Shown: piece by piece, positions 1 to 64,000 of the stretch
How the letters are laid out: every line of letters starts with the position of its first letter
How positions within the stretch are numbered: position 1 is the first letter of the stretch
From: Candidatus Kapaibacterium sp.
Lineage (GTDB): Bacteria; Bacteroidota; Ignavibacteria; Kapaibacteriales; Kapaibacteriaceae
Direction: 5' to 3'
NCBI GenBank assembly: GCA_022842685.1
Contig: JALHPC010000005.1
Coordinates: 20,548 to 84,547, forward strand
DNA length: 64,000 bases
Notes under the pieces: generated by a model
What the model saw: the letters and a program-made list of their open reading frames with translations, nothing else
Told to the model about the DNA's origin: nothing
Database searches by the model: none
Program-made: the position numbers and the translations under genes

Positions 1-2
1 TA

Positions 3-947
3 ACCAGATCAGGCAGGTATATCGAAGCACCCTACGATTACGTTGCAGGCCGAGTACAGTATACGCCGGACCGATTCAACTTTGGAAGCGTAGCTGATGC
101 TGATCTGCCATGTGCGGTGGTGGGTCTAACGAACGCAACCGATCAAGATATCCGTGTCGACAGTATTCTCATAAAGAACCATGTCGAAGTCTTCCGAGTC
201 ACGCCCACACGAACCATAGTGCCCGCTAAATCGTCGGTCGATATTGAAGTTTGTGTAGATCTTGGGAGAAACTATTCGATACTGGACACGCTTGTTCTCA
301 GACTTGGTTGCTTCGACATGATGGCAACTGAATTCTCCGCCCACAGAGAAGTGCCTAGAGTTACCATTGGCGATCAGAATTGGGGCACGGTGCCTGCGGA
401 TCAGTCGGTTCGACGCCCCGTCGTTATTCAGAATGTCGGTACCCTGCCAGTGATAATTTACGACTACGACCGGTCTCTTCTCGATCCGGCACGGAGTAAC
501 TTCTATAACCCGCTCGGCTTAGATGAACATCTGCCACTGTCCTTAGCTGCTGGGTCTCGCCACACGTATACTGTCGTATATAGTCCAAAGGGTGAGATTG
601 ATGTCGAGCACCGTCTCGACATTCCCTTTCTCACGAATGCATCGATGTACGATACGGTTGCAACACTCATTGGCAAGGGCGGCTCGCCAAGCGTAAGCGT
701 ACACGAGGCGTCAACAGCAGAGGCGCTAGCCGAGTGGTTCGTTACCAACGAGGCCATTGTCGTTCGCAATGTCACACCTGGTTCTTCTATCGTTCTTGTC
801 GACCTCAATGGACGTGAGCTCTTGTCGAAGTACAGTGTTGATGGTGGCACAATAGTGCTCCCCCGACCTCATGGCCTGGCCTCTGGCTTGTATCTCGTCG
901 TCCTTACATCGCCCGCTGGCCGCAGGCTTGTGTCGATTATGCTCTAA
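3..947 (+). CDS. Partial (5'-truncated by window edge) secreted protein ending in a T9SS C-terminal sorting domain
   Basis: Open frame runs to window start with no stop; C-terminus ...GTIVLPRPHGLASGLYLVVLTSPAGRRLVSIML resembles type-A Por secretion tail; no recognisable catalytic domain. Confidence 0.55.
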   Translation, partial: TRSGRYIEAPYDYVAGRVQYTPDRFNFGSVADADLPCAVVGLTNATDQDIRVDSILIKNHVEVFRVTPTRTIVPAKSSVDIEVCVDLGRNYSILDTLVLRLGCFDMMATEFSAHREVPRVTIGDQNWGTVPADQSVRRPVVIQNVGTLPVIIYDYDRSLLDPARSNFYNPLGLDEHLPLSLAAGSRHTYTVVYSPKGEIDVEHRLDIPFLTNASMYDTVATLIGKGGSPSVSVHEASTAEALAEWFVTNEAIVVRNVTPGSSIVLVDLNGRELLSKYSVDGGTIVLPRPHGLASGLYLVVLTSPAGRRLVSIML

Positions 948-976
948 CCCAGCACTCCTTAATCGTACTTCCTTAA

Positions 977-3291
<2,315 letters not shown>

Positions 3292-3338
3292 CGCGACGGT
3301 CGCGCAATGGCTACCACCGGCAAACGTCAACGCCGCCC

Positions 3339-4268
3339 ATGAATGACAATCCTGCAGGCGGACGTGGCTTCACGTTTCTGCCACCCTTTATAAAAACCCT
3401 GCTCATCACGAACGTTGGGTTCTTTCTGTTCGAGATGATGTTTCTTGCCGGCAGAACGCTTGGCGGCGAACCATTGCAGGCCGTTGTACGCGAGCTCTTT
3501 GCCCTAATGCCGTGGGAATCTGGTGCGTTTCGCCCCTGGCAGGTGATCACGTACCAGTACATGCACGGTGGCTTTTCACACCTGTTCTTTAACATGTTCG
3601 CGCTGTGGATGTTCGGCATGGAGTTAGAGAACATTTGGGGTAGTCGCAAGTTTGCCGTGTTCTATACCCTAAGCGGTATCGCGGCAGCTGTTGTCCACTT
3701 GGTGATTTCGCCGCTCCTTGGCTTGCCAGCAAACCCCACAGTTGGGGCGTCGGGCTCTATTATGGGCGTTCTCTTGGCCTTTGGCCTTACCTTCCCCACT
3801 CGCCCAATTCTGATGTTTCCCATCTTCATTCCAATTCCGGCACGCTGGTTTGTTGTGCTGTACGCCGGCATCAGCTTGGTGTCGGGTCTTATGTCGTCAG
3901 ACGATGGCGTTGCCCACTTCGCTCACCTAGGTGGTGCGCTTGGCGGCTTTCTGTTGCTGCGCTTTGGGCAGCCAATCTTTGCTCTCGTTGATCGGTGGGA
4001 ACAACGCTCACGAACGCCCTATCAGGCCAATGGAAGAGTAATCGAGGTAGACTATCGGCCAATTCCGCAAGACGATGACGATGTGCGTACGCCGATCTAT
4101 GCACCGCCCCAGCCTCGAACCAATACGCCCACACGATTTGTTGTCGATGGCGAGCCGATATCTCAAGAACATCTCGACGAGATTCTCGACAAGATTTCCA
4201 AGTTTGGATACCATAACTTATCGGCCCGCGAGAAGACGATACTGGAAGAGATAAGCCGACAGATGTAA
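3339..4268 (+). CDS. Rhomboid family intramembrane serine protease
   Basis: GASGSIMG catalytic Ser motif and AHxxHLGG His motif in hydrophobic context; extra C-terminal soluble tail. Confidence 0.8.
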   Translation: MNDNPAGGRGFTFLPPFIKTLLITNVGFFLFEMMFLAGRTLGGEPLQAVVRELFALMPWESGAFRPWQVITYQYMHGGFSHLFFNMFALWMFGMELENIWGSRKFAVFYTLSGIAAAVVHLVISPLLGLPANPTVGASGSIMGVLLAFGLTFPTRPILMFPIFIPIPARWFVVLYAGISLVSGLMSSDDGVAHFAHLGGALGGFLLLRFGQPIFALVDRWEQRSRTPYQANGRVIEVDYRPIPQDDDDVRTPIYAPPQPRTNTPTRFVVDGEPISQEHLDEILDKISKFGYHNLSAREKTILEEISRQM

Positions 4269-4271
4269 CGC

Positions 4272-6209
4272 ATGACCGCATCGTATACTCCCGCCTACTG
4301 CACGTCGTACACGTCGTACGCGCGTCGAACAACCATCGACGTTTCCATTGGCGGCTTGGCCATGGGGTCGAGTCATCCGATTCGCGTGCAATCGATGACG
4401 ACAACGAACACGCTCGACGTCGAAGGAACCATCGCCCAGTCTATCCGCATGATTGAAGCGGGCTGCGAGTTGGTACGCGTTACAGCCCCATCGATTCGCG
4501 AAGCCAAGGCCCTTGAGTTCATTCGCGCTGGACTCCGCGAACGCGGCTATGCAGTGCCCCTTGTAGCAGATATTCACTACACACCGAATGCGGCCGAAGT
4601 AGCTGCTCGGCTGGTGGAGAAGGTGAGGATTAATCCGGGTAACTACGTCGACAAAAAGCAGTTTGCCACGTTAGAGTACACGGATGCCGAATATGCGGCC
4701 GAGATTGAGCGCATTCGGCAGAAGTTTGTGCCGCTCTTGCACATATGCAGGGAGTACGGTACGGCGTTGCGAATTGGTACCAACCATGGCTCGTTGTCGG
4801 ACCGGATTATGTCGCGCTACGGCGACAGTCCCACAGGAATGGTTGAAAGTGCGCTTGAGTTTTTGCGCATCGCCGAGGATGAGGGCTTCTATAATATCGT
4901 GTTGTCGATGAAGTCGAGCAATCCGCTCGTCATGGTTGAAGCGTATCGACTTCTCGTTGTGCGGCTCGCCGAAGAAGGCCTAAAGCCCTACCCATTGCAC
5001 CTAGGAGTTACCGAAGCCGGAGATGGTGAGGACGGTCGAGTGAAGAGTGCGGTTGGGATAGGTACGCTTCTCGAAGACGGATTGGGCGACACCATACGTG
5101 TGTCGCTTACCGAAGAGCCAGAGGCCGAGATACCTGTGGCACGTGCTCTTGCCTATCGATACTCGCAGCGTGGAACATCGACGACCGCTCACAACGAGGT
5201 AACGCTGCCATACAATCCGTACGCCTACCATCGCCGCACCACGCGCGCTGTTGCCAACATCGGTGCCGACTTTCCTCCGCGTGTTGTGGCAGACCTCTCC
5301 GCCGCACGCATTGTTGAGCCATCGCAGTTATCCGGCGTGGGTCATATCTACGACCCTATTACCGATAAGTGGGCAACTACCGATCAGGGCTGCGACCATA
5401 TCTACGTAGGGTCTAATCCTCTACCCTTTATGCCACCGGCAGGTACTCGGCAAATTGTTGACTACGCAACGTGGCGTGAACTCGACGACCGCTTCTACAA
5501 TGTCCCACTTCACTCCTACGCCGACTTTGTAGGGGGCAACGAACGTCACTCCGTGATGAACGTAGTTCGGATTTTTGCCGAACAGGTCACCGACGAAGCC
5601 GTGCAGCAACTTGACCAGCCTGGAATTGTTGTGTTGCTTGCGACATCGCAGGCGCATGCCATGCCCACGTTGCGCATGGCCGCTGTACGCTTGATGAATC
5701 GAGGGTGCCAAACACCCGTCGTCGTTGATAGATCCTACCGAGACATCGATGCCGACGTTGCCGTGTTGCATGCCTCAACCGACGTAGGCGGCTTATTTGT
5801 TGATGGTATTGGCGACGGCGTAATGCTTGACCTTGGCGACTTGGGAGCGAGCAACAGACTAGCGTTTGGTATTCTGCAGGCAGCGCGCACTCGCATGACC
5901 AAAACCGAGTACATCTCGTGTCCTAGCTGCGGGCGAACGTTGTTCGACTTACAAGAAACAACAGCCCTCATTCGGCAGCATACCGATCACCTAAAGGGCA
6001 TCAAGATTGGCATCATGGGATGCATCGTCAACGGTCCAGGTGAAATGGCCGACGCCGACTACGGATATGTTGGCAGCGGGCCGGATCGAATCACACTCTA
6101 CCGAGGGCAGGACATCGTACGACGCAATGTACCAACTGCAGAGGCTCTAGACGCACTCGTCGACATCATGAAGGACGACGGCGTTTGGCTGGAACGCAGC
6201 AGTGCGTAA
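4272..6209 (+). CDS. ispG: 4-hydroxy-3-methylbut-2-enyl diphosphate synthase, long form with inserted domain
   Basis: N-terminal GcpE TIM-barrel motifs (PIRVQSMT, RINPGN), C-terminal CPSCGR Fe-S motif, ~270 aa insert typical of Bacteroidota/Chlorobi/plant-type IspG. Confidence 0.88.
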   Translation: MTASYTPAYCTSYTSYARRTTIDVSIGGLAMGSSHPIRVQSMTTTNTLDVEGTIAQSIRMIEAGCELVRVTAPSIREAKALEFIRAGLRERGYAVPLVADIHYTPNAAEVAARLVEKVRINPGNYVDKKQFATLEYTDAEYAAEIERIRQKFVPLLHICREYGTALRIGTNHGSLSDRIMSRYGDSPTGMVESALEFLRIAEDEGFYNIVLSMKSSNPLVMVEAYRLLVVRLAEEGLKPYPLHLGVTEAGDGEDGRVKSAVGIGTLLEDGLGDTIRVSLTEEPEAEIPVARALAYRYSQRGTSTTAHNEVTLPYNPYAYHRRTTRAVANIGADFPPRVVADLSAARIVEPSQLSGVGHIYDPITDKWATTDQGCDHIYVGSNPLPFMPPAGTRQIVDYATWRELDDRFYNVPLHSYADFVGGNERHSVMNVVRIFAEQVTDEAVQQLDQPGIVVLLATSQAHAMPTLRMAAVRLMNRGCQTPVVVDRSYRDIDADVAVLHASTDVGGLFVDGIGDGVMLDLGDLGASNRLAFGILQAARTRMTKTEYISCPSCGRTLFDLQETTALIRQHTDHLKGIKIGIMGCIVNGPGEMADADYGYVGSGPDRITLYRGQDIVRRNVPTAEALDALVDIMKDDGVWLERSSA

Positions 6210-6241
6210 AAAAAAACCCGGAGTCTATGTTACTAGACTCC
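6208..6241 (-). terminator. Rho-independent terminator for prs-rplY transcript
   Basis: 8-bp stem GGAGTCTA/TAGACTCC with 6-nt loop, followed on minus strand by a 9-nt U-run (A9 on plus strand). Confidence 0.6.
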
Positions 6242-6330
6242 AGGTTAGAGCATCTGGCGCAGCATTCAGGGGAGCAAATACTGCTCAACTCAATTGCAAA
6301 CGTATGGAAAAACCGCCAAAGCGGAGGTGA

Positions 6331-6909
6331 TTACTTCTTGTCGCCGCCTTGTTGTGAAGCCGCAACGCGTGGCTGGTAGCACGACACGATGACGTTTTCG
6401 GCACGGTCGATGATGTCGACGCCTTCAATCTTAATGTCACCAACGTGAATCGATCCACCGATCGTTAGGCCGGAGATATCAACCACGAGGTGTTCTGGCA
6501 TCGTATGTGGGTCGACGCGGGCATGCACACGGTGAATCGTATGGTCGAGGGCACCGCCGCGCTTTACACCCTCGGCTGTGCCTTCTAGGTGAAGCGGCAT
6601 GCTTACGACGATCTTCTCGCCTGGCTTTACGCCAAGGAAGTCAACGTGTGTAATTGCATCGGTAATCGGATCGAACGTCACGTCTTGAAGCACACAGTTT
6701 ACCGTACGAGCACCTTCGATTTCTAGGGAAATCATCCGTGCCTTCGACGTGTAGACGACGGGGCGCAAACTAAGAGCTGGAATGGCAACGTGAACGGGAG
6801 TGTCGCTTTTGGAGTAGAACACGCCTGGTACAACGCCTTGTGTGCGCATTGTGCGGGCGGCGCTGCGACCTGGAACGCGTTGTGAAGCTTTGATAGAGAC
6901 TGTACTCAT
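6331..6909 (-). CDS. rplY: 50S ribosomal protein L25 / general stress protein Ctc
   Basis: L25/Ctc family sequence (RTQGVVPGVFY..., beta-barrel plus C-terminal domain); internal ATG at 6909 chosen because ORF upstream would overlap prs. Confidence 0.8.
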   Translation of the reverse strand: MSTVSIKASQRVPGRSAARTMRTQGVVPGVFYSKSDTPVHVAIPALSLRPVVYTSKARMISLEIEGARTVNCVLQDVTFDPITDAITHVDFLGVKPGEKIVVSMPLHLEGTAEGVKRGGALDHTIHRVHARVDPHTMPEHLVVDISGLTIGGSIHVGDIKIEGVDIIDRAENVIVSCYQPRVAASQQGGDKK

Positions 6910-6919
6910 GAGTAGTACC

Positions 6920-7867
6920 TCAAGATTGTGCTCGCTCGAACAGCGAACTGATGGATTGGTTTTCGTGTGTTCGTATGATTGCCTCGGCAAAAAGGCCTGC
7001 TACACTGATCACTTCGATTTTTGGATGCTGTTGAACCATCGGAATCGTGTCGGTAACGTAGAGTTTCGACAGAGCATCCGAAGCGGCAATTTTCTCTACG
7101 GCTTGTCCGGAGAAAACTGGGTGAGTACAGAACCCCACTATCGTTTGCGCTCCAGCATTCCGAAGAGCTTCGGCGCATTGGACGAAGGTGCTGCCTGTAT
7201 CGATGAGGTCGTCGACCATGATGACGTTCTTATCTCGTACGTCACCGATGATGTTTACAACTTCGGCGACGTTGTGGCTTGGTCGGCGTTTGTCGACAAC
7301 GACAAGATCGGCACCACCGAGCATCTTTGCAAATGCGCGTGCCGTTTTCACGCCACCAACATCGGGTGAAGCCACTGCGAGATTCGTCATGCCGAGCCCT
7401 TTCAGGATCTCGACACTCACTGACGAGGCATAGAGGTGATCAAGTGGAATGTCAAAGAAACCTTGCAGCTGCGGTGTATGGAGGTCCATAGTTATTACAC
7501 GATGGGCTCCAGCATGCATCAACAGGTTGGCAACAAGCTTCGCCGTAATAGCCACCCGTGGTTGATCCTTTCGGTCTTGACGGGCATAGCCAAAGTACGG
7601 AATGACGGCCGTGATGCGCCGGGCAGATGCTCGCTTGGCAGCATCAATCAGCATCAGCAGCTCCATCAAGTTATCCGAAGGGGCTATCGTCGACTGAACG
7701 ATGTACAAGTCGACGCCTCTGACGTTTTCTTCGTACTTGACCCAAATTTCGCCGTCGGCGAAATTGCGGATGGTCACATCGGATAGTTCCCGATGGGTCC
7801 CACGGGCGATCTTTTCTGCGATGTCGCGATTCGATCTACCCGCAACAATCTTGATGTCGGAATTCAC
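6920..7867 (-). CDS. prs: Ribose-phosphate pyrophosphokinase
   Basis: PRPP synthetase motifs (DLHTPQLQGFFDIPLDHL, VDDLIDTGST PRPP-binding loop); GTG start; prs-rplY gene order is conserved. Confidence 0.9.
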   Translation of the reverse strand: MNSDIKIVAGRSNRDIAEKIARGTHRELSDVTIRNFADGEIWVKYEENVRGVDLYIVQSTIAPSDNLMELLMLIDAAKRASARRITAVIPYFGYARQDRKDQPRVAITAKLVANLLMHAGAHRVITMDLHTPQLQGFFDIPLDHLYASSVSVEILKGLGMTNLAVASPDVGGVKTARAFAKMLGGADLVVVDKRRPSHNVAEVVNIIGDVRDKNVIMVDDLIDTGSTFVQCAEALRNAGAQTIVGFCTHPVFSGQAVEKIAASDALSKLYVTDTIPMVQQHPKIEVISVAGLFAEAIIRTHENQSISSLFERAQS

Positions 7868-7896
7868 CCGTTACGGCCTATCTTGCTGTGCTTTAG

Positions 7897-7968
7897 CTGG
7901 GGCGGCTGGATTCGAACCAACGAATGGCGGTACCAAAAACCGCTGCCTTACCGCTTGGCGACGCCCCA
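7897..7968 (-). tRNA. tRNA-Gln (anticodon TTG)
   Basis: Reverse complement reads TGGGGCGTCGCCAAGCGGTAAGGCAGCGGTTTTTGGTACCGCC...GGTTCGAATCCAGCCGCCCCAG: 7-bp acceptor, GCGGT/ACCGC anticodon stem, loop TTTTGGT, GTTCGAATC T-loop; CCA not encoded. Confidence 0.85.
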
Positions 7969-8047
7969 GTGCTTTTCAAAGAGCTACAAATATACGGCGG
8001 ATGATCAAATCACCATCGTGTGAACTACGACTTTTTTTGAGTGAAGT

Positions 8048-9037
8048 ATGAGCTACGTATCTCTTCCGGTTCTCGGCCAGTCGCACGCAGCCCCTTTCAA
8101 TTGGCAGACGTGGTATGAAGATGTGGGTGGGCGTACGATTTCAATACCTGAGGCCGATGCATGGATGAGGGCGATTGTCGAAGATCAAGTACCCAGGTTC
8201 GACGGCCGAGTAGCCCCCATGCAGCAGCACTTTGCTACGCCTCGTGAAGCAGCAGACTGGGTGAAGGCTTCGGCGAAATCCGACATCGTAGGTATATGCA
8301 GAGTTGAGGCCGCGGACGTCTACGCTGGGCGTTCTGTCGATGCTCAATATGCCATTGTGCTTGGTTCTCGGATGCGCTACGAGCACTTTGTTGAAGTACC
8401 TTCGGAACAGGCGGCCGTTGAGTGTTTGCGAGTGTATCATCAGCTAGGCGAGGAAGTCATTGCCCTTGCCAATGCCATTCGAGCCATTGGGCACGCCTGT
8501 ACGGTAGAGCATCCGCTGGGAGATTCTTCAGTGATGCACATTCCGCTAGCCCTCAAGGCGGGTTTTGGCGAACTGGGGCGCCACGGTAGTATTATCCATC
8601 CCACCTTTGGACCACTTTTCCGCATTGGCAGCGTGTTAACGAATCTCGAGATGGCGATTGATGATCCTGTTGACGCAGGCATCGGCGCCTTCTGTGATCG
8701 GTGCAAGGCATGCCGTCAGTTTTGTCCACCCGACGCAATTCCCGACAGTCGATTCGACGACGGCATCGTCGACCACACAGGTCGACCTCGATATGTTGTC
8801 GACACAGGCAAGTGTTTCCCCTATTTTGCCCGACAGAACTACTGTTCTGCTTGTTTGGCAGTGTGCGCGTGGGCTCGCAAGTCATGGGCAGTAGGCCTTG
8901 ACGGACAGCCACTACCCTTTCCTTCGGTACCATTTGGAACAACTCCTCCGCCGCTATCTCAACGCGTGGAACACCATTCGTACCCTCAGATTCGACGTTC
9001 CGAGGCGTCGCCTCATCACCGAAGCAAACAGAAGTAG
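8048..9037 (+). CDS. 4Fe-4S double-cluster protein, epoxyqueuosine reductase (QueG) / reductive-dehalogenase-like
   Basis: Two ferredoxin motifs CDRCKACRQFCP and C..CSACLAVC preceded by a GSxxxxxxGxxxRIGSVLT segment resembling QueG; sits next to a tRNA gene. Confidence 0.5.
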   Translation: MSYVSLPVLGQSHAAPFNWQTWYEDVGGRTISIPEADAWMRAIVEDQVPRFDGRVAPMQQHFATPREAADWVKASAKSDIVGICRVEAADVYAGRSVDAQYAIVLGSRMRYEHFVEVPSEQAAVECLRVYHQLGEEVIALANAIRAIGHACTVEHPLGDSSVMHIPLALKAGFGELGRHGSIIHPTFGPLFRIGSVLTNLEMAIDDPVDAGIGAFCDRCKACRQFCPPDAIPDSRFDDGIVDHTGRPRYVVDTGKCFPYFARQNYCSACLAVCAWARKSWAVGLDGQPLPFPSVPFGTTPPPLSQRVEHHSYPQIRRSEASPHHRSKQK

Positions 9038-9083
9038 TAGCTCGAATCTGCGTACTCGGCACGACACTCTCTGTAACGCAAAC

Positions 9084-9110
9084 GGGGTGTTGTTCAACGA
9101 ACAACACCCC
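9084..9110. terminator. Bidirectional hairpin terminator between the QueG-like gene and rpsR
   Basis: 12-bp perfect stem GGGGTGTTGTTC/GAACAACACCCC with 3-nt loop in a convergent intergenic gap. Confidence 0.5.
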
Positions 9111-9138
9111 GTACAATCGTCAGAAATCGGTGCCCCCC

Positions 9139-9420
9139 TTATCGGGTATCTTGAGCTACGAATGGTAGCAGCGCCAGGTGGCGTGCATACTTAATAGCAC
9201 TGGACAGGCGGCGTTGTTGTAGTGCCGAAACGCCGGTAATACGGCGTGGGAGAATCTTACCTTGATCGTTGGTAAAACGACCCAAGAACTTTGGATCGAG
9301 GTAATCGATCATACGCGAGCGGCGAAGCGGGTTGAAACGCTTCTTCACTTGCTTACGATTCTGCCGAAACGGCGAATTGATGGCGTTGGGGTTGGGCTGG
9401 TTGGTGTTTGGTACTGCCAC
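9139..9420 (-). CDS. rpsR: 30S ribosomal protein S18
   Basis: [15 protein letters not shown]...QRRL..AIK.AR.LALLP matches S18 signature; GTG start. Confidence 0.85.
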
Positions 9421-9435
9421 GGTAATATCCTATGC

Positions 9436-9669
9436 TTACTTCTTGCTCTTGTCCTTGATGGCCTGCGTCTTCTCGAAACGCTTCTTGAACCGGTCAACAC
9501 GACCTGCCGTGTCCAACAGCATGTTCTTGCCTGTAAAAAACGGATGCGACTTGGAATCGATTTCCAACACCATACGCTCGCCCTTGTAGCACGAACGCGT
9601 TTGGAAGATCGTACCGTCCGTCTGCACTACGTCAATCGTCTTGTACGCGGGATGAATACCCTTCTTCAT
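9436..9669 (-). CDS. rpmE: 50S ribosomal protein L31
   Basis: MKKGIHP N-terminus and HPFFTGK...GRVDRF.KRF C-terminal signature of L31. Confidence 0.88.
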   Translation of the reverse strand: MKKGIHPAYKTIDVVQTDGTIFQTRSCYKGERMVLEIDSKSHPFFTGKNMLLDTAGRVDRFKKRFEKTQAIKDKSKK

Positions 9670-9671
9670 GA

Positions 9672-9845
9672 TTACCTCGAGATGTCGATTTTTTCTACTT
9701 GGCCAAGGTCGTCAACCTTTACGAAGCGTTCGACGAACTTAATCGTGCCCTTGTCGCTACGATAGGCCTTTACAACCTTGACGTTGACGCGCGTGTCAAC
9801 TGCTTTCTTCTTGGTTTTGTCACCAAATGTTTGGGTTTTTGCCAT
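9672..9845 (-). CDS. Small conserved 57-aa protein, possibly DUF4295-like, co-transcribed with rpmE-rpsR
   Basis: ATG at 9845 to TAA at 9672 (not in ORF track because <60 aa); MAKTQTFGDKTKKKAVDTRVNVKVVKAYRSDKGTIKFVERFVKVDDLGQVEKIDISR; stop overlaps rpmE start as TAATCATG. Confidence 0.4.
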   Translation of the reverse strand: MAKTQTFGDKTKKKAVDTRVNVKVVKAYRSDKGTIKFVERFVKVDDLGQVEKIDISR

Positions 9846-9956
9846 GGCTCAGCTCGGCTGTCTACGTGAGTTTGATTTTGAACGAATGACAAAGATACGG
9901 CAGATACGCGAACTGTACAACACTCTTGTTTCGATTCTCACCGTAGTTTTGCCGCC

Positions 9957-11126
9957 ATGCGTGTGATGAAGTTTGGTGGCGCTGTCCTGCATTCCCCTGA
10001 TGGGTTCCGACAAATGGCCGAGATCCTACTACGCCAGCAGGGCTCGCCGTGCCTGGTCGTCGTCTCGGCCTTTTCCTCTACGACCCGCGATTTAGAGTTC
10101 ACCACACGTTTAGCCCTGCAAGGGGCACTGGCAGAAGCGCTGGAGCGACTTACGCACGTTGTCGACGATCATCGCCAGTTGGTTCGAGCTCTCATCGACG
10201 ACGTTGCAACGCGCGACGCGCTGGCCACGTTGCTCGACGACTGCTATGCGTCGACGTCGCGTCTGCTTACAGGCATCTCCATTACACGGCAGCGCTCGCC
10301 GCGGATTCTCGACGAGGTGTTAGCCGTGGGCGAATTTATGGCCCTGCATATTGCTCGTCACGTGCTGGGCGCAGCCGGCCTGTCAACAATGTCGGCCGAT
10401 GCAACAACGGTTATGGTCACTACAGAGGACTTCGGCAAGGCCGTTCCACTCATCCCGCCTACGACGCTTCGCGCTCGACGCATTCTGCGCCCCCTACTCG
10501 AGCATCATGATGTTGTAATGGTGCAGGGATTTGTAGGACAAACCGAGTCAGGCGTTACAACCACCATGGGTAAGGAGTCGTCGAACCTTACGGCTACCGT
10601 TCTCGGCGCTGCCTTGGAAGCCGACGAAATCGTGATATGGACCAACGTGGCCGGACTACGCACTGGCGATCCTGATGTGTGCACCAACACGGTCGTCGTA
10701 CCCTCACTCTCGTGGCAGGAGGCCCTCGAAACCGCCCATGCCGGTGTTAAGGTGCTCTACCCTACGATGATTGAGCCTGCCGCCGCTGCAAACATTCCAA
10801 TTCGTATTGCCCATGCATTGCATCCCGACGGCGAACAAACGGTTCTGGGTGTGCCTGGACCTGCGCCACCACCCATCGTTGTGTTAGCCGAATCTACCGA
10901 CGACGTACACCATGCCTGCATCACTACCGTCTTTGCGCCGCGCCAAGAGTGGCTACGCACTATAACAACGGTTATCGACGAGCACAATGTTGGTAACGCA
11001 TTCTCATGTTCCACATCAGAGTCGTCAGCCGCATCATTGTTGTGCATTCCAGCATCTGTTGCTCGTAGCTCCGCCCAGTCTATTCACAACCTCCTTGTCC
11101 ATCACACCAATGAAACCGGTTCATGA
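9957..11126 (+). CDS. Aspartate kinase (amino-acid kinase family with a single ACT-like C-terminal region)
   Basis: MKFGGAVL N-terminus, VVSA..T nucleotide-binding region, IVIWTNVAGLRTGDP kinase motif. Confidence 0.75.
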   Translation: MRVMKFGGAVLHSPDGFRQMAEILLRQQGSPCLVVVSAFSSTTRDLEFTTRLALQGALAEALERLTHVVDDHRQLVRALIDDVATRDALATLLDDCYASTSRLLTGISITRQRSPRILDEVLAVGEFMALHIARHVLGAAGLSTMSADATTVMVTTEDFGKAVPLIPPTTLRARRILRPLLEHHDVVMVQGFVGQTESGVTTTMGKESSNLTATVLGAALEADEIVIWTNVAGLRTGDPDVCTNTVVVPSLSWQEALETAHAGVKVLYPTMIEPAAAANIPIRIAHALHPDGEQTVLGVPGPAPPPIVVLAESTDDVHHACITTVFAPRQEWLRTITTVIDEHNVGNAFSCSTSESSAASLLCIPASVARSSAQSIHNLLVHHTNETGS

Positions 11127-11130
11127 AAAG

Positions 11131-11340
11131 ATGCCCATCTCGACGTTCGAGCCAGGCGTTGCCTACACATTCAGCCTCAACGGTACCCCATTGTACAAGG
11201 CCGACGTGGTGAAATTTCACGGTGGCTGCTGGGCAACGGTGCGCCTTGTGTCCATCAACGACACATCCCTGGCCGGTACGTACCAACCAGGGATGGAATT
11301 TGACATTAAGGTAGCCAACTACGAGATAAGCGCCGACTAG
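11131..11340 (+). CDS. Hypothetical small protein
   Basis: ORF only; start ambiguous (11110 or 11131), overlaps aspartokinase tail in another frame; no recognisable domain. Confidence 0.25.
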   Translation: MPISTFEPGVAYTFSLNGTPLYKADVVKFHGGCWATVRLVSINDTSLAGTYQPGMEFDIKVANYEISAD

Positions 11341-11876
11341 TCTTCTTGCTCGGTGGCTTTCTTGACTTCTTCGGCTGTATACTGCTTAATCAGCGCCATC
11401 ATCTTGCGCTCCAAGTCGCCATTGCTATTCCAGAAGTGCATCTGATTCGTGATGTATTCTTCGAAGCCAGACAACTCGGCTTTCAAGATGATTCGTGTTT
11501 CGTTGCGGCGCTCTTCACGAACGTTAAGTCGATACTGTATGCGACCATTTACCCAAACACCATTGCGAATGCGGGGTAATTTGCCGAACTTCTCCATTTC
11601 GTCTTCGGTGGTCTCTTCGCCCGAGGCAAGTACGCAGTAGTCGGATACGTAAATTCCACGGTAGAAGCCATCGACGTCCTCGGGCTCGATGACCTTGAGA
11701 TTCTGCGGCTTGCCACACTTGTTCTCATCCATGGCACGCTGCACGGCAGCCCAGACCTTTCCAAACGAACCCGACACAACTTCGTCGAGAACAAGCTGCT
11801 CGGTTTGCTGCGCAAGTGCCGGCACGGCTGCTGCAACCAGCACTAACGCGAGGGCTATACAACGAATACGATTCAT
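11337..11876 (-). CDS. Hypothetical secreted protein
   Basis: N-terminal signal peptide (CIALALVLVAAAVPALAQQ); no recognisable domain. Confidence 0.5.
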   Translation of the reverse strand: MNRIRCIALALVLVAAAVPALAQQTEQLVLDEVVSGSFGKVWAAVQRAMDENKCGKPQNLKVIEPEDVDGFYRGIYVSDYCVLASGEETTEDEMEKFGKLPRIRNGVWVNGRIQYRLNVREERRNETRIILKAELSGFEEYITNQMHFWNSNGDLERKMMALIKQYTAEEVKKATEQED

Positions 11877-11924
11877 GAAGAACCTCGAATCTTAAAAAAT
11901 GATGTTTCTGAATGTAGGCGACGA

Positions 11925-14900
11925 TTATGCTGTTGCAGGAGTACCGGAAAGGCGAACGCTCACCGTCTTCGAAACTGCCTGCTCCTCCATGGTAACGCCG
12001 TAAAGTGTATCAGCCGCTTCCATGGTCTTCTTATTGTGCGTAATCATCAGGAACTGCGTGTTATTCGAGAACTTACGAATCAGCTTCAAGTACCTGTCGA
12101 TGTTCGCATCGTCAAGCGGGGCATCCACTTCGTCCAAAATACAAAACGGCGAAGGCTTCACAAGGTAGATGGCAAACAGGAGGGCAATTGCCGTCAAAGT
12201 CTTTTCGCCACCCGATAGCATTTCAATGGAGTGTGGACGCTTGCCGCGTGGCTTGGCCTCGATTTCGATGGTACACTCCAAGGGGTCTTCGCTGTCGGTC
12301 ATGCGAAGATCAGCTTCGTCATCCTCGGTAAACAGCACCTTGAACAACTCGATAAAGTTCTCGCGAATGCGATCAAACGTCGCAGAGAACTTCTCCCGTG
12401 CTGTTTGATTGATCTCGGCAATCGTATCCATCAAGGTACGCTCACTAGTCACGAGATCGTCAAGCTGCGTTGTAAGAAACGTCAAACGTTCTTGCTCACG
12501 CTCATGCTCTTCCAATGCGAGGAAGTTCACGTTGCCCATCCCTGTAAGTTTCTTTCGCAGGTCTTGCACTTCCTGACGGATGTCGGCCGGATCTTCATTC
12601 GACATCGGTGCAACGGGCTCGTCTTCAATCTGAAGGTCAAGGTCTTCCGTACCGCGGCGGCGAAGAACTTCCACGCGTAGCTGGACTTCGTTATGTCGTA
12701 GCTCAGATTCGTGAAGCTCGTCGCCTGCAGCGTCGAGCTCGCGCCGCAAACGTCGAACCGCCTCCATTGCTTCATGAAAGCTTGCTTGGGCTTCGTTCAC
12801 GTCACGCTCGCGCCGCTCACGGTTCGATGTGGACTCTACCATGGCTGCTACCGCAGCCGAAGCCCCTAGCGTAAGCTCTTCGTGTTGGGCGCGAAAGCTT
12901 GCCAGCTGCTCTACAAGCGAGGCACGCTCCTGTTCGCGTTGTTCTTGGCGCTGGTCGATGGTTAACGACTGTGATGAAAGACGCTGCTCGTCGGTACGGA
13001 GCGAGGCGCTCTCGCCATGCAAACGCACAACAACAATTTCCGCCTTGTTTACCGTTGCTACAGCTTCACTTAGCACCGCTTCCATCTGGTTTGCAACGTT
13101 TTGCGCCGCAACCACCTCGGCTGCACTTGCCTCTACGCGACCATCTAGATCAGCCAGTTGGCTCACTACACCTTCGCGGTTGGATGATGCTGTGGCAAGC
13201 TCCTCGGCACGAGCATCACGTTCACGCTGATATTGCTCTTGTTGCCCTACAATGTCGTCGCGACGTCCGCGCAGGTGCTCTAGCCGCTGCAGGCGCTCAT
13301 TGCGGGCGATGGCAGCACGCCGTACATCCTCGCCAAGCTTCCGCAAGTCTATACCAGCCAGCTCTGTCTTGATAGCTTGTAGCCGTAGCTCAATCGTCTC
13401 TAAGCGCTGCTCAAGCTGCTTGATTTCGGTTGCCAGCGACTCTATGCGCTCACGACGTCCAACGCGAACACCTTCAGTTTTGGAGGCCGAGCCACCACGC
13501 ACAGCGCCACTTCGATGAACAACCTCGCCCTGCAGGGTAACTGCACTTGTTGCGCTGGAGTTGGCAGCCAGTACCAACCAAGCAGCGTCGACGCTTTCAA
13601 CAATTACCGTGGTGCCTACCAAACAACGCAGAGCGCCACGCAACGCTTCATCCACCTGAACTTGCTCACTTACCCATCCAATCACTCCGTTGCCTGAAAG
13701 GGGCACCGGAGCGTCGACGGAGGGCACGCTATCGCGGCATAAAAATGTTGCCTTGCCTGCGGCGCCACGCACGAGTGCAGCCACGCCTTGCTCGGCATCG
13801 GCACGGGTAGGAACCACAAAGTACCGCCCGGCATCACCAAGGGCCGCTTCCACGGCAACGCGCAGATGGTCGGATGCGTTAACAACTTCGGCCAAGGTCA
13901 CCTTTTCGGCACCCGGCAACCAGTCGCCAGCATTCATCAGGTAGCGGCTGCTTTCGGCCGTATCAACAAGTCCAACCAAGAAGTCGAGCGACGCCTTGGT
14001 ATGTCCGATGTTGGTACGCAATCCATCGGCTTCCTTCTGCTGTGATTCTTGCTCTGCGCGAAGCGTCGATTGTTGGGCTTCAGCATTATGCAGCACTGTC
14101 TCGGCCTGCGCTAGAGCGGCATCCAAGGCAGGCACGTCGGCCTGCTCGCGCTCGGTTTGCTCTACAAGAGCCGCTAGCCGCTCGTCGGCCTGACGTCGGG
14201 TTTCGTCGATTTCCTTTAGCCGACGCTGGAGGTTCTCGGAAGCAATGCGGTGACGGTCGGCTTCGTTGCGCAGCTCGGATTGTTGCTGACGTAATTGGGC
14301 ACTATGCTCGCGCGACGCGGTAACTCGTTGCCGTGCTGCATCGAAGGACTGGCGTCGTTCTTCTACGCGTTGCTGTTCTATGGATAGTGACTCGTTGGCT
14401 TGAACGAGGAGTTCGTCGACTTCAACAATGCGCTGACGCACACGCTGGAGTTCTTCATCGGTAGTACGCGCCTGCGACTGCGACTCATCGCGCTCGGCGT
14501 CGATACGATGCAGCGACCGTTCCGCAGCAAGGATGCGCTCCTCCAACACCAAGAGCTGTTGCTGAGCCTGAGCCACTGCTTGGCGACACGTATTCTCAAG
14601 ATCGAGGGCTGTTCGTAGCTCGACTTCACGTTGTTGTTGAAGCGACTCGGCTTGCGTGGTTGCCGCCTCGGCTGCCGCCATGCGCTGTTCCTCGGCCTGA
14701 CGCCGTTCACGAGCCGCCGTAATACGTGCAATACACGACTGGAGCACAGCATACTCTTCGGCATACTCAAAGGCAAACAACAGGCGCTCCAGCTCGCGAA
14801 GCTGCGTGCTGAGCTCTTGATGTTGACGCGCCTTTTCGGCTTGGCGCGCCAGCGAATTCACGGTCTTCTGAACTTCACGAACAATGTCCTGCACCCGCGC

Positions 14901-15464
14901 AATGTCGCGCTGGGCTGTCTCCAACTTCCGCTGTGCCTCGCGCCGGCGCGCCTTATACTTCGTTACTCCGGCGGCTTCTTCGAACAGGTGTCGGCGCTCG
15001 TCGGCCTTATCGCTTAGGATTGTCTCAATCATCTTTAGCTCGATCACCGAATAGGCGTCGGCGCCCATTCCGGTATCCATAAAGAGGTCGACGATGTCGC
15101 GAAGGCGACACTGTGTTCGATTGAGCAAATACTGACTTTCGCCGCTGCGGAAGAGGCGGCGGCTTACAACAACTTGCGAGTACTCGGTAGGAAGGATGTG
15201 CTTGTTGTTTTCAATCGTCAGCGAAACCTCGGCCATTCCTAGTGGCTTACGTGCTTTCGAGCCGTTGAAGATGACCTGCTCCATGGAATCAGCACGGAGG
15301 GTCGACGATTTTTGCTCGCCCAGCACCCAGCGAATGGCATCAACGATGTTGGACTTACCACATCCGTTGGGGCCAACAATGGCAGTGACGCCGTCGGTAA
15401 ACGTCAGCTCCGTCTTTGCGGCGAAGCTTTTGAATCCGACCATTTCTAGCTTACTAAGGTACAT
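11925..15464 (-). CDS. smc: Chromosome partition protein Smc
   Basis: N-terminal Walker A FKSF...GPNGCGKSNIVDAIRWVLGEQ, long coiled-coil, hinge, C-terminal LSGGEK signature and Walker B DEVDAPLD; internal ATG at 15464 (MYLSKLEMVGF). Confidence 0.93.
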   Translation of the reverse strand: MYLSKLEMVGFKSFAAKTELTFTDGVTAIVGPNGCGKSNIVDAIRWVLGEQKSSTLRADSMEQVIFNGSKARKPLGMAEVSLTIENNKHILPTEYSQVVVSRRLFRSGESQYLLNRTQCRLRDIVDLFMDTGMGADAYSVIELKMIETILSDKADERRHLFEEAAGVTKYKARRREAQRKLETAQRDIARVQDIVREVQKTVNSLARQAEKARQHQELSTQLRELERLLFAFEYAEEYAVLQSCIARITAARERRQAEEQRMAAAEAATTQAESLQQQREVELRTALDLENTCRQAVAQAQQQLLVLEERILAAERSLHRIDAERDESQSQARTTDEELQRVRQRIVEVDELLVQANESLSIEQQRVEERRQSFDAARQRVTASREHSAQLRQQQSELRNEADRHRIASENLQRRLKEIDETRRQADERLAALVEQTEREQADVPALDAALAQAETVLHNAEAQQSTLRAEQESQQKEADGLRTNIGHTKASLDFLVGLVDTAESSRYLMNAGDWLPGAEKVTLAEVVNASDHLRVAVEAALGDAGRYFVVPTRADAEQGVAALVRGAAGKATFLCRDSVPSVDAPVPLSGNGVIGWVSEQVQVDEALRGALRCLVGTTVIVESVDAAWLVLAANSSATSAVTLQGEVVHRSGAVRGGSASKTEGVRVGRRERIESLATEIKQLEQRLETIELRLQAIKTELAGIDLRKLGEDVRRAAIARNERLQRLEHLRGRRDDIVGQQEQYQRERDARAEELATASSNREGVVSQLADLDGRVEASAAEVVAAQNVANQMEAVLSEAVATVNKAEIVVVRLHGESASLRTDEQRLSSQSLTIDQRQEQREQERASLVEQLASFRAQHEELTLGASAAVAAMVESTSNRERRERDVNEAQASFHEAMEAVRRLRRELDAAGDELHESELRHNEVQLRVEVLRRRGTEDLDLQIEDEPVAPMSNEDPADIRQEVQDLRKKLTGMGNVNFLALEEHEREQERLTFLTTQLDDLVTSERTLMDTIAEINQTAREKFSATFDRIRENFIELFKVLFTEDDEADLRMTDSEDPLECTIEIEAKPRGKRPHSIEMLSGGEKTLTAIALLFAIYLVKPSPFCILDEVDAPLDDANIDRYLKLIRKFSNNTQFLMITHNKKTMEAADTLYGVTMEEQAVSKTVSVRLSGTPATA

Positions 15465-15555
15465 AGCGACGTTATCATTTGAACAACAAGCAAGATGCAA
15501 CGTCGGCTGCGACCAGCCGCCCTAGATTTTTCCACAGGGTGTGGACAGTGCCCCT

Positions 15556-16083
15556 TTACCAGTCCTTTTGGCGGTTAACGACAAGCATGGGGAAAACGGC
15601 AGCCACGGTGGTGTAGAGTGTGGTGGCGACGCCATACTTGAGGAAGAACATGAGAAAGCCCGTTTCCATGGGGCGTGTATACAGGAAGTAGTAAACGACG
15701 TTGTGGATTAGGGCCGCCAAGGCACATATCATAAGGAAGCGTGCACTTCCAATGGTTGTCATGGCAAAGCCCTCCTTGTAGAAGAAACCAGCTACGAAGC
15801 CGGCAAGGGTTTTGGCAAGGGCGTTCGAACCCTGGACATCGGTTGACACGACGTCGAACAGTAGGCCGCACAAGAAGCCAGCGATGATACCGGAGAATTG
15901 TCCTTCGACAAGGGCGATCCACACTGTGAGGATAAAGAGCAGGTCCGGTGTGACCGAGCTAACCGCAATAAAACGGAGGAAGACAATGTGAATGACAGAG
16001 AGGAATAGCGCTAGCACGGCATACGCGATGTAGCGCATAACCGGATTGGTAACAAACAAGGATCTATCGAAGATGATACTCAT
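15556..16083 (-). CDS. mreD: Rod shape-determining protein MreD
   Basis: Polytopic ~175 aa membrane protein immediately downstream of mreC in mreBCD order. Confidence 0.75.
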   Translation of the reverse strand: MSIIFDRSLFVTNPVMRYIAYAVLALFLSVIHIVFLRFIAVSSVTPDLLFILTVWIALVEGQFSGIIAGFLCGLLFDVVSTDVQGSNALAKTLAGFVAGFFYKEGFAMTTIGSARFLMICALAALIHNVVYYFLYTRPMETGFLMFFLKYGVATTLYTTVAAVFPMLVVNRQKDW

Positions 16084-16086
16084 CGG

Positions 16087-16941
16087 TTAACGCTCCATTG
16101 TCCGTTGGCGGATGCGCTCTTCGACACGACGCTCAAGGTCGCGTCTCTGCTCGTCGGGCAACTCTGCCACCACAAAGACCTGTTCAAGGGTGGTGAAATC
16201 GGCCGACGGCTCAACGATGATCTTACGGAATAGCGAGTTCGTCTCCTCCTCGACCTTTGTTACTCGCCCTATCACGATGTTGGCTGGATAGCGTGTGGAG
16301 TAGTTTGATGTGATAACCATGTCGCCAGCTTGCACGTCGAACGACGCCGGCACATTCTTAAGTGCTAACGTTGTTTCGCCGTCCCACGCAATTATGCCGT
16401 CCACACGCGACCGCTGCACCTTGGCAGCTACACGGGTATCGCGATTGAGGAGTAACTGGATGACGGCGAAGTCTTCGGAGGTGCCTACGACGTGTCCAAC
16501 CAAGCCGGCGTCAGTTACCACGCTCATTCCCTCCTTAACACCGTTGGCTGATCCCTTGTTCATCGTTGCATAATTGCGCAATTGCGTGGTGGTTTTGCCA
16601 ACGATATCAGCAGCGATGAGGTCGACATCAACACGCTTGCGCAGGTCGAGCATTTTGCGGAGCGAGACGTTTTCGACCATTGCCTTTCGACCACGCGCGC
16701 TTTCGATGCTGAGCTGAAGGTTAAGCTCGCGGAGCTGCGCATTCTCGCTTTTGAGTGCAACGGGATTAGGGATCCATGCAAATACAGACTGCATCCAGCC
16801 GATGGAACCAACGATTACGGCACGAAAGCCACCAAGGCGCGACAAATCGCCAAAACTCATCATCGCGAAGCTCATAACGATGAGCACGCAAAGCGTGATG
16901 TAGTTCTTGAATCGAACAACGAATTCGATGAAGCGCTGCAT
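16087..16941 (-). CDS. mreC: Rod shape-determining protein MreC
   Basis: N-terminal TM helix, coiled-coil (ENAQLRELNLQLS), beta-rich C-terminal domain; between mreB and mreD. Confidence 0.85.
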   Translation of the reverse strand: MQRFIEFVVRFKNYITLCVLIVMSFAMMSFGDLSRLGGFRAVIVGSIGWMQSVFAWIPNPVALKSENAQLRELNLQLSIESARGRKAMVENVSLRKMLDLRKRVDVDLIAADIVGKTTTQLRNYATMNKGSANGVKEGMSVVTDAGLVGHVVGTSEDFAVIQLLLNRDTRVAAKVQRSRVDGIIAWDGETTLALKNVPASFDVQAGDMVITSNYSTRYPANIVIGRVTKVEEETNSLFRKIIVEPSADFTTLEQVFVVAELPDEQRRDLERRVEERIRQRTMER

Positions 16942-16958
16942 GACGGGTCAGCGCGCGA

Positions 16959-17984
16959 CTAGTATCGCTTCGACTTGATGAGTACGCTCGAATAGCCGGC
17001 AAGATCTTCTAGTACCTTGCCTGTGCCACGTACAACAGCAGTAAGCGGATCGGCAGCAACAGTAACAGGTAGCGACGTCTCACGGCGAAGGCGTTCGTCG
17101 AGACCCTTCAGGAGAGCCCCCCCGCCGGTGAGCCAAATGCCTCTGTCGAAAATGTCTGCACACAACTCGGGCGGCGTCTTCTCGAGAAGGTTCAATACTG
17201 CGTGAACAATCACTGCTACGTTTTCGTCGAGCGCGTGGCGAATTTCCTCACTCGAAACGATGATGCTCTTGGGGATACCAGATACCATGTCGCGCCCCTT
17301 GACCTCGATTTCAAGCTCCTCTTCGAGCGGATACGCCGAGCCAACATTACACTTTATGACCTCTGCAGTGCGGTCGCCAATGAGTATACTATGCTGACGC
17401 TTGAAGTAGTTGACGATCGAGCTCGTGAGCTCATCGCCAGCGATACGGATCGACTCGTCTTCGACAATGCCCGATAGAGCCACAACGGCAATCTCGGTAG
17501 TTCCTCCGCCAATGTCAACAATCATGTTGCCCTTGGCTTCGTGAACGTCAAGGCCCACACCAATAGCCGCTGCCATAGGTTCGGCGATAAGGTGTACTTC
17601 TTTGGCTCCGGCATGTTCGGATGAGTCGCGAACAGCACGCTTCTCCACCTCGGTGATGCCAGACGGTACGCAAACAACCATCCGACGCGCCGGCTGCCAC
17701 GAGGCGGAGACCTTACGAATCAGTGCCCGCAACATCCCTTCCGCAATCTCAAAGTCGGCGATCACTCCGTCCTTGAGTGGACGTATCGTCTTGATTTCGC
17801 GGTGCGTCTTACCCACCATCTCCTGGGCTTCTCTTCCTATGGCGATGATGTTTCGTGTGGCACGGTCGAATGCCACGATGGAGGGCTCGTTCAAAACGAT
17901 TCCCTTCCCCTTTTGCCAAATAAGTGTATTGGCCGTACCTAAGTCGATGCCGACGTCGTTCGAAAGGAAGCCGAAACTTGCCAT
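16959..17984 (-). CDS. mreB: Rod shape-determining protein MreB (actin-like ATPase)
   Basis: DLGTANTLIW phosphate-1 motif, DIGGGTTEIAV phosphate-2 motif; ATG at 17984. Confidence 0.93.
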   Translation of the reverse strand: MASFGFLSNDVGIDLGTANTLIWQKGKGIVLNEPSIVAFDRATRNIIAIGREAQEMVGKTHREIKTIRPLKDGVIADFEIAEGMLRALIRKVSASWQPARRMVVCVPSGITEVEKRAVRDSSEHAGAKEVHLIAEPMAAAIGVGLDVHEAKGNMIVDIGGGTTEIAVVALSGIVEDESIRIAGDELTSSIVNYFKRQHSILIGDRTAEVIKCNVGSAYPLEEELEIEVKGRDMVSGIPKSIIVSSEEIRHALDENVAVIVHAVLNLLEKTPPELCADIFDRGIWLTGGGALLKGLDERLRRETSLPVTVAADPLTAVVRGTGKVLEDLAGYSSVLIKSKRY

Positions 17985-18075
17985 GGAGGAATTGCTTGCA
18001 GACGGTGAAAGCACAAACTTACAAGATTGCCGCTGGACGCAACGCGCACAGCGCTCGGACTCGTAGTTTTGCACG

Positions 18076-19080
18076 ATGAAGATTGGCGATATCGAGGTGG
18101 AGCAGGGTGTCCTGCTTGCCCCCATGGAAGACGTAACCGACCTGCCATTCCGGCTGATTTGCCGCAGATATGGCGCAGATATCGTCTACACAGAGTTCAT
18201 TTCTAGCGACGGCCTGGTAAGAGATGCCCGTAGGTCGATGGAAAAACTACGCTTGGCCGACGAGGAACGTCCGGTTGCTATCCAGATCTTTGGAGGCGAT
18301 ATCGACGTGATGACCGAGGCGGCGCGCAGGGCGGCAGAGTCGGGCCCCGACTTCGTCGACATCAACTTTGGCTGCTGGGTAAAGAACGTCGTCGTGCGAA
18401 ACGCCGGCGCCGCCTTGCTCAAAGACCCGCCACAGATGCAACGCCTTACCCGTTCGATTGTGGATGCCGTCGATAAGCCCGTGACGGTAAAAACCCGCTT
18501 GGGATGGTCGAAGTCGTCGATCGTGATTCTTGACGTTGCCCGAATGATCCAAGATGCTGGCGCTGCTGCACTTACAGTGCATTGCCGTACGCGTGACATG
18601 GGACATGACGGAGAAGCCGATTGGACCTGGATTCCGCGTATCAAGGAAGTTGTTTCGATTCCTGTGATTCTCAATGGCGACGTGAAAACGCCCGAAGACG
18701 TTAAGCGGGCTTTTGATTCGACGGGGGCCGATGCTGTTATGATTGGTCGTGCAGCCATTGGTCATCCATTTTTGTTCCGTCGAGCGAAAGAGTACATGCG
18801 CACGGGCGTCGTGCCACCGCCAGTTCACCACCGCGAACGCATCGAGACATGCCTAGAGCATCTGCGGCTGGAACTGGCATGGAAGCCGCAGCGTCGCGCC
18901 ATCCACGAGTTTCGTAAACACTACGGTGGCTACCTGAAGGGCCTGCACAGCAATGCGCACACGCGGCAGATTGTCGTACGCAGCGAATCCTACGACGAGA
19001 TTGAACAGGCCATGATGACCTATGCCGACGCGTTGGACGAGCACGACGCAGCTGTGCGTGTGTCGGACTCACAGGTGTAA
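18076..19080 (+). CDS. tRNA-dihydrouridine synthase
   Basis: Dus family TIM barrel: LAPMEDVTDLPFR, VDINFGC, catalytic Cys region, K-rich FMN-binding residues. Confidence 0.85.
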   Translation: MKIGDIEVEQGVLLAPMEDVTDLPFRLICRRYGADIVYTEFISSDGLVRDARRSMEKLRLADEERPVAIQIFGGDIDVMTEAARRAAESGPDFVDINFGCWVKNVVVRNAGAALLKDPPQMQRLTRSIVDAVDKPVTVKTRLGWSKSSIVILDVARMIQDAGAAALTVHCRTRDMGHDGEADWTWIPRIKEVVSIPVILNGDVKTPEDVKRAFDSTGADAVMIGRAAIGHPFLFRRAKEYMRTGVVPPPVHHRERIETCLEHLRLELAWKPQRRAIHEFRKHYGGYLKGLHSNAHTRQIVVRSESYDEIEQAMMTYADALDEHDAAVRVSDSQV

Positions 19081-19089
19081 GATCTTCGC

Positions 19090-21024
19090 GTGAGCACAGC
19101 CCATTCCTTGGTTGACCGGCTTATCGCTGCTGCTGAATCGCTGGACCTGCCAGCATCCGGCCCGGTATGTCTTGCCGTGAGTGGAGGCCTCGATTCTGTG
19201 GCCCTCCTCCACCTGTTCAAGCAATCGCCGTGGCAACATCGGTTACACGTTGTACATGTGCATCATGGCTTGCGTGGAGCCGATGCCGACGCTGACGCGA
19301 CCTTTGTAGAAGGCCTTGCTACTACGCTGGGTGTGCCGTCAACGATTCGCATTGTTAACACACTCGAACGAGCGCAGCGCGATAAGTTGGGCATCGAGGC
19401 GGCGGCACGCGCACTTCGGTACGAAGCACTTGCCGATGTAGCCCATGGTATCTCGAGTTTGGTAGTGGCAACAGCGCACACTGTTAACGATCAAGCCGAG
19501 ACGGTGCTGATGCGCATTCTGCGCGGCACCGGCGTTGATGGTCTGCAAGGTATCCGCCGACGTCGGCTCATTACAGACACCATAGCTTGCATCCGCCCCT
19601 TGCTCGACGTAACTCGCACCGAATTGCTCGACGCTGCTGTGGCATGTGGATGGTCTTGGCGCGAGGATTCGTCGAACGTCGACGTATACTTTCGTCGGAA
19701 TGCAATCCGACATCACGTACTTCCTTCGCTGGTTGAGTTCGGAGGTACAGCCACGATTCATCACTTGGCTCGCCTTGCCGATGCTGCAGCCGATGCTACC
19801 AACATCGTAACCGCCTTCATAGGCGACCACGGCGTTGACACCACATCGTTGGCCCTAGCAACAGAAGTGCTTACGATTCTTCCCGAGTACGCTCAGCGGA
19901 CCCTCATCCGCGCCTGGCTTCGCACGCATGTGCAGAGCAACGTCGACCACACTACGATTCAACGTGTTGCAGCCGCGCTACACAAACAGCCCGGTAGCCA
20001 AATCGATGTTGATGGGCAGTTTATCGTCGTTGTCGATCGTGCCTTCCTCACCCTTGTTCAGCGCAACGAAGCCACCGCCGATGTCGCCGCGTCCGACACT
20101 GTCATTCCCGACGTCGGCACGTATGAAACTCAAAACAGCTCGCTCGTTGTTCAACGCATTGTAGGTTACCCACAGCCTCCATACAACCCTGCTACGGCCT
20201 ACGTCGACGCCGCGAAGGTTGCCTTCCCGTTAACTTGGCGGCGCTGGAACGATGGCGACTCCATGCACGTGCTGAATGGTCCCGGTACGCAGCTCGTGAG
20301 CGACATCCTTACGAACGCCAAGGTACCACCCTCGATTCGACGTTCGGTGCGCGTTGTATCCGACGCCCACGGCATCATTTGGCTTTGCGGTTATCGCCTT
20401 GCTCATCGCGCTCGATGCACCGAGCACACCACTTCGTTCCTCACCCTTCAATGTTCGCCGTCTATGTCCTTACCAACAAATGTTGTACGCGTCTTTGATC
20501 GCACGTTCTCGCCCTTCATCTCGCGCGAAGAAATCGACGCAATGGTATTTTCGATTGCCCAGCGTCTAAACCATGACTATGCCAACCAAGAGATCACCTT
20601 TCTTGTCGTTCTGAATGGGGCAATGGTGTTCGCAAGCGACCTAGCACGACGCGTAACCGTGCCGTGCAGATTCGAGACCATACGTGCTTCGAGCTATGGC
20701 AATGGCATGACGACAAGCGGCACCGTACATGTCGACCAGCCGCTCCCCTCGCTTGCCGGCCGCAACGTCGTGATTGTTGAGGACATCGTAGATTCTGGTC
20801 TAACGATGGAGCGGCTCGTGCGCGATGTGCAAGCGAGCGGAGCACAGAGTGTTGCCATAGCGGCCTTGCTATCGAAGCCCGACGTACACCAGTATCGCGT
20901 CGATGTAACCTATGTGGGCCGAGAGATTGGTAACGACTTTGTGGTGGGCTACGGACTAGATTATGCTGGATATGGGCGCGAGCTCGATGCCATTTGGGTA
21001 GTGTGCAACACAGAGACAGCGTAA
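19090..21024 (+). CDS. tilS: Bifunctional tRNA(Ile)-lysidine synthetase / hypoxanthine-guanine phosphoribosyltransferase fusion
   Basis: N-terminal PP-loop LAVSGGLDSVAL (TilS); C-terminal ~180 aa HPRT with VVIVEDIVDSGLTM PRPP-binding motif; GTG start; followed by ftsH as in the conserved tilS-hpt-ftsH neighbourhood. Confidence 0.85.
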   Translation: MSTAHSLVDRLIAAAESLDLPASGPVCLAVSGGLDSVALLHLFKQSPWQHRLHVVHVHHGLRGADADADATFVEGLATTLGVPSTIRIVNTLERAQRDKLGIEAAARALRYEALADVAHGISSLVVATAHTVNDQAETVLMRILRGTGVDGLQGIRRRRLITDTIACIRPLLDVTRTELLDAAVACGWSWREDSSNVDVYFRRNAIRHHVLPSLVEFGGTATIHHLARLADAAADATNIVTAFIGDHGVDTTSLALATEVLTILPEYAQRTLIRAWLRTHVQSNVDHTTIQRVAAALHKQPGSQIDVDGQFIVVVDRAFLTLVQRNEATADVAASDTVIPDVGTYETQNSSLVVQRIVGYPQPPYNPATAYVDAAKVAFPLTWRRWNDGDSMHVLNGPGTQLVSDILTNAKVPPSIRRSVRVVSDAHGIIWLCGYRLAHRARCTEHTTSFLTLQCSPSMSLPTNVVRVFDRTFSPFISREEIDAMVFSIAQRLNHDYANQEITFLVVLNGAMVFASDLARRVTVPCRFETIRASSYGNGMTTSGTVHVDQPLPSLAGRNVVIVEDIVDSGLTMERLVRDVQASGAQSVAIAALLSKPDVHQYRVDVTYVGREIGNDFVVGYGLDYAGYGRELDAIWVVCNTETA

Positions 21025-21171
21025 AAAATGCCTTAACACGCCTCGGGCGAATGCACCGACCGTACATGATGTCGTTCGGAGTTACGTCAACGGCGCGACT
21101 CAATCAGGATTGAAACGCACGGCGGCTTCGATGCCCCTTATCACAAGAACCTTACAACAGCGAGTTGATGA

Positions 21172-23220
21172 ATGTCTGAACGAACCCCTTCCCCACGCCC
21201 GCAACGTCCGGATCGCGATCCCGACGACGACGGCGACGTAACGATTTCGAAGGTCCTCCGCAACGTACTCATTTGGGTTGGCATTTTGGTAAGTCTCATC
21301 ATGGTAGGCATGCTAATGATGAACACCCAGAAGCAGGAGTGGCCGCTTACGTACAACGAATACATGCAGGTGGTAAAGGAGGGCCGAGTACAGTATGCCC
21401 GCGTTACCAAGAGCCAGCTGAACGATTTTGAGTTTCACGGTACCCTGCGAGAGCCAATTACGATACAACGTGATAATCGAACGGTTGAAGTGACGAACTT
21501 CAAGACGAAGCTGGGCGTGGTGGATTCCTCGACTGAGGCACTGTGGCGAGAGCATGCGATTTCATGGTCGTACGAAGACGGAGATTCGCCGTGGTGGGTG
21601 TCGGTACTATCGTTCCTACCGTGGATTCTCCTGCTTGGTGTGTTTCTGCTCATCACCCGTAGAATGCAAATGGGTGGAGCAAACAAGAACATCTTTTCGT
21701 TTGGCAAGAGTAAGGCGCGGATGATTGGCGAAGGCAAGACCAACGTCACCTTCAGCGACGTTGCCGGTGCCGACGAAGCCAAGGAAGAGCTACGCGAGAT
21801 TATCGAGTTTCTGCGCGACCCAACGAAGTTCACGCGATTGGGTGGTAAGATTCCTAAGGGCGTATTGCTGTTGGGCCCTCCAGGAACAGGCAAGACGCTG
21901 TTAGCACGTGCCGTTGCTGGAGAGGCAGCCGTTCCATTCTTTTCGATTTCGGGTGCCGACTTCGTCGAGATGTTCGTTGGTGTTGGTGCAAGCCGAGTGC
22001 GCGATTTGTTCGAACAGGCTAAGAAGCATGCTCCCTGCATTGTGTTCATCGATGAGATCGACGCCGTGGGACGCCACCGCGGCGCTGGCCTTGGTGGTGG
22101 GCACGACGAGCGCGAGCAGACGTTGAACCAGCTTTTGGTAGAGATGGACGGCTTTGAGCAGAACTCTGGCACCATCATCATTGCAGCTACCAACAGGGCC
22201 GACGTGCTCGATCCGGCGCTGTTGCGTCCCGGGCGCTTCGACCGTCAGGTTGTTGTTGACCCTCCAGACGTTAATGGCCGCCACGGCATTCTGAAAGTTC
22301 ACACGCGGAAGGTTCCAACGGCTAAGGACGTCAATTTGGAAGTACTTGCCAAGGGAACGCCTGGCATGAGCGGTGCCGACCTTGCGAACCTTGTGAACGA
22401 GGCTGCCCTGCTTGCTGCCCGTCGCAACAGCAACGAAGTAACGATGTTTGACTTCGAGAACGCCAAGGACAAGGTAATGATGGGCGTCGAGCGCAAGAGC
22501 ATGGTTATGAGCGAGCGCGAAAAGGAAACGACGGCCTACCACGAGATTGGCCATGCCCTTGCTGGCAAGTTGCTGCCAAACAGCGACCCTGTTCACAAGG
22601 TTACGATCATTCCTCGTGGCCGTGCCTTGGGCGTTACGTCGTATCTACCAAACGAAGAAATGCACACCATGAGCCGCGATCAGCTAACAACGAGACTGAT
22701 TACACTGCTAGCAGGACGAGCCGCGGAGAAGGTTGTATTTGGCCACTTGAACACTGGCGCATCGAACGACCTAGAACGCGCTACGATGATTGCACGCCGA
22801 ATGGTGTGCGAGTTCGGCATGAGCGATGTGATTGGACCCGTGCGCTATGCTAGCCGTCACGACGAGGTGTTTCTTGGTCGTGAAATCACGCAGCCAGCCG
22901 ACCATTCCGAGGAGACAGCGCGTGCAATCGACTCTGAGATTCGTCGCCTCATTATCGACGCAGAGCGTGCTGCCGAAGAGCTAATGCGAGAGAACATCGA
23001 CTTGCTTCATAGCTGTTCGAAGGCACTCATTGAACGCGAGATTCTCGACGCGAGCGAACTCGACGTTCTCATTTCAGGCGGTAGCCTTCCGTCGATCGTC
23101 AAGGATGTCGAAGCGTTCCGTTCACGTATAGCCAAGGAGTCCGAACGCGTAGCCCCCGCCCCTACCCCACCGCAGCCAACGATTCCGCCTGACGCTATGC
23201 CTGGGCCTAGTCCGGCATAG
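21172..23220 (+). CDS. ftsH: ATP-dependent zinc metalloprotease FtsH
   Basis: N-terminal TM helices, AAA Walker A GPPGTGKT, Walker [21 protein letters not shown] zinc site. Confidence 0.95.
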
Positions 23221-23249
23221 GTTCGCGCCTAGGTTCTGTCTTTTACGTC

Positions 23250-23284
23250 GACGCCCCTTACCGACAATGTCAGTAAGGGGCGTC
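23250..23284 (+). terminator. Hairpin terminator after ftsH
   Basis: 11-bp stem GACGCCCCTTA/TAAGGGGCGTC with 13-nt loop, followed by GCTGTATTGTTG. Confidence 0.5.
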
Positions 23285-23314
23285 GCTGTATTGTTGAAGT
23301 ACGACGTGGGGCGC

Positions 23315-23917
23315 TTACAGCGGGTCGACCTTGAACTTGAACGTGAGGGCAAACGTGCCGTTCATAGCAGGCGAGGTGACTGTTCCACCGCCAACGAGCG
23401 GGCCGTATTCGCTGCGGATGCAGAACTTAGGACGGCGCGAAATGAGTTTTGCGGCAGGGCTAATGGCAGCGTTATCGATGGCGATCTTATAGCCCTTGAG
23501 GTTTTCGGCCGACGTCACAAGGTCTTTAAGGGGAACATTGGTAGCCGTGCCAAGGAGATACTCTTTTGTGTCGCCGTATTCTGGGTCGAACGTCAGGACG
23601 TACCGTGCCGAGCTCAAGACGGCGTTATCGAGTGTGGTGCCGGGCGAGCTAAACTGCGGAGATGAAAGGTTGGCGATGCGCACCCATGCCTCTTGCACCT
23701 CGGCGCTCTTGATACGGCTCTTGTTGTCGTTAAAGTCCTTGTTGTCGCTCAAGTCGACGCAGTCATTACTTGTGCTTGGAGCAACATTCCCTGTCGACGA
23801 GAAGTTGATGTTTGATGTAATGGGAACATCGATGAGAGCGAGATTGGTAATCTCCTCGCACCCAAACAGGCCCACCAGCATGGCAAGCGAGAGGGCAATG
23901 GTAGAAAGGCGTTTCAT
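23315..23917 (-). CDS. Hypothetical lipoprotein
   Basis: MKRLSTIALSLAMLVGLFGC lipobox; no recognisable domain; immediately downstream of DprE2-like gene. Confidence 0.55.
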   Translation of the reverse strand: MKRLSTIALSLAMLVGLFGCEEITNLALIDVPITSNINFSSTGNVAPSTSNDCVDLSDNKDFNDNKSRIKSAEVQEAWVRIANLSSPQFSSPGTTLDNAVLSSARYVLTFDPEYGDTKEYLLGTATNVPLKDLVTSAENLKGYKIAIDNAAISPAAKLISRRPKFCIRSEYGPLVGGGTVTSPAMNGTFALTFKFKVDPL

Positions 23918-23990
23918 AGCGTGAACCTTGGTTGTGAATGTGTTGATGACAGATCCTAATCTAACACAATCAGGCACACATCTACAATGA

Positions 23991-24737
23991 CTAAAAACCG
24001 CTGCGACGAATCAGGCCTTCGGGCAGGTGTCGAACAACGAACATGATTGGACGCCAGAACCAAGGTACGTAGACAGAACTGCGTGAGCCGTCGAGAATTC
24101 GTTCGATGATTCTTGCTGCTGCTTCAACCGAGCTACTGATGGGCGCGATCTTGCGACCGGCTGTCATTGGTGTTCGAATCACGCCTGGCTTGATCGTAAC
24201 AACGTGGACGCCCGTTCCATGAAGGCGCATACGAAGGCCATCACAAAAGGCGGTAACCGCGGCTTTTGCGGCGCAGTAGGCAAAGAGTGTCTTGCGACCA
24301 CGGTCGCCCGCGACAGACGAGAGAACACCAATGGTCCCTCCACCGTTGGGCAACATGTGAACAGCAAGCGTGTGTACAACGCTAATCACTGACGTGGCAT
24401 TGAGGTGGAAGCCATGTACGACGGCTTCAGCATTGTGCATCAGTTCGTCGTGATCCTGCAGAACGCCTTGGGCTACAAGCGCCAATTCTATGCGGCCAAA
24501 ACGCCGAATCATATCGGCAATCATCACTTCGTGCTTCGTGCAGTCGGCAAGGTCAGCCACCACAACGTCAACGCTCAACGCGCCTCGTGCTTTCAGGTCG
24601 GCAGCAACTGCATCAAGCCGATCGGCCTGCCGACCTACGAGCACCATGGCCACACCGCGTTTGGCGTGGCAACGGGCGACATGTTCGGCAATCGAAGACG
24701 TAGCGGCAAAGTAAACGTAAGCACCAGATGTTGACAT
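23991..24737 (-). CDS. Short-chain dehydrogenase, DprE2-like (decaprenylphosphoryl-2-keto-ribose reductase homologue)
   Basis: SDR YxxxK (YCAAKAAV); C-terminal IKPGVIRTPMTA and ...FVVRHLPEGLIRR closely parallel M. tuberculosis DprE2 (IRPGQVRTRMSA ... MVLRHIPRSIFRK). Confidence 0.75.
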   Translation of the reverse strand: MSTSGAYVYFAATSSIAEHVARCHAKRGVAMVLVGRQADRLDAVAADLKARGALSVDVVVADLADCTKHEVMIADMIRRFGRIELALVAQGVLQDHDELMHNAEAVVHGFHLNATSVISVVHTLAVHMLPNGGGTIGVLSSVAGDRGRKTLFAYCAAKAAVTAFCDGLRMRLHGTGVHVVTIKPGVIRTPMTAGRKIAPISSSVEAAARIIERILDGSRSSVYVPWFWRPIMFVVRHLPEGLIRRSGF

Positions 24738-24884
24738 GCGGTCTGTAAATGGTTCGTATGAGCGTATTCGTGGCCGGAACACCGGGTAAACAACAAATAC
24801 AGCGTGGTGATGGTTTGGCCACAATTTACAGCAAACGCCAGTACATGCTGCGCATAGCTACGGCCTTGGGCTAGTCGCTACGCG

Positions 24885-25209
24885 CACTGCTCACCCCCCC
24901 GGCCCCCCTCTCAAGTTTGAGAGGGGGGTGCCGGTTTGTGTCTATCTTATCTATGCGAAGCATGTCGCTGGCCGCAGGCCGTAACTATGCGAAGCATGTC
25001 GCTGCGGCGAAGCCGCGTCGCTGTTGGCGAAGCCAACGTCGCTATGCCGAAGGCATGTACTATTGGCACTGCTCACCCCCCCGCCCCCTCTCGAGTTCGA
25101 GAGAGGGGGGTGCCGGTTCGTGTCTATCTTAGCTATGCGAAGCATGTCGCTGCGGCGAAGCCAACGTCACTGTTGGCGAAGCCAACGTCGCTATGCCGAA
25201 GGCATGTAC
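24885..25209. repeat. Tandem structured repeat (182-bp unit then a 143-bp unit lacking a 34-bp sub-repeat) rich in GCGAAGC mini-hairpins, each with a 12-bp GC palindrome
   Basis: Seen directly: CACTGCTCACCCCCCC...GGTGCCGGTT(T/C)GTGTCTATCTTA..CTATGCGAAGCATGTCGCTG...GCTATGCCGAAGGCATGTAC repeated twice; palindromes at 24903-24928 (perfect) and 25084-25110 (bulged). Confidence 0.85.
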
Positions 25210-25210
25210 C

Positions 25211-26524
25211 TTACGTCTCCGCCACCCTGCGCCACCACGACGACGACATCTTGGGGTCGATATGCTCACGGAACTGCTCCCACGCAGGGTACATCGCACG
25301 AAAGGTTGGACCCGATACCCGGCAGTCTTTTGCAACGTAAATGCGCCCCCCGGTTTCACGTACTAGTTCGTCGCATCGATCAAGAAGGGCGTACAGCGCT
25401 GCTCCCGTATTTGGAAAGTCGAGGGCCAAGGTGAGTCCAGGCATGGGGAACGATAGCAGTCCGCCAGAGTGGAGCCCACCAAAGGTCTTTAACACCGTTA
25501 AGAACGACGCCATGCGTTCCTTGCGAACCATTGTGAGTATGTCTTCGATGGGTTGACGTCCTGCAGCCGTTGGAATCACACACTGATACTGCACCATTCC
25601 CCGCCTGCCATATAGGCGGTTCCAGTTTTGTAGCATGTCCAAAGGATGAAAGAACGGCCGAAACGAAGCCTCGGCATGCCGTGCCGACCATCGATGTCGT
25701 GCATACCATAGCATGTTGAACATCGACACACTCCATCGCCCAACAAGGCCATTGGGTGCGTCGAAGGGAATGGGTAGGCCTGGCTTGGGCGTCGGCTCCG
25801 TGAGCGAATCGCTCGTCGTAGACCAGTTGCCGCTATGTACAACGCCTCGCCCTCGATGGTGTACCGTGTCAATCCACGCAACAGTGAATTCGTAGCCGGC
25901 GTCGTGCTCGCTTAGCACGTCTACTGCCGATCCAACGCGGTCGATTGGCGTGTTGGTGACAGACACCTTTGCCGAGGCTATGCGCACACATTGTACCTCG
26001 ACCCAAGCAATGATTCCAGTAAGCCCAAGCCCACCAATCGTTGCGCGGAAGAGCTCGCCAGATTCGTCCTGCGTAATAACGCCACGCCCTTCGCTGCGAA
26101 CGAGGCCAATGGCTCGCACATGACATCCAAACGTTCCATGCCGATGATGGTTCTTGCCATGAATGTCGTTGGCCACTGCCCCGCCAAGCGTCACAAACTG
26201 CGTCCCCGGCACAACGGGTATGAACCATCCATGTGGAACTATCAGACCATACAAATCACCTAACACAACGCCGGCGTCGGCTCGCAGAATGCCGGTCTCA
26301 TGATCAAACGAATGGACTCGGTCGAGGGCCGTCATGTCAACAAGTGTTCCGCCATTGTTGAGCGCCGAATCACCGTAACTACGCTGCAGGCCCACTGCCA
26401 GGAACGGTTGTTCCGCCGTAGAAACTCTATCAAGTTCGTCGGCCCATGCCGGTAGCCGTACCCCTGCAGGAGTTGAATCGGGAACCCTTCCCCACGTGTG
26501 ATACGTCCGCATCTCGCCACCCAT
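25211..26524 (-). CDS. FAD-linked oxidase, DprE1-like (decaprenylphosphoryl-ribose 2'-oxidase homologue)
   Basis: FAD_binding_4 N-terminus (GLQRSYGDSALNNGGTLVDM), C-terminus GGRIYVAKDCR...AMYP...DP parallels DprE1 GGRLYTAKDSR...AMYP...DP; start either ATG 26524 (TAATG overlap with upstream gene) or ATG 26512. Confidence 0.75.
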   Translation of the reverse strand: MGGEMRTYHTWGRVPDSTPAGVRLPAWADELDRVSTAEQPFLAVGLQRSYGDSALNNGGTLVDMTALDRVHSFDHETGILRADAGVVLGDLYGLIVPHGWFIPVVPGTQFVTLGGAVANDIHGKNHHRHGTFGCHVRAIGLVRSEGRGVITQDESGELFRATIGGLGLTGIIAWVEVQCVRIASAKVSVTNTPIDRVGSAVDVLSEHDAGYEFTVAWIDTVHHRGRGVVHSGNWSTTSDSLTEPTPKPGLPIPFDAPNGLVGRWSVSMFNMLWYARHRWSARHAEASFRPFFHPLDMLQNWNRLYGRRGMVQYQCVIPTAAGRQPIEDILTMVRKERMASFLTVLKTFGGLHSGGLLSFPMPGLTLALDFPNTGAALYALLDRCDELVRETGGRIYVAKDCRVSGPTFRAMYPAWEQFREHIDPKMSSSWWRRVAET

Positions 26525-27402
26525 TACGTTGCCAACGCAGCAACAATTCCTAGCAATAGTGCCACAACCCACCCACGTACGTCGCGCGCTACGTGAATGA
26601 TGGGATCGTCGTGCACAAGCCCCCGAAGGGCCTGCCGCCAAATGTCCACAATCCAGTACAACACAATTGGCACGCATAACCACAGCCACTGTGGCGTTCG
26701 ATACAAACGCTGGACGTCCTCGCCAGCTATGTACATCGTCAACACAAGCACCGACAACAATCCAATCGTAGGTCCAACAACCCTGATAAGCTCCACATCG
26801 GCACGCTGATAGCCACGCCGCATCACTCCATCTTCTTCAAGGGGCATCGAAAGCAACTCTGTGTAACGCTTCACGAACGCCAACGACGTTGAAACAAATA
26901 GCGTCATCATCAAGAGCCATGGCGATACAAGTATGTCGGTGGCTGCTCCGCCAGCCACAACGCGTATGGTATACAAACCGGCCAACACGAGAACGTCGAC
27001 CACGACAACCTTCTTGAGCACAAAACTATAGGTGGTAGTGGTTAACAGGTAGATAACCATCCATCCCACAAACTGCTCAGATACCGAGATCGCTAGGAAG
27101 GCCGCGGCAACAATGCACATTGCAGCCATGATGAGTGCAGTTCGAACACCTAGGCGACCAGATGCTATCGGACGATGACGCTTGCGATGATGTCGACGGT
27201 CGGCCTCAACGTCAACAATGTCGTTGATGATATAGACAGTCGACGCGCAAAGCGAAAACGCAAGAAAAGCAATGGAAATCTGTATCCACGCATCAACATC
27301 ATCGAGACGATGAGCAAGAACCATGGGTAGCACCAGTAGGATGTTCTTTACCCACTGATACAGGCGTAACTGCTTGGCAACGATAACAACGAAGGATGTC
27401 AT
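26524..27402 (-). CDS. UbiA-family prenyltransferase, decaprenyl-phosphate 5-phosphoribosyltransferase-like
   Basis: Polytopic membrane protein with NDIVDVEADRRH...RPIASG motif characteristic of the Rv3806c-type UbiA enzymes; ATGA overlap with upstream GH57 gene. Confidence 0.75.
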   Translation of the reverse strand: MTSFVVIVAKQLRLYQWVKNILLVLPMVLAHRLDDVDAWIQISIAFLAFSLCASTVYIINDIVDVEADRRHHRKRHRPIASGRLGVRTALIMAAMCIVAAAFLAISVSEQFVGWMVIYLLTTTTYSFVLKKVVVVDVLVLAGLYTIRVVAGGAATDILVSPWLLMMTLFVSTSLAFVKRYTELLSMPLEEDGVMRRGYQRADVELIRVVGPTIGLLSVLVLTMYIAGEDVQRLYRTPQWLWLCVPIVLYWIVDIWRQALRGLVHDDPIIHVARDVRGWVVALLLGIVAALAT

Positions 27403-29108
27403 ACTCTGGGGTTCACCGCGTGAATGCCTAGTACATCAAGAATTTCAGGGAACAATGCATCGCGCTGTTCAACACCAACAAGCACCGCTTCATCGGCATC
27501 CGTAAGTATGCCACCGCCAGCCAGCCGTTCGCATGCATCAGCAAGCGCCAGGGCGTCTTCGACGTGATTGTGGAAGCGCATACTTGCATACTCAGCGGCC
27601 GACCCGGTCGACACCAAGAAAGGCCAATCAGATGCTTGGGCAAGCACTACCTCTCGCATCATTGCTCCAAGTACACGGTGCTCATCAGCAGACCACTGCC
27701 GCTGCGAATGCTTCTCGAAGAGCATTCGCACTCGATGTTCCAACCGGTACTCACGCTCCCACATCCACTGTGTGGATGAGTGCATCCACACATCGTGGTT
27801 GCCATTGCGGCCCCACGATGACTCGGGCAACGCCACCACAGCAGTTGGTGGGTTCACGCTCATCGATGTTTCCAACGTCGACGCCTGTATTCCAGCTGCG
27901 GCAAGTCCTCGCAAGACGTGTTCTAGAAACACCGGACCCTCGAACCACCAATGTCCAAACAACTCAGTATCGAACGGCAAACACACCGTGGGCATACGCC
28001 CTGTTACACCACTGCGATGGTTGATAGTGGCCCCAAGAATCGACACAAAATGGGCTGCATGTTCTTGGGCCTTGCCTACAGCCCATTCGGGACGATAATA
28101 GTCTTTGTGGGCCATGTCGGCCTTCACATCTGTTACGCGCCAATAGCGCAGACTCGACTTGAAAAACTTCTTGTGAAAATCAAGGTAGTCGGGGTCGCCC
28201 GGATAGCCCGTTTGTCCACTCCACACTTGCAGGGCAATGCTCATCGATCGTGCAAACACACCCATCCCCTTTCTGTGCAAGGGGTCGCCGGCCCAAAACG
28301 CGTCAAGCGCCGAGCGCTCATCGAGCATCGATCGCGTTACGGCATCCGCTTCGTCGATCGCTAGGTATGTACCGTCGGGGCGTCGCATGGCAATGGGCGT
28401 CGACCCCGTTATCGATGCCTCGTCGACGACGGTATAGCGCATGCCGTAGTCGTTAAGAACGGTCTCAACGCCCAGCCGAGGTCGAGCCGTAGCGTACGGC
28501 GCTACGGGCAGCAGCGTCCGCCACGGATAGGCCGGACGATACGCACATTCTGGCATCCACATTCCCGAGGGTCGCCGGCCAAAGTGCCTGTGGTGAACGC
28601 GCTGCGCTAAGGCCACCTGTAGGCGCACACTGGCGTCTTCGGCCAGCAATGGCAGGTAACCATGGGTGGCCCCACAGGTAATAATCTCAATGGCACCGGC
28701 ATCGGCTAACTCGCGGAACGAGGCGATGATGTCGCTACCATGGTTGTTAGTAAACTCGTCAAGCTTTTGCAAGTACCAGCGTTCCCAATACTCGGCCAGC
28801 GCAAGCTGTTCTTGCGGTGCCCCTTCTTGGGATAAATGCTGGTGATCGGCGCGGGCTAACTGGGCATGCGACGTACAATAGTCGCTGAACAAGGCAGGAT
28901 ATGCTGGATGTGCAAGCTGTTCGGCAAGCACAGGCGACATCGTGAAGGTGATGCCGGGGGTAATGCCGTCGTGAACGAGACGACGGCACACGTCCAGCAG
29001 GGGCAGGTAGCACTCTGCGGTTGCCTCGCACACCCAATCGCTGCCATGCGGCCATGCTCCATGGTTCAAAACCCACGGCAGGTGTGTATGCAAGACGATG
29101 TTCACCAT
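27399..29108 (-). CDS. Glycoside hydrolase family 57 protein (1,4-alpha-glucan branching enzyme-like, DUF1957)
   Basis: N-terminal MVNIVLHTHLPWV GH57 signature right after the start, conserved GH57 core; start set at ATG 29108 by homology rather than ORF-track start 29165. Confidence 0.75.
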   Translation of the reverse strand: MVNIVLHTHLPWVLNHGAWPHGSDWVCEATAECYLPLLDVCRRLVHDGITPGITFTMSPVLAEQLAHPAYPALFSDYCTSHAQLARADHQHLSQEGAPQEQLALAEYWERWYLQKLDEFTNNHGSDIIASFRELADAGAIEIITCGATHGYLPLLAEDASVRLQVALAQRVHHRHFGRRPSGMWMPECAYRPAYPWRTLLPVAPYATARPRLGVETVLNDYGMRYTVVDEASITGSTPIAMRRPDGTYLAIDEADAVTRSMLDERSALDAFWAGDPLHRKGMGVFARSMSIALQVWSGQTGYPGDPDYLDFHKKFFKSSLRYWRVTDVKADMAHKDYYRPEWAVGKAQEHAAHFVSILGATINHRSGVTGRMPTVCLPFDTELFGHWWFEGPVFLEHVLRGLAAAGIQASTLETSMSVNPPTAVVALPESSWGRNGNHDVWMHSSTQWMWEREYRLEHRVRMLFEKHSQRQWSADEHRVLGAMMREVVLAQASDWPFLVSTGSAAEYASMRFHNHVEDALALADACERLAGGGILTDADEAVLVGVEQRDALFPEILDVLGIHAVNPRV

Positions 29109-29199
29109 GTGGGGGCCATCATAACGTAGCGCGAGAATGGAACGGCTCGAAACTACAAACGCCATGGCTCAGGAGGGCCATGGCGTTGTCGTAAAACAA

Positions 29200-29274
29200 G
29201 GGCGAGTGACGGGGCTCGAACCCGCGACAACCAGAGTCACAATCTGGGGCTCTACCTGCTGAGCTACACCCGCC
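29200..29274 (-). tRNA. tRNA-His (anticodon GTG) with encoded G-1
   Basis: Reverse complement GGCGGGTGTAGCTCAGCAGGTAGAGCCCCAGATTGTGACTCTGG...GGTTCGAGCCCCGTCACTCGCCC; anticodon loop TTGTGAC; G-1 pairs with C73. Confidence 0.85.
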
Positions 29275-29308
29275 GTACGTGCGCCGACGACGTCAGCGGA
29301 CCGCGAAT

Positions 29309-30547
29309 TTACGGTTTTTTCTTCTTCGACGGTGTGGTTGTTGCTGGCTTTTTTGACGGCGAAGACTTCTGCGCTGGTGATGTTCCTAATGTTGGTTGCT
29401 CGGGAGCCGTTGGTAGCACGTCGGGGATGAGTGAATACGGACTGGCTTTGTCGGCAATCGAAATTCTACTCAAACCAGGAATCTGCGCTAACTCGGCTAC
29501 GGGCAGCGAGCGGATAGCATTGCCTCCAAGTTCGAGAATCGATAGGTTCTGGCAACGCCCTATCGATGTGGGTACGCTACTGAGCTTGTTAAATCGAGCC
29601 GATAGCACGTCCAGCATAACAAGGTCGCCGATCGCTTCAGGTAGGGTTGTAAGCCGGTTGGAATCAACCTCCAGACGTTTCAATTGCATGCCGAACAGGG
29701 TATCGGGTAAAGCAGCGAGATTGTTGCCATTGACCCTGAGAGTTTCTAAGGTTCTTAGTCGGCGAAGACGCACAGGCAAGGTCGAAAGAGCATTGTTGGA
29801 TATGTTCAAAGCAAGAAGATTCCCACATTCGAGAACAGATTCCGGTATACTCGATAGTGCGTTGTTGCTTACGTCCAGACGTTGCAAAGCCTGTAGCTGC
29901 CCAATCTGTTTGGGCAACGACGTAAGCCGAGCATTCGATACTTGGAGATCGGACAATAGGACGCAATCGCCAATGGATGCCGGTAGCGTTCGGACCTTAG
30001 TTCCAGACAAATCCAGCACTCGTAGACTGGAGAGTCCAGCCAGCGCATCTGAAGCGAGACTATCGACAGGGTTGTTTCGCACATCGAGTGTTGTAAGTGA
30101 CTTCAGTGGTGCGAGCGCCGGAATAAATCGAATCGTATTTCCGCGAAGCACAAGAACTTCCAACCACGGCATCGAAAGGAGTACCTTTGGAATCTGCTCA
30201 AGTTGGTTATTCGTAAGCGTGATGGATCGCAATTGTCGAAGATTGCTCAGCTCCGAGGGAAGATCTCGTAGCTCGTTAAATGCCACCACAAGTGTCTGAA
30301 GATTCACGCATTGCAACACCTCGCGGGGTAGTTCGGTTAGCCGCTGTCGCGACAGATCAAGTGCCGTCACAGCTTCGGGATTACGGGTAACGTCATCCAC
30401 CGATCGCGTTATCAACCCGCTCGGAAAGCTCGGTCGGTGCTGCAACTGCGGCATTCCATTGTCCTGCTGGCCACGTACCTGCGCCGTTAACATCACAAAC
30501 CCGGCCGCTACGGCCACGTACATCATCAGAGTTGTTGTGCATTTCAT
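29309..30547 (-). CDS. Secreted leucine-rich repeat protein with lysine-rich C-terminal tail
   Basis: Signal peptide ([26 protein letters not shown]); at least 14 tandem 23-aa LxxLxLxxNxLxxLPxxI repeats; tail [16 protein letters not shown]; no T9SS sorting domain. Confidence 0.8.
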
Positions 30548-30728
30548 GGTGGCAAAACTACGGCTCCTACCGCGAAAGGTCTGCGCATGTGCCTGTAATC
30601 GTACGCTGTTCGCCAACATTCCGTTTGGTGATACAGTGAATAACAGCGACATTTGTACTTCCCCGTGCGACGTAACGTCCTGTTACGTCCCTTTACACTT
30701 CCTCTCCCACTCTCTACTCTTCGTGCCC

Positions 30729-32036
30729 ATGGCATCACGCCCTGCTGAGCAGGCCGAGCGTTCAATGGACCTCGCCGTGCTGAAGAACAAAAAAATCGCT
30801 GAACTTATAACCATTGCTCAGGCCTTTGGCATCGACAGCGCTGCCGATATGCGAAAGCAGGACCTGATCTTCAAGATTCTCGAGGCCGACAGCCACCGTG
30901 TGGCCCAAGAGGTTCAAGAACAAGAGGGCTATACAACAGCACAAGGTGTCGTTGAAGTCCTTCCCGATGGTTATGGCTTCTTGCGGTCGTCAGACTACAA
31001 CTACCTGCCATCGCCCGACGACATCTACATTTCGCCATCGCAGGTTCGCAAGATGGCGCTGCGTACAGGCGACACCGTCAAGGGTCAAGTTCGGGCTCCA
31101 AAGGATGGCGAACGCTTCTTCGCCCTGGTTCGCATCGACCAACTTAACTACGTCCATCCCGAAGCACTTCGTACAAGACCGCACTTCGAAGACCTTACTC
31201 CCCTCTACCCTACCCAGCGCGTGCGATTGGAGTATGCTCCGAACGAGTTTGCCATGCGTGTTATCGACCTTATCTCGCCAATTGGTAAGGGGCAACGTGG
31301 ACTCATCGTTTCGCCGCCAAAGGCGGGCAAGACCATTCTCTTGCAAACGATGGCCAATGCGATCGCTCGCAATCACCCCGAGGTAAAGCTTATCGTGCTG
31401 CTCATCGACGAACGCCCAGAAGAAGTTACCGATATGCAGCGTAGCGTCAACGCCGAGGTTATTGCGTCGACCTTCGACGAGCCGCCCGAACGACACGTCC
31501 AAGTTTCGGACATCGTTCTTGAAAAAGCAAAGCGCCTCGTCGAAGCCAAGCAAGACGTCGTCATTCTTTTGGACTCGATCACTCGCCTTGCTCGTGCGCA
31601 CAATACGGTGATTCCACAGTCCGGCAAGCTGCTCTCAGGAGGTGTCGACGCAAATGCGCTTCATAAGCCCAAGCGTTTCTTCGGCGCAGCGCGTAACGTC
31701 GAAGAAGGCGGCTCGCTCACCATCATCGCCACGGCACTCGTCGAAACCAACTCGCGAATGGACGAAGTGATCTTCGAAGAGTTCAAGGGTACTGGCAACA
31801 TGGAGCTCGTACTCGAGCGCAAGCTTGCAGAACGCCGCATTTACCCAGCTATCGACGTCAACCGCTCGGGCACCCGGCGCGAAGAGTTGCTTATGTCGCC
31901 CGACGAGCTTAACAAGGTTTGGATCCTGCGTAAGGTGCTGGGCGACGATCCTCCAATCGAGGCAATGGAGACGTTGTTGGATCGCATGCGCTCTACCAAG
32001 ACGAACGAAGAGTTTCTCAAGACCTTCAACAGCTAG
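30729..32036 (+). CDS. rho: Transcription termination factor Rho
   Basis: N-terminal RNA-binding domain, Walker A GKT ([11 protein letters not shown]), full-length RecA-like ATPase domain; ATG at 30729 (MASRPAEQ). Confidence 0.93.
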
Positions 32037-32053
32037 TCCGCTAGCAACGCCTC

Positions 32054-32938
32054 ATGGCTACCTCGATTGAATCTCGAGCAATGTCCGTCTCGCTCTCCGT
32101 GGGCGTGGGTATGCTTGTGGCCAAGTGGGTGGCCTTTCTCCTTACCTCATCGTCGGTAATCTTCTCCGACGCTGCAGAGTCTGTCGTTCACATCATCGCC
32201 GTCTGGTTTGCTTGGTATGCCATTCGGGTTTCTGAACGTCCTCCCGATGCCGACCACCAGTTTGGCCACGCCAAGATTGGCTTCGTATCTGCTGGCGTCG
32301 AAGGTGGCTTAATCTGCATCGCAGCACTTGTGATTATCGTGAGCGCCGTTACAAAGCTCGTCGAAGGTGTCACGCTCGAAAACGTCGGCATCGGAACGGC
32401 CATCACGGCAGGGGCCGGAGCCGTCAATGCCTTCCTAGGTGTTTACTTGGTCCGCATAGGTAAACGTGGTAGATCGCTCATCGTCGAGGCCAACGGGCAA
32501 CACGTGCTTACCGATGCGTGGACGAGTGCCGGAGCCGTTGGGGGCCTACTTTTGGCATCGTGGACCAACGTGCTGTGGCTCGATCCCGCCATGGCCATCC
32601 TCTTTGGAGCAAATATTATTCGCGAAGGCGTTCGCCTTGTATACGCAAGCGTGCATGGTCTGATGGATCGCTCCGACCCTGAACTCGAGCGACGTGCCCG
32701 TCAAGTGCTCGACGATGCTTGCGCATCAGGAACTTGCTCGTATCACCGCCTGCGCGTTCGTGCCGGCGGCCAAGGCCCTCATGTGGACTTCCATCTAGCA
32801 GTCGACGATGATATGATCATGATTGACGCCCACACCTTGGCCACAACCATCGAAGAACGCCTTCGCGAAGCAATCGGCGCCAACGCCGAAATCATGACGC
32901 ACTTGGAAAGCAAAACACAGCCCGACGGTCACGAATAG
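32054..32938 (+). CDS. Cation diffusion facilitator family transporter
   Basis: Six TM helices, SDAAESVVH and HAKIG motifs, C-terminal cytoplasmic domain. Confidence 0.8.
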   Translation: MATSIESRAMSVSLSVGVGMLVAKWVAFLLTSSSVIFSDAAESVVHIIAVWFAWYAIRVSERPPDADHQFGHAKIGFVSAGVEGGLICIAALVIIVSAVTKLVEGVTLENVGIGTAITAGAGAVNAFLGVYLVRIGKRGRSLIVEANGQHVLTDAWTSAGAVGGLLLASWTNVLWLDPAMAILFGANIIREGVRLVYASVHGLMDRSDPELERRARQVLDDACASGTCSYHRLRVRAGGQGPHVDFHLAVDDDMIMIDAHTLATTIEERLREAIGANAEIMTHLESKTQPDGHE

Positions 32939-32945
32939 GCACCAC

Positions 32946-33626
32946 CTAGCAATACTTGCCGCCCTCGCGTCGCGTTAGGGCCGAAAGCTCCGGATGCGCG
33001 TCAAGGAAGCTCCGCACAGCTCTAGGATCGGTCTTGGAATATTCGCGGAGCGCCCACCCGCTGCCCTTCTGCACAAAGAACTCCTTGCTCGTAGCCCGAT
33101 TCAAGATGTGACTGAATAGCAGATCAACGTCTGTCTCGCTCTTCCACCCAAGTTGCACGATTATGGCCGCCCGCTGCAGCCAGTAGTTCTCGTCGTCAAT
33201 CCATGCCTTCGTTACGCGAACTAATGCCTTACGGTCTCTCCGCAAGATTGGTCCAAGCACCTTCGGCACAATGTAGTCAACCGTATCCCACCAAGCATGA
33301 CGTGTTACGTATTCCTGCAACCATTGGACGTCGCTCGTTTGAAGGTTTCGACGCATCGAAGCCATACAAGCAACATCCCACGCTGCATAGTGGTACTCTC
33401 GCTCCTTGCGCTGGTAGAGCGCTTCAACTTCTGCTCGTAATTCGATAGGGGGCACTGCCATAGCTGCTGCGCGTACGCAAGCGCGACGCTGTGGCGTGGC
33501 AATGCCCAGAAATGGAAACAGGTTGCGCATATAGGCGCTGGCACCCTGCGCACGATGTGCGTCGATATGCGGGCGGAACGTCTCCGCCAACTGCCTAACG
33601 AAGGGCGTTGCGCTTGCTAATGGCAT
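32946..33626 (-). CDS. DNA alkylation repair enzyme (AlkD-like HEAT-repeat glycosylase family)
   Basis: ~225 aa all-helical protein with W/Y-rich repeats (WDVACMA..., WWDTVDYIV...) typical of the DNA_alkylation family. Confidence 0.6.
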   Translation of the reverse strand: MPLASATPFVRQLAETFRPHIDAHRAQGASAYMRNLFPFLGIATPQRRACVRAAAMAVPPIELRAEVEALYQRKEREYHYAAWDVACMASMRRNLQTSDVQWLQEYVTRHAWWDTVDYIVPKVLGPILRRDRKALVRVTKAWIDDENYWLQRAAIIVQLGWKSETDVDLLFSHILNRATSKEFFVQKGSGWALREYSKTDPRAVRSFLDAHPELSALTRREGGKYC

Positions 33627-34779
33627 CGCTCACACGATTGAGTGCTTCGTTGATGTTCTCGATGCTGTTCGCATACGAAAACCGAATGAACCCCTCGCCA
33701 TGCGCACCGAACGCAGTGCCGCTAAGGCAGGCCACACCACCGTCGTACAAAAGGTAGTCGGCACATTCCTGCGACGTCATGCCTGTTTCCGTGATGTTCG
33801 GAAACACGTAAAACGCGCCGTGAGGTTTGTGGCATCGCATACCCGGAATGGAGTTCAATCCAGCCACGATGGCATCGCGTCGACGTTCAAACTCAGCAAG
33901 GAAGTCATTTACGTACGGCAGCGTCCTGTCATGCAAAGCTTCGATGCCGGCAATCTGCGAAAACGAACTCGTGCAGCTTGTGCAGTTCGTTTGCAACTTG
34001 GCAACAACCTTGGCCATGTCTTTCGGGAACATGCCGTAACCAAGTCGCCATCCCGTCATGGCAAACGTCTTCGAAAAGCCGTCAAGAATGATGGTTCGCT
34101 CCTGCATCCCATCAAACTCGGTAATCGACGTATGCTTGAAATCACCATACGTTACCTGCGAGTAAATCTCATCGCTCAGCACAATCAGGTTGTGCCGAAT
34201 AGCTAGCTCGGCAATCTGCTCTAAATCCTCACGCGTTAGAATGCCTCCTGTGGGATTCTGCGGTGTATTCAAAATCACCATACGCGTCTTGGGTGTGATA
34301 CGCGCCTCGAGGTCTGCAACGTCAAACCGAAACTCCTTCTCTTCCCTCAGTGGAAGGGGCACCGGTGTGGCCTTCAGGAAGTTGATCACCGATTCGTAAA
34401 TCGGGAAGCCAGGGTTTGGATAAATCACCTCATCCCCTTCGTCAATACAAGCCATCATGCCGTAAAACATGATGGGCTTTGCCCCAGGCGTTATCACAAC
34501 ATGGTCGGCATCCCACATCGAATAGCCACGTGTCTTGTTCACATAGTCGGCCACGGCCTGGCGTGCCTCTGTCAACCCAGCAGACGGACCGTAATGGGTA
34601 AAGCCGCGATCCAGTGCATCCTTGGCTGCTTGAATAATGTTCGGCGGAGTGTCGAAGTCGGGTTCGCCAATCTCGAGGTGGACGATATTGCGCCCCTGCG
34701 CCTCTAACGCACGAGCCTTAACAAGTACTTCGAATGCGGTTTCGGTTCCAAGGCGAGAGATTCGTTCAGCGATGTGCAT
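33595..34779 (-). CDS. Pyridoxal-phosphate-dependent aminotransferase, class I (aspartate aminotransferase-like)
   Basis: NPGFPIYE, SKTFAMTGWRLGY (PLP-Lys region), fold-type I length. Confidence 0.85.
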   Translation of the reverse strand: MHIAERISRLGTETAFEVLVKARALEAQGRNIVHLEIGEPDFDTPPNIIQAAKDALDRGFTHYGPSAGLTEARQAVADYVNKTRGYSMWDADHVVITPGAKPIMFYGMMACIDEGDEVIYPNPGFPIYESVINFLKATPVPLPLREEKEFRFDVADLEARITPKTRMVILNTPQNPTGGILTREDLEQIAELAIRHNLIVLSDEIYSQVTYGDFKHTSITEFDGMQERTIILDGFSKTFAMTGWRLGYGMFPKDMAKVVAKLQTNCTSCTSSFSQIAGIEALHDRTLPYVNDFLAEFERRRDAIVAGLNSIPGMRCHKPHGAFYVFPNITETGMTSQECADYLLYDGGVACLSGTAFGAHGEGFIRFSYANSIENINEALNRVSDAISKRNALR

Positions 34780-34844
34780 ACGATGTGGGTTGTGGAATGA
34801 TTGAAGGGACTACAAAAGTACGGTGCTAAAAACTAGGCTTAGGC

Positions 34845-35321
34845 CTACAGTTTTGTGGCTCCAATAGGCAGGGTTTGATAGCCAAGCGTAATCTGGCGCA
34901 CTGTATCCTCGATGGCGTCGGTGGCTATGTGGACGGTATAGTGTGCCGCGGGAAGGAGGTGTTCGGCCTTTTCCGACCATTCGACGAGTTTGATGGCGTC
35001 GTGGGCAAATACACAGTCGTCGAAGCCTACCTCTGCCAGCTCTTCCTGAGAGTCGATACGATAGAGATCTACGTGGTAGAGTTTCACCGCGTCGCCGTCG
35101 GGAAACACACCATCATACTGATTGATGATGGTGAAGGTGGGGCTGGTTACAAGTTGTTCAACCTCGAAATACGAGCAGATGCCCTTAACAAACTCAGTTT
35201 TGCCGGCGCCTAAATCGCCGTAGAGGGCTACAACGTCACCCAGTCGCAAACGCGATGCGAACTCCTTGCCGAGAGCGATTGTGGTGTCCTCGCTGTCGGA
35301 ACGGAGGGTCTCCGTAGTCAT
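34845..35321 (-). CDS. tsaE: tRNA threonylcarbamoyladenosine biosynthesis protein TsaE
   Basis: ALYGDLGAGKTEFVKG P-loop and TSPTFTI motif of YjeE/TsaE. Confidence 0.85.
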   Translation of the reverse strand: MTTETLRSDSEDTTIALGKEFASRLRLGDVVALYGDLGAGKTEFVKGICSYFEVEQLVTSPTFTIINQYDGVFPDGDAVKLYHVDLYRIDSQEELAEVGFDDCVFAHDAIKLVEWSEKAEHLLPAAHYTVHIATDAIEDTVRQITLGYQTLPIGATKL

Positions 35322-35393
35322 GCTGTGGTGTCTCACGTGGAACAAGTTGCACCGCAGCCAACGTGGTGAACCTCGGCAAGAACGCCGAGCGAA

Positions 35394-36974
35394 TCAACTG
35401 CGTGCCTCCAAAACTACGACGGGAAGGATCATTTCCTCTAACGAAATCCCTCCATGTTGGAAACTATCGCGGTACTTGTTCAGGTAGTGATTGTAATCGG
35501 TTGGGTAGACGAAGTAGCGATCCTCTTTGGCGATGACGACATTCGTGGTTACTCCACCAGCGGGAATCTTCCACGCTGCGGGGTCACGAATGACGATGGC
35601 ATCGCGATCGTCGGCCTTGACGTTCTTACCGATTTTGTAGCGGAGGTTGGTGGTTGTTTCGCGATCGCCAAAGACCTTCGAGCCACGCATGCAGCGCACA
35701 CTGCCGTGGTCGGTTGTAATCACAATGCGAGCACCAGGAACGGCGGCTAACGTCTTAAGGATGCCATAGAAGCTGCTATGCTTGAACCAGCTTCGCGTAA
35801 GCGACCGATAGGCGGCCTCGTCAGGCGCGATCTCCTTCAGGATAGGATAGTCGGAGCGTGAGTGTGCGATCATGTCGACGGCATTGATAACAATCGCCGT
35901 CAGCTCGTTTCGCGCATAACGCATGATCTCTCCTTCGATGCGTTTGCCAAAGTCTGTGTCGACAATCTTGATGTACTTGAGGTCGGTACTTAGGTTCACG
36001 CGGCGGCGCTTCAGCAAGTGCGCCAGCAGTTCTTTCTCGTTGCGATTGAGCGTGTGTTCGTCGCTGCCCCGTTCATCAATGGCAAACTGGGGATAGTGTT
36101 TGTTGATCTCGGTTGGGAACAAACCAGCGAAGATGCTGTTGCGAGCGTACGGTGTGGCTGTTGGTAGGATGCCGCAGTAGTAGTCGCGCTGGACGGTGTA
36201 GAGGTGACGAATCTCCTCTTCCATCACCAGCCACTGGTCGAGGCGCATGCAGTCGACAACGATGAAGAACGTTGGTGCCTTGGAGGAGAGGCGTGGCAGG
36301 ACGTATTGGTCGACGATGTGAGGCGACAGCAAAGGAGTATCGCCCTTGCGCTTCTCTCTGTCGACAAGCCAGCTGGGATACTCGTTCTCGACAAACTTCG
36401 AGAACTCTGCATTGCATTCGCGCCACTGGTCGCGCAACGACTGTTCGAGACCGACATCTGGGTGGGCGTCAAGGTCGAGACTGCGCTGTACGAGGCGGAT
36501 GTAGAGGTCGAGCCATTCGGACCATGACAACTGGTCCATCAGGCGGCGCGAGATGGTGCTATACTCTTGGTGAAACTGCTCGGTAAATCGCTGCTCGGAA
36601 ATGCGCCTCGAGTCGAGGAATTTTTTGCAGGCTGCAAGGATCTGCGTAGGGTTGACGGGTTTCGTAAGGTAGTCGTCGATCTTGCGGCCAATGGCCTCCT
36701 CCATCAGCGACTCTTGTTCGTTCTTGGTCACCATGACAACGGGTACCGATGGGTCGATGTCTTTGAGGACAGCAAGTGTTTCGAGTCCAGAGATACCCAC
36801 CATGGTTTCGTCGAGAAACACGAGTTCGAAGCGCTGTGCCTGCGCCATCTCGATGGCGTCTTCGCCGTTGGTAGCAGTGCTAACGTCGTAACCACGTTGC
36901 TCGAGAAGAATCAGGTGGGGCCGAAGGAGTTCTATCTCGTCGTCGACCCAAAGAATGCGCTTGCGATCTGCCAT
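35394..36974 (-). CDS. porX: PorX-type response regulator (CheY receiver fused to PglZ/alkaline-phosphatase-like domain)
   Basis: N-terminal receiver (ILWVDDE...DETM), ~400 aa C-terminal PglZ-like domain; this architecture and length match the T9SS regulator PorX. Confidence 0.7.
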   Translation of the reverse strand: MADRKRILWVDDEIELLRPHLILLEQRGYDVSTATNGEDAIEMAQAQRFELVFLDETMVGISGLETLAVLKDIDPSVPVVMVTKNEQESLMEEAIGRKIDDYLTKPVNPTQILAACKKFLDSRRISEQRFTEQFHQEYSTISRRLMDQLSWSEWLDLYIRLVQRSLDLDAHPDVGLEQSLRDQWRECNAEFSKFVENEYPSWLVDREKRKGDTPLLSPHIVDQYVLPRLSSKAPTFFIVVDCMRLDQWLVMEEEIRHLYTVQRDYYCGILPTATPYARNSIFAGLFPTEINKHYPQFAIDERGSDEHTLNRNEKELLAHLLKRRRVNLSTDLKYIKIVDTDFGKRIEGEIMRYARNELTAIVINAVDMIAHSRSDYPILKEIAPDEAAYRSLTRSWFKHSSFYGILKTLAAVPGARIVITTDHGSVRCMRGSKVFGDRETTTNLRYKIGKNVKADDRDAIVIRDPAAWKIPAGGVTTNVVIAKEDRYFVYPTDYNHYLNKYRDSFQHGGISLEEMILPVVVLEARS

Positions 36975-37027
36975 GGTGTATCGGAATGGTTGCTGAAATC
37001 GAACGTCTTCGACGTTTGCAGGCGTGT

Positions 37028-37507
37028 TTATTGTCCGCCTGATGATTCGCCAGCATGGTGGTCGACGTCAATGACGGCCATGGTGGTAGTTGCTCGGGCG
37101 ATGTGCGTAACGGAACCGTCGTGCGCATGGCAGTATACATCGGCCTCGCAGAAGTGCACCCGTCGACCGGCCTTCACCACGCGTCCTACGGCGCGGAGCG
37201 TTCCACGATGCCCCTTAGCAAAGTAGGAGATTTTGATCTCGGCAGTAACGGTATGTTGATGCGGAGCTACGAGAGTGAAGGCCGCAAACCCTGCTGCAAC
37301 ATCGGCAATGGTTGCGGTTACGCCGCCATGCACGAGGCCGAGTTGCTGTTGGTGGATTGCCTCGAGGTTGATTTCGGCAACAACGTGTCCGGGCTCGATG
37401 GTTGTTAACATACAGCCAATATGATGCATGAAGCGCTGCCGCTCTAAGTGGCGAAGGATCGTCTGGCGGAAGTCGGGATTGCGAACGGTAAATGAAGTGG
37501 TTGACAT
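37028..37507 (-). CDS. PaaI-family hot-dog thioesterase
   Basis: HGGVTATIAD hot-dog thioesterase motif; start ATG 37507 (alternative 37540). Confidence 0.7.
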   Translation of the reverse strand: MSTTSFTVRNPDFRQTILRHLERQRFMHHIGCMLTTIEPGHVVAEINLEAIHQQQLGLVHGGVTATIADVAAGFAAFTLVAPHQHTVTAEIKISYFAKGHRGTLRAVGRVVKAGRRVHFCEADVYCHAHDGSVTHIARATTTMAVIDVDHHAGESSGGQ

Positions 37508-37604
37508 ATCGCAAAGATAGGGCTCTTGGTGCACGGCCAACCTGAGAACACCACAGGATGGAGTGGTTCGTCATAGCGCGTCGAAAACGACTATTGACAG
37601 CACC

Positions 37605-38906
37605 ATGAACCTGAACAAATTCACCATTCGAGCACAAGAGGCACTACAACGAGCACAGGAGGCAGCGTCTTCGGCTAGCCACCAGGCCATTGCACCCGAA
37701 CATCTAATGATGGCACTTCTACGAGAAGAATCGGGTCTTACCAAGGCCATTCTTGATCGCATCGGCGCTAACGTGGCGCAGATTCAGAGCACATTATCGA
37801 AGCAGCTAGAGCGCATGCCAACGGTGACGGGCGTTACCGGCACACACCTATCGAACGAGTTGCAGCGCGTTCTGCAGACAGCGGCCAACGAGGCAAAAGA
37901 CATGAAGGATAGCTTTGTGTCGGTTGAACACCTATTGCTGGCACTGGCAACTCAAGGCGGTACTGTTGCCGATGCCTTGCACAGTCAGGGCGTAACTCGC
38001 GCCACACTTACGAAGGCACTTGTGGATGTGCGGGGATCGCAAACGGTGACGGATCAGAATGCCGAGGACAAATATCAATCACTACAGAAGTACGCCCGCA
38101 ATCTGAACGAAGAAGCCACGAAGGGCAAGATCGATCCAGTGATCGGCCGCGAGGACGAGATTCGGCGGGTCCTGCAGGTTTTGTCGCGTCGCACGAAGAA
38201 CAATCCGGTGTTGATTGGCGAACCAGGAGTGGGCAAGACAGCCATTGTTGAAGGTATTGCCCAACGCATTGTGTCGCAAGACGTTCCAGAAACGCTCAAG
38301 ACTAAGACGATTTATTCGCTCGACATGGGAGCCCTGATTGCAGGAACGCAGTATCGCGGACAGTTTGAAGAACGCCTAAAAGCCGTGGTAAAAGAAGTAA
38401 CCGAAGCCAATGGCGAGATCATTCTGTTTATCGACGAGCTACACACATTGGTTGGAGCTGGCGCAACCCAGGGTGCCATGGATGCAGCCAATATTCTTAA
38501 GCCAGCGCTCGCACGTGGAGATCTGCGGGCCATCGGAGCAACAACGTTGGACGAGTACCGGCAACACATTGAAAAGGATCCGGCGCTAGAGCGCCGATTT
38601 CAAAAGGTCCTGGTTGCCGAGCCATCGGTCGACGACACGATTTCTATTCTGCGTGGACTAAAAGAACGCTACGAAGTGCATCACGGCGTACGTATTACCG
38701 ATGCAGCCATCGTTGCAGCTGCGCAACTGTCGAATCGGTACATTACCGACAGATTTTTGCCCGACAAGGCCATCGACCTTGTGGACGAAGCGGCCTCGAA
38801 GCTCCGCATCGAGATTGCCTCGATGCCCGAAGAAGTCGACACGCTGGAGCGTCGTATCAGGCAACTGGAAATCGAGCGCGAAGCACTGCTGCGAGAGCTG
38901 GCGTGA
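37605..38906 (+). pseudogene. clpB: clpB, 3'-truncated: N-domain plus NBD1 only, stop after first ~20 residues of the middle coiled-coil
   Basis: ClpB N-domain, Walker [14 protein letters not shown], Walker B ILFIDELH, then [24 protein letters not shown]-stop; no downstream frame continues as M-domain/NBD2. Confidence 0.7.
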
Positions 38907-38977
38907 TGATATCAACCCACGCCACGACAACAGAAACTCGTTAACTTCGAAACAATCTTTTTGAGGAAGAAGCAACC

Positions 38978-39181
38978 ATGAACCTACGGTATCACCTGCT
39001 GTGGCTGGCTATAACAGCACCGCTCTTTGCGCTGGGATTGACATGGTTTGAAAGCCAAACAGACGGAACAGAATTCAGTGGCAGAACCTTCGGAATTCTC
39101 TTCTGTTGTTATGTAGTGGTCGGGGTACTCTTGTATCCACTACAACGTCGGCTTAGTACATGGACGACGAAACAACCGTAG
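38978..39181 (+). CDS. Hypothetical 67-aa two-helix membrane protein
   Basis: ORF only; two hydrophobic segments; locally lower GC; stop codon 3 bp from the convergent nuoI stop. Confidence 0.3.
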   Translation: MNLRYHLLWLAITAPLFALGLTWFESQTDGTEFSGRTFGILFCCYVVVGVLLYPLQRRLSTWTTKQP

Positions 39182-39184
39182 CGC

Positions 39185-39685
39185 TTAACGCCACTGGCGC
39201 AAAAACTCCAAGCGGTCCTGCAGTTGCGATACGGGAATAAGCAGCTTTTCCTTGCCAAGGATGCCTTCGTCCTGTGATCCAAAGACTAGCTCGTAGTCTT
39301 TCGACATCACGATGGCTTCTTCCGGACATACCTCTTCGCAAAAACCGCAATAGATGCAGCGCAGCATGTTAATCTCGAACAGCTCTGGATAGCGCTCTTT
39401 TTCTTTGTCGGTTTCGGCTGCCCGTACCTCGATGGCCAACGCCGGACATACGCGCGAACACAAACCACACGCAACACAGCGCTCGCCATCTTCTTCCTGT
39501 ACAAGCACAGGCCGGCCACGATACGAACCTTCTGGCTCCCAACGCTCTTCTGGATACTGTCGCGTAAACTTGGGCCTGAACATTTGTCGCAGCGTAAGCC
39601 CTAACCCACGTGCAATCTCGGGAAGGTAAATCCTTTCCCAAAAGGTCATCCGTTCTGATTCAATGTTCGTCGTAACGTTCGCCAT
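39185..39685 (-). CDS. nuoI: NADH-quinone oxidoreductase subunit I
   Basis: Two CxxCxxCxxxCP ferredoxin motifs ([24 protein letters not shown]). Confidence 0.92.
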
Positions 39686-39701
39686 AGCGTCTACTAAAGA
39701 A

Positions 39702-40751
39702 TTAACGGTTTAACAACAGCATAACCGTACCTGTCACAGCAATGTTTGCCAACGACAGCGGAAGCAAAATCTTCCATCCAAGGTTCATCAACTGGTCGTA
39801 ACGGAAACGTGGCAACGACCAGCGAATCCAGATAAATACAAACACCAAGAGCAGCGACTTCCCAACAAACGCACCGTGCTGCAATAGGACAAGGGGCAAC
39901 GATCCTGGCTCTAGGCCTAATATGGTGGCGTCATCAAGAAACGGAATGATGTCCCAACCGCCCAAAAACAATGTGGCCATGATTGCACTCGACGCCAGCA
40001 TGTTGGCATACTCGGCAAGGTAGAGTAGTCCAAACTTCATGCCCGAATACTCGGTGTGGTAGCCGCCAACAAGTTCCGGCTCGGCTTCGGGAAGGTCGAA
40101 CGGCGCACGATTGGTTTCAGCGAGCGCCGTCACCAAAAAGATGATGAAGGCGATGGGCTGGTAAAACACGTTCCATGCGCCAGCACTTTGACCGCGGATG
40201 ATGTCGACTAAGTTCAACGATCCGGCAATCATCACGACGCCAATGATGGACAGACCCATCGAGAGTTCATACGAAATCATCTGAGCCGATGAACGTAAGC
40301 CCCCCATCAACGAATACTTGTTGTTCGACGACCAGCCCGCAAGCGCAACACCATAAACACCCACCGACGTCATGGCAAGGATTACGAGCAAGGCCACGTT
40401 CATGTCGGGTGCCATGGTAAGCGAAATCATCCGTCCGCCAATTTCAACGGCATCACTCCACGGAATGACCGCATAGACGGTAATGGCCACCGCAATTGAT
40501 ATCACCGGAGCAAGCGCATGAAAGCGGTAGTCGGCGGCTGCAGGAACAACGTCTTCCTTTAGATACAGCTTGAATACGTCGGCAAATGACTGAAATAGTC
40601 CCCATGGCCCTACACGGTTAGGTCCAATGCGGTTCTGAATCCATGCGGCAATCTTGCGCTCGGCAAGAACCATGTACGCCGCCGCGATAAGCATCGCGTT
40701 AACGAGGATGCCGCCCTTGGCGACAATGATGGCGAAATCTATCCAATCCAT
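39702..40751 (-). CDS. nuoH: NADH-quinone oxidoreductase subunit H
   Basis: Polytopic NuoH/ND1 sequence ([25 protein letters not shown]...). Confidence 0.92.
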
Positions 40752-40803
40752 GCTGTGCGGTATGTGTGGTTCATATTCAACCGTCGTCTAACTGTCCGAA
40801 ATC

Positions 40804-42579
40804 TTAATTGGGCTTCAATACGTGCGATTCGTACACCGTTCCAACAGGATCCGGCTGTCCACCCTTGCCAAGAACGAGACCGTAGTTGGCGTCCAACGAG
40901 GCGTATGTCATGCTCTGAAACGCAGCCACGTGCTGGGAAATGTCGGCAAACACGTCTTCGGCAGACTTCCACGACCACGTTGTACCCAGCGCAGCGGCAA
41001 GGTCGCGAATGACTCGCCAAGCCGCCCGGCTGTTGCGGCGCGTGCCGTCGGTCCAGCGGTCATTAGGGGCGCCAAACTTGTCCCACCGGCTCATGGCCAT
41101 ACCCATGTACCGCACGTTCTCCTGCGTAACAACTGCAGGCTTGAAGTGCTGCACACGATGCATCGTGTTGGTAAACGTGCCGTGACTTTCTGCGAACGAA
41201 GCCGCAGGGAACAGCACCGATGCCTGCATCGCTGTTACCGATGCCTTCGACGAGAACACAATCATGGCGTCGACGCCTGCCGCAAGTTCTGCTAGTCGTT
41301 GCGACGAACTGTCCAATGTATCCTCGAGTACAACCAGAACCTTTACGCTTCCACTAGCAATGCGTTCTGCAAGCTGCCCTAGGTTGTACCCCCCGTTGCC
41401 CGGAGCCACACCCACGGCATGGGCGCCAATGGCATTGGGTGCCGTTTCTGGAACGCGAAGCTGGCTGTCGCCAAATGTGGCGTCGATGTGCTTGATGAAA
41501 TCTACATTAGCTGTTTTGATAACCTTAGAGGCCAGCTGAGCCAATGCATAGTTGTCTTCGTTGCTGGCGTGGGCTGAACCCAGCACAACGACGTCCTGCG
41601 GGCGTGCTGCCTTGAGGATGGCGGCAGCGTGCGCTGTAGCTTCCTCCCACGATGCTGACTGAAGCTGTCCATCCCTGCGAATCATTGGCCCGTCGGTGCG
41701 GTTGTCGTTAATGGCTGCTGGAGTCGTCAGGCGTCCATAATCGCACATCCAGTACGTGTTCACGTGCATGTTCGTGCGCGGCTCAACACGCAACACCTCG
41801 TTATTCATCACACCAATCTTGATGTTGCAGCCACGAGCGCAGCCCGGGCACACGCTATCGGTGAACGACATCTCCCAAACGCGAGCACGGAAGCGGAAGT
41901 CGATGCTTGTAAGGGCACCGACCGGACATATATCAATAACATTCATCGAGTATGGCGAATCGAAGGTCGTTCCTGGGAACGTCTCAATCGTCACTTTGTC
42001 GCCACGCTGCACAAACGTCAGCACTGGCTGATGCGCAACTTCATCGGCGAATCGAATGCACCTCGAACATGAGATACACCGCTCGCCGTCGAACATAATC
42101 TGTGGTCCTAGCTGCACGCGCTTTGGCTTGTGCACCTTTTCATCGTCAAAACGGCTCTTGCCTCGGCTATGCCTGAAGGCATATTCCTGAAGCTTGCACT
42201 GGCCGGCTTCGTCGCAAATCGGACAGTCCAACGGATGGTTCACCAGCAGGAACTCCATAATGGCTTCCTGGGCATCGACGGTCCGCTTTCCAGCGGTATC
42301 CACCACCATGCCGTCTGCCACTGGTGTTGCGCAGGCAATCTGCATCTTAGGAATCCACGCGACATCTGGCTGGCCATCGGCCATGAACTGCAGTGCCCCC
42401 TCGCTGTCTTTTTTCTGGTTGCCTACCTGTACAAGGCACATGCGACAGTTGCCGGCAACCGACAGTGCGGGGTGCCAACAGAAGTGAGGAATGGTGATAC
42501 CATGGTCAAGAGCAGCCTCGATGATGGTCTGGCCCTGCTTGGCTACAATGGATTGTCCGTCTATGATGATCTTCGGCAT
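40804..42579 (-). CDS. nuoG: NADH-quinone oxidoreductase subunit G
   Basis: N-terminal 2Fe-2S and 4Fe-4S cysteine motifs (CWHPALSVAGNCRMC, CPICDEAGQC), molybdopterin-like C-terminal domain; ATG at 42579. Confidence 0.9.
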   Translation of the reverse strand: MPKIIIDGQSIVAKQGQTIIEAALDHGITIPHFCWHPALSVAGNCRMCLVQVGNQKKDSEGALQFMADGQPDVAWIPKMQIACATPVADGMVVDTAGKRTVDAQEAIMEFLLVNHPLDCPICDEAGQCKLQEYAFRHSRGKSRFDDEKVHKPKRVQLGPQIMFDGERCISCSRCIRFADEVAHQPVLTFVQRGDKVTIETFPGTTFDSPYSMNVIDICPVGALTSIDFRFRARVWEMSFTDSVCPGCARGCNIKIGVMNNEVLRVEPRTNMHVNTYWMCDYGRLTTPAAINDNRTDGPMIRRDGQLQSASWEEATAHAAAILKAARPQDVVVLGSAHASNEDNYALAQLASKVIKTANVDFIKHIDATFGDSQLRVPETAPNAIGAHAVGVAPGNGGYNLGQLAERIASGSVKVLVVLEDTLDSSSQRLAELAAGVDAMIVFSSKASVTAMQASVLFPAASFAESHGTFTNTMHRVQHFKPAVVTQENVRYMGMAMSRWDKFGAPNDRWTDGTRRNSRAAWRVIRDLAAALGTTWSWKSAEDVFADISQHVAAFQSMTYASLDANYGLVLGKGGQPDPVGTVYESHVLKPN

Positions 42580-42666
42580 GCTGTATCGTCGTTGATTTCG
42601 TTGCTGGCGTATTCTACCGAAAGGCCCACCAAAATACGACATTCACCGTATCCCTTTGGCATTCCC

Positions 42667-43512
42667 CTATCCCTCAGTTGTAGGGGGCGTCGAATTGGGC
42701 TTCGCGAGTACACTGATGCTCGACTGTACGGTGCTCGCCGATTGATGGTGGGCAAGCTCTGGTTCAATAACGGCTTCGGCCATGCGCCAGATGGCTTGGC
42801 ACGGAAAACGGTTTTCGTAGAGGGCTCGGCCGATCACAACAGAGTCGACATTCGGCGGAGCGTTGCGCTGGACGTCCCACAAGTGTTCCGGACCGGCAAT
42901 GCCACCTGCGGTGGTAACACGCAGGGGCGCTACCGAGGCAATCCGTCGGATCGTGTCGATACTCTCTCCAGTTAGGTGTCCCTCCCAGTCGGTTTCGGAG
43001 TAGATGAGACGACGTCCCCCAATCGCATAGACATGCTTGATGTAGTCTTCGTCGGTCGTTTGCTCTCTACTAGCGCCTAGGTCTACATCTCCATTGTGCG
43101 CTCGCAGCCCAAACACAACACGGCTAGTACCATACTGCTCCAAGAGCTCTGCAACGCCGTCTGGCTCTGTATATGCAAGCGTGTTGATGGCAACTCGATA
43201 CACGCCACGTTCAAGTATACGCCTGTAGGCATCAACATTGGGTAGCGTAGCCACAAACTGCACAGGTATATCGACGGCCGCCTGCATGGCTACCACCTGC
43301 TCGATGGTCTCGGCATCGTCGACGCCTCGAAACGAGTCGATGTCGGTAACGTGAATGCACTTTGCGTTCTCGCGCCGCCAAAGCTGGGCAAGGCGCACGG
43401 GCTCGTCGCTAAACTCCGTGTACATCCTCTCGGTGCCGGGCAGGCCTGCAATGCAGCGCCCGCAGCGCCCCCGCACTAAGTCCACCGACGGTATGATCAA
43501 GATGTTTGGCAT
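42667..43512 (-). CDS. HisA/HisF-family (beta/alpha)8 barrel protein (ProFAR isomerase-like) with C-terminal extension
   Basis: IIPSVDLVRGRC N-terminal strand and VTTAGGIAG...VIGRAL phosphate-binding C-terminal motifs; not in a his operon. Confidence 0.6.
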   Translation of the reverse strand: MPNILIIPSVDLVRGRCGRCIAGLPGTERMYTEFSDEPVRLAQLWRRENAKCIHVTDIDSFRGVDDAETIEQVVAMQAAVDIPVQFVATLPNVDAYRRILERGVYRVAINTLAYTEPDGVAELLEQYGTSRVVFGLRAHNGDVDLGASREQTTDEDYIKHVYAIGGRRLIYSETDWEGHLTGESIDTIRRIASVAPLRVTTAGGIAGPEHLWDVQRNAPPNVDSVVIGRALYENRFPCQAIWRMAEAVIEPELAHHQSASTVQSSISVLAKPNSTPPTTEG

Positions 43513-43525
43513 TGGTGTTGTTCTC

Positions 43526-44128
43526 TTATGCTCCCGCAACCCGCAGGGCCTTACGCAGCAAGCGCTCGGCAGAGTCGGCCACCTCGGGCTCGGCCGCAAG
43601 CACGGCTCGCACTGCCTTCTCGGCGGCTGCTCGCCCATAGCCCAAGGATACAAGGGCAGCAATCGCTTCGTCGCTGGCAGCTCCAACAGCTGGGGTCGAT
43701 TCGGTACCAGCCGACGCCGTCGCCAAACTCATTGCCTTGTCGCGTAGCTCAACCACGAGTCGTTCAGCAGTTTTCTTTCCAACACCGGGCAAACGTTGCA
43801 AGGCAATGATGTCGTTCCTCACCAATCTGTCACGCAATTCCACAAGGGGCACCGCCGAAAGTATGCCTAACGCCGTGCGAGCTCCAATGCCGTTTACTGA
43901 AGTAAGCATGGTAAACGCATCGCGCTCGGATGTCGTGGCGAAGCCAAACAACTGCATGGCATCTTCGCGAACCACCATTACTGTGAACATTGTGGCCTCA
44001 CTGCCTAGCGCAGGAAGAACATCGGCCGTTGATGTGGGAACCATAACAGCATAGCCCACGCCAGCACATTCCAGCACAACGTCCATGGTGCCAATGCTTA
44101 TCAACGTTCCCCGCAGTCGCGCAATCAT
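43526..44128 (-). CDS. ruvA: Holliday junction DNA helicase subunit RuvA
   Basis: MIARLRGTL N-terminus, OB domain, LPGVGKKTAERLVVEL helix-hairpin-helix. Confidence 0.9.
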   Translation of the reverse strand: MIARLRGTLISIGTMDVVLECAGVGYAVMVPTSTADVLPALGSEATMFTVMVVREDAMQLFGFATTSERDAFTMLTSVNGIGARTALGILSAVPLVELRDRLVRNDIIALQRLPGVGKKTAERLVVELRDKAMSLATASAGTESTPAVGAASDEAIAALVSLGYGRAAAEKAVRAVLAAEPEVADSAERLLRKALRVAGA

Positions 44129-44257
44129 GCTTCGGCCGCTAGTCGTGTTTGGATGGTGCCGTTCATAGGGCGGCAAAGATAGCACCGTCACATTCGGCAA
44201 TGGTTACAACACAAGGATGCACCACCATCAGCGCAACTAGCCGTCGAAAGAGTCCGC

Positions 44258-44629
44258 ATGAGAGCGCACGAACCACGTACAACAAAGTCGATTGGCGACA
44301 TCGCCGAAGATATAGCCGTCGACCACCTCGAGTCACTTGGGTGGTTCATTATCGAACGCCAGTGGGCTTACAAGAAGATGGGTGAATTGGATATCGTTGC
44401 CGACGATGGCACCGACATCGTCTTCGTGGAGGTGCGCTATCGCGCCCGGACAGATTTCGGACTACCCGAGCAAACACTGTCGCCAGCCAAGGTTTCTAAA
44501 CTGCGCCGAACAGCGCAGATGTACCTGCTCATGAAGGGCATACGAACACGGCCCTGCCGCTTCGACGTTGTCGCACTCGACATGATGGGCGGCAAGCCCA
44601 ATCTGCGGCACTATCGCAATTGCTTCTAA
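44258..44629 (+). CDS. YraN-family (UPF0102) endonuclease-like protein
   Basis: DIAEDIAVDHL...ELDIVA...VFVEVRYR motif of UPF0102. Confidence 0.8.
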   Translation: MRAHEPRTTKSIGDIAEDIAVDHLESLGWFIIERQWAYKKMGELDIVADDGTDIVFVEVRYRARTDFGLPEQTLSPAKVSKLRRTAQMYLLMKGIRTRPCRFDVVALDMMGGKPNLRHYRNCF

Positions 44630-44700
44630 CAAGCGCTCTGTGCTGCGCGGTGTCGCAACTGCCTTGACCGCTCATCTTCCTGCTTTCCTCTTCCCTTGGG

Positions 44701-44890
44701 CCGCCAGTGGCGACAAAACCCACAGACCCTGCCTCAGGCAGGGAGCGCCCCTGGCGGTGGGGTATGTGTTGGTAGCGCAATGTAAGACTGGTAAACTATT
44801 CATGGGTTAACGAAGGAGTATGGCAAGGTGCATAAATTACCCCACCCACCGCCGGAGGCGGTCCCGGCGAGACGCCGGGTCTGTGGGGTT
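44701..44890. other. GC-rich hairpin-dense intergenic block bounded by a 13-bp inverted repeat; candidate small structured RNA or MITE
   Basis: AACCCACAGACCC at 44717-44729 versus GGGTCTGTGGGGTT at 44878-44890; internal hairpins CCCTGCC-TCA-GGCAGGG, CCGCC-GGA-GGCGG, CCCGGCG-AGA-CGCCGGG. Confidence 0.35.
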
Positions 44891-44900
44891 GGTGGTAACT

Positions 44901-45030
44901 GGCCGAAGGCCGTAACTGTGCGAAGCACGTAGCTATGCGAAGCATGTCGCTGGCCGAAGGCCGTAACTGTGCGAAGCACGTAGCTATGCGAAGCACGTCG
45001 CCGTGCGCTTCGCTAACTTCGCGAATGACC
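44901..45030. repeat. Second locus of the GCGAAGC mini-hairpin repeat family (2 x 51-bp tandem plus degenerate tail)
   Basis: GGCCGAAGGCCGTAACTGTGCGAAGCACGTAGCTATGCGAAGCATGTCGCT twice; 44933-44978 matches 24951-24996 at 44 of 46 positions. Confidence 0.85.
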
Positions 45031-45450
45031 GAACTGTCGCTATGGCTTACGCTTGTAGGCATTGCCGTTGTGATTGCCCTTCCTGCGACGCTGCTCGTCT
45101 GGTTCACGCGACGGCGTATCATCGTTACCGTTGTAACCTCCAAGAACGAGCCCGTGCATGATGCCGTTGTTGTTGGACATTGCACGCGCCGCTATGGAGG
45201 TTATGTTACGAACTCTGGATGGCAGACCGTTGAACACTCATCCGATGAGGTTCATACGACGTTGGGACGAACAGACGCCAGTGGCTGCCTAGACCGCTGG
45301 CTGTACCTAGCCAATCCGTGGGCACTGCATGCACGTCATCCCACGTTGGGCGAGAGTCCAGTACGCATACTTCGCGACGTTGGACCGCGGTCAGTTCACG
45401 AGGTGCGCCTTGTGATGCAGGATAGGCCGTCGTCTGCTACGGCACCATAG
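45025..45450 (+). CDS. Hypothetical membrane-anchored protein
   Basis: ORF with N-terminal TM helix (LSLWLTLVGIAVVIALPATLLVWF); start uncertain because upstream part of ORF lies in the repeat. Confidence 0.35.
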   Translation: MTELSLWLTLVGIAVVIALPATLLVWFTRRRIIVTVVTSKNEPVHDAVVVGHCTRRYGGYVTNSGWQTVEHSSDEVHTTLGRTDASGCLDRWLYLANPWALHARHPTLGESPVRILRDVGPRSVHEVRLVMQDRPSSATAP

Positions 45451-45504
45451 TGCTATCTTTGACACCACGCCGTTGGCCCGATTTTTCTTCCCTTACGTTC
45501 CTTC

Positions 45505-46587
45505 ATGTGGACCTACATCGCTAAGCGCACGCTGCTGTTTCTTCCTACGCTCTTCATCATCACGGTTATATCCTTCGGTATAAGCCGCCTTGCACCTGGC
45601 GATCCAGCCGCCAATAAGGTAGGCCAAGGTTCGGACGGAGGCATGAGCGGCCGCAGCACCATTAACGAAAAAACCGTCGAACTTATCCGCAAGCAGTGGA
45701 ATCTCGACAAACCCGTTTGGCAACAATATGTAATCTGGACCGGAGGCCTGATGGGCTTCCGTTTTACGAACGTCTTCACGCCCGAGGGCACATCGTGGTC
45801 GAACCTTACCTGGGTTGGCACACCCGACTTCGGTAATAGCTTTTTAGACAACCGACCTGTGTTCGACAAGATGCTTGAACGGGTACCGGTTACGCTGGTC
45901 ATGAATATCCTGGCCGTCATCATTGCCTATGCCGTAGCCGTCCCGCTGGGCATCTACTCGGCTACGCACACAGGCACCGTTGCCGATAGAGTTTCGACGT
46001 TTGTGTTGTTCGCCCTGTATTCACTCCCCGTGTTCTGGGTAGGTACGCTTGCCGTGACGTTCCTAGCGAATCCCGAATACCTTGCATGGTTTCCAAGCGG
46101 CGGGCTTAAGTCACCCGGCTTCTCTTCCAATTGGTCTGTCTGGAAACAACTGGCAGACTACGCCAAACACCTAGCCCTGCCCATGATGGTATATGTGTAT
46201 GCCGACTTTGCGTTTATCTCACGTCAGATGCGAAGCTCGATGTTGGAGGTTATTCGCCAAGACTTTATTCGCACGGCCCGAGCCAAGGGTCTTCCCGAGC
46301 GCGCCGTGATTCTTCGCCATGCCTTCCGCAACGCCCTCATTCCGCTGGTTACCATTCTAGCCACGTTAGTGCCTGCGCTTATTGGCGGCTCGGTAATCAT
46401 TGAGTCGATCTTCAGCATTCCAGGCATGGGCGAGCTATCATTCAAGGCGCTGGTATCGCGCGATTATCCCATGATTATGGCCGTGTTTACGATTTCGGCA
46501 GTACTTACGTTGGTGGGACTCCTTCTGGCCGACATCTTGTATTCGATTGTTGATCCGCGTATCTCGTTTGGAAAGAAGTCGTCATGA
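45505..46587 (+). CDS. ABC transporter permease (oligopeptide/dipeptide OppB/DppB type)
   Basis: Binding-protein-dependent permease with long N-terminal periplasmic loop and EAA-like motif (RTARAKGLPERAVILRHAFRNAL). Confidence 0.85.
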   Translation: MWTYIAKRTLLFLPTLFIITVISFGISRLAPGDPAANKVGQGSDGGMSGRSTINEKTVELIRKQWNLDKPVWQQYVIWTGGLMGFRFTNVFTPEGTSWSNLTWVGTPDFGNSFLDNRPVFDKMLERVPVTLVMNILAVIIAYAVAVPLGIYSATHTGTVADRVSTFVLFALYSLPVFWVGTLAVTFLANPEYLAWFPSGGLKSPGFSSNWSVWKQLADYAKHLALPMMVYVYADFAFISRQMRSSMLEVIRQDFIRTARAKGLPERAVILRHAFRNALIPLVTILATLVPALIGGSVIIESIFSIPGMGELSFKALVSRDYPMIMAVFTISAVLTLVGLLLADILYSIVDPRISFGKKSS

Positions 46588-47651
46588 GCGCCCCTTCTAC
46601 GAAGCCCCCTTCCGAAGAAACAACAATGGCGAAGAGTGTGGATGGTGAAACGTACGGACAGTTCGTACGGCGCCAATTTTCGAAACATACACTTGGTGTA
46701 GTTTCGGTTTGGATAGTTGCCGTCTTGGCCATTGTAGCCATTACAGCCGATTTCCTTGCAAACGACAAACCAATCATCTGCTCGCATCAAGGCAGGGTGC
46801 AGTTTCCCATTTTTAAGCAATACGGCGTGAGCTTAGGGATTGCCGAATGGGATCGCGAATACGTTACCGTTGACTGGAAAGAACTGCAGTACGATTGGAG
46901 TCTGTTTCCGCCAGTACCGTATGCACCCGAAACCACAGACAAAACACTGGTCTCGCTGAAAGATCGTGCGCCATCGGCGGCGCATTGGCTTGGTACCGAC
47001 GATATAGGCCGCGACGTTATGGCTGGCCTTATTCACGGTTCGCGGTATGCGCTCTCGATTGGATTTATAGCCATGGGTATTGCCCTTGTGATAGGCATCA
47101 TTCTGGGCGCAATGGCTGGTTTCTTTGGTGGCACCATCGACGTCGTTATCTCTCGCATCATCGAGATTGTTATCACCATTCCTCGCTTCTTCCTCATCAT
47201 CACCATCGTTGCTATGGTTGAGCAAGGTAGTCTGTGGCTCATCATGGTGTTGATTGGTCTAACCGGTTGGACCAATATTGCACGGTTCATGCGTGGCGAA
47301 GTGCTACGTGTACGCAACCTCGATTACGTGAGTGCGGCTACAGCTCTAGGGTATTCCACGCCACGTATCATTCTGCGCCACGTCGTACCTAACGCCATAG
47401 CTCCGGTACTCATTTACGCTGCCTTCGGCATCGTTAGTACCATTCTCTTGGAAAGTGCCCTATCGTTCTTGGGCTTTGGCGTTCCGCCCACTGTTGTTAC
47501 GTGGGGATCGGTACTTTTCAAAGCCCGCTCAAGCACGTATTCGTGGTGGCTGGCCGTGTTTCCCGGTGCCATGATCTTTCTAACCGTCAGCGCCTTTAAC
47601 CTCATTGGCGATGCCCTGCGCGACGCCACCGATCCGCGTCTGCGGTCCTAA
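46584..47651 (+). CDS. ABC transporter permease (OppC/DppC type)
   Basis: Permease motifs, ATGA overlap with upstream permease, C-terminal DATDPRLR. Confidence 0.85.
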   Translation: MSAPSTKPPSEETTMAKSVDGETYGQFVRRQFSKHTLGVVSVWIVAVLAIVAITADFLANDKPIICSHQGRVQFPIFKQYGVSLGIAEWDREYVTVDWKELQYDWSLFPPVPYAPETTDKTLVSLKDRAPSAAHWLGTDDIGRDVMAGLIHGSRYALSIGFIAMGIALVIGIILGAMAGFFGGTIDVVISRIIEIVITIPRFFLIITIVAMVEQGSLWLIMVLIGLTGWTNIARFMRGEVLRVRNLDYVSAATALGYSTPRIILRHVVPNAIAPVLIYAAFGIVSTILLESALSFLGFGVPPTVVTWGSVLFKARSSTYSWWLAVFPGAMIFLTVSAFNLIGDALRDATDPRLRS

Positions 47652-47658
47652 TTCTTCG

Positions 47659-48309
47659 TCACGGCGAAAGACGGCACAATGTCCACTCTCCGGTGGGTTG
47701 AAGTCGGTATTCTAGCCGATCATGCAGTCGTGATGGCCTTCCCTGCCAAAACTCTACCAATGTAGGCACTACCCTGTATCCTCCCCAGAAAGGGGGCATC
47801 GGCACAATGCCGTCGGCATGACGTTCTCGAAGCTTCGCTTCGGCCTGCTCGAGCTCCCTTCGGTCGCGTAACTCGGCGCTCTGCGCCGAAGCCCAAGCGC
47901 CTATCTTGCTGCCCAGTGGTCGCGAGGCGAAGTAGGCCTCGGACTCTTCACGCGATACTCGCTCGACGCTTCCTTCGATTCGAACTTGGCGCTCAAGTTC
48001 GGCCCAAAAGAACAACAGTGCTGCCTTGGGATTCTCTGCAAGTTGACCTCCCTTGCGACTGTCGTAATTGGTGTAAAAAACGAGGCCATGATCGATACCC
48101 TTGAGCAACACGATGCGGGCCGATGGCTGCCCCATCGTATCGCACGTAGCCAAGGTCATGGCATTGGGTTCTACAACCTCGGCCTTGACTGCCTCGTCGA
48201 ACCATGCTCGAAATTGTCGCATGGGATTAGCGTCGACGTGCGACTCGTCCAGCTCCTCGCGAGCATATTCGCGTCGGAGTGATGCTATGGCTATCGAATG
48301 ATCAGACAT
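47659..48309 (-). CDS. pdxH: Pyridoxamine 5'-phosphate oxidase
   Basis: Near collinear with E. coli PdxH ([29 protein letters not shown]). Confidence 0.92.
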
Positions 48310-50372
48310 GGTAGCATGCGAACATTGGTGGGCGTAACAAGGCGAACCATGGCAAGGCCCGGCGCAAGGTTGGCCGTCGAGAACACAACGACGTCATCGG
48401 GCGACGTTACAGATTGTCGAGCAACAACGCGACCAACGGCGTCGGCAAGCTCAAGCTGCGCGCCGACAGCGTTGCGCACGTGAACAGCCATGGGGTCCTG
48501 CGACTGATGCGGATGTGCCGATGCAAGGCGCATGGACGGCTGGGTGGCATCCTCATCGTCAGCCACCGAGTTTATGGTCTCTCGAGCTTCGAACAAGAGA
48601 GTCCTGTTAGGGTCGATCTCGATGGAAGTGACTTCACGGTCCAGCGTCATATCAAGCGTTACTGAGCGCGACAGCATGACGATGGAGGTGTCGATGCTGG
48701 TAGGACCTTGCCACAGACGTAGCGTCACTGGTAGTTCAAAGACCTCGGGGCTGGTGGGGTGCGACTGAATCTGGGCGAGTGTAACGGATGTGCGCCAGGT
48801 TCCATTGGTCTGTTGCTGGTTGTCCAATACCGTGCTAAACACCGGATGACCGGTTTCGTACAGCCATTGCCGAAAAAACGTCTTCCACGAAATAGGAGCA
48901 TTGGGAGCGAATCGCTCGACACCTGCAATGAAGTCCGACGTTTGAACGGCACGTTCTGGCCCTCCGGCCTCGGTCGTCCACCATGACATAAACGCTCGGA
49001 ACGCCTCGTCGCCCATGATCGACGCCGTCATGTGGTAGACCCATGCAGACTTGCTGTACGTGGTGGGTTCGTTGAAGATGTTGCTGATAGGGATGTTGGC
49101 GATTGGCGGAGCATTAAAGCCCTGACGTAGGTAGCGTTCTCTTCGAGAAGCCATATGATTACCGAATGCCTGACGTCCGTACTTCTCGCCTTGCCATAGG
49201 GCCTCTGTATACGAGGCGCCACCTTCGTTAATCCATATATCGCCCCAATGAGCGCAGGTAACAAGATCGCCTAGCCACTGGTGGCCTACTTCGTGGGCAT
49301 AGCCCACTTCGGCGGTGCCCCTTAGCCAGTCGCGAGAGATGGTGGACATGGTGGTATGTTCCATGCCGCCAAACGCTATTGGCCAGACCGTCATGTGTCC
49401 GTACGTCGAGAATGGGTACGGGCCAAGCGTTCGTTCAAGTGCAGGAATCATCTCGGGGATGTTACGAAGGGCGTGTACGGCATTAAGTGAGTCACCTTCG
49501 TGGTCGATGTCCCAGTGATAGTTCAGAATTGGAATCACGCGGCCATCGAGCGTGGTTGATGACTGTTTGTACTCGCGATAGACCGAGGCAGCAAAGGCAA
49601 AGAGGTACGATGGCATTGGATATGGGCAGCTCCACGTTTGGCGCTCGGCAGTTCCAACGGCCTCGGTAGAAACGTGCGAACCGTTGGCAACTACGGTAAA
49701 TCCTTGGGGAACAGTAGCGGCGAAGGAATAGAAGGCGCGGTCACTCGGCACATCGTTACAGGGGAACCAGCGCCGGGCCCCTTCGGGCTGCGAAAACGAA
49801 AATGCAATGGGATGCGGAACCCGCACTTGGGCGATGCCACGCCCAGCAACAACGGTAATGCCAGTGGCAAACGAGGTACGCTGCACACGATAGGCAATGG
49901 TTGCTTCAAGGGTATCCGACGGTGTGACCGTGGCCGTGGGTAACTGGATTACCAAGCTGTCGCTGCCGCGACGTTCAAAGCTTGCCACGGTGTTGCCAAC
50001 ACGTACCGACCCAATTGTTGGAATCATGCCTGTGTCGGCAAAGAACACAACTGTCGATTGCCCGGCACGCTCCGGAACGAAGGTGATGCGCACAGTACCG
50101 TCCACGATTCGAGGGGCTATAACGCTGGTGTCGGTTACAGACAGGACGGGAACCAGGTCCAGCTCGACATGCATTCGCACCACGTCGACATCGGTTTTGA
50201 GAGGCCTATCGGCCCACGGCTCGAAGCCCATGGGAAGTACACATTGATGCGGCGGGTTTTGGGCATCGACCCATGAAGGGTCGGCGCCAATGCGTGTAAT
50301 GAGCGACTTGTCTTCTCGAGCGTGGAGCTGAGTGACAAATAGGGCGATTACGCCGGCGGTGAAGAGCTTCAT
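48291..50372 (-). CDS. M1-family zinc aminopeptidase with signal peptide
   Basis: [13 protein letters not shown]...E zinc-binding HExxH-(18)-E, GAMEH exopeptidase motif; signal peptide [18 protein letters not shown]. Confidence 0.85.
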
Positions 50373-50382
50373 ACGATTGTAG

Positions 50383-51276
50383 TTATGCACCGTGCGGACC
50401 GGTGCGAGGAAGGGCTGTGTTCGACTGAACGTAGGTTGAAAGCCACCAGCGCATGTCGGTCATCGATTCTATGCGGCGTCCGGCAAGCACATGGTCGGCG
50501 TTCTCATACATGATAAGCCGGTAAGGAAAATGTAACCGTTGGAGTTCCGCGGCAAGCGCTAAGGCATGTTCGCCGGGCACTCGTCGATCGCCGGTGCCAT
50601 GCTGCACGAGCAATGGAGTGGTTGTGCAGAGCTCGTCGGCCCAACAGACGACGGATCGTTGTTCGGCTTCGAGTTGTTCGTTGGCGCCAGCAGCAAGGTA
50701 CTTGCGCATCGTGGAGCGAATGTAGGCGTTTTTAAGTTCAGTGTTAATCGCCGTAGGTGCACCAAACGTAATGGCGGCACGAAAGCGGTTTGTACGGCGC
50801 AACATCTGGAAGGCCATCATTCCACCACGACTTCCACCAACGAGGCCAAAGCGCGTTGGATCGACGTACGGCAAACTATCTAACAGCGGTAGTAGATTCA
50901 ATGCGTCGTCAACGTCGCCGCCACCCCACTCTTCCACGCCGTCGCTACCACCCACGCCACGGTAGTTCGAGGCCACGGCAACGAAGCCCCACGAGGCAAA
51001 CAGGCCGGCATACATCATGGCACCTTCGGCCGAAAGGGCTCCCTTTGGACCAGAGCCACCCCTGTTAAACACGACGGCCGGGAAGCGCTGGGCTGTTGCA
51101 GGCGGTAGCGCCATCCAGCCCTTGATGCGTAGTCCGTGCGACGCATACGTGATGGCATGCAACGAAACGGCAGAAAGCTTTTCGAATGCCTGCGTGGGCA
51201 TGGAACGCTTTGCCATGGCCAGCGAGGATGCTGGCAAGGGAACCTGGACCGAATCCAGGAGAGTACCGTCGATCAC
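50383..51276 (-). CDS. Alpha/beta hydrolase (S9 prolyl-oligopeptidase/dienelactone-hydrolase-like)
   Basis: GGSRGG nucleophile elbow, downstream Asp and His; no other domain. Confidence 0.7.
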   Translation of the reverse strand: MIDGTLLDSVQVPLPASSLAMAKRSMPTQAFEKLSAVSLHAITYASHGLRIKGWMALPPATAQRFPAVVFNRGGSGPKGALSAEGAMMYAGLFASWGFVAVASNYRGVGGSDGVEEWGGGDVDDALNLLPLLDSLPYVDPTRFGLVGGSRGGMMAFQMLRRTNRFRAAITFGAPTAINTELKNAYIRSTMRKYLAAGANEQLEAEQRSVVCWADELCTTTPLLVQHGTGDRRVPGEHALALAAELQRLHFPYRLIMYENADHVLAGRRIESMTDMRWWLSTYVQSNTALPRTGPHGA

Positions 51277-52565
51277 CGCTTATACCGCTCTCGGTATTTC
51301 TTGGTCATTCGGGTGTGGCGCGACGTGAGGTCGACCTGTCGTCCGTCGATGAAGGCCTGGGTTACGACGTTCGAACGTGCGTCGAGGGCGTCGCCCTTGC
51401 TCACAAAGAGCGTTGCCGACTTTCCAACCTCGATACTGCCGTAGTCGGCATCAACCTTTAGCATCTGCGCCGGTGTTAACGTTAGACTTCGCAATGCTGC
51501 GTCGGCACCAAGCCCATAGGCAATGGCCGTACCTGCATGAAACGGTAGGTTACGTTGCTGCCATCCACCGTCATCACTAAAGGCAAAGGGGATACCAGCC
51601 GCGGCCAAGGTGGCAGGCAGGGTGTAGGCAGCATCGTAGGCGTCTTCGTCGCGGATTGGTAACGCATGTACCCGACGTATCACGACACCCACCCCTTCTT
51701 TTTGCAATCTGTCAATCATGTAAGGGGCATCGGCAGCACCGACGATAACCATGGAAAGACCGAACTCGCGGCGGAAGTCGAGGGCAGATTCCATCTGTTT
51801 GCGCGACGAAGCGCGAACAAACACTGGCAGTGTGTCGCGAAACACGCGAGCCATCGCCTCGAGGCGGATATCGCGCTTAGCGGTATCGCCCACCGATGTA
51901 AGCAGGGCGTAGGCCTTGGCTTGGCGGAAGAGCTCGCGAAGGGCGTCGACGCGCTTCCCCGTTTCTCGGCGCTGTTCGTCGGCGCTTCGCGATTCCCACG
52001 GTGCCGTGTTTACGTCCATCTGCGGCCAGGTAAGCATCAGGGCCGACCGTGATTTCACGGCGATGTCGTCGCGCGTCCAACCGTCAAGCCGCATGAGCGA
52101 AGCCATGCCCGAAACGACGCCCCCTTCGGGCGTAACGTTAGCGAGTAGAATGCCCTTGTATCGGATGGTTGGAATGATGTCGGAATCTGGGTTGTACGCT
52201 GTCTCGCCGCGAGCGTTGGGGTTAAACTCGCCAACTTCTGCCATATCGCGGGTTGCGCGTACGGCATCGATTTCAGTAAGGCCGATGGTTGAGACAGGAG
52301 CAATGAACCCTGGGTAGACGTGCTGTCCAGAGCAGTCGATAACACGGAAACCTTGCGGAACAGCAACGTTGGCTCCAACGGCCGTGATCCGGCCGTTGGC
52401 AAACAGCACCGTGGCACGTGCAATGGTGCCCTGTGTTACTGTGTGGACGGTGGCATTCGTAAGGGCAATCGGCGTGGATTGCCGGGCGCCCGGCATTTCG
52501 TCACCCCCGTTGGCATTCCAAACCAACAGGCAGACTACGGCAATGGCAGCAAGTGTTCGAATCAT
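51273..52565 (-). CDS. Amidohydrolase-family metal-dependent hydrolase with signal peptide
   Basis: Amidohydrolase beta-sandwich plus TIM barrel features; signal peptide MIRTLAAIAVVCLLVWNANG; ATGA coupling to downstream hydrolase. Confidence 0.7.
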   Translation of the reverse strand: MIRTLAAIAVVCLLVWNANGGDEMPGARQSTPIALTNATVHTVTQGTIARATVLFANGRITAVGANVAVPQGFRVIDCSGQHVYPGFIAPVSTIGLTEIDAVRATRDMAEVGEFNPNARGETAYNPDSDIIPTIRYKGILLANVTPEGGVVSGMASLMRLDGWTRDDIAVKSRSALMLTWPQMDVNTAPWESRSADEQRRETGKRVDALRELFRQAKAYALLTSVGDTAKRDIRLEAMARVFRDTLPVFVRASSRKQMESALDFRREFGLSMVIVGAADAPYMIDRLQKEGVGVVIRRVHALPIRDEDAYDAAYTLPATLAAAGIPFAFSDDGGWQQRNLPFHAGTAIAYGLGADAALRSLTLTPAQMLKVDADYGSIEVGKSATLFVSKGDALDARSNVVTQAFIDGRQVDLTSRHTRMTKKYRERYKR

Positions 52566-52602
52566 GAACAAAGATACGAGGCGAAGGGCTAGATGTGAGA
52601 TG

Positions 52603-52630
52603 CCCCCAGACGTCACCACGCGTCTGGGGG
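52603..52630. promoter_or_regulatory. Perfect 10-bp GC hairpin in the leader of the amidohydrolase-peptidase operon
   Basis: CCCCCAGACG-tcaccacg-CGTCTGGGGG about 40 bp upstream of the operon start codon. Confidence 0.3.
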
Positions 52631-52833
52631 CACTCCCCGGTCTCACCTGCCTACCTCAACGTGCGGTCACTAAACGTGGCATTCACGATGGGTAAGCGTA
52701 CTGTAGATGGAGGCATAACATAGTAATCTTAGCTTGGTCACTCCCAGGATGTTGTGAAGTCTCGAAAATTTTCTGCATCTTTGCGCTCCCTTCGACCGCG
52801 CTTGGTTTGCCCATGGCGCGGTCGGTATGTCTT

Positions 52834-52908
52834 CGGGGCGTAGCGCAGCCCGGTTAGCGCGTCTGCTTTGGGAGCAGAAGGTCGCGAGTTCGAATCCCGC
52901 CGCCCCGA
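52834..52908 (+). tRNA. tRNA-Pro (anticodon TGG)
   Basis: CGGGGCGTAGCGCAGCCCGGTTAGCGC...TCTGCTTTGGGAGCAGA...GGTTCGAATCCCGCCGCCCCGA; anticodon loop TTTGGGA. Confidence 0.9.
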
Positions 52909-52915
52909 CAGAAAA

Positions 52916-52950
52916 GCCCAGATTACCACTCGTAATCTGGGCTTTTTCTT
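52916..52950 (+). terminator. Rho-independent terminator after tRNA-Pro
   Basis: GCCCAGATTAC-cactc-GTAATCTGGGC followed by TTTTTCTTT. Confidence 0.8.
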
Positions 52951-53159
52951 TAGCAGCTGTCGATTGACGTCAACGATACCTTCATCGAGTGTCAAGCCCC
53001 GTTGTAACAGCCGCCGCGTAGTACTACCGAAACGGCGCTACGTACTCTCCATCAATGCAAATACGTAGTGATTACGTAAGCGGTTGATTACAAACAACAT
53101 ACAGCTTTACGTGTTTCAGCTCTTGAAGTCCGCCGTCCAAGACGATAACTTCGCAGCAT

Positions 53160-53738
53160 ATGCAAACACGATTTTCTCCACGTCACAAGACGAGCATTTT
53201 TGTCCTAGCGGCTCTCCTATTTGCCGCTGTGGGTACATCCCTAGCAGGTCGTCCGAATCAACCGCTGTGGTCGCCCGTTGAATGGCAATCTTGTACTGAA
53301 GTCGTCGCTCCTTTTGGCAGCTCGGTTAACGACGTATACTCTGCGCTTCGCCGTAATGCTATCATTGGTGCCGAACGCACTGGAGACGTGCAAAAGGGAA
53401 CGTTTGCCCTGATGTTTAAGGACCACCGCCGCACCGAAGCTATACAATTGATCTTCGACAACGCCGGTCGCCTAAATGGTGCGGCCACGTGGCACACTAC
53501 TTCCTCTGCAGCTAATGCTCTTGAGTTTGTTCGTTCACTGACAGGCCGCCTCGTTGCGCATGGGGCGAAGGTCGTCAATCGTTGGGATGCAGGTGTTGAG
53601 CTCCGCGCCACGTGCTCGGGCTCGACCGTGACCGTCACTCTCGGTATTGATGCCGAGAATGACGCACGGGCCTTCATTTCGGTCATCTCCGAAAAGCCAT
53701 CTGCCGCAAGCGATGGCATCACAGAGAACCGCCGATAG
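53160..53738 (+). CDS. Hypothetical secreted protein
   Basis: Signal peptide SIFVLAALLFAAVGTSLAG; no recognisable domain. Confidence 0.5.
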   Translation: MQTRFSPRHKTSIFVLAALLFAAVGTSLAGRPNQPLWSPVEWQSCTEVVAPFGSSVNDVYSALRRNAIIGAERTGDVQKGTFALMFKDHRRTEAIQLIFDNAGRLNGAATWHTTSSAANALEFVRSLTGRLVAHGAKVVNRWDAGVELRATCSGSTVTVTLGIDAENDARAFISVISEKPSAASDGITENRR

Positions 53739-53765
53739 ACTTCCAGCGCGAACGATCAAACGATT

Positions 53766-53805
53766 ACGAACGAGGCCTCTGATTTCAGAGGCCTCGTTCG
53801 TTTTT
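53766..53805. terminator. Bidirectional rho-independent terminator
   Basis: 16-bp perfect stem CGAACGAGGCCTCTGA/TCAGAGGCCTCGTTCG with 2-nt loop, T5 on plus strand; lies between convergent genes. Confidence 0.8.
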
Positions 53806-53824
53806 ACTACGTACTCACGCTGCA

Positions 53825-54073
53825 CTACATTGCAGCGTAACCGGCCACACCAAACTGCTCGCCAAACGCCCGCGCTTCATCAATCGACGAGATACCTGTG
53901 GCCTCGACACGTAGAACGTATCGTCCAGCGATCGCCCACGTTACCGTCCCTCTACCCTCCCCCTTGTAAAACTCTAGCATGCCACTAACCATAGGATCCG
54001 ACGTCTGGAATGTCTCCGTTCGTTGCGTGGCATTGTCAATCTTCATGCGCTCTTGATGCCGTTGCAAAGGCAA
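53825..54073 (-). CDS. Hypothetical small protein (start uncertain)
   Basis: ORF only; overlaps upstream lipoprotein ORF by 38 nt in another frame unless an internal ATG (53992) is used. Confidence 0.3.
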   Translation of the reverse strand: MPLQRHQERMKIDNATQRTETFQTSDPMVSGMLEFYKGEGRGTVTWAIAGRYVLRVEATGISSIDEARAFGEQFGVAGYAAM

Positions 54074-54359
54074 GCCCAGGAATAGCTACCGACTCACCCG
54101 TAGGGGCTTCCCCCGTCCACCCGTTAACGTCACGAAGTCGCTTTTGCAGCTCTTCGTAGGCAATCGGTATGGTGTCTCCTGCTGCCCTACGCTCCTGAAT
54201 TCGTTGTTGCACCTTGTCCATCGATTGCTGAGCCTGCTCTGCCGAGTTGGCGATGGACTCAACATTCTCCATGGCTTGCTTCATTTCGTCGAACTGTTCT
54301 CCGCAACCAGTGGCCATCATTGCAAGAATGACTGATCCTGCACTGACAATGTGTTTCAT
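54036..54359 (-). CDS. Hypothetical lipoprotein
   Basis: MKHIVSAGSVILAMMATGC lipobox; helical low-complexity body. Confidence 0.5.
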   Translation of the reverse strand: MKHIVSAGSVILAMMATGCGEQFDEMKQAMENVESIANSAEQAQQSMDKVQQRIQERRAAGDTIPIAYEELQKRLRDVNGWTGEAPTGESVAIPGLAFATASRAHED

Positions 54360-54539
54360 ATTCTAGCCCCCAACATGTGGATGATTTTGGTTCGATCTCG
54401 CGGCTTTCACGAGTGACCCAATATGCACCGATCAATGCAATCACACACATTGTCGTATGGACCCCACCCTGCAAATTCTCCGTAACTTTCTGTTTGGCAT
54501 TGTGTTATGCGAATCTTAGTACCACCTACCAGCAATCCC

Positions 54540-57413
54540 ATGTCCCATTCGCTTCGCCTTTTCACCACATTGATGTTAAACGCGGTCTTGTGTCTTTCGG
54601 TCTACGCCGAATCCACCGACCATGAAAGCCGGTCGTTTCCTCCTAGTGTTGCGATAGGTACTGCCCTGCCGAATCTAGGACTGCCATACGTAGGCCCAAC
54701 GAACACGGTCATCGTTGTCCGTTACCTAGGATTCTCTTGCACGCACTGCGTTCGTCAGCTTACTTACCTTAACTCGTACGCTCGCCGTCTGTCGGCAGCC
54801 GGCATTCGTGTTGTAGCATTCAGTTCCGACGATGACCGTACCAACATGCGCTTAGTGCAACGGATGGGCTATGACACGTCGGTCATCACGCTTGTATCAG
54901 ACCCGGACAATCGCCGTGCGCGAGCTCTTGACCTCCTTCGCACGGTCGACGGCGAGCAGCTCGACTTGCACGCTGCACTTGTGGTTCGAAATGGTATCCT
55001 AACGTTCGGCATCCTGTCTACACAGCCGTTCATGGATGTTGCCCGCCTGGTTCAGGCAGCCGTCGTTGCACCAACCACGCAACTGCGCAGCGGTAGTTCC
55101 CTTTCGCATTATGTGCAGGGCTCGGTGCGGCCGCGTGTAGTCGCAAGTGCTGCCGATGGAATCGTGAGCCCCGTCGACCTCAAGTTTAATCGGACCCTGC
55201 TTCATAGCAACGACCTATGGGTTGTAACGTCGCCAGATGTCGCCGCAGGCATGGCCATCCTCCACAATGCAGGCACATCCAGCCAGACGATAACGCTCAA
55301 GCGCGACTCGCGAGCCAGCCACTTTATGTATCGTACACAGGCCCTTGCCTTTGGATCGAATGGCACGTTCGCCACTGCCCAAAGTGGCTGGCCTGGTGGC
55401 GGATATCCCAACTACATGTTCATGGGCCCTACGCTTTGGTCATCCGATACTGCCATCTTCGCCTCGCTGTATCAAGATTCTCGAAATCGACTAGCATCAC
55501 ACCTCGACATGTTGCATCAGAGCCCGTGGTGTTTAGGGATTGCTCACGAACGCGACAACGTCTACTGGGTAACAGACGCACGATATAACACTGTTCACCG
55601 CTACGATTTTGCAGACCCCCATGAAGTAGGGGGCACCGACCACCGCGACGGCGTTATTCGTCGGTATACCGAGGCGACAATCACAACATCTGATCGTGAA
55701 CAACCAGCCCATATGGCTATCGACGATGCTACTGGTTGGCTTTACTACGTCGACCCAGGCGCAGGCCGTGTTCAGCGTCTTCGCATTTCGTCGGGCTCTG
55801 TTACCGGCGACTTAGAAATGCCCGAAGAAAGTGGCGAAAACCTAACCGAGTTTTCCGAAGTACGGGGCGCCACCATCGAGACGGCGATCGCCGGCCCTCT
55901 TGGTCAGCCAGTAGGACTTGACATCAGAAACGGAATGATGATTGTCGGCGACCGTGCAACAGGTCGCATTTCGATGTATCGACTGTCGGAAGACCAACCA
56001 GAACTCATTGGAACCGTGGCAACCGGAGCTGGCGAACTCCTTGGCATTACGATTGGTCCTGACGACCACATTTGGTGCGTCGATCGCGCTAATGCTTCAG
56101 TTATTCGTTTGGAAACGGCCGAAGCGGCATACGTCAACGTTACCTCAGACGTGGCGGTAGTTGATACAACAGAAGGGTCCGTCGTGTTTGTCGACCTTGT
56201 CAACGATGGCTCCGCCCCTGTAAGGTTTTCGGTTGAGGCAACCGTCGGCAATGGCTGGCAAGCGCTCATCGAACAGCCGGAAGTTACGGTCGCAGCGCAA
56301 AGTACCGAGCGTATTGGCGTGGTGGTGCGGCGCGACACCTCAGCAATGCCAGCGCAGATGCACATAGGTGCCACCGTTCGGCCGACTGGTGCGGGCGATG
56401 ACGTAGCCACACCGGCAATGGGAAGGGTCGTCCATCTTGTACCATCGAATCTTCGACGTGTACTCGTCCTTGATGGCACCACTGAAGGCTTCGACATCGA
56501 CGAAGCGCTTATGGCAACCAACCGTCAGGGCTATGTAGCGCTGTCCTCTCTCGTCTTCAATCGTGCCGCTGGCAGCTTAGGTAATCTTGAGACGTGCGTT
56601 TGGTTCAGCGGTAGCTTTGGTGACATTAGTGTAACCGACGAAGCCATCATCGCTGACTTACGCCGTAAGAACGTCGACATGCTCATGCTTGCCGATGACC
56701 CCTTCGCAATTCGTGCTGAAGGTGAAAACTCTGCGGCCTTGTTTCAGGTGTTTGGCGCCGTCTTTGGTGGGATTGATGCTCCGACGTCGGTAGATAATGG
56801 GCGACGTGTGTATGATGGCGTTGCCAACGACCCCGTTACCAATGGAATTACACTTGTTGATTGCCAGCTGCCACGATTGGACCATCACCGTGGTGAGTCG
56901 TTTGTGCCGAGTGTGTTTTTCCGCACCGCCGGAACGGGATCTAGCGCAATGCTGCGTAATCGTACAACACAGCGTGCCATGGCTATTCGGTATGTGAGCG
57001 GTGAATACCGAAGCATCGTCATGGGAATCAATCCTGCGCGTATGCTCGATGAACAGCAACGAACAACAATTCTCGACAAATCCATCGAGTGGTTGGAAGG
57101 CGCAGCGCCCAAACCAGTGGACCCAGATCCAACCTCTGTTACCGATCGCGATCAGCAGGCCTTGGCCTTGCACGTACTCGGCAACCCAGTGCGCACGTCG
57201 ACAACGCTGCGAATAACGACGACCGACGTAATGACTGCTGCGTCGGTTGCGCTGTACAGCGTTGGCGGGCAAGAGCTACGTCGGCTGTACGATGGTGTTC
57301 TCGACGGCGTTATGGAGTTTCCTGTGGATGCCACCGCGTTGGCATCTGGCACATACTTCATCATCGTTAGAACTCCTACGTCGATACACCACGTGGCAAT
57401 TATCAAGGACTAA
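54540..57413 (+). CDS. T9SS cargo protein: N-terminal thioredoxin-like (CxxC redoxin) domain, beta-propeller-like repeats, C-terminal Por sorting domain
   Basis: Signal peptide (MSHSLRLFTTLMLNAVLCLSVYA), FSCTHC redox motif in an AhpC/TlpA-like region, repeated YxxDxxxGRV propeller-like blades, C-terminus ...GTYFIIVRTPTSIHHVAIIKD. Confidence 0.65.
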   Translation: MSHSLRLFTTLMLNAVLCLSVYAESTDHESRSFPPSVAIGTALPNLGLPYVGPTNTVIVVRYLGFSCTHCVRQLTYLNSYARRLSAAGIRVVAFSSDDDRTNMRLVQRMGYDTSVITLVSDPDNRRARALDLLRTVDGEQLDLHAALVVRNGILTFGILSTQPFMDVARLVQAAVVAPTTQLRSGSSLSHYVQGSVRPRVVASAADGIVSPVDLKFNRTLLHSNDLWVVTSPDVAAGMAILHNAGTSSQTITLKRDSRASHFMYRTQALAFGSNGTFATAQSGWPGGGYPNYMFMGPTLWSSDTAIFASLYQDSRNRLASHLDMLHQSPWCLGIAHERDNVYWVTDARYNTVHRYDFADPHEVGGTDHRDGVIRRYTEATITTSDREQPAHMAIDDATGWLYYVDPGAGRVQRLRISSGSVTGDLEMPEESGENLTEFSEVRGATIETAIAGPLGQPVGLDIRNGMMIVGDRATGRISMYRLSEDQPELIGTVATGAGELLGITIGPDDHIWCVDRANASVIRLETAEAAYVNVTSDVAVVDTTEGSVVFVDLVNDGSAPVRFSVEATVGNGWQALIEQPEVTVAAQSTERIGVVVRRDTSAMPAQMHIGATVRPTGAGDDVATPAMGRVVHLVPSNLRRVLVLDGTTEGFDIDEALMATNRQGYVALSSLVFNRAAGSLGNLETCVWFSGSFGDISVTDEAIIADLRRKNVDMLMLADDPFAIRAEGENSAALFQVFGAVFGGIDAPTSVDNGRRVYDGVANDPVTNGITLVDCQLPRLDHHRGESFVPSVFFRTAGTGSSAMLRNRTTQRAMAIRYVSGEYRSIVMGINPARMLDEQQRTTILDKSIEWLEGAAPKPVDPDPTSVTDRDQQALALHVLGNPVRTSTTLRITTTDVMTAASVALYSVGGQELRRLYDGVLDGVMEFPVDATALASGTYFIIVRTPTSIHHVAIIKD

Positions 57414-57419
57414 CCACCA

Positions 57420-59675
57420 ATGGGCACGTTGCTGAGCAAATCGGCCAAGCCGCGAATCGATTTGGCAACGCATACCTTTGGCGTCTCTGTCGAGTCCGAT
57501 CTTGAAGTGTTACTTCAGCAAGCTCGTAGCAATCTCCCCCGTTTGAATGAGGACTTCGTGACGCGTGCCTTTCGGTTCTGCGTAGAAGCCCACAAACGTG
57601 ATGTACGCAGCAGCGGTGAGCCGTACTATACCCATCCGGTACAGGTCGCGATCATCGTCTGTCGCGAGATCCCACTCGACGACATCAGCGTGGCAGCGGC
57701 ACTATTGCACGATGTTGTCGAGGACACCGAGTTCTCGCTTCGCGACATTCGCGAGGAGTTCGGTGCTGAAGTCGCAGAAATCGTCGACGGTGCCACGAAA
57801 ATCAGCGATGTATTCAAGAGTCGCGAGATAACGCAGGCAGAGAACTATCGCAAGCTCTTGCTTTCGCTTGTGAACGACGTGCGCGTCATCCTTGTCAAGT
57901 TCGCCGACAGACTTCATAACATGCGTACCATCGACGTGCTGCCCGCAGAGCGGCAGGAGCGCCTTGCGCGAGAGACGATGGAAATCTATGCCCCCTTCGC
58001 ACATAGGTTTGGATTGGGCAATATCAAATGGGAGCTGGAAGACCTGGCGTTTAAGGTGTTGAATCGCGAGGCCTATGATGACATCAAGCGCCAGTTAAAC
58101 TCGACGCGGGAAGAACGCTCGGACTACATCGCACGTTTTGCCAAGCCGATTGAGGAGCGACTAAAGACGATTGGACTTGCGTGCGAAATTAACGGACGTC
58201 CCAAGCATATCTACAGCATCTACAAGAAGATGATAACGCGTGGCAAGAGCATCGACGACTTGTACGATCTCTTCGCAGTGCGTTTGATTCTTGAATCTGA
58301 AGATAACAACGATTGTTTCTTGGCCTATGGGATTGTGAGCGAGATCTATGTGCCCGTGCCTGAGCGATTTAAGAATTACATCTCGGTTCCGAAAAAGAAT
58401 GGCTACCGCTCACTGCACACCACGGTTATTGGCTCTGACGGCAAGCGCGTTGAAGTGCAGATCCGAACTCGTGCCATGCATGAGTTTGCAGAGCGAGGCG
58501 TAGCAGCTCACTTTCGCTATAAGGCCGAAACGGGCGCCACAGCGTCATGGATCGACTCGAAGGACCTAGCCGAGTGGGCCTCGTGGGTACGGGATGTATT
58601 CGAAAATGCTGGCGACGAGGCTGCTGAACAGCTCATGGAGAGCTTTAAGCTCAATCTGTATCAGGACGAAATCTACGTTTTCACTCCAGCGGGCGAGCTG
58701 CGAATCCTGCCACGAGGTGCTACTCCCATCGACTTTGCGTTTGAGATTCACTCTGCAGTAGGAGCACGGTGTATTGGGGCAAAGGTAAACGGACGCATCG
58801 TGCCGTTAGATCATGCCCTACAAACCGGAGATCAGGTTGAGATCCTAACCTCCAAGAATCAGACGCCCAACCGAGACTGGGAACGGATCGTCGTGACGCA
58901 CAAGGCCAAGTCACACATACGCCGCATTCTTAATGAAGAACGCAGGAATCGTGTGACCGAGGGCAAGGAGCTGTGGGACAAGAAAGCGAAGAAGCTTGGC
59001 CTGCATATCAACGAGGACGAGTTGGAACGCATCTGTGTACAGTTGAAGTATGACTCGCGTACAGACATGTTTTACGCGATTGGAATGGGTACGCTATCGG
59101 CTGATGCAGCGGCAGACATGGTGCAGGCCAAGATGGGACCTCAGAGTGCCGAACTCGACCGAACGGAAGAGGTCTTTACTGCTCATCAGTTTCGCGAAAC
59201 CGCTCGCGGCTCAACGAACGGTGTCCAGATCGTGGGCGACACGTCGCCGTCGGCGCGTATGCTCTACTCCTACGCACGGTGCTGCAACCCAGTCCCAGGC
59301 GATGCCATCGTCGGCGTCATTACCATTGGCACCGGGATAAAGGTCCATCGCGCCAATTGCCGTAACGTCACCGAATTCCAAGACCGCCTGAAACCACGAA
59401 TCGTTGACGTAGCTTGGACTGGTCATCCAAAGGGAGAATTCCTTGCGGCTGTTAAGATTACCGGAGACGACCGACCTGGCATGCTGAACGATATCACGAG
59501 TGCCGTCATTAGTATCGACAATACGAACATACGCGGCGTTAACATTGACGCGTTTGATTCGATGTTTGAGGGCATCCTTACGGTTTACGTTCACGACACC
59601 GCCCATCTTCGTAAGATATTCGACCGATTACTGCGCATCAAGGGTGTTCGATCGATAGAACGTTTCGAGGGCTAA
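57420..59675 (+). CDS. Bifunctional (p)ppGpp synthetase/hydrolase RelA/SpoT family
   Basis: HD hydrolase domain (HDVVEDT), synthetase domain (RxKxxxSxxxK, YRSLHT), TGS and ACT C-terminal domains. Confidence 0.9.
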   Translation: MGTLLSKSAKPRIDLATHTFGVSVESDLEVLLQQARSNLPRLNEDFVTRAFRFCVEAHKRDVRSSGEPYYTHPVQVAIIVCREIPLDDISVAAALLHDVVEDTEFSLRDIREEFGAEVAEIVDGATKISDVFKSREITQAENYRKLLLSLVNDVRVILVKFADRLHNMRTIDVLPAERQERLARETMEIYAPFAHRFGLGNIKWELEDLAFKVLNREAYDDIKRQLNSTREERSDYIARFAKPIEERLKTIGLACEINGRPKHIYSIYKKMITRGKSIDDLYDLFAVRLILESEDNNDCFLAYGIVSEIYVPVPERFKNYISVPKKNGYRSLHTTVIGSDGKRVEVQIRTRAMHEFAERGVAAHFRYKAETGATASWIDSKDLAEWASWVRDVFENAGDEAAEQLMESFKLNLYQDEIYVFTPAGELRILPRGATPIDFAFEIHSAVGARCIGAKVNGRIVPLDHALQTGDQVEILTSKNQTPNRDWERIVVTHKAKSHIRRILNEERRNRVTEGKELWDKKAKKLGLHINEDELERICVQLKYDSRTDMFYAIGMGTLSADAAADMVQAKMGPQSAELDRTEEVFTAHQFRETARGSTNGVQIVGDTSPSARMLYSYARCCNPVPGDAIVGVITIGTGIKVHRANCRNVTEFQDRLKPRIVDVAWTGHPKGEFLAAVKITGDDRPGMLNDITSAVISIDNTNIRGVNIDAFDSMFEGILTVYVHDTAHLRKIFDRLLRIKGVRSIERFEG

Positions 59676-59701
59676 CGCCCTCAGGTCCCTATCACGTATA
59701 T

Positions 59702-60247
59702 TTGCCACTGTTTCAACGAGTCATCATTGGACCATCTGTGACTACACCTGTCCTGCTCTTTTCGCTGTTTGCCATTGGCGCCATTGCGTCTGCGGTACTA
59801 ACGATAACGCGACGCAACCCTGTTGCTGCTGCGATGTCCCTTGTTGGACATTTCTTCATGCTCACTGGGCTATACCTTACACTCAACGCACAGTTCGTTG
59901 CGGCTGTTCAGGTACTTGTCTATGCTGGTGCCATCATGGTGCTTGTCGTGTTCGTCATCATGTTGCTGAATGTTGGCAACGAACAACATCTCAGTGAAAA
60001 GCCGGGGATGAGAAAGACCGTTGGAACGTTGCTGGCAGTTCTGTTTGCCGCTCAGATTATTGGGGTCACGACTGCTCGTCCAACGGGCATGACGGCGCTT
60101 CCGGATTCCTCTGTTGCCATTGGCACGACCGAAGCCATCGGCCAGAGCTTATTCACGACCTATCTCTTCCCGTTCGAGGCAGTATCGATCCTGCTGCTTG
60201 CAGCACTCATCGGGTCTGTTATCCTTGCCAAGCGTCAACTTAGCTAA
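59702..60247 (+). CDS. nuoJ: NADH-quinone oxidoreductase subunit J
   Basis: NuoJ/ND6 core (VQVLVYAGAIMVLVVFVIMLLN); start ATG 59702 or GTG ~59741; only 26 bp after relA stop. Confidence 0.85.
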   Translation: MPLFQRVIIGPSVTTPVLLFSLFAIGAIASAVLTITRRNPVAAAMSLVGHFFMLTGLYLTLNAQFVAAVQVLVYAGAIMVLVVFVIMLLNVGNEQHLSEKPGMRKTVGTLLAVLFAAQIIGVTTARPTGMTALPDSSVAIGTTEAIGQSLFTTYLFPFEAVSILLLAALIGSVILAKRQLS

Positions 60248-60256
60248 CACGAAGCC

Positions 60257-60568
60257 ATGCCTACAACGATTCCTCTCGACTACTACCTTGCCCTATCGGC
60301 AATCCTATTCGTCACCGGCGTGGTTGGAGTTATCACACGTCGCAATGCCATTATCATCTTTATGTCCATCGAGTTGATGCTGAATGCCGTCAACCTTACG
60401 ATGGTTTCCTTTAGCGCCTTCCTTGGTGACATCGCCGGCCAGATGTTCGTGTTCTTTATCATGGCCGTGGCTGCTGCCGAAGCTGCAGTGGGTCTTGCTA
60501 TTGTGCTCGCACTCTTCCGCAAGCGTCAGACGGTGTACGTCGACGAGCTCAACATCATGAAGTGGTAA
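60257..60568 (+). CDS. nuoK: NADH-quinone oxidoreductase subunit K
   Basis: 100-aa three-helix NuoK/ND4L ([14 protein letters not shown], conserved Glu residues). Confidence 0.9.
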
Positions 60569-60628
60569 GCAGAAACAACGAAGGCGGCCTCTCGGCCGCC
60601 TTCGTCTACGTTTACGTAAGAATGTCGT

Positions 60629-61042
60629 TTACAGCTTTCTGTGAACCGACGTTACCACACCAAGAATACGGAAGTCGTCACCCTCACCTATCGATATTGG
60701 CGCGTAGCATGGGTTTTCAGGGACAAGGGTCACTGACACACCATCGGTTACGATACGCTTTACAGTAAGCGAACCGTTGTGCCATGCTACAACGATATCT
60801 CCGCTGCGCACTTCGCGGCCCGCGTCGATAACAAGCATGTCTCCCGCAAAGATGTGCACGCCAACCATGCTGTCGCCCGTAGCGATTACCGAGTACGAAT
60901 CCTTCGGATTCGGAACCCAGTACGCCGTGAAGTTCAGGTCGGTGCCTTCATCTTCCGACACGGCAGGGCTTGTACCACATGGTGCTGCCATCAGATGAAA
61001 GCGAATCGTCGAACCGTCAGATGCTGAAAGCTTCGTTATCAT
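60629..61042 (-). CDS. umuD: UmuD-like S24 self-cleaving peptidase (no adjacent umuC)
   Basis: Collinear with E. coli UmuD: CG cleavage site (APCGTSP), ATGDSM catalytic Ser, TVKR catalytic Lys; no N-terminal HTH. Confidence 0.75.
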   Translation of the reverse strand: MITKLSASDGSTIRFHLMAAPCGTSPAVSEDEGTDLNFTAYWVPNPKDSYSVIATGDSMVGVHIFAGDMLVIDAGREVRSGDIVVAWHNGSLTVKRIVTDGVSVTLVPENPCYAPISIGEGDDFRILGVVTSVHRKL

Positions 61043-61047
61043 AACGC

Positions 61048-61551
61048 TTAGCGTAATAGTGTTGCAACGAGTGAATCGGCATTAGCGCCGTTGAAGTCCT
61101 CGTCGAGAATCATCCGTGGGCTGACCATTCCGGCGCGCTCGACAAAGACGGCAGGCAACGACGAAAGCGAGATGCGATCTGCATGTGGATGCTTGTCCTG
61201 GTTAGAACGCATCGAAAAAATTTCGATTTGGTCTTCTCGGACACCTGCTTCGGTAAGCGTCTTGATTACATGCGGAAACAACTTCTGGGTGCCGCGGCAT
61301 GAACACGTCGGCCGTACGAAGATGATAGCGCGCGTCTCGGCAGTAAAGTTCTTCGCAATGTCGGTAACGAACTCCTGACGTGGAGAATACACCTGTGTCT
61401 CCGCTGGGAACCATACGTAGCCAGCCGATGTGTTAAGCTCGGCAATCGAAAGACGCTGTGCGTCCACGTTAACCTGGTCAGTAGAACATGCTGCAACAAG
61501 CAGTGCCACTACCACCGGCATCGATAATTGGAACAAACGAACTGTGAACAT
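61048..61551 (-). CDS. Hypothetical lipoprotein
   Basis: MPVVVALLVAACS lipobox; no recognisable domain. Confidence 0.5.
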   Translation of the reverse strand: MFTVRLFQLSMPVVVALLVAACSTDQVNVDAQRLSIAELNTSAGYVWFPAETQVYSPRQEFVTDIAKNFTAETRAIIFVRPTCSCRGTQKLFPHVIKTLTEAGVREDQIEIFSMRSNQDKHPHADRISLSSLPAVFVERAGMVSPRMILDEDFNGANADSLVATLLR

Positions 61552-61804
61552 CTTAGTGGGGTATATACGTGAAGGAAGATGCCGAAATTACAAAGAATCT
61601 CGTGACTGACCTACAATCTTGATCTCACAGGGGAACCCTTCGTACAGTGTGACGTGTTACGCGGCATTGTATACCATCAATCAGGCTCAGGTCGATTGTA
61701 CCGCGTAACCATCCTCGTCCTTGTGTGTCTCTGCACACCGGTTAACGCCACCATCATCTGCACATTCATTGTAACCGTCTCACTAACACATTTTGGAGTT
61801 ATTT

Positions 61805-63520
61805 ATGGTACGTCTACTTCTTGCAGGGCTCACGGCCTTGTTCATCGCTGTCCCGGCGCTGGCCCAAAAGGTTCAGCTCCAGGTTATCCACAACTCTGCC
61901 GATCCCGCTGCGGCGCTAGTTGATGTCTACGTCAACGGCGAACGCGCCCTTCAGGACTTCGCATTCCGTTCAGCCACGGAATTCCTCGAATTCGAGCCTG
62001 GCGTAGCACTCAACATCGCGCTAGCGCCTTCGGGCAGTATGTCGGTGGAAGCCGCCATCAAGACGTTCACCGTCACGCTTCCTGCTGGTCGTTATGTTGG
62101 CATCGTCAATGGCGTTGTTGCCGCCGACGGCTTTGCCGCCAATCCTGGCGAACTGCCAATTACGCTCGAGCTGTTCGCACAGGCAGGCGTTCCCGAGTCG
62201 GCCGCTGCCGGCTTTGTTAATGTCATGGTGTTTCACGGCGCAACAGACGCTCCTGCCGTTGACGTCTATGCTGGCGACACGCGCGCTATCGAAGCATTGC
62301 CATATGGATCGTTTTCATCTGTGCTTCCGCTTCCAGCAAGCATATATCAGATCGGCGTAGCTGCGGCAGGTAGCGAGTCGATCCTTGCACGCTACCTTGC
62401 TGACGTAAGCGGTCTTGCAGGGCAGACTGTCACTATCGTTGCTAGCGGTTTTCTTGTACCAGGCGACAACAAGAATGGCCCAGCCTTTGGTCTGTTCGCT
62501 GCCACGTCGACTGGCGGACCAATGATTGAACTTCCGCTCATTCCAGACCTTACAGGAATTCGCCTGCAAATCATTCACAACGCTGCTGATCCGGCCGCTG
62601 CTCTCGTCGACGTCTACGTCAACGGCTTTAAGTTGCTCGATGATTTTGCATTCCGCACAGCCACGCCATTTGTTGAACTTCCTGCGGGGGTCGCGTATCA
62701 AGTTGCTATCGCCCCGGCTTCGAGCGACACCGTTACCGACGCCCTAGCGACGTTTGACTACGACCTCGAGCCAGGCACGTACATTATCGTTGCAAATGGC
62801 GTACTCAACAGGGACGGCTTTGCGTCCAATGCCGACCCTAATGCTGCTCCAATCACATTTGACCTGTATCCAATCGCAAACGCTCGCACGCAGGCCGCGC
62901 AGTCGGGCAATGTTGACGTGCTTGTATTCCACGGTGCAACCGATGCACCAGCAGTTGACATTCTCGCTGGCGAGGCTCGCCTGCTTGAAAATGTGTCGTA
63001 TGGCAAGGCCTCAAACTACCTTGAGGTTCCCGCAGGAGAGTACATCCTTGGCGTTGCTCCTACCGGCGGCGCTCCGATTGCGTTGTTCCGTGCCGACCTT
63101 GTTGAGGCCGCTGGAGCGGCAGTTACAGTACTGGCTTCTGGCTTCCTTAACCCCGAGGCAAACAAAGAGGGTCCTGCGTTCGGACTGTTTGCCGCACTTC
63201 CAGCGGGTGGCCCGCTACGTGCACTCGAGGCAGTGCAGGCTTCGGTTACTTCGTTCGATGCAATCCCTGGTGGCGTAACCGCCGTACCTAATCCATCGGC
63301 TGGTGTTGCACGCCTCGACTATGTCCAACCTGTCAACGGTACAGCAACGGTCAACGTCTATGACGTAACCGGCAACATCGTATACACAACCACCGTTGAT
63401 GCTGCTGAAGGTGCAACATCGCTTACGCTTCCATTGAATGGACTTCCACTTGGAAACTACCGTGCTCGTGTTGTTACCGGGAACTATGTGGCCTCGACAC
63501 CTGTTGTCATCGTTCGTTAA
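61805..63520 (+). CDS. T9SS cargo protein with four tandem DUF4397-like repeats and C-terminal Por sorting domain
   Basis: Signal peptide; four ~130-aa repeats each starting Q(V/I)IHN(S/A)ADPAAALVDVYVNG; C-terminus NPSAGVARLDY...YRARVVTGNYVASTPVVIVR. Confidence 0.7.
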   Translation: MVRLLLAGLTALFIAVPALAQKVQLQVIHNSADPAAALVDVYVNGERALQDFAFRSATEFLEFEPGVALNIALAPSGSMSVEAAIKTFTVTLPAGRYVGIVNGVVAADGFAANPGELPITLELFAQAGVPESAAAGFVNVMVFHGATDAPAVDVYAGDTRAIEALPYGSFSSVLPLPASIYQIGVAAAGSESILARYLADVSGLAGQTVTIVASGFLVPGDNKNGPAFGLFAATSTGGPMIELPLIPDLTGIRLQIIHNAADPAAALVDVYVNGFKLLDDFAFRTATPFVELPAGVAYQVAIAPASSDTVTDALATFDYDLEPGTYIIVANGVLNRDGFASNADPNAAPITFDLYPIANARTQAAQSGNVDVLVFHGATDAPAVDILAGEARLLENVSYGKASNYLEVPAGEYILGVAPTGGAPIALFRADLVEAAGAAVTVLASGFLNPEANKEGPAFGLFAALPAGGPLRALEAVQASVTSFDAIPGGVTAVPNPSAGVARLDYVQPVNGTATVNVYDVTGNIVYTTTVDAAEGATSLTLPLNGLPLGNYRARVVTGNYVASTPVVIVR

Positions 63521-63571
63521 GCGGATAGCTAGAACGTCTCCCCACGCCCTCTCTCCTTTCCTTGGTTAACT

Positions 63572-63621
63572 GAAGGCCCGATACAGCGCAATGCCGTATC
63601 GGGCCTTCGGTCTTTTCGTCT
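63572..63621 (+). terminator. Rho-independent terminator after DUF4397 gene
   Basis: 13-bp stem GAAGGCCCGATAC/GTATCGGGCCTTC with 11-nt loop followed by GGTCTTTTCGTCT. Confidence 0.7.
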
Positions 63622-63624
63622 GTG

Positions 63625-63708
63625 TACAAGAGGCGGGAGTCGAACCCGCACGAACTTGCGTTCGCTGGATTTTGAATCCAGTGCGTCTGCCAATTCCGCC
63701 ACTCTTGC
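63625..63708 (-). tRNA. tRNA-Leu (anticodon CAA)
   Basis: Reverse complement GCAAGAGTGGCGGAATTGGCAGACGCACTGGATTCAAAATCCAG + long variable arm + GGTTCGACTCCCGCCTCTTGTA; anticodon loop TTCAAAA. Confidence 0.85.
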
Positions 63709-63728
63709 AAACGTGCGTCGATAAGTTG

Positions 63729-63803
63729 TGGGAGGTGAGGGATTCGAACCCCCGACCCTCTGCTTGTAAGGCAGATGCTCTGAACCAGCTGAGCTAACCT
63801 CCC
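63729..63803 (-). tRNA. tRNA-Val (anticodon TAC)
   Basis: Reverse complement GGGAGGTTAGCTCAGCTGGTTCAGAGCATCTGCCTTACAAGCAGAGGGTCGGGGGTTCGAATCCCTCACCTCCCA; anticodon loop CTTACAA. Confidence 0.85.
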
Positions 63804-63833
63804 GCTTCAGTGGGATGCGAACCTACGAAAAGT

Positions 63834-64000
63834 TCACGAAATAGCCTCAACACGTCGTACTTCTTTTGCTTCAAGCCGTACGGCTCGCTCGATTCCGGCA
63901 CGGAGTGTCATGGCCGACATCGCACATCCCTTGCACGCCCCCATAAACCGCACCTCGGCTACACCAGTATGTGCATCGAAGCGCACAAACTCAATGTCTC
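63834..64000 (-). CDS. Partial (window edge) NifU-like / Nfu Fe-S cluster scaffold C-terminal domain
   Basis: Minus-strand frame reads ...EVRFMGACKGCAMSAMTLRAGIERAVR..., the CxxC NifU C-terminal motif; stop at 63834-63836. Confidence 0.55.
   Translation of the reverse strand, partial: DIEFVRFDAHTGVAEVRFMGACKGCAMSAMTLRAGIERAVRLEAKEVRRVEAIS

Follow-up and report, generated by a model that had tools for sequence, protein, structure and literature searches.

Three enzymes encoded on the minus strand of the window (the whole 64-kb stretch of DNA that was analysed) are specific homologues of mycobacterial Rv3806c, DprE1 and DprE2. Together, they probably carry out the cytoplasmic-face synthesis of a polyprenyl-phosphate-linked D-arabinofuranose (D-Araf) donor. 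This is the best reading of the sequences because the homology is specific and the PRPP-binding and catalytic residues are retained, and the product would most likely be polyprenyl-phospho-D-arabinofuranose. The features of the region are as follows, with positions in the window.

29201..29273, minus strand: tRNA gene (Rfam tRNA, 63.2 bits), which bounds the run of genes on its upstream side
27399..29108, minus strand: homologue of GH57 1,4-alpha-glucan branching enzyme (Pfam Glyco_hydro_57 and BE_C)
26524..27402, minus strand: UbiA-superfamily polyprenyl-phosphate 5-phosphoribosyltransferase homologue, Rv3806c-like, 292 aa (Pfam UbiA, 1.9e-24)
25211..26524, minus strand: DprE1-like FAD-dependent oxidase, 437 aa (Pfam FAD_binding_4)
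24840..25210, no strand assigned: structured intergenic repeat (RNA fold z = -5.9)
23991..24737, minus strand: DprE2-like short-chain dehydrogenase/reductase (SDR), 248 aa (Pfam adh_short)
23315..23917, minus strand: lipoprotein, 200 aa, without a Pfam or NCBIfam match

The initial annotation had described four consecutive minus-strand genes. Its positions and strand were correct, but 23315-29108 holds five genes, the GH57 gene having been omitted. A hairpin (29187-29158) lies between the tRNA gene and the GH57 start. The GH57 open reading frame reaches 29165, and its likely start is Met20 at 29108. The operon is tight: the GH57 and UbiA genes overlap by 4 nt at stop and start, and the UbiA and DprE1-like genes by 1 nt. 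The longest frame of the DprE1-like gene spans 25211-26689, and the ATG at 26524 was taken as the real start since it equals the gene call in a 98%-identical relative (L001). For the SDR, the longest frame is 23991-24824 and the real start is the ATG at 24737, giving the 248-aa length also seen in L002-L004.

The DprE1-like and DprE2-like genes are not contiguous; approximately 470 nt with structured intergenic repeats lies between them. The repeat is a duplicated unit of roughly 150-180 nt, composed of mini-hairpins of approximately 17 nt with a CCCCCCTCTC..GAGAGGGGGG palindrome at the end, and its units recur at 44882-45017. Among the relatives, it is absent in L004 (DprE1-SDR gap of 5 nt) and shorter in L002 (205 nt), and the L001 contig stops within it. 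The repeat is an insertion separating the two genes.

Rv3806c was the sole PDB match of the UbiA protein (E 2.9e-31, 39% identity). Residue mapping against the PRPP/Mg-binding residues defined for Rv3806c (PMC10994848) indicated that 10 of 11 are kept (R22, K28, Y70, N73, D77, K87, R90, Y138, K143 and Y157), and that Gln135, a ribose O3 contact, is replaced by Thr. These phosphoribose-binding sites are not conserved among ordinary UbiA prenyltransferases (PMC10994848). In NCBIfam, the phosphoribosyltransferase-type models scored 140-353 bits, compared with 16-48 bits for the haem o synthase, UbiA, MenA-type and GGGP-type models, and the DPPR-synthase model ranked first or second. PRK08238 was matched at 353 bits (cutoff 351) over model positions 195-480 only, and the protein is a short form lacking the fused HAD phosphatase domain. 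Most non-actinobacterial UbiA homologues are approximately 480 aa long with an N-terminal HAD domain, whereas the lineage of the window has a 290-324-aa form with GH57 upstream.

The oxidase matched M. smegmatis DprE1 at 265 bits and 41% identity in the PDB search, in which the next flavoenzyme scored 36 bits. The DprE1 model ranked first or second in NCBIfam (366 bits, cutoff 500; GlcD, 25 bits). H132, K134, Q334, Q336, K367, Y415 and K418 of DprE1 are kept, and N385 and C387 are replaced by Thr and Ala, respectively. Signal peptides were not found in this protein. The SDR matched M. tuberculosis DprE2 (21gq_C) at 107 bits and 34% identity, with 59 bits for the next SDR, and the alignment extended to the C-terminus. 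In NCBIfam, PRK07102 scored 214 bits and the DprE2 model was second with 161 bits; the Ser...YxxxK centre and the DprE2-type C-terminus are retained. The C-terminal resemblances pointed out in the initial annotation were reproduced for both enzymes: GGRIYVAKDCR and FRAMYP align with GGRLYTAKDSR and FHAMYP of DprE1, and IKPGVIRTPMTA and VVRHLPEGL align with IRPGQVRTRMSA and VLRHIPRSI of DprE2. Its claim of specific homology also held, the mycobacterial counterpart being the best PDB match by a wide margin in each case.

It is very improbable that the likeness to the DPA pathway is one of fold only and that the genes encode unrelated housekeeping enzymes, namely a prenyltransferase for quinone or haem, an oxidase of GlcD type and a generic SDR. 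Close homologues do carry generic public annotations ('FAD-binding oxidoreductase', 'FAD/FMN-containing dehydrogenase'), but the prenyltransferase and GlcD models score far below the phosphoribosyltransferase-type and DprE1 models, PDB searches rank the families likewise, and the genes keep together in a fixed order from phylum to phylum. Placement in generic UbiA, GlcD-type and SDR subfamilies, which the initial annotation had named as grounds against its own proposal, is contradicted by the NCBIfam and PDB scores.

In the proposed D-Araf donor pathway, a phosphatase encoded elsewhere would take off the 5'-phosphate, the FAD oxidase would convert the ribose 2'-OH to a 2'-keto intermediate, and the SDR would reduce this with opposite stereochemistry to yield polyprenyl-P-beta-D-Araf. 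After a flipping step, a GT-C glycosyltransferase, also encoded elsewhere, would use this donor to modify an envelope glycan or protein. The carrier lipid and sugar product of this scheme are inferred, as are its phosphatase, flippase, transferase and acceptor. The statement in the initial annotation that making the donor needs all three enzymes leaves out the 5'-phosphatase step, and the UbiA protein here has no HAD domain. Neither the 64-kb window nor the flanking 10 kb in the relatives contained a 5'-phosphatase gene. Likewise, the window contained no GT-C or flippase gene, and no flippase- or GT-C-like polytopic protein was present within 10 kb in L002, L004, L010, L086 and L087. The suggestion of T9SS cargo or A-LPS as the acceptor found no support: the cluster has no linked gene for a GT-C, a flippase or the T9SS. 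For the label 'T9SS bacterium', the window offers one piece of support, the TIGR04183 sorting domain encoded at 61793-63520 (30.6 bits, cutoff 23).

The same type of chemistry could serve another product or role, which we consider unlikely. The lipid might carry a pentofuranose that is not D-Araf, such as the 2-keto sugar left unreduced or ribose regenerated by reduction, or phosphoribose might be placed on a lipid other than polyprenyl phosphate, giving a membrane glycolipid and not a glycosyl donor. All three proteins score under the NCBIfam equivalog cutoffs for the mycobacterial enzymes (DprE1, 366 vs 500; DprE2, 161 vs 250; UbiA, 140-161 vs 207-474), the ribose pocket carries the Q135 to Thr change and the oxidase the changes at N385 and C387, transferase and flippase are absent nearby, and Xylf arises via other epimerases in related systems (PMC11127046). 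However, 2'-epimerisation is the specific task of the DprE1/DprE2 pair, whereas Xylf systems rely on a different, GalE-like single SDR (PMC11127046). The catalytic residues of both enzymes are retained, as are the binders of polyprenyl phosphate and PRPP, such as K28.

The GH57 protein matched Thermococcus TK1436 (3n8t) at 361 bits, with the catalytic motifs WMPECAY and FDTELFGHWW kept. Its gene lies directly upstream of UbiA in eight related metagenomic loci (L001-L004, L008, L010, L086 and L087), even where identity has fallen to 52-53% for GH57 and 45-47% for DprE1. This conserved position, the overlap with the UbiA start codon and the intact catalytic motifs would suit an operon that builds or remodels an Araf-decorated alpha-glucan glycoconjugate, with alpha-glucan as the acceptor in place of LPS or T9SS cargo. 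We regard such a role as improbable: Rho, FtsH, Hpt, TilS, Dus and MreBCD are also syntenic in these loci, so the adjacency may only mirror shared descent; GH57 was beside the cassette in none of approximately 75 loci from other lineages; and the protein has no signal peptide and resembles an ordinary cytoplasmic glycogen branching enzyme.

The lipoprotein has a signal peptide and an invariant Cys20. Its AlphaFold model (pLDDT 78) predicts a jelly-roll beta-sandwich, with only weak fold matches (TM about 0.3). Homologues were found in only five protein clusters, each downstream of the SDR, and the gene is missing from L008 and L010, which are syntenic but more distant. It is lineage-restricted and not a general pathway component, and only a candidate member of the pathway here.

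We compared the cassette with known systems. The mycobacterial DPA pathway (Rv3806c UbiA, Rv3807c, DprE1 Rv3790 and DprE2 Rv3791) is alike in its core enzymes (39%, 41% and 34% identical), its conserved active-site and PRPP-binding residues, its neighbouring DprE1 and DprE2 genes and its lack of signal peptides. In contrast, the host here is a Gram-negative FCB bacterium, the carrier lipid is presumably undecaprenyl and not decaprenyl, no PAP2 phosphatase (Rv3807c), Rv3789-like flippase or Emb/Aft GT-C genes lie nearby, and Cys387, the benzothiazinone target, is Ala. In Azorhizobium caulinodans, noeC/H/O/P are responsible for D-arabinosylation of Nod factors. These noe genes are non-actinobacterial DPA-pathway homologues that arabinosylate a secreted glycoconjugate; unlike the cassette here, they form a symbiosis-island locus with a known acceptor.

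Pentofuranose-donor periplasmic glycosylation systems have already been described as widespread, and every locus examined for an Araf-containing glycan had DprE1/E2 homologues (Kelly et al., PNAS 2024; PMC11127046). These three-component systems and the P. aeruginosa group IV pilin D-Araf system TfpW (bioRxiv 10.1101/2020.04.19.049825) likewise combine, in Gram-negatives, a PRPP-dependent polyprenyl-phosphoribose synthase with DprE1/E2 homologues to form undP-Araf. Their loci, for an O-antigen or a pilin, also encode the phosphatase, either separately or as a fused HAD, together with a GT-C (GT136 or TfpW) and a small flippase; here, such partners are unlinked, UbiA has no HAD module, and the cassette lies among housekeeping genes behind GH57. 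A cassette of PRK08238-type HAD-UbiA, FAD oxidoreductase and PRK07102-type SDR shares the gene order and the top NCBIfam models for UbiA and the SDR, but its UbiA is mostly approximately 480 aa with HAD. A search of the available literature library found no paper tying DprE1 to Bacteroidetes/Bacteroidota. To our knowledge, biochemical data in the non-actinobacterial clade come from Pseudomonas members only, and we know of no D-Araf-containing glycan from the Ignavibacteria/Kapabacteria-like lineage.

The initial annotation had called the enzymes 'Actinobacterial-type' and implied rarity, which does not agree with their distribution or with the published use in Gram-negatives. At least 7,995 DprE1-like proteins were among the matches listed. 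The UbiA-DprE1-DprE2 order recurs in Acidobacteriota, Chloroflexota, Proteobacteria, Verrucomicrobiota, Bdellovibrionota and FCB lineages, and the oxidase is 40-48% identical to homologues of Proteobacteria, Acidobacteriota, Chloroflexota and others with the same order. Among 55 loci with at least 3 kb on either side, an SDR gene was within 3 kb in 50, UbiA in 43, and the order UbiA-DprE1-SDR was found in 39. In other phyla, the cassette is often beside GtrA or LPG_synthase_TM flippase-like genes and large polytopic membrane proteins, which fits a lipid-linked donor for periplasmic glycosylation.

The host belongs to the FCB group: its FtsH shares 76-77% identity with the FtsH proteins of two MAGs that have this gene order, one from Ignavibacteria and the other from Bacteroidota. 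The GC content of the cluster is unremarkable, which together with the conserved synteny argues for vertical inheritance. With thousands of bacterial carriers across numerous phyla, the cassette of three adjacent genes is a new example of a known, widespread system and not a new one, and the cassette is native to an Ignavibacteria/Kapabacteria-like lineage, in a conserved operon behind a GH57 gene.

The genes for the UbiA-type phosphoribosyltransferase, the DprE1-like FAD oxidase and the DprE2-like SDR (hereafter, the cassette) belong to a minus-strand run with the following features.

29201–29273, minus strand: tRNA, the first feature of the run (Rfam)
27399–29165, minus strand: open reading frame of the GH57 gene; translation probably begins at Met20 (29108)
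26524–27402, minus strand: UbiA gene, 292 aa
From ATG 26524, minus strand: DprE1-like FAD oxidase gene, 437 aa; the longest open reading frame begins at 26689
Between the oxidase and SDR genes: intergenic DNA of approximately 470 nt
From ATG 24737 (true start), minus strand: DprE2-like SDR gene, 248 aa
23315–23917, minus strand, 73 nt past the SDR gene: lipoprotein gene, 200 aa

The GH57 start at 29108 corresponds to the 569-aa gene calls in relatives, and the PDB alignment begins there too. The oxidase start agrees with the gene call in L001, a metagenome relative with 98% identity. The GH57 and UbiA genes share 4 nt (ATGA), and UbiA shares 1 nt with the oxidase gene. The initial annotation placed four genes in 23315–29108; all four are real, but the span contains a fifth gene, GH57, which was not mentioned. 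Promoter and terminator scans gave results no better than those with shuffled sequence. Just upstream of the tRNA/GH57 operon, 29309–30652 (minus strand) encodes a 447-aa secreted-looking leucine-rich-repeat protein with a Lys/Pro/Ser-rich tail; the metagenomic relative L004 also has a leucine-rich-repeat protein at this position. The best NCBIfam matches of the window protein, the leucine-rich-repeat regions of the type III effectors XopAE and XopAC, were well below cutoff.

The DNA between the oxidase and SDR genes carries an inserted element (24840–25210) that is missing in L004. This element and 44882–45017 are arrays of GC mini-hairpins of approximately 17 nt, with CGAAG loops on the plus strand and UUCG loops on the minus strand (example run, CTATGCGAAGCATGTCG / CTGGCCGAAGGCCGTAA / CTGTGCGAAGCACGTAG). 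The first copy contains a duplicated unit of approximately 150–180 nt ending in a 10-bp C/G-rich palindrome; it is predicted to form a strong RNA fold (z = −5.9), and no T-tract follows it. Rfam searches at gathering thresholds detected only tRNAs and gave no match in the intergenic repeat. The element resembles intergenic repeats of the dispersed REP/MITE type.

We compared the cassette enzymes with those of the mycobacterial lipid-linked D-arabinofuranose donor (DPA) pathway. The oxidase aligned with M. smegmatis DprE1 over residues 40–425 with 41% identity (265 bits, E = 7e-78), and the next flavoenzyme family in the PDB (8ot8) scored 36 bits. Among the NCBIfam models, the DprE1 model gave 366 bits and the next model 64 bits. 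Within the VAO/FAD_binding_4 superfamily, the oxidase resembles DprE1 specifically and along its full length. H132, K134, Q334, Q336, K367, Y415, and K418, which we take to be the active-site set of DprE1, were all identical in the HMMER alignment of the oxidase. The same residues, numbered H122, K124, Q312, Q314, K346, Y396, and K399 in the window protein, were invariant in a 26-sequence family alignment. Cys387 is the covalent target of benzothiazinones; its presence is characteristic of drug-susceptible actinobacterial DprE1, and catalysis does not require it. This position is Ala in the oxidase in the HMMER alignment.

The SDR is encoded by the next gene downstream of the DprE1 homologue. 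Its best match in the PDB was M. tuberculosis DprE2 (21gq_C, from the DprE1–DprE2 complex entry; 107 bits, residues 26–245), followed by another SDR at 59 bits. The alignment reached the DprE2-type C-terminus, where IMFVVRHLPEGLIRR aligned with VMMVLRHIPRSIFRK. The catalytic Ser and the YxxxK motif were present (LSSVAG...FAYCAAKAA, compared with MSSAAG...FVYGSTKAG).

Rv3806c (8j8j and 8j8k) was the only match of the UbiA protein in the whole PDB (E = 2.9e-31). NCBIfam models of the phosphoribosyltransferase type scored 140–353 bits, as against 48 bits or less for other UbiA families. Among characterised or solved relatives, the protein is closest to Rv3806c rather than to prenyltransferases of the aromatic, haem or GGGP types. 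The PRPP/Mg-binding residues of Rv3806c are R22, K28, Y70, N73, D77, K87, R90, Q135, Y138, K143, and Y157, and ordinary UbiA prenyltransferases do not share its phosphoribose-binding sites (PMC10994848). Mapping of these residues is therefore a discriminating test, and the HMMER alignment showed that ten of the eleven are identical in the UbiA protein, with Q135 replaced by Thr. The 292-aa protein aligned only to positions 195–480 of the HAD-UbiA model, indicating that the fused HAD phosphatase domain is missing.

These PDB and NCBIfam margins, together with the conserved residues, indicate, as had been proposed, that the three enzymes are specific homologues of the DPA pathway and not fold relatives only; the C-terminal motifs on which the proposal had drawn for the oxidase and the SDR align exactly as claimed. 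However, none reached the NCBIfam equivalog cutoffs for the mycobacterial enzymes. The oxidase scored 366 bits against a DprE1 cutoff of 500 and the SDR 161 bits against a DprE2 cutoff of 250, and the UbiA protein scored 161, 155, and 140 bits against the decaprenyl-phosphate phosphoribosyltransferase cutoffs of 207, 234, and 474. The SDR scored higher with PRK07102 yet was also under that cutoff (214 against 267). The UbiA protein did exceed the cutoff of PRK08238, 'UbiA family prenyltransferase', with 353 bits (cutoff, 351), but the match covered only that model's C-terminal half. By this curated standard, the enzymes are homologues in a putative sister group, not orthologues.

The cluster had been presented as an actinobacterial-type oddity. 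This framing is not supported, as the cassette is very widespread, with at least 7,995 DprE1-like proteins at E ≤ 1e-10 in many phyla. Named hosts among the matches listed include Kapabacteria, Ignavibacteria, Rhodothermales, Bacteroidota, Burkholderiales, Nitrospinota, Methylocystis, and Competibacteraceae. In a genome scan, the best 80 loci among the matches listed (40–48% identity) came from FCB lineages, Acidobacteriota, Chloroflexota, Bdellovibrionota, Verrucomicrobiota, Myxococcota, Omnitrophota, and Alpha-, Beta-, Gamma-, and Zetaproteobacteria. We counted gene order in the 55 loci that are flanked by 3 kb or more on both sides. A DprE2-like SDR was located within 3 kb in 50 of these and UbiA in 43, and the order UbiA–DprE1–SDR on one strand was found in 39 of the 55. 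UbiA in the other loci is mostly approximately 480 aa long with an N-terminal HAD phosphatase domain. No paper linking DprE1 to Bacteroidetes or Bacteroidota was found in the searchable literature; the FCB occurrence of DprE1 appears to be undiscussed there, though it is evident in databases.

A route by which pentofuranoses are added in the periplasm has been described as widespread, and systems that add Araf contain DprE1/E2 homologues (Kelly et al., PNAS 2024, PMC11127046). The other characterised Gram-negative case is the Pseudomonas pilin system (bioRxiv 10.1101/2020.04.19.049825). The architecture reported by Kelly et al. (PMC11127046) is that of the cassette and its membrane-protein neighbours in other phyla. 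Flippase-like neighbours were found there in 17 loci (GtrA in 8 and LPG_synthase_TM in 9), and large polytopic membrane proteins, most of which had no Pfam family, flanked the cassette in 23 of 39 well-flanked loci. Pfam searches with seven of these large neighbours returned no family for five, a sub-threshold DUF6020 match for one and a Na+/H+ antiporter for one. Because Pfam did not confirm a GT-C identity in the seven tested, the label 'GT-C candidates' reflects size and hydrophobic-segment counts only. In the Bacteroidota MAG locus L005 (14692–17894), approximately 3–5 kb separate a UbiA–DprE1 pair from a polysaccharide cluster. This cluster encodes a flippase of the Wzx type (Polysacc_synt) and a 581-aa polytopic DUF6798 protein, a possible GT-C-like partner.

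In the complete system of Kelly et al., a 5′-phosphoribosyl phosphatase, as a fused HAD domain or a separate gene, and a small flippase of the SMR, 'MATE' or GtrA type are linked to the synthase, whereas neither is linked in the window. No HAD or PAP2 gene was present among the window ORFs scanned, and no small flippase among the small window ORFs scanned with Pfam and NCBIfam. In a crude hydropathy screen, no small polytopic ORF that lacked an explanation stood out next to the cluster, and the 64-kb window had no GT-C-like ORF (at least 380 aa with at least seven hydrophobic segments); none of the latter type was found within 10 kb in syntenic relatives. Taken over the 64-kb window and the loci of the syntenic relatives, no GT-C-like polytopic protein, small flippase or HAD/PAP2 phosphatase was detected. 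In Kelly et al., 'MATE' denotes a protein with 4 TM segments that resembles EmrE/ArnE (PMC11127046). A MatE-family transporter of approximately 450 aa is encoded between Dus and MreB in three relatives (L004, 17963–19303; L086, 17340–18701; L087, 17313–18695). This 12-TM MatE gene was rejected as a conserved flippase partner because it is absent from the window and, at that position, from the metagenomic relative L002.

The order GH57, short UbiA, DprE1, and DprE2 is kept in eight related loci (L001–L004, L008, L010, L086, and L087), where L001, a 20-kb contig, ends inside the intergenic repeat, before the SDR gene. FtsH then follows on the opposite strand wherever the contigs of syntenic relatives extend to it. 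FtsH of the window is 95% identical to that of L002, 91% to that of L004, and 76–77% to those of L010 (Ignavibacteria MAG) and L008 (Bacteroidota MAG). Horizontal transfer of the cluster was considered and rejected, since the GC content is unremarkable and the synteny is deep.

GH57 contains the Pfam GH57 and BE_C domains, matches 3n8t with 361 bits and keeps the PECAY (nucleophile Glu) and DTELFGHWW (acid/base Asp) motifs; its NCBIfam score was below the equivalog cutoff (418 against 920). On these matches, we regard it as an ordinary homologue of branching enzymes whose catalytic motifs are intact. The gene is translationally coupled to UbiA, and its position is retained in the eight related loci down to approximately 52% identity. 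It was not found beside the cassette in any other phylum sampled. A functional link of GH57 to the arabinose-donor genes is possible and unproven, because the whole neighbourhood is syntenic and GH57 does not accompany the cassette in other phyla.

The lipoprotein was found in only five protein clusters out of 5.8 billion, every one downstream of the SDR, and is absent in L008 and L010. Structure prediction gave a beta-sandwich of the jelly-roll type (pLDDT 78), for which a fold search found no convincing relative: the only matches were weak ones to jelly rolls of viral capsids and TNF-like lectins (TM approximately 0.3). Loss of the HAD module, linkage to GH57, the orphan lipoprotein and the partners unlinked from the cassette constitute a modest lineage-specific twist.

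The best-supported reading of the cassette, and in our judgement probably the correct one, is a four-step route to polyprenyl-P-D-Araf. UbiA would make polyprenyl-P-ribose-5-P from PRPP and polyprenyl phosphate, and the 5′-phosphate would be removed by an unlinked phosphatase. The DprE1-like oxidase would then oxidise the 2′ position of the ribose, and the DprE2-like SDR would reduce the keto intermediate with inverted stereochemistry. The pathway enzymes have no signal peptides; therefore, these steps are predicted to occur at the cytoplasmic face. Flipping of the donor would follow, and a transferase whose gene lies elsewhere would use it. The core biochemical inference of the initial annotation, a lipid-linked arabinofuranose donor, is reasonable.

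Its suggested acceptors, T9SS cargo proteins or A-LPS, are not supported: the suggestion rests only on the host having a T9SS, and nothing was found that connects this system with the cluster. Direct evidence of a T9SS in the window is limited to one plus-strand protein (61793–63520), in which four DUF4397 repeats are combined with a C-terminal sorting domain of T9SS type A. The sorting domain exceeded the TIGR04183 cutoff (30.6 bits; cutoff, 23) and was just under that of Pfam Por_Secre_tail (26.1 bits; cutoff, 27).

Several other plus-strand genes in the window were noted. A single 644-aa ORF (19090–21024) joins tRNA(Ile)-lysidine synthase (TilS) in frame with hypoxanthine phosphoribosyltransferase; these are two adjacent genes, encoding approximately 450–460 aa and 190 aa, in the relatives L002, L004, L086, and L087. 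The 447-aa Clp-type ATPase ORF at 37563–38906, with Clp_N repeats and one AAA module plus lid, resembles the N-terminal half of ClpB/ClpC, and only approximately 280 nt separate it from the gene that follows. Truncation, a frameshift or a protein that is naturally half-size could each account for it. The 968-aa protein at 54507–57413 has an N-terminal Redoxin/AhpC-TSA domain as its only recognisable part. The 329-aa protein at 8048–9037 resembles reductive dehalogenase and QueG, below both cutoffs.

A more far-reaching reading, which we consider improbable, is that a vertically inherited operon in an Ignavibacteria/Kapabacteria-like FCB lineage, comprising GH57, the HAD-less phosphoribosyltransferase, DprE1, DprE2 and, in an inner clade, the jelly-roll lipoprotein that is exclusive to it, specifies a new envelope glycoconjugate that contains D-arabinofuranose; an alpha-glucan might serve as its base or be coupled to it. 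In contrast to every characterised system, the genes for its transferase and flippase would lie far from the donor genes.

The pathway, its logic and its spread beyond Actinobacteria are already published, and we propose no new mechanism. D-Arabinofuranose is generally considered characteristic of mycobacterial walls. If the prediction holds, it would be a component of FCB envelope glycans, and this lineage would be one more among Gram-negatives with PRPP-derived lipid-linked pentofuranose donors. Public annotation of the enzymes is generic ('UbiA family prenyltransferase', 'FAD-binding oxidoreductase', and 'SDR family oxidoreductase'); on the residue-level evidence, a more precise functional assignment would be warranted for a very large family of proteins.

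Follow-up and report, generated by a model that had tools for sequence, protein, structure and literature searches.

The tandem repeat in the spacer between the dprE1 and dprE2 homologues probably represents two tandem copies of a dispersed, selfish or neutral interspersed repeat, which entered this spacer and expands and contracts there, with any effect on the transcript being incidental. The family is dispersed, mosaic, extragenic and hypervariable among near-identical strains, and it is absent from the same spacer in a more distant relative. As judged from its sequence, the block is REP/BIME-like in kind and represents a new family in an uncultured Kapabacteria-like bacterium, and the repeat appears to be specific to a small clade of such uncultured (FCB-group) bacteria. 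The whole stretch of 64,000 nucleotides that was analyzed is referred to as the window, and the features discussed are listed in Table 1.

Table 1. Features of the window and lengths of the dprE1-dprE2 spacer in the window and in relatives (percentages refer to the identity of DprE1 to the window protein).
Feature	Position	Strand	Length	Basis
dprE2 homologue (short-chain reductase)	23991..24737	-	248 aa	Pfam adh_short
Unique dprE2 leader, outside repeat	24738..24842	-		comparison of window, L128, L131
Two older degenerate modules, opposite orientation	24843..24884	-		inverted repeat I1
Composite unit 1	24885..25066	+	182 nt	head profile, E = 7e-21
Composite unit 2	25067..25209	+	143 nt	head against family profile, E = 1.7e-15
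dprE1 homologue (FAD oxidase)	25211..26524	-	437 aa	Pfam FAD_binding_4; 437-aa gene also called in relatives
Second site of the family	44718..45015	+		same modules; shared 46-nt core
dprE1-dprE2 spacer, window			473 nt	
dprE1-dprE2 spacer, 71% relative			132 nt	
dprE1-dprE2 spacer, 69% relative			205 nt	
dprE1-dprE2 spacer, 56% relative			5 nt	

Anatomy of the repeat block

The block consists of two adjacent composite units, with the coordinates and the anatomy that had been assigned to them in an earlier note on this DNA. Both units begin with the head CACTGCTCACCCCCCC, which occurs exactly twice in the window, at positions 24885 and 25067. The head of unit 1 (24885-24934) contains the inverted repeat CCCCCCTCTCAA/TTGAGAGGGGGG at 24903-24928, the 12-bp arms of which are 100% complementary, and the hairpin folds as DNA with -16.8 kcal/mol (z = -4.8). 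The "12-bp GC palindrome" of the earlier description is a 26-nt stem-loop and not a palindrome of 12 bp. The head is followed by the linker TTTGTGTCTATCTTATCT (24935-24952), at the position where other copies have a (GTGYTC)n tract, by six hairpins in the order ATGCGAAGCAT, GGCCGCAGGCC, ATGCGAAGCAT, GCGGCGAAGCCGC, GTTGGCGAAGCCAAC and ATGCCGAAGGCAT (24953-25056), and by the tail GTACTATTGG (25057-25066). Unit 2 has a head at 25067-25116, in which CACTGCTCACCCCCCC is followed by hairpin arms of 14 nt (25081-25094/25097-25110; 86% complementary) and TGCCGG, a linker at 25117-25134, the modules ATGCGAAGCAT (25135-25145), GCGGCGAAGCCAAC (25152-25165), GTTGGCGAAGCCAAC (25172-25186) and ATGCCGAAGGCAT (25193-25205), and the tail GTAC (25206-25209). 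Three of its modules are perfect hairpins, while GCGGCGAAGCCAAC is chimeric.

All modules share one build, a 6-nt spacer GTNNCT followed by a stem of 4-6 bp on a GNA triloop that is closed by C-G, in total 17-21 nt. Three to five C-G-closed hairpins with GAA triloops had been counted per unit; the C-G closure is confirmed, but one of the loops is GCA and unit 1 has six hairpins. The 34 nt by which the units had been said to differ correspond to exactly two modules (gtcgct-GGCCGCAGGCC-gtaact-ATGCGAAGCAT), and the proposed slippage or expansion is borne out, as a product of two-module slippage or recombination, by the chimeric module and by the strain-variable number of modules described below. 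Since the modules are 17, 19 or 21 nt long and vary in number among strains, the block is not part of a coding sequence.

The repeat extends to the left beyond 24885, the limit of the first description, to position 24843. The two degenerate modules at this end read GCCCAAGGCC-GTAGCT-ATGCGCAGCAT-GTAC on the minus strand and can pair with unit 1 across the head in the inverted repeat I1 (32 nt, 84% complementary); the long-range I1 helix is present in the RNA folds of both strands. In both orientation and position, these modules correspond to the small arrays in sense orientation that the 69-71% relatives carry. In the window as a whole, GCGAAGC occurs 38 times as compared to 15.6 +/- 3.6 in shuffled sequences (2.4-fold), with 7 of the 38 inside the block, and perfect GAA hairpins with stems of at least 4 bp are clustered at only two places.

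Flanking genes and the intercistronic spacer

The genes on either side, which had been recognized as DprE1-like and DprE2-like, are true homologues: mycobacterial DprE1 structures match the 437-aa product with E = 7e-78, and DprE2 of the DprE1-DprE2 complex (21gq) matches the 248-aa product with E = 1e-29. The start of dprE2 was set at the ATG at 24737, and the exact 248-aa protein is already on record. The stop codon of dprE1 (TAA, 25213-25211) is located 5 nt away from the first hairpin of the repeat. Given these two gene ends, the gap comprises 473 nt (24738-25210), close to the 470 bp that were previously said to be filled by the repeat; the repeat occupies 24843-25209, and the other 105 nt, beside dprE2, are unique sequence. 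This leader is conserved in the 69-71% relatives, with the motif ACAATTTACAGCAAACG, and dprE2's own promoter could be located here; a scan that covers the sigma-70 type only identified no promoter on the minus strand of the leader. Genes for a UbiA prenyltransferase and a GH57 enzyme are located farther upstream of dprE1.

A second site and copies in a metagenome

Uniqueness in the genome, which had been named as one part of what would speak against the earlier reading, was not found: the repeat is multi-copy, with a second site in the window and many copies in the VFQQ01 metagenome. The search for the 46-nt core proposed in the earlier note recovered it at 24951 and 44933, as compared to 0 expected, and the 64-kb window contained no further copies beyond the two sites. 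Site 2 consists of an inverted copy of a different head, head 2 (44718-44762), head 2 proper (44840-44895; ACCGCCGGAGGCGGT-CCCGGCGAGACGCCGGG-TCTGTGGGG), an array of six modules (44901-44994) and a degenerate inverted module (~45003-45013). A 141-aa membrane ORF starts (ATG at 45025) 10 nt past the end of the array, and the other neighbor is by position a UPF0102-like gene, the Pfam match being on the L165 gene.

A 20-mer common to five modules, CTATGCGAAGCATGTCGCTG, matched eight contigs of VFQQ01, a metagenome obtained by shotgun sequencing at a copper-mine site in the Philippines (PMC7744130). These eight contigs contain at least 13 heads and 15 arrays. The order in full copies is head 1, (GTGYTC)n, TGTGTCTACCT, a recurrent block of modules (ATGC, GCGGC, GTTGGC, ATGCC) and a variable tail of modules, with up to 20 copies of the hexamer (20.3 in L122). 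The profile of head 1 identified 2 copies in the window and 13 in the VFQQ01 loci, some of them without arrays, and 14 copies of head 2 were found, the 7-bp hairpin of which shows compensatory changes. Heads without an array, arrays without a head and combinations of head 2 with an array were all seen. A compensatory variant of the head in L118 was dropped, as its 3' arm is absent from the contig. All sites of the family that were checked are intergenic, and extrapolation from ~250 kb of clade sequence gives roughly 100 loci genome-wide.

The four arrays that are adjacent to a stop codon are all antisense, and their tails are separated from it by 4-11 nt. Selection for a function in the 3'-UTR, as opposed to neutrality, might explain this pattern, but as an orientation preference the four cases give a hint too weak to interpret. 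The pattern GCGAAGC-N(2-4)-GTMRCT-N(2-4)-GCGAAGC, which proved too loose, gave 105 single chance matches in unrelated phyla and no array when searched over genome contigs. Over viral contigs it gave 21 matches, all coincidental and most of them located within a single conserved coding region of phages; these searches do not connect the repeat to viruses.

Variation among relatives

The window belongs to an NCBI contig of 95 kb. Contigs from relatives were reached via cluster members; the exact GH57 and UbiA proteins of the window gave no contig on record. In all close relatives recovered (98% DprE1), the short-read contigs end 50-200 nt past the dprE1 stop codon, and all ten contigs shown that encode an identical Opp permease stop within the array of site 2. 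That contigs stop inside both arrays is explained by the presence of a multi-copy repeat in short-read assemblies. In strains with the identical permease, site 2 contains from 2 to at least 6 modules in differing order. At site 1, the 98% relative has head 2 (1.5 copies) and five modules instead of head 1, and the 98% relatives share with the window only the two dprE1-proximal modules plus GTACC. The comparison with relatives that the earlier note called for thus revealed that both number and order of the modules vary where the flanking proteins are identical.

The more distant relatives (71%, 69% and 56%; Table 1) share the gene order of the window. Two other species have small arrays at the same spacer, in the orientation opposite to that of the window composites. 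In the 69% species, these are four small modules in operon-sense orientation, with the spacers GTCCT/GTCAT and with units that include the 7-nt GCGCAGC and GTGCAGC; a contig that apparently belongs to the same species carries inverted arrays of 12-nt units beside head 2. Since the inverted relic in the window matches the older sense-oriented layer of the relatives, the spacer appears to have been colonized repeatedly.

With regard to the host, RelA shares 76% identity with its counterpart in Candidatus Kapaibacterium thiocyanatum, and the other named neighbors belong to the Bacteroidota and Ignavibacteria. The long-form IspG is likewise in line with the FCB group.

Constraints on the mini-hairpin core

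When the module bodies were delimited by their spacers, ~75 of the ~80 family instances paired perfectly. Among the 15 distinct cores, 96.7% of the cells were paired, a figure that is inflated since the cores were partly chosen as hairpins. The covariation score was 0.795 as compared to 0.168 in shuffles, with none of 500 shuffles reaching the observed value, and it collapsed when the partners were slid; three of the four pairs show changes on both sides among the distinct cores. These patterns indicate that the hairpins in the modules are maintained.

The loops of the 88 perfectly paired modules are GAA (70), GCA (14) and GTA (4). In this set, the first and the third loop base and the closing C-G pair are invariant, and the closing pair is broken in one imperfect module, GTGCGCAACAC. 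Identical stems occur with different middle bases in the loop, and at least six independent changes were counted at the middle base with none at its neighbors (p ~0.001 under equal rates). The 5' flanks of the modules are GTCGCT (32), GTAACT (20), GTGACT (5), GTATCT (4), GTTACT (4), GTCACT (3) and GTAGCT (3), such that only GT..CT is constant.

The DNA sequence d(GCGNAGC) forms an extraordinarily stable mini-hairpin (Hirao and co-workers, as described in the available part of PMC13037366), the RNA version of which is much less stable (available parts of PMC13037366 and PMC3201870). According to the same part of PMC13037366, tandem mini-hairpins of this type bind SSB poorly or exclude it, and the natural cases given there are phage ssDNA origins, ssiA and N4 promoters. 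The modules of the repeat carry a C-GNA-G core in which N is free, with GCGAAGC as the commonest core, and all 88 perfectly paired, C-G-closed loops obey the d(GCGNAGC) rule, in line with the earlier identification of GCGAAGC as a stable mini-hairpin. They differ from the published motif in their arrangement: the available text of PMC13037366 treats it as a biophysical motif and does not describe it as a genome-wide tandem-repeat unit.

The invariant C-G..A-G core suggests that it is the GNA strand, as single-stranded DNA, that is under constraint, for example because a hairpin-binding enzyme of the HUH (RAYT-like) type recognizes it; neither the scanned ORFs of the window nor the fetched loci yielded an enzyme of this type. 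Loop conservation is necessarily symmetric between the strands (C-UNC-G on the other strand), so that the constrained strand is one that we infer, and the constraint could also be at the RNA level. Nearest-neighbor DNA folds of single modules gave only -4 to -6 kcal/mol, on one strand as on the other, and the z-scores were weak; since nearest-neighbor models miss the GNA bonus, these folds cannot separate the strands. G-T wobbles in imperfect modules, one on the GNA strand and two on the other, are too few for such a comparison.

Comparison with known repeat classes

We compared the family to described classes of bacterial repeats. The earlier suggestion of a REP/BIME-like element holds in so far as the repeat is intergenic, non-coding and a multi-copy mosaic, but the family falls outside the definitions of both the GTAG and the CGTC superfamily. 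As with the REPs and BIMEs of Enterobacteria and Pseudomonas, the repeats are short GC-rich extragenic stem-loops in many copies, which form mosaic clusters with other conserved motifs, are often located just past stop codons, vary among strains, break assemblies and have hairpins that are kept by compensatory changes. The family is dispersed at high copy number (two sites per 64 kb; 15 arrays in VFQQ01), and head 1, head 2, (GTGYTC)n and modules combine in several ways, as in BIME mosaics. Unlike in REPs, the fixed loop is a GNA triloop, and the stems have 4-6 bp as compared to 6-13 bp.

GTAG REPs are described, in the available part of PMC3733652, as having an unpaired tag at one end, GTAG or nearly so, in >90% of the members, a short loop and stems of 6-13 bp, or 5 bp in the smallest family. 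The flank is here GT-NN-CT, with GTAG itself in 3 of ~70 modules, and the stems of 4, 5 or 6 bp with a 3-nt loop overlap with the smallest described members only. GTAG REPs mostly form inverted dimers, head-to-head or tail-to-tail, and only rarely head-to-tail ones, and within BIMEs the orientation of the REPs alternates regularly (PMC3733652, available part), whereas all modules within an array are head-to-tail in this family, and an inverted arrangement is seen between whole arrays only. A cognate RAYT (Y1/HUH transposase) gene with the repeats on both sides is a further feature of GTAG REPs; no RAYT or transposase domain turned up among the scanned ORFs of the window or in the gene tables for the loci that were fetched, and two unannotated ORFs in the window had no Pfam match.

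The nearest precedent, by description, is the 5-bp-stem arrays of the GTAG-1 REPs in Thauera sp. MZ1T, the smallest REPs described in the available text of Di Nocera et al. (2013; PMC3733652). These are mostly clustered or tandem, were found via a tandem-repeat database and flank polysaccharide gene clusters (PMC3733652, available part). They resemble the present modules in the dinucleotide between tag and stem and in the clustered or tandem arrangement; they differ in that Thauera belongs to the Betaproteobacteria and its tag is conserved, and a head palindrome or hexamer tract is not mentioned in the part of the paper available (PMC3733652). The same part reports CGTC REPs from Chlorobi and Bacteroidetes, among others, without a known dedicated transposase and with a CGTC/TGTC tag, 8-9-bp stems starting with AT, 4-5-nt loops, a CCA tail and mostly head-to-head dimers (PMC3733652). 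The present family is similar in its FCB-group hosts and in that (C/T)GTC comes after roughly half of the modules, as in GTCGCT. However, (C/T)GTC arises only from spacers of the GTC type, a CCA tail is absent and the modules are arranged head-to-tail.

Modular intergenic repeats in which the number of internal tandem units varies also include BOX of Streptococcus pneumoniae, which is organized as boxA-(boxB)n-boxC, and the mycobacterial MIRU VNTRs, which are located inside operons. Their sequences are unrelated to the family described here and their units are larger (45-100 bp); furthermore, MIRUs carry small ORFs that couple translation, which modules of 17-21 nt cannot do. A MITE was rejected, as the two ends of the composite, GCACTGCTCA... 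and ...GCATGTAC, do not form inverted repeats and seven junctions show no target duplication; short inverted termini are found only in the head (GGCAC/GTGCC). CRISPR arrays have repeats of 24-48 nt and unique spacers of similar size, whereas the constant part is here 6 nt and the "spacers" of 11-15 nt are seven recurring palindromes. The best Rfam scores at the block were 18-19 bits, below the cut-offs of 71-74 bits, with none at site 2, and at the gathering threshold only tRNAs elsewhere in the window were identified. An intrinsic terminator has a U-tract after its GC-rich hairpin; the scan identified no terminator-like site on either strand of 24738-25210, and the sequence that comes after the head hairpin on the mRNA strand is CCGGGGGGG.

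Origin of the block and alternative explanations

A full copy of the repeat comprises a head of ~55 nt (GCACTGCTCACCCCCCC and the 12-bp GC hairpin), a hexamer microsatellite (GTGYTC)n of 0 to ~20 units, a head-to-tail array of 2-12 modules and a GTAC tail. It would have arrived at the dprE1-dprE2 spacer by insertion or recombination, in probably at least two layers, the old sense-oriented modules and then the antisense composites. Its length would subsequently have changed by slipped-strand mispairing and unequal recombination between near-identical modules, and it may persist as a selfish or neutral REP/BIME-like element and not as a dedicated regulator. Because the scanned window ORFs, the fetched loci and the seven junctions revealed neither a transposase nor terminal inverted repeats nor a target duplication, it is the distribution of the copies that points to mobility. 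The minus-strand mRNA would carry a string of C-UUC-G hairpins from 5 nt past the dprE1 stop codon, plus the two strong GC hairpins, and these could incidentally block 3'-exonucleases or uncouple the cistrons. The REPs of E. coli act in such ways; they stabilize upstream mRNA and can reduce translation when located near a stop codon.

It is improbable, and not favored by the sequence comparisons, that the block is kept as a selected regulator of dprE1 relative to dprE2, through mRNA stability, attenuation or stalling of ribosomes near the stop codon. Such a role would fit with the 5-nt distance from the dprE1 stop, with the fold of the minus-strand RNA (-203.6 kcal/mol, z = -4.6), with the common orientation of the four stop-adjacent arrays and with the complex of DprE1 and DprE2 (PDB 21gq), for which stoichiometry plausibly matters. 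However, since both genes are on the minus strand, the mRNA would have UUC loops and not GCGAAGC mini-hairpins, and the architecture of the spacer differs even in the 98% relative and is reversed in orientation in another species, while the gap in the 56% relative is 5 nt. The family is also found upstream of unrelated genes and in divergent spacers, the scan for sigma-70 promoters and terminators found nothing inside the element, the mRNA strand included, and the conserved leader suggests that dprE2 may have its own start signals. The variable architecture and orientation, the 5-nt gap and the lack of a terminator-like site make an incidental effect on the transcript more likely than a designed one. 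That the block is instead an sRNA gene or a promoter/terminator cassette, with the head hairpin and the following TGCCGGTTTGTGT as a plus-strand terminator, is very unlikely. The plus-strand fold is strong (-215.8 kcal/mol, z = -5.9) and a T/G-rich tract follows the head hairpin in full-length copies, but there is neither an Rfam match nor a promoter- or terminator-like site inside the element, there is no upstream plus-strand gene to terminate, and length and composition vary too much among strains for a defined RNA.

An unlikely function at the DNA level is that the C-GNA-G arrays form structures on single-stranded or supercoiled DNA, where they could serve as protein or topological sites (gyrase, IHF, Pol I, as BIMEs do) or for SSB-excluding priming (as in phage G4 and ssiA). 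The core obeys the d(GCGNAGC) rule with the middle loop base alone free, the greater stability as DNA and the poor SSB binding of tandem copies are as described in the available part of PMC13037366, the orientation relative to transcription is not fixed, and the 7-nt GCGCAGC and GTGCAGC units of the related species, with 2-bp stems, would be stable only as DNA mini-hairpins. On the other hand, many units in the related species break the rule (AAA loops, T-G closing pairs), and a precise architectural role does not fit easily with a hypervariable number of modules. Nor is orientation consistently related to local GC skew, a proxy for the replication strand (5 elements in negative and 4 in positive skew), although the 10-kb scale is uninformative. 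Somewhat doubtful, and put forward tentatively, is the idea that the family represents an undescribed class of interspersed repeats, composed of hypervariable head-to-tail d(C-GNA-G) arrays and both maintained and spread by a mechanism that reads ssDNA hairpins, which would be either a dedicated HUH/Y1-type enzyme or hairpin-driven replication slippage. Finally, we consider it highly improbable that the tandem duplication and the module counts are artefacts of mis-assembled repeats. All other assemblies break at the block, so that the count of units and modules on this contig rests on one assembly and may be affected by repeat collapse, and in VFQQ01 the contig ends at two loci share ~85 nt beyond head 2, which points to ambiguity in the assembly graph. 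Against an artefact, the family is present in independent NCBI, ENA, JGI and Logan assemblies, the left junction from 24738 to ~24905 is reproduced exactly on an independent contig, and tandem composite units are also seen in L119 and L125. A dispersed selfish or neutral repeat is thus our preferred explanation for the block.

Implications

Literature searches identified no published description of REP/BIME-like repeats in Kapabacteria, and the analysis documents such a system in this group. The repeat explains why metagenome assemblies of the clade are fragmented at fixed loci. As the arrays are VNTR-like, they could be used to separate strains with identical neighboring proteins. The insertion splits a gene pair with complex-forming products, and it thereby provides a natural experiment on the amount of intercistronic structure that is tolerated within an operon. 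The C-GNA-G mini-hairpin has been subject to 40 years of biophysical study, with few natural roles so far, and arrays of up to twelve units in which only the neutral loop base varies offer a natural test bed for how the stability of DNA hairpins shapes genomes. If the family is indeed a class that is spread through ssDNA hairpins, it would be a case in which a motif familiar until now from phage origins and nucleic-acid engineering is used naturally and across a whole genome.

A second repeat head and its arrays

The palindromic head at the second repeat site of the window, here called head 2, represents a second structured repeat family with the layout ACCGCCGGAGGCGGT-CCCGGCGAGACGCCGGG-TCTGTGGGG. 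In total, 14 copies were identified in the window and in loci L108 and L120-L125, among which compensatory variants (CCCTGCG..CGCAGGG and CCCTGCC..GGCAGGG) were observed. The approximately 80 nt separating the two inverted copies in the window contain AAGGAG-N3-ATG as well as a 5-codon ORF.

A sister species carries its own version of the mini-hairpin array (L165 900-1300, JGI Ga0484959_000719; L128 4942-4999), in which two mutually inverted arrays adjoin head 2. The unit is 12 nt long and consists of GTCGT or GTCAT followed by the 7-nt GCAAAGC, GTGCAGC or GCGCAGC, which form hairpins with 2-bp stems. That these arrays are built from units of their own points to species-by-species homogenization of the array spacer.

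The same segment of about 85 nt beyond head 2 (agaatgtgttacctatgtctcc...) terminates two contigs of different loci in the related metagenome VFQQ01 (the tail of L106/L127 and L134 1-85). At the repeat the assembly graph is thus ambiguous, and repeat architectures at contig ends are therefore not trustworthy.

Features located in the window
Feature	Position	Strand
Head 2 copy	44718-44762	-
Head 2 copy	44840-44895	+
Vestigial (GTGYTC)n tract	24935-24952	
dprE2 leader	24738-24842	
329-aa ORF	8048-9037	+
644-aa ORF	19090-21024	+
968-aa ORF	54507-57413	+

Other open reading frames

The 644-aa ORF, with ftsH immediately downstream, matches both hypoxanthine phosphoribosyltransferase and TilS, the latter in its N- and C-terminal domains. 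At this position, relatives carry one gene of 190 aa and another of 454-460 aa, and the single ORF is explained by gene fusion or by a stop/start that was missed. The 968-aa ORF has no match in NCBIfam and displays a weak N-terminal Redoxin/AhpC-TSA domain only, the remainder being uncharacterized. The 329-aa ORF matches the reductive dehalogenase family and the QueG family, in both cases below threshold.

The region between dprE1 and dprE2

A (GTGYTC)n hexamer microsatellite is located between head 1, the GC-hairpin start of the repeat, and the array. It reaches up to 20 copies in VFQQ01 (L122 9464-9585; L119 130-310), as compared to a mere vestige in the window. The strain represented by contig L118 is identical to the window in the DprE2 protein and leader, whereas the 5' arm of the head, the only arm compared since the 3' arm lies beyond the contig end, is CCCCCCACGC in L118 (1-40) and CCCCCCTCTC in the window (24885-24925). 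Because these four adjacent differences sit within otherwise identical sequence, the comparison suggests that another head copy was the source of a replacement.

The unique leader upstream of dprE2 is conserved, with ACAATTTACAGCAAACG and ACACCRGG common to the window and the relatives with 69-71% DprE1 identity. It is absent from the relative with 56% identity, in which the dprE1-dprE2 gap is 5 nt. The leader may be an internal promoter or a 5' UTR that was gained before the repeats.
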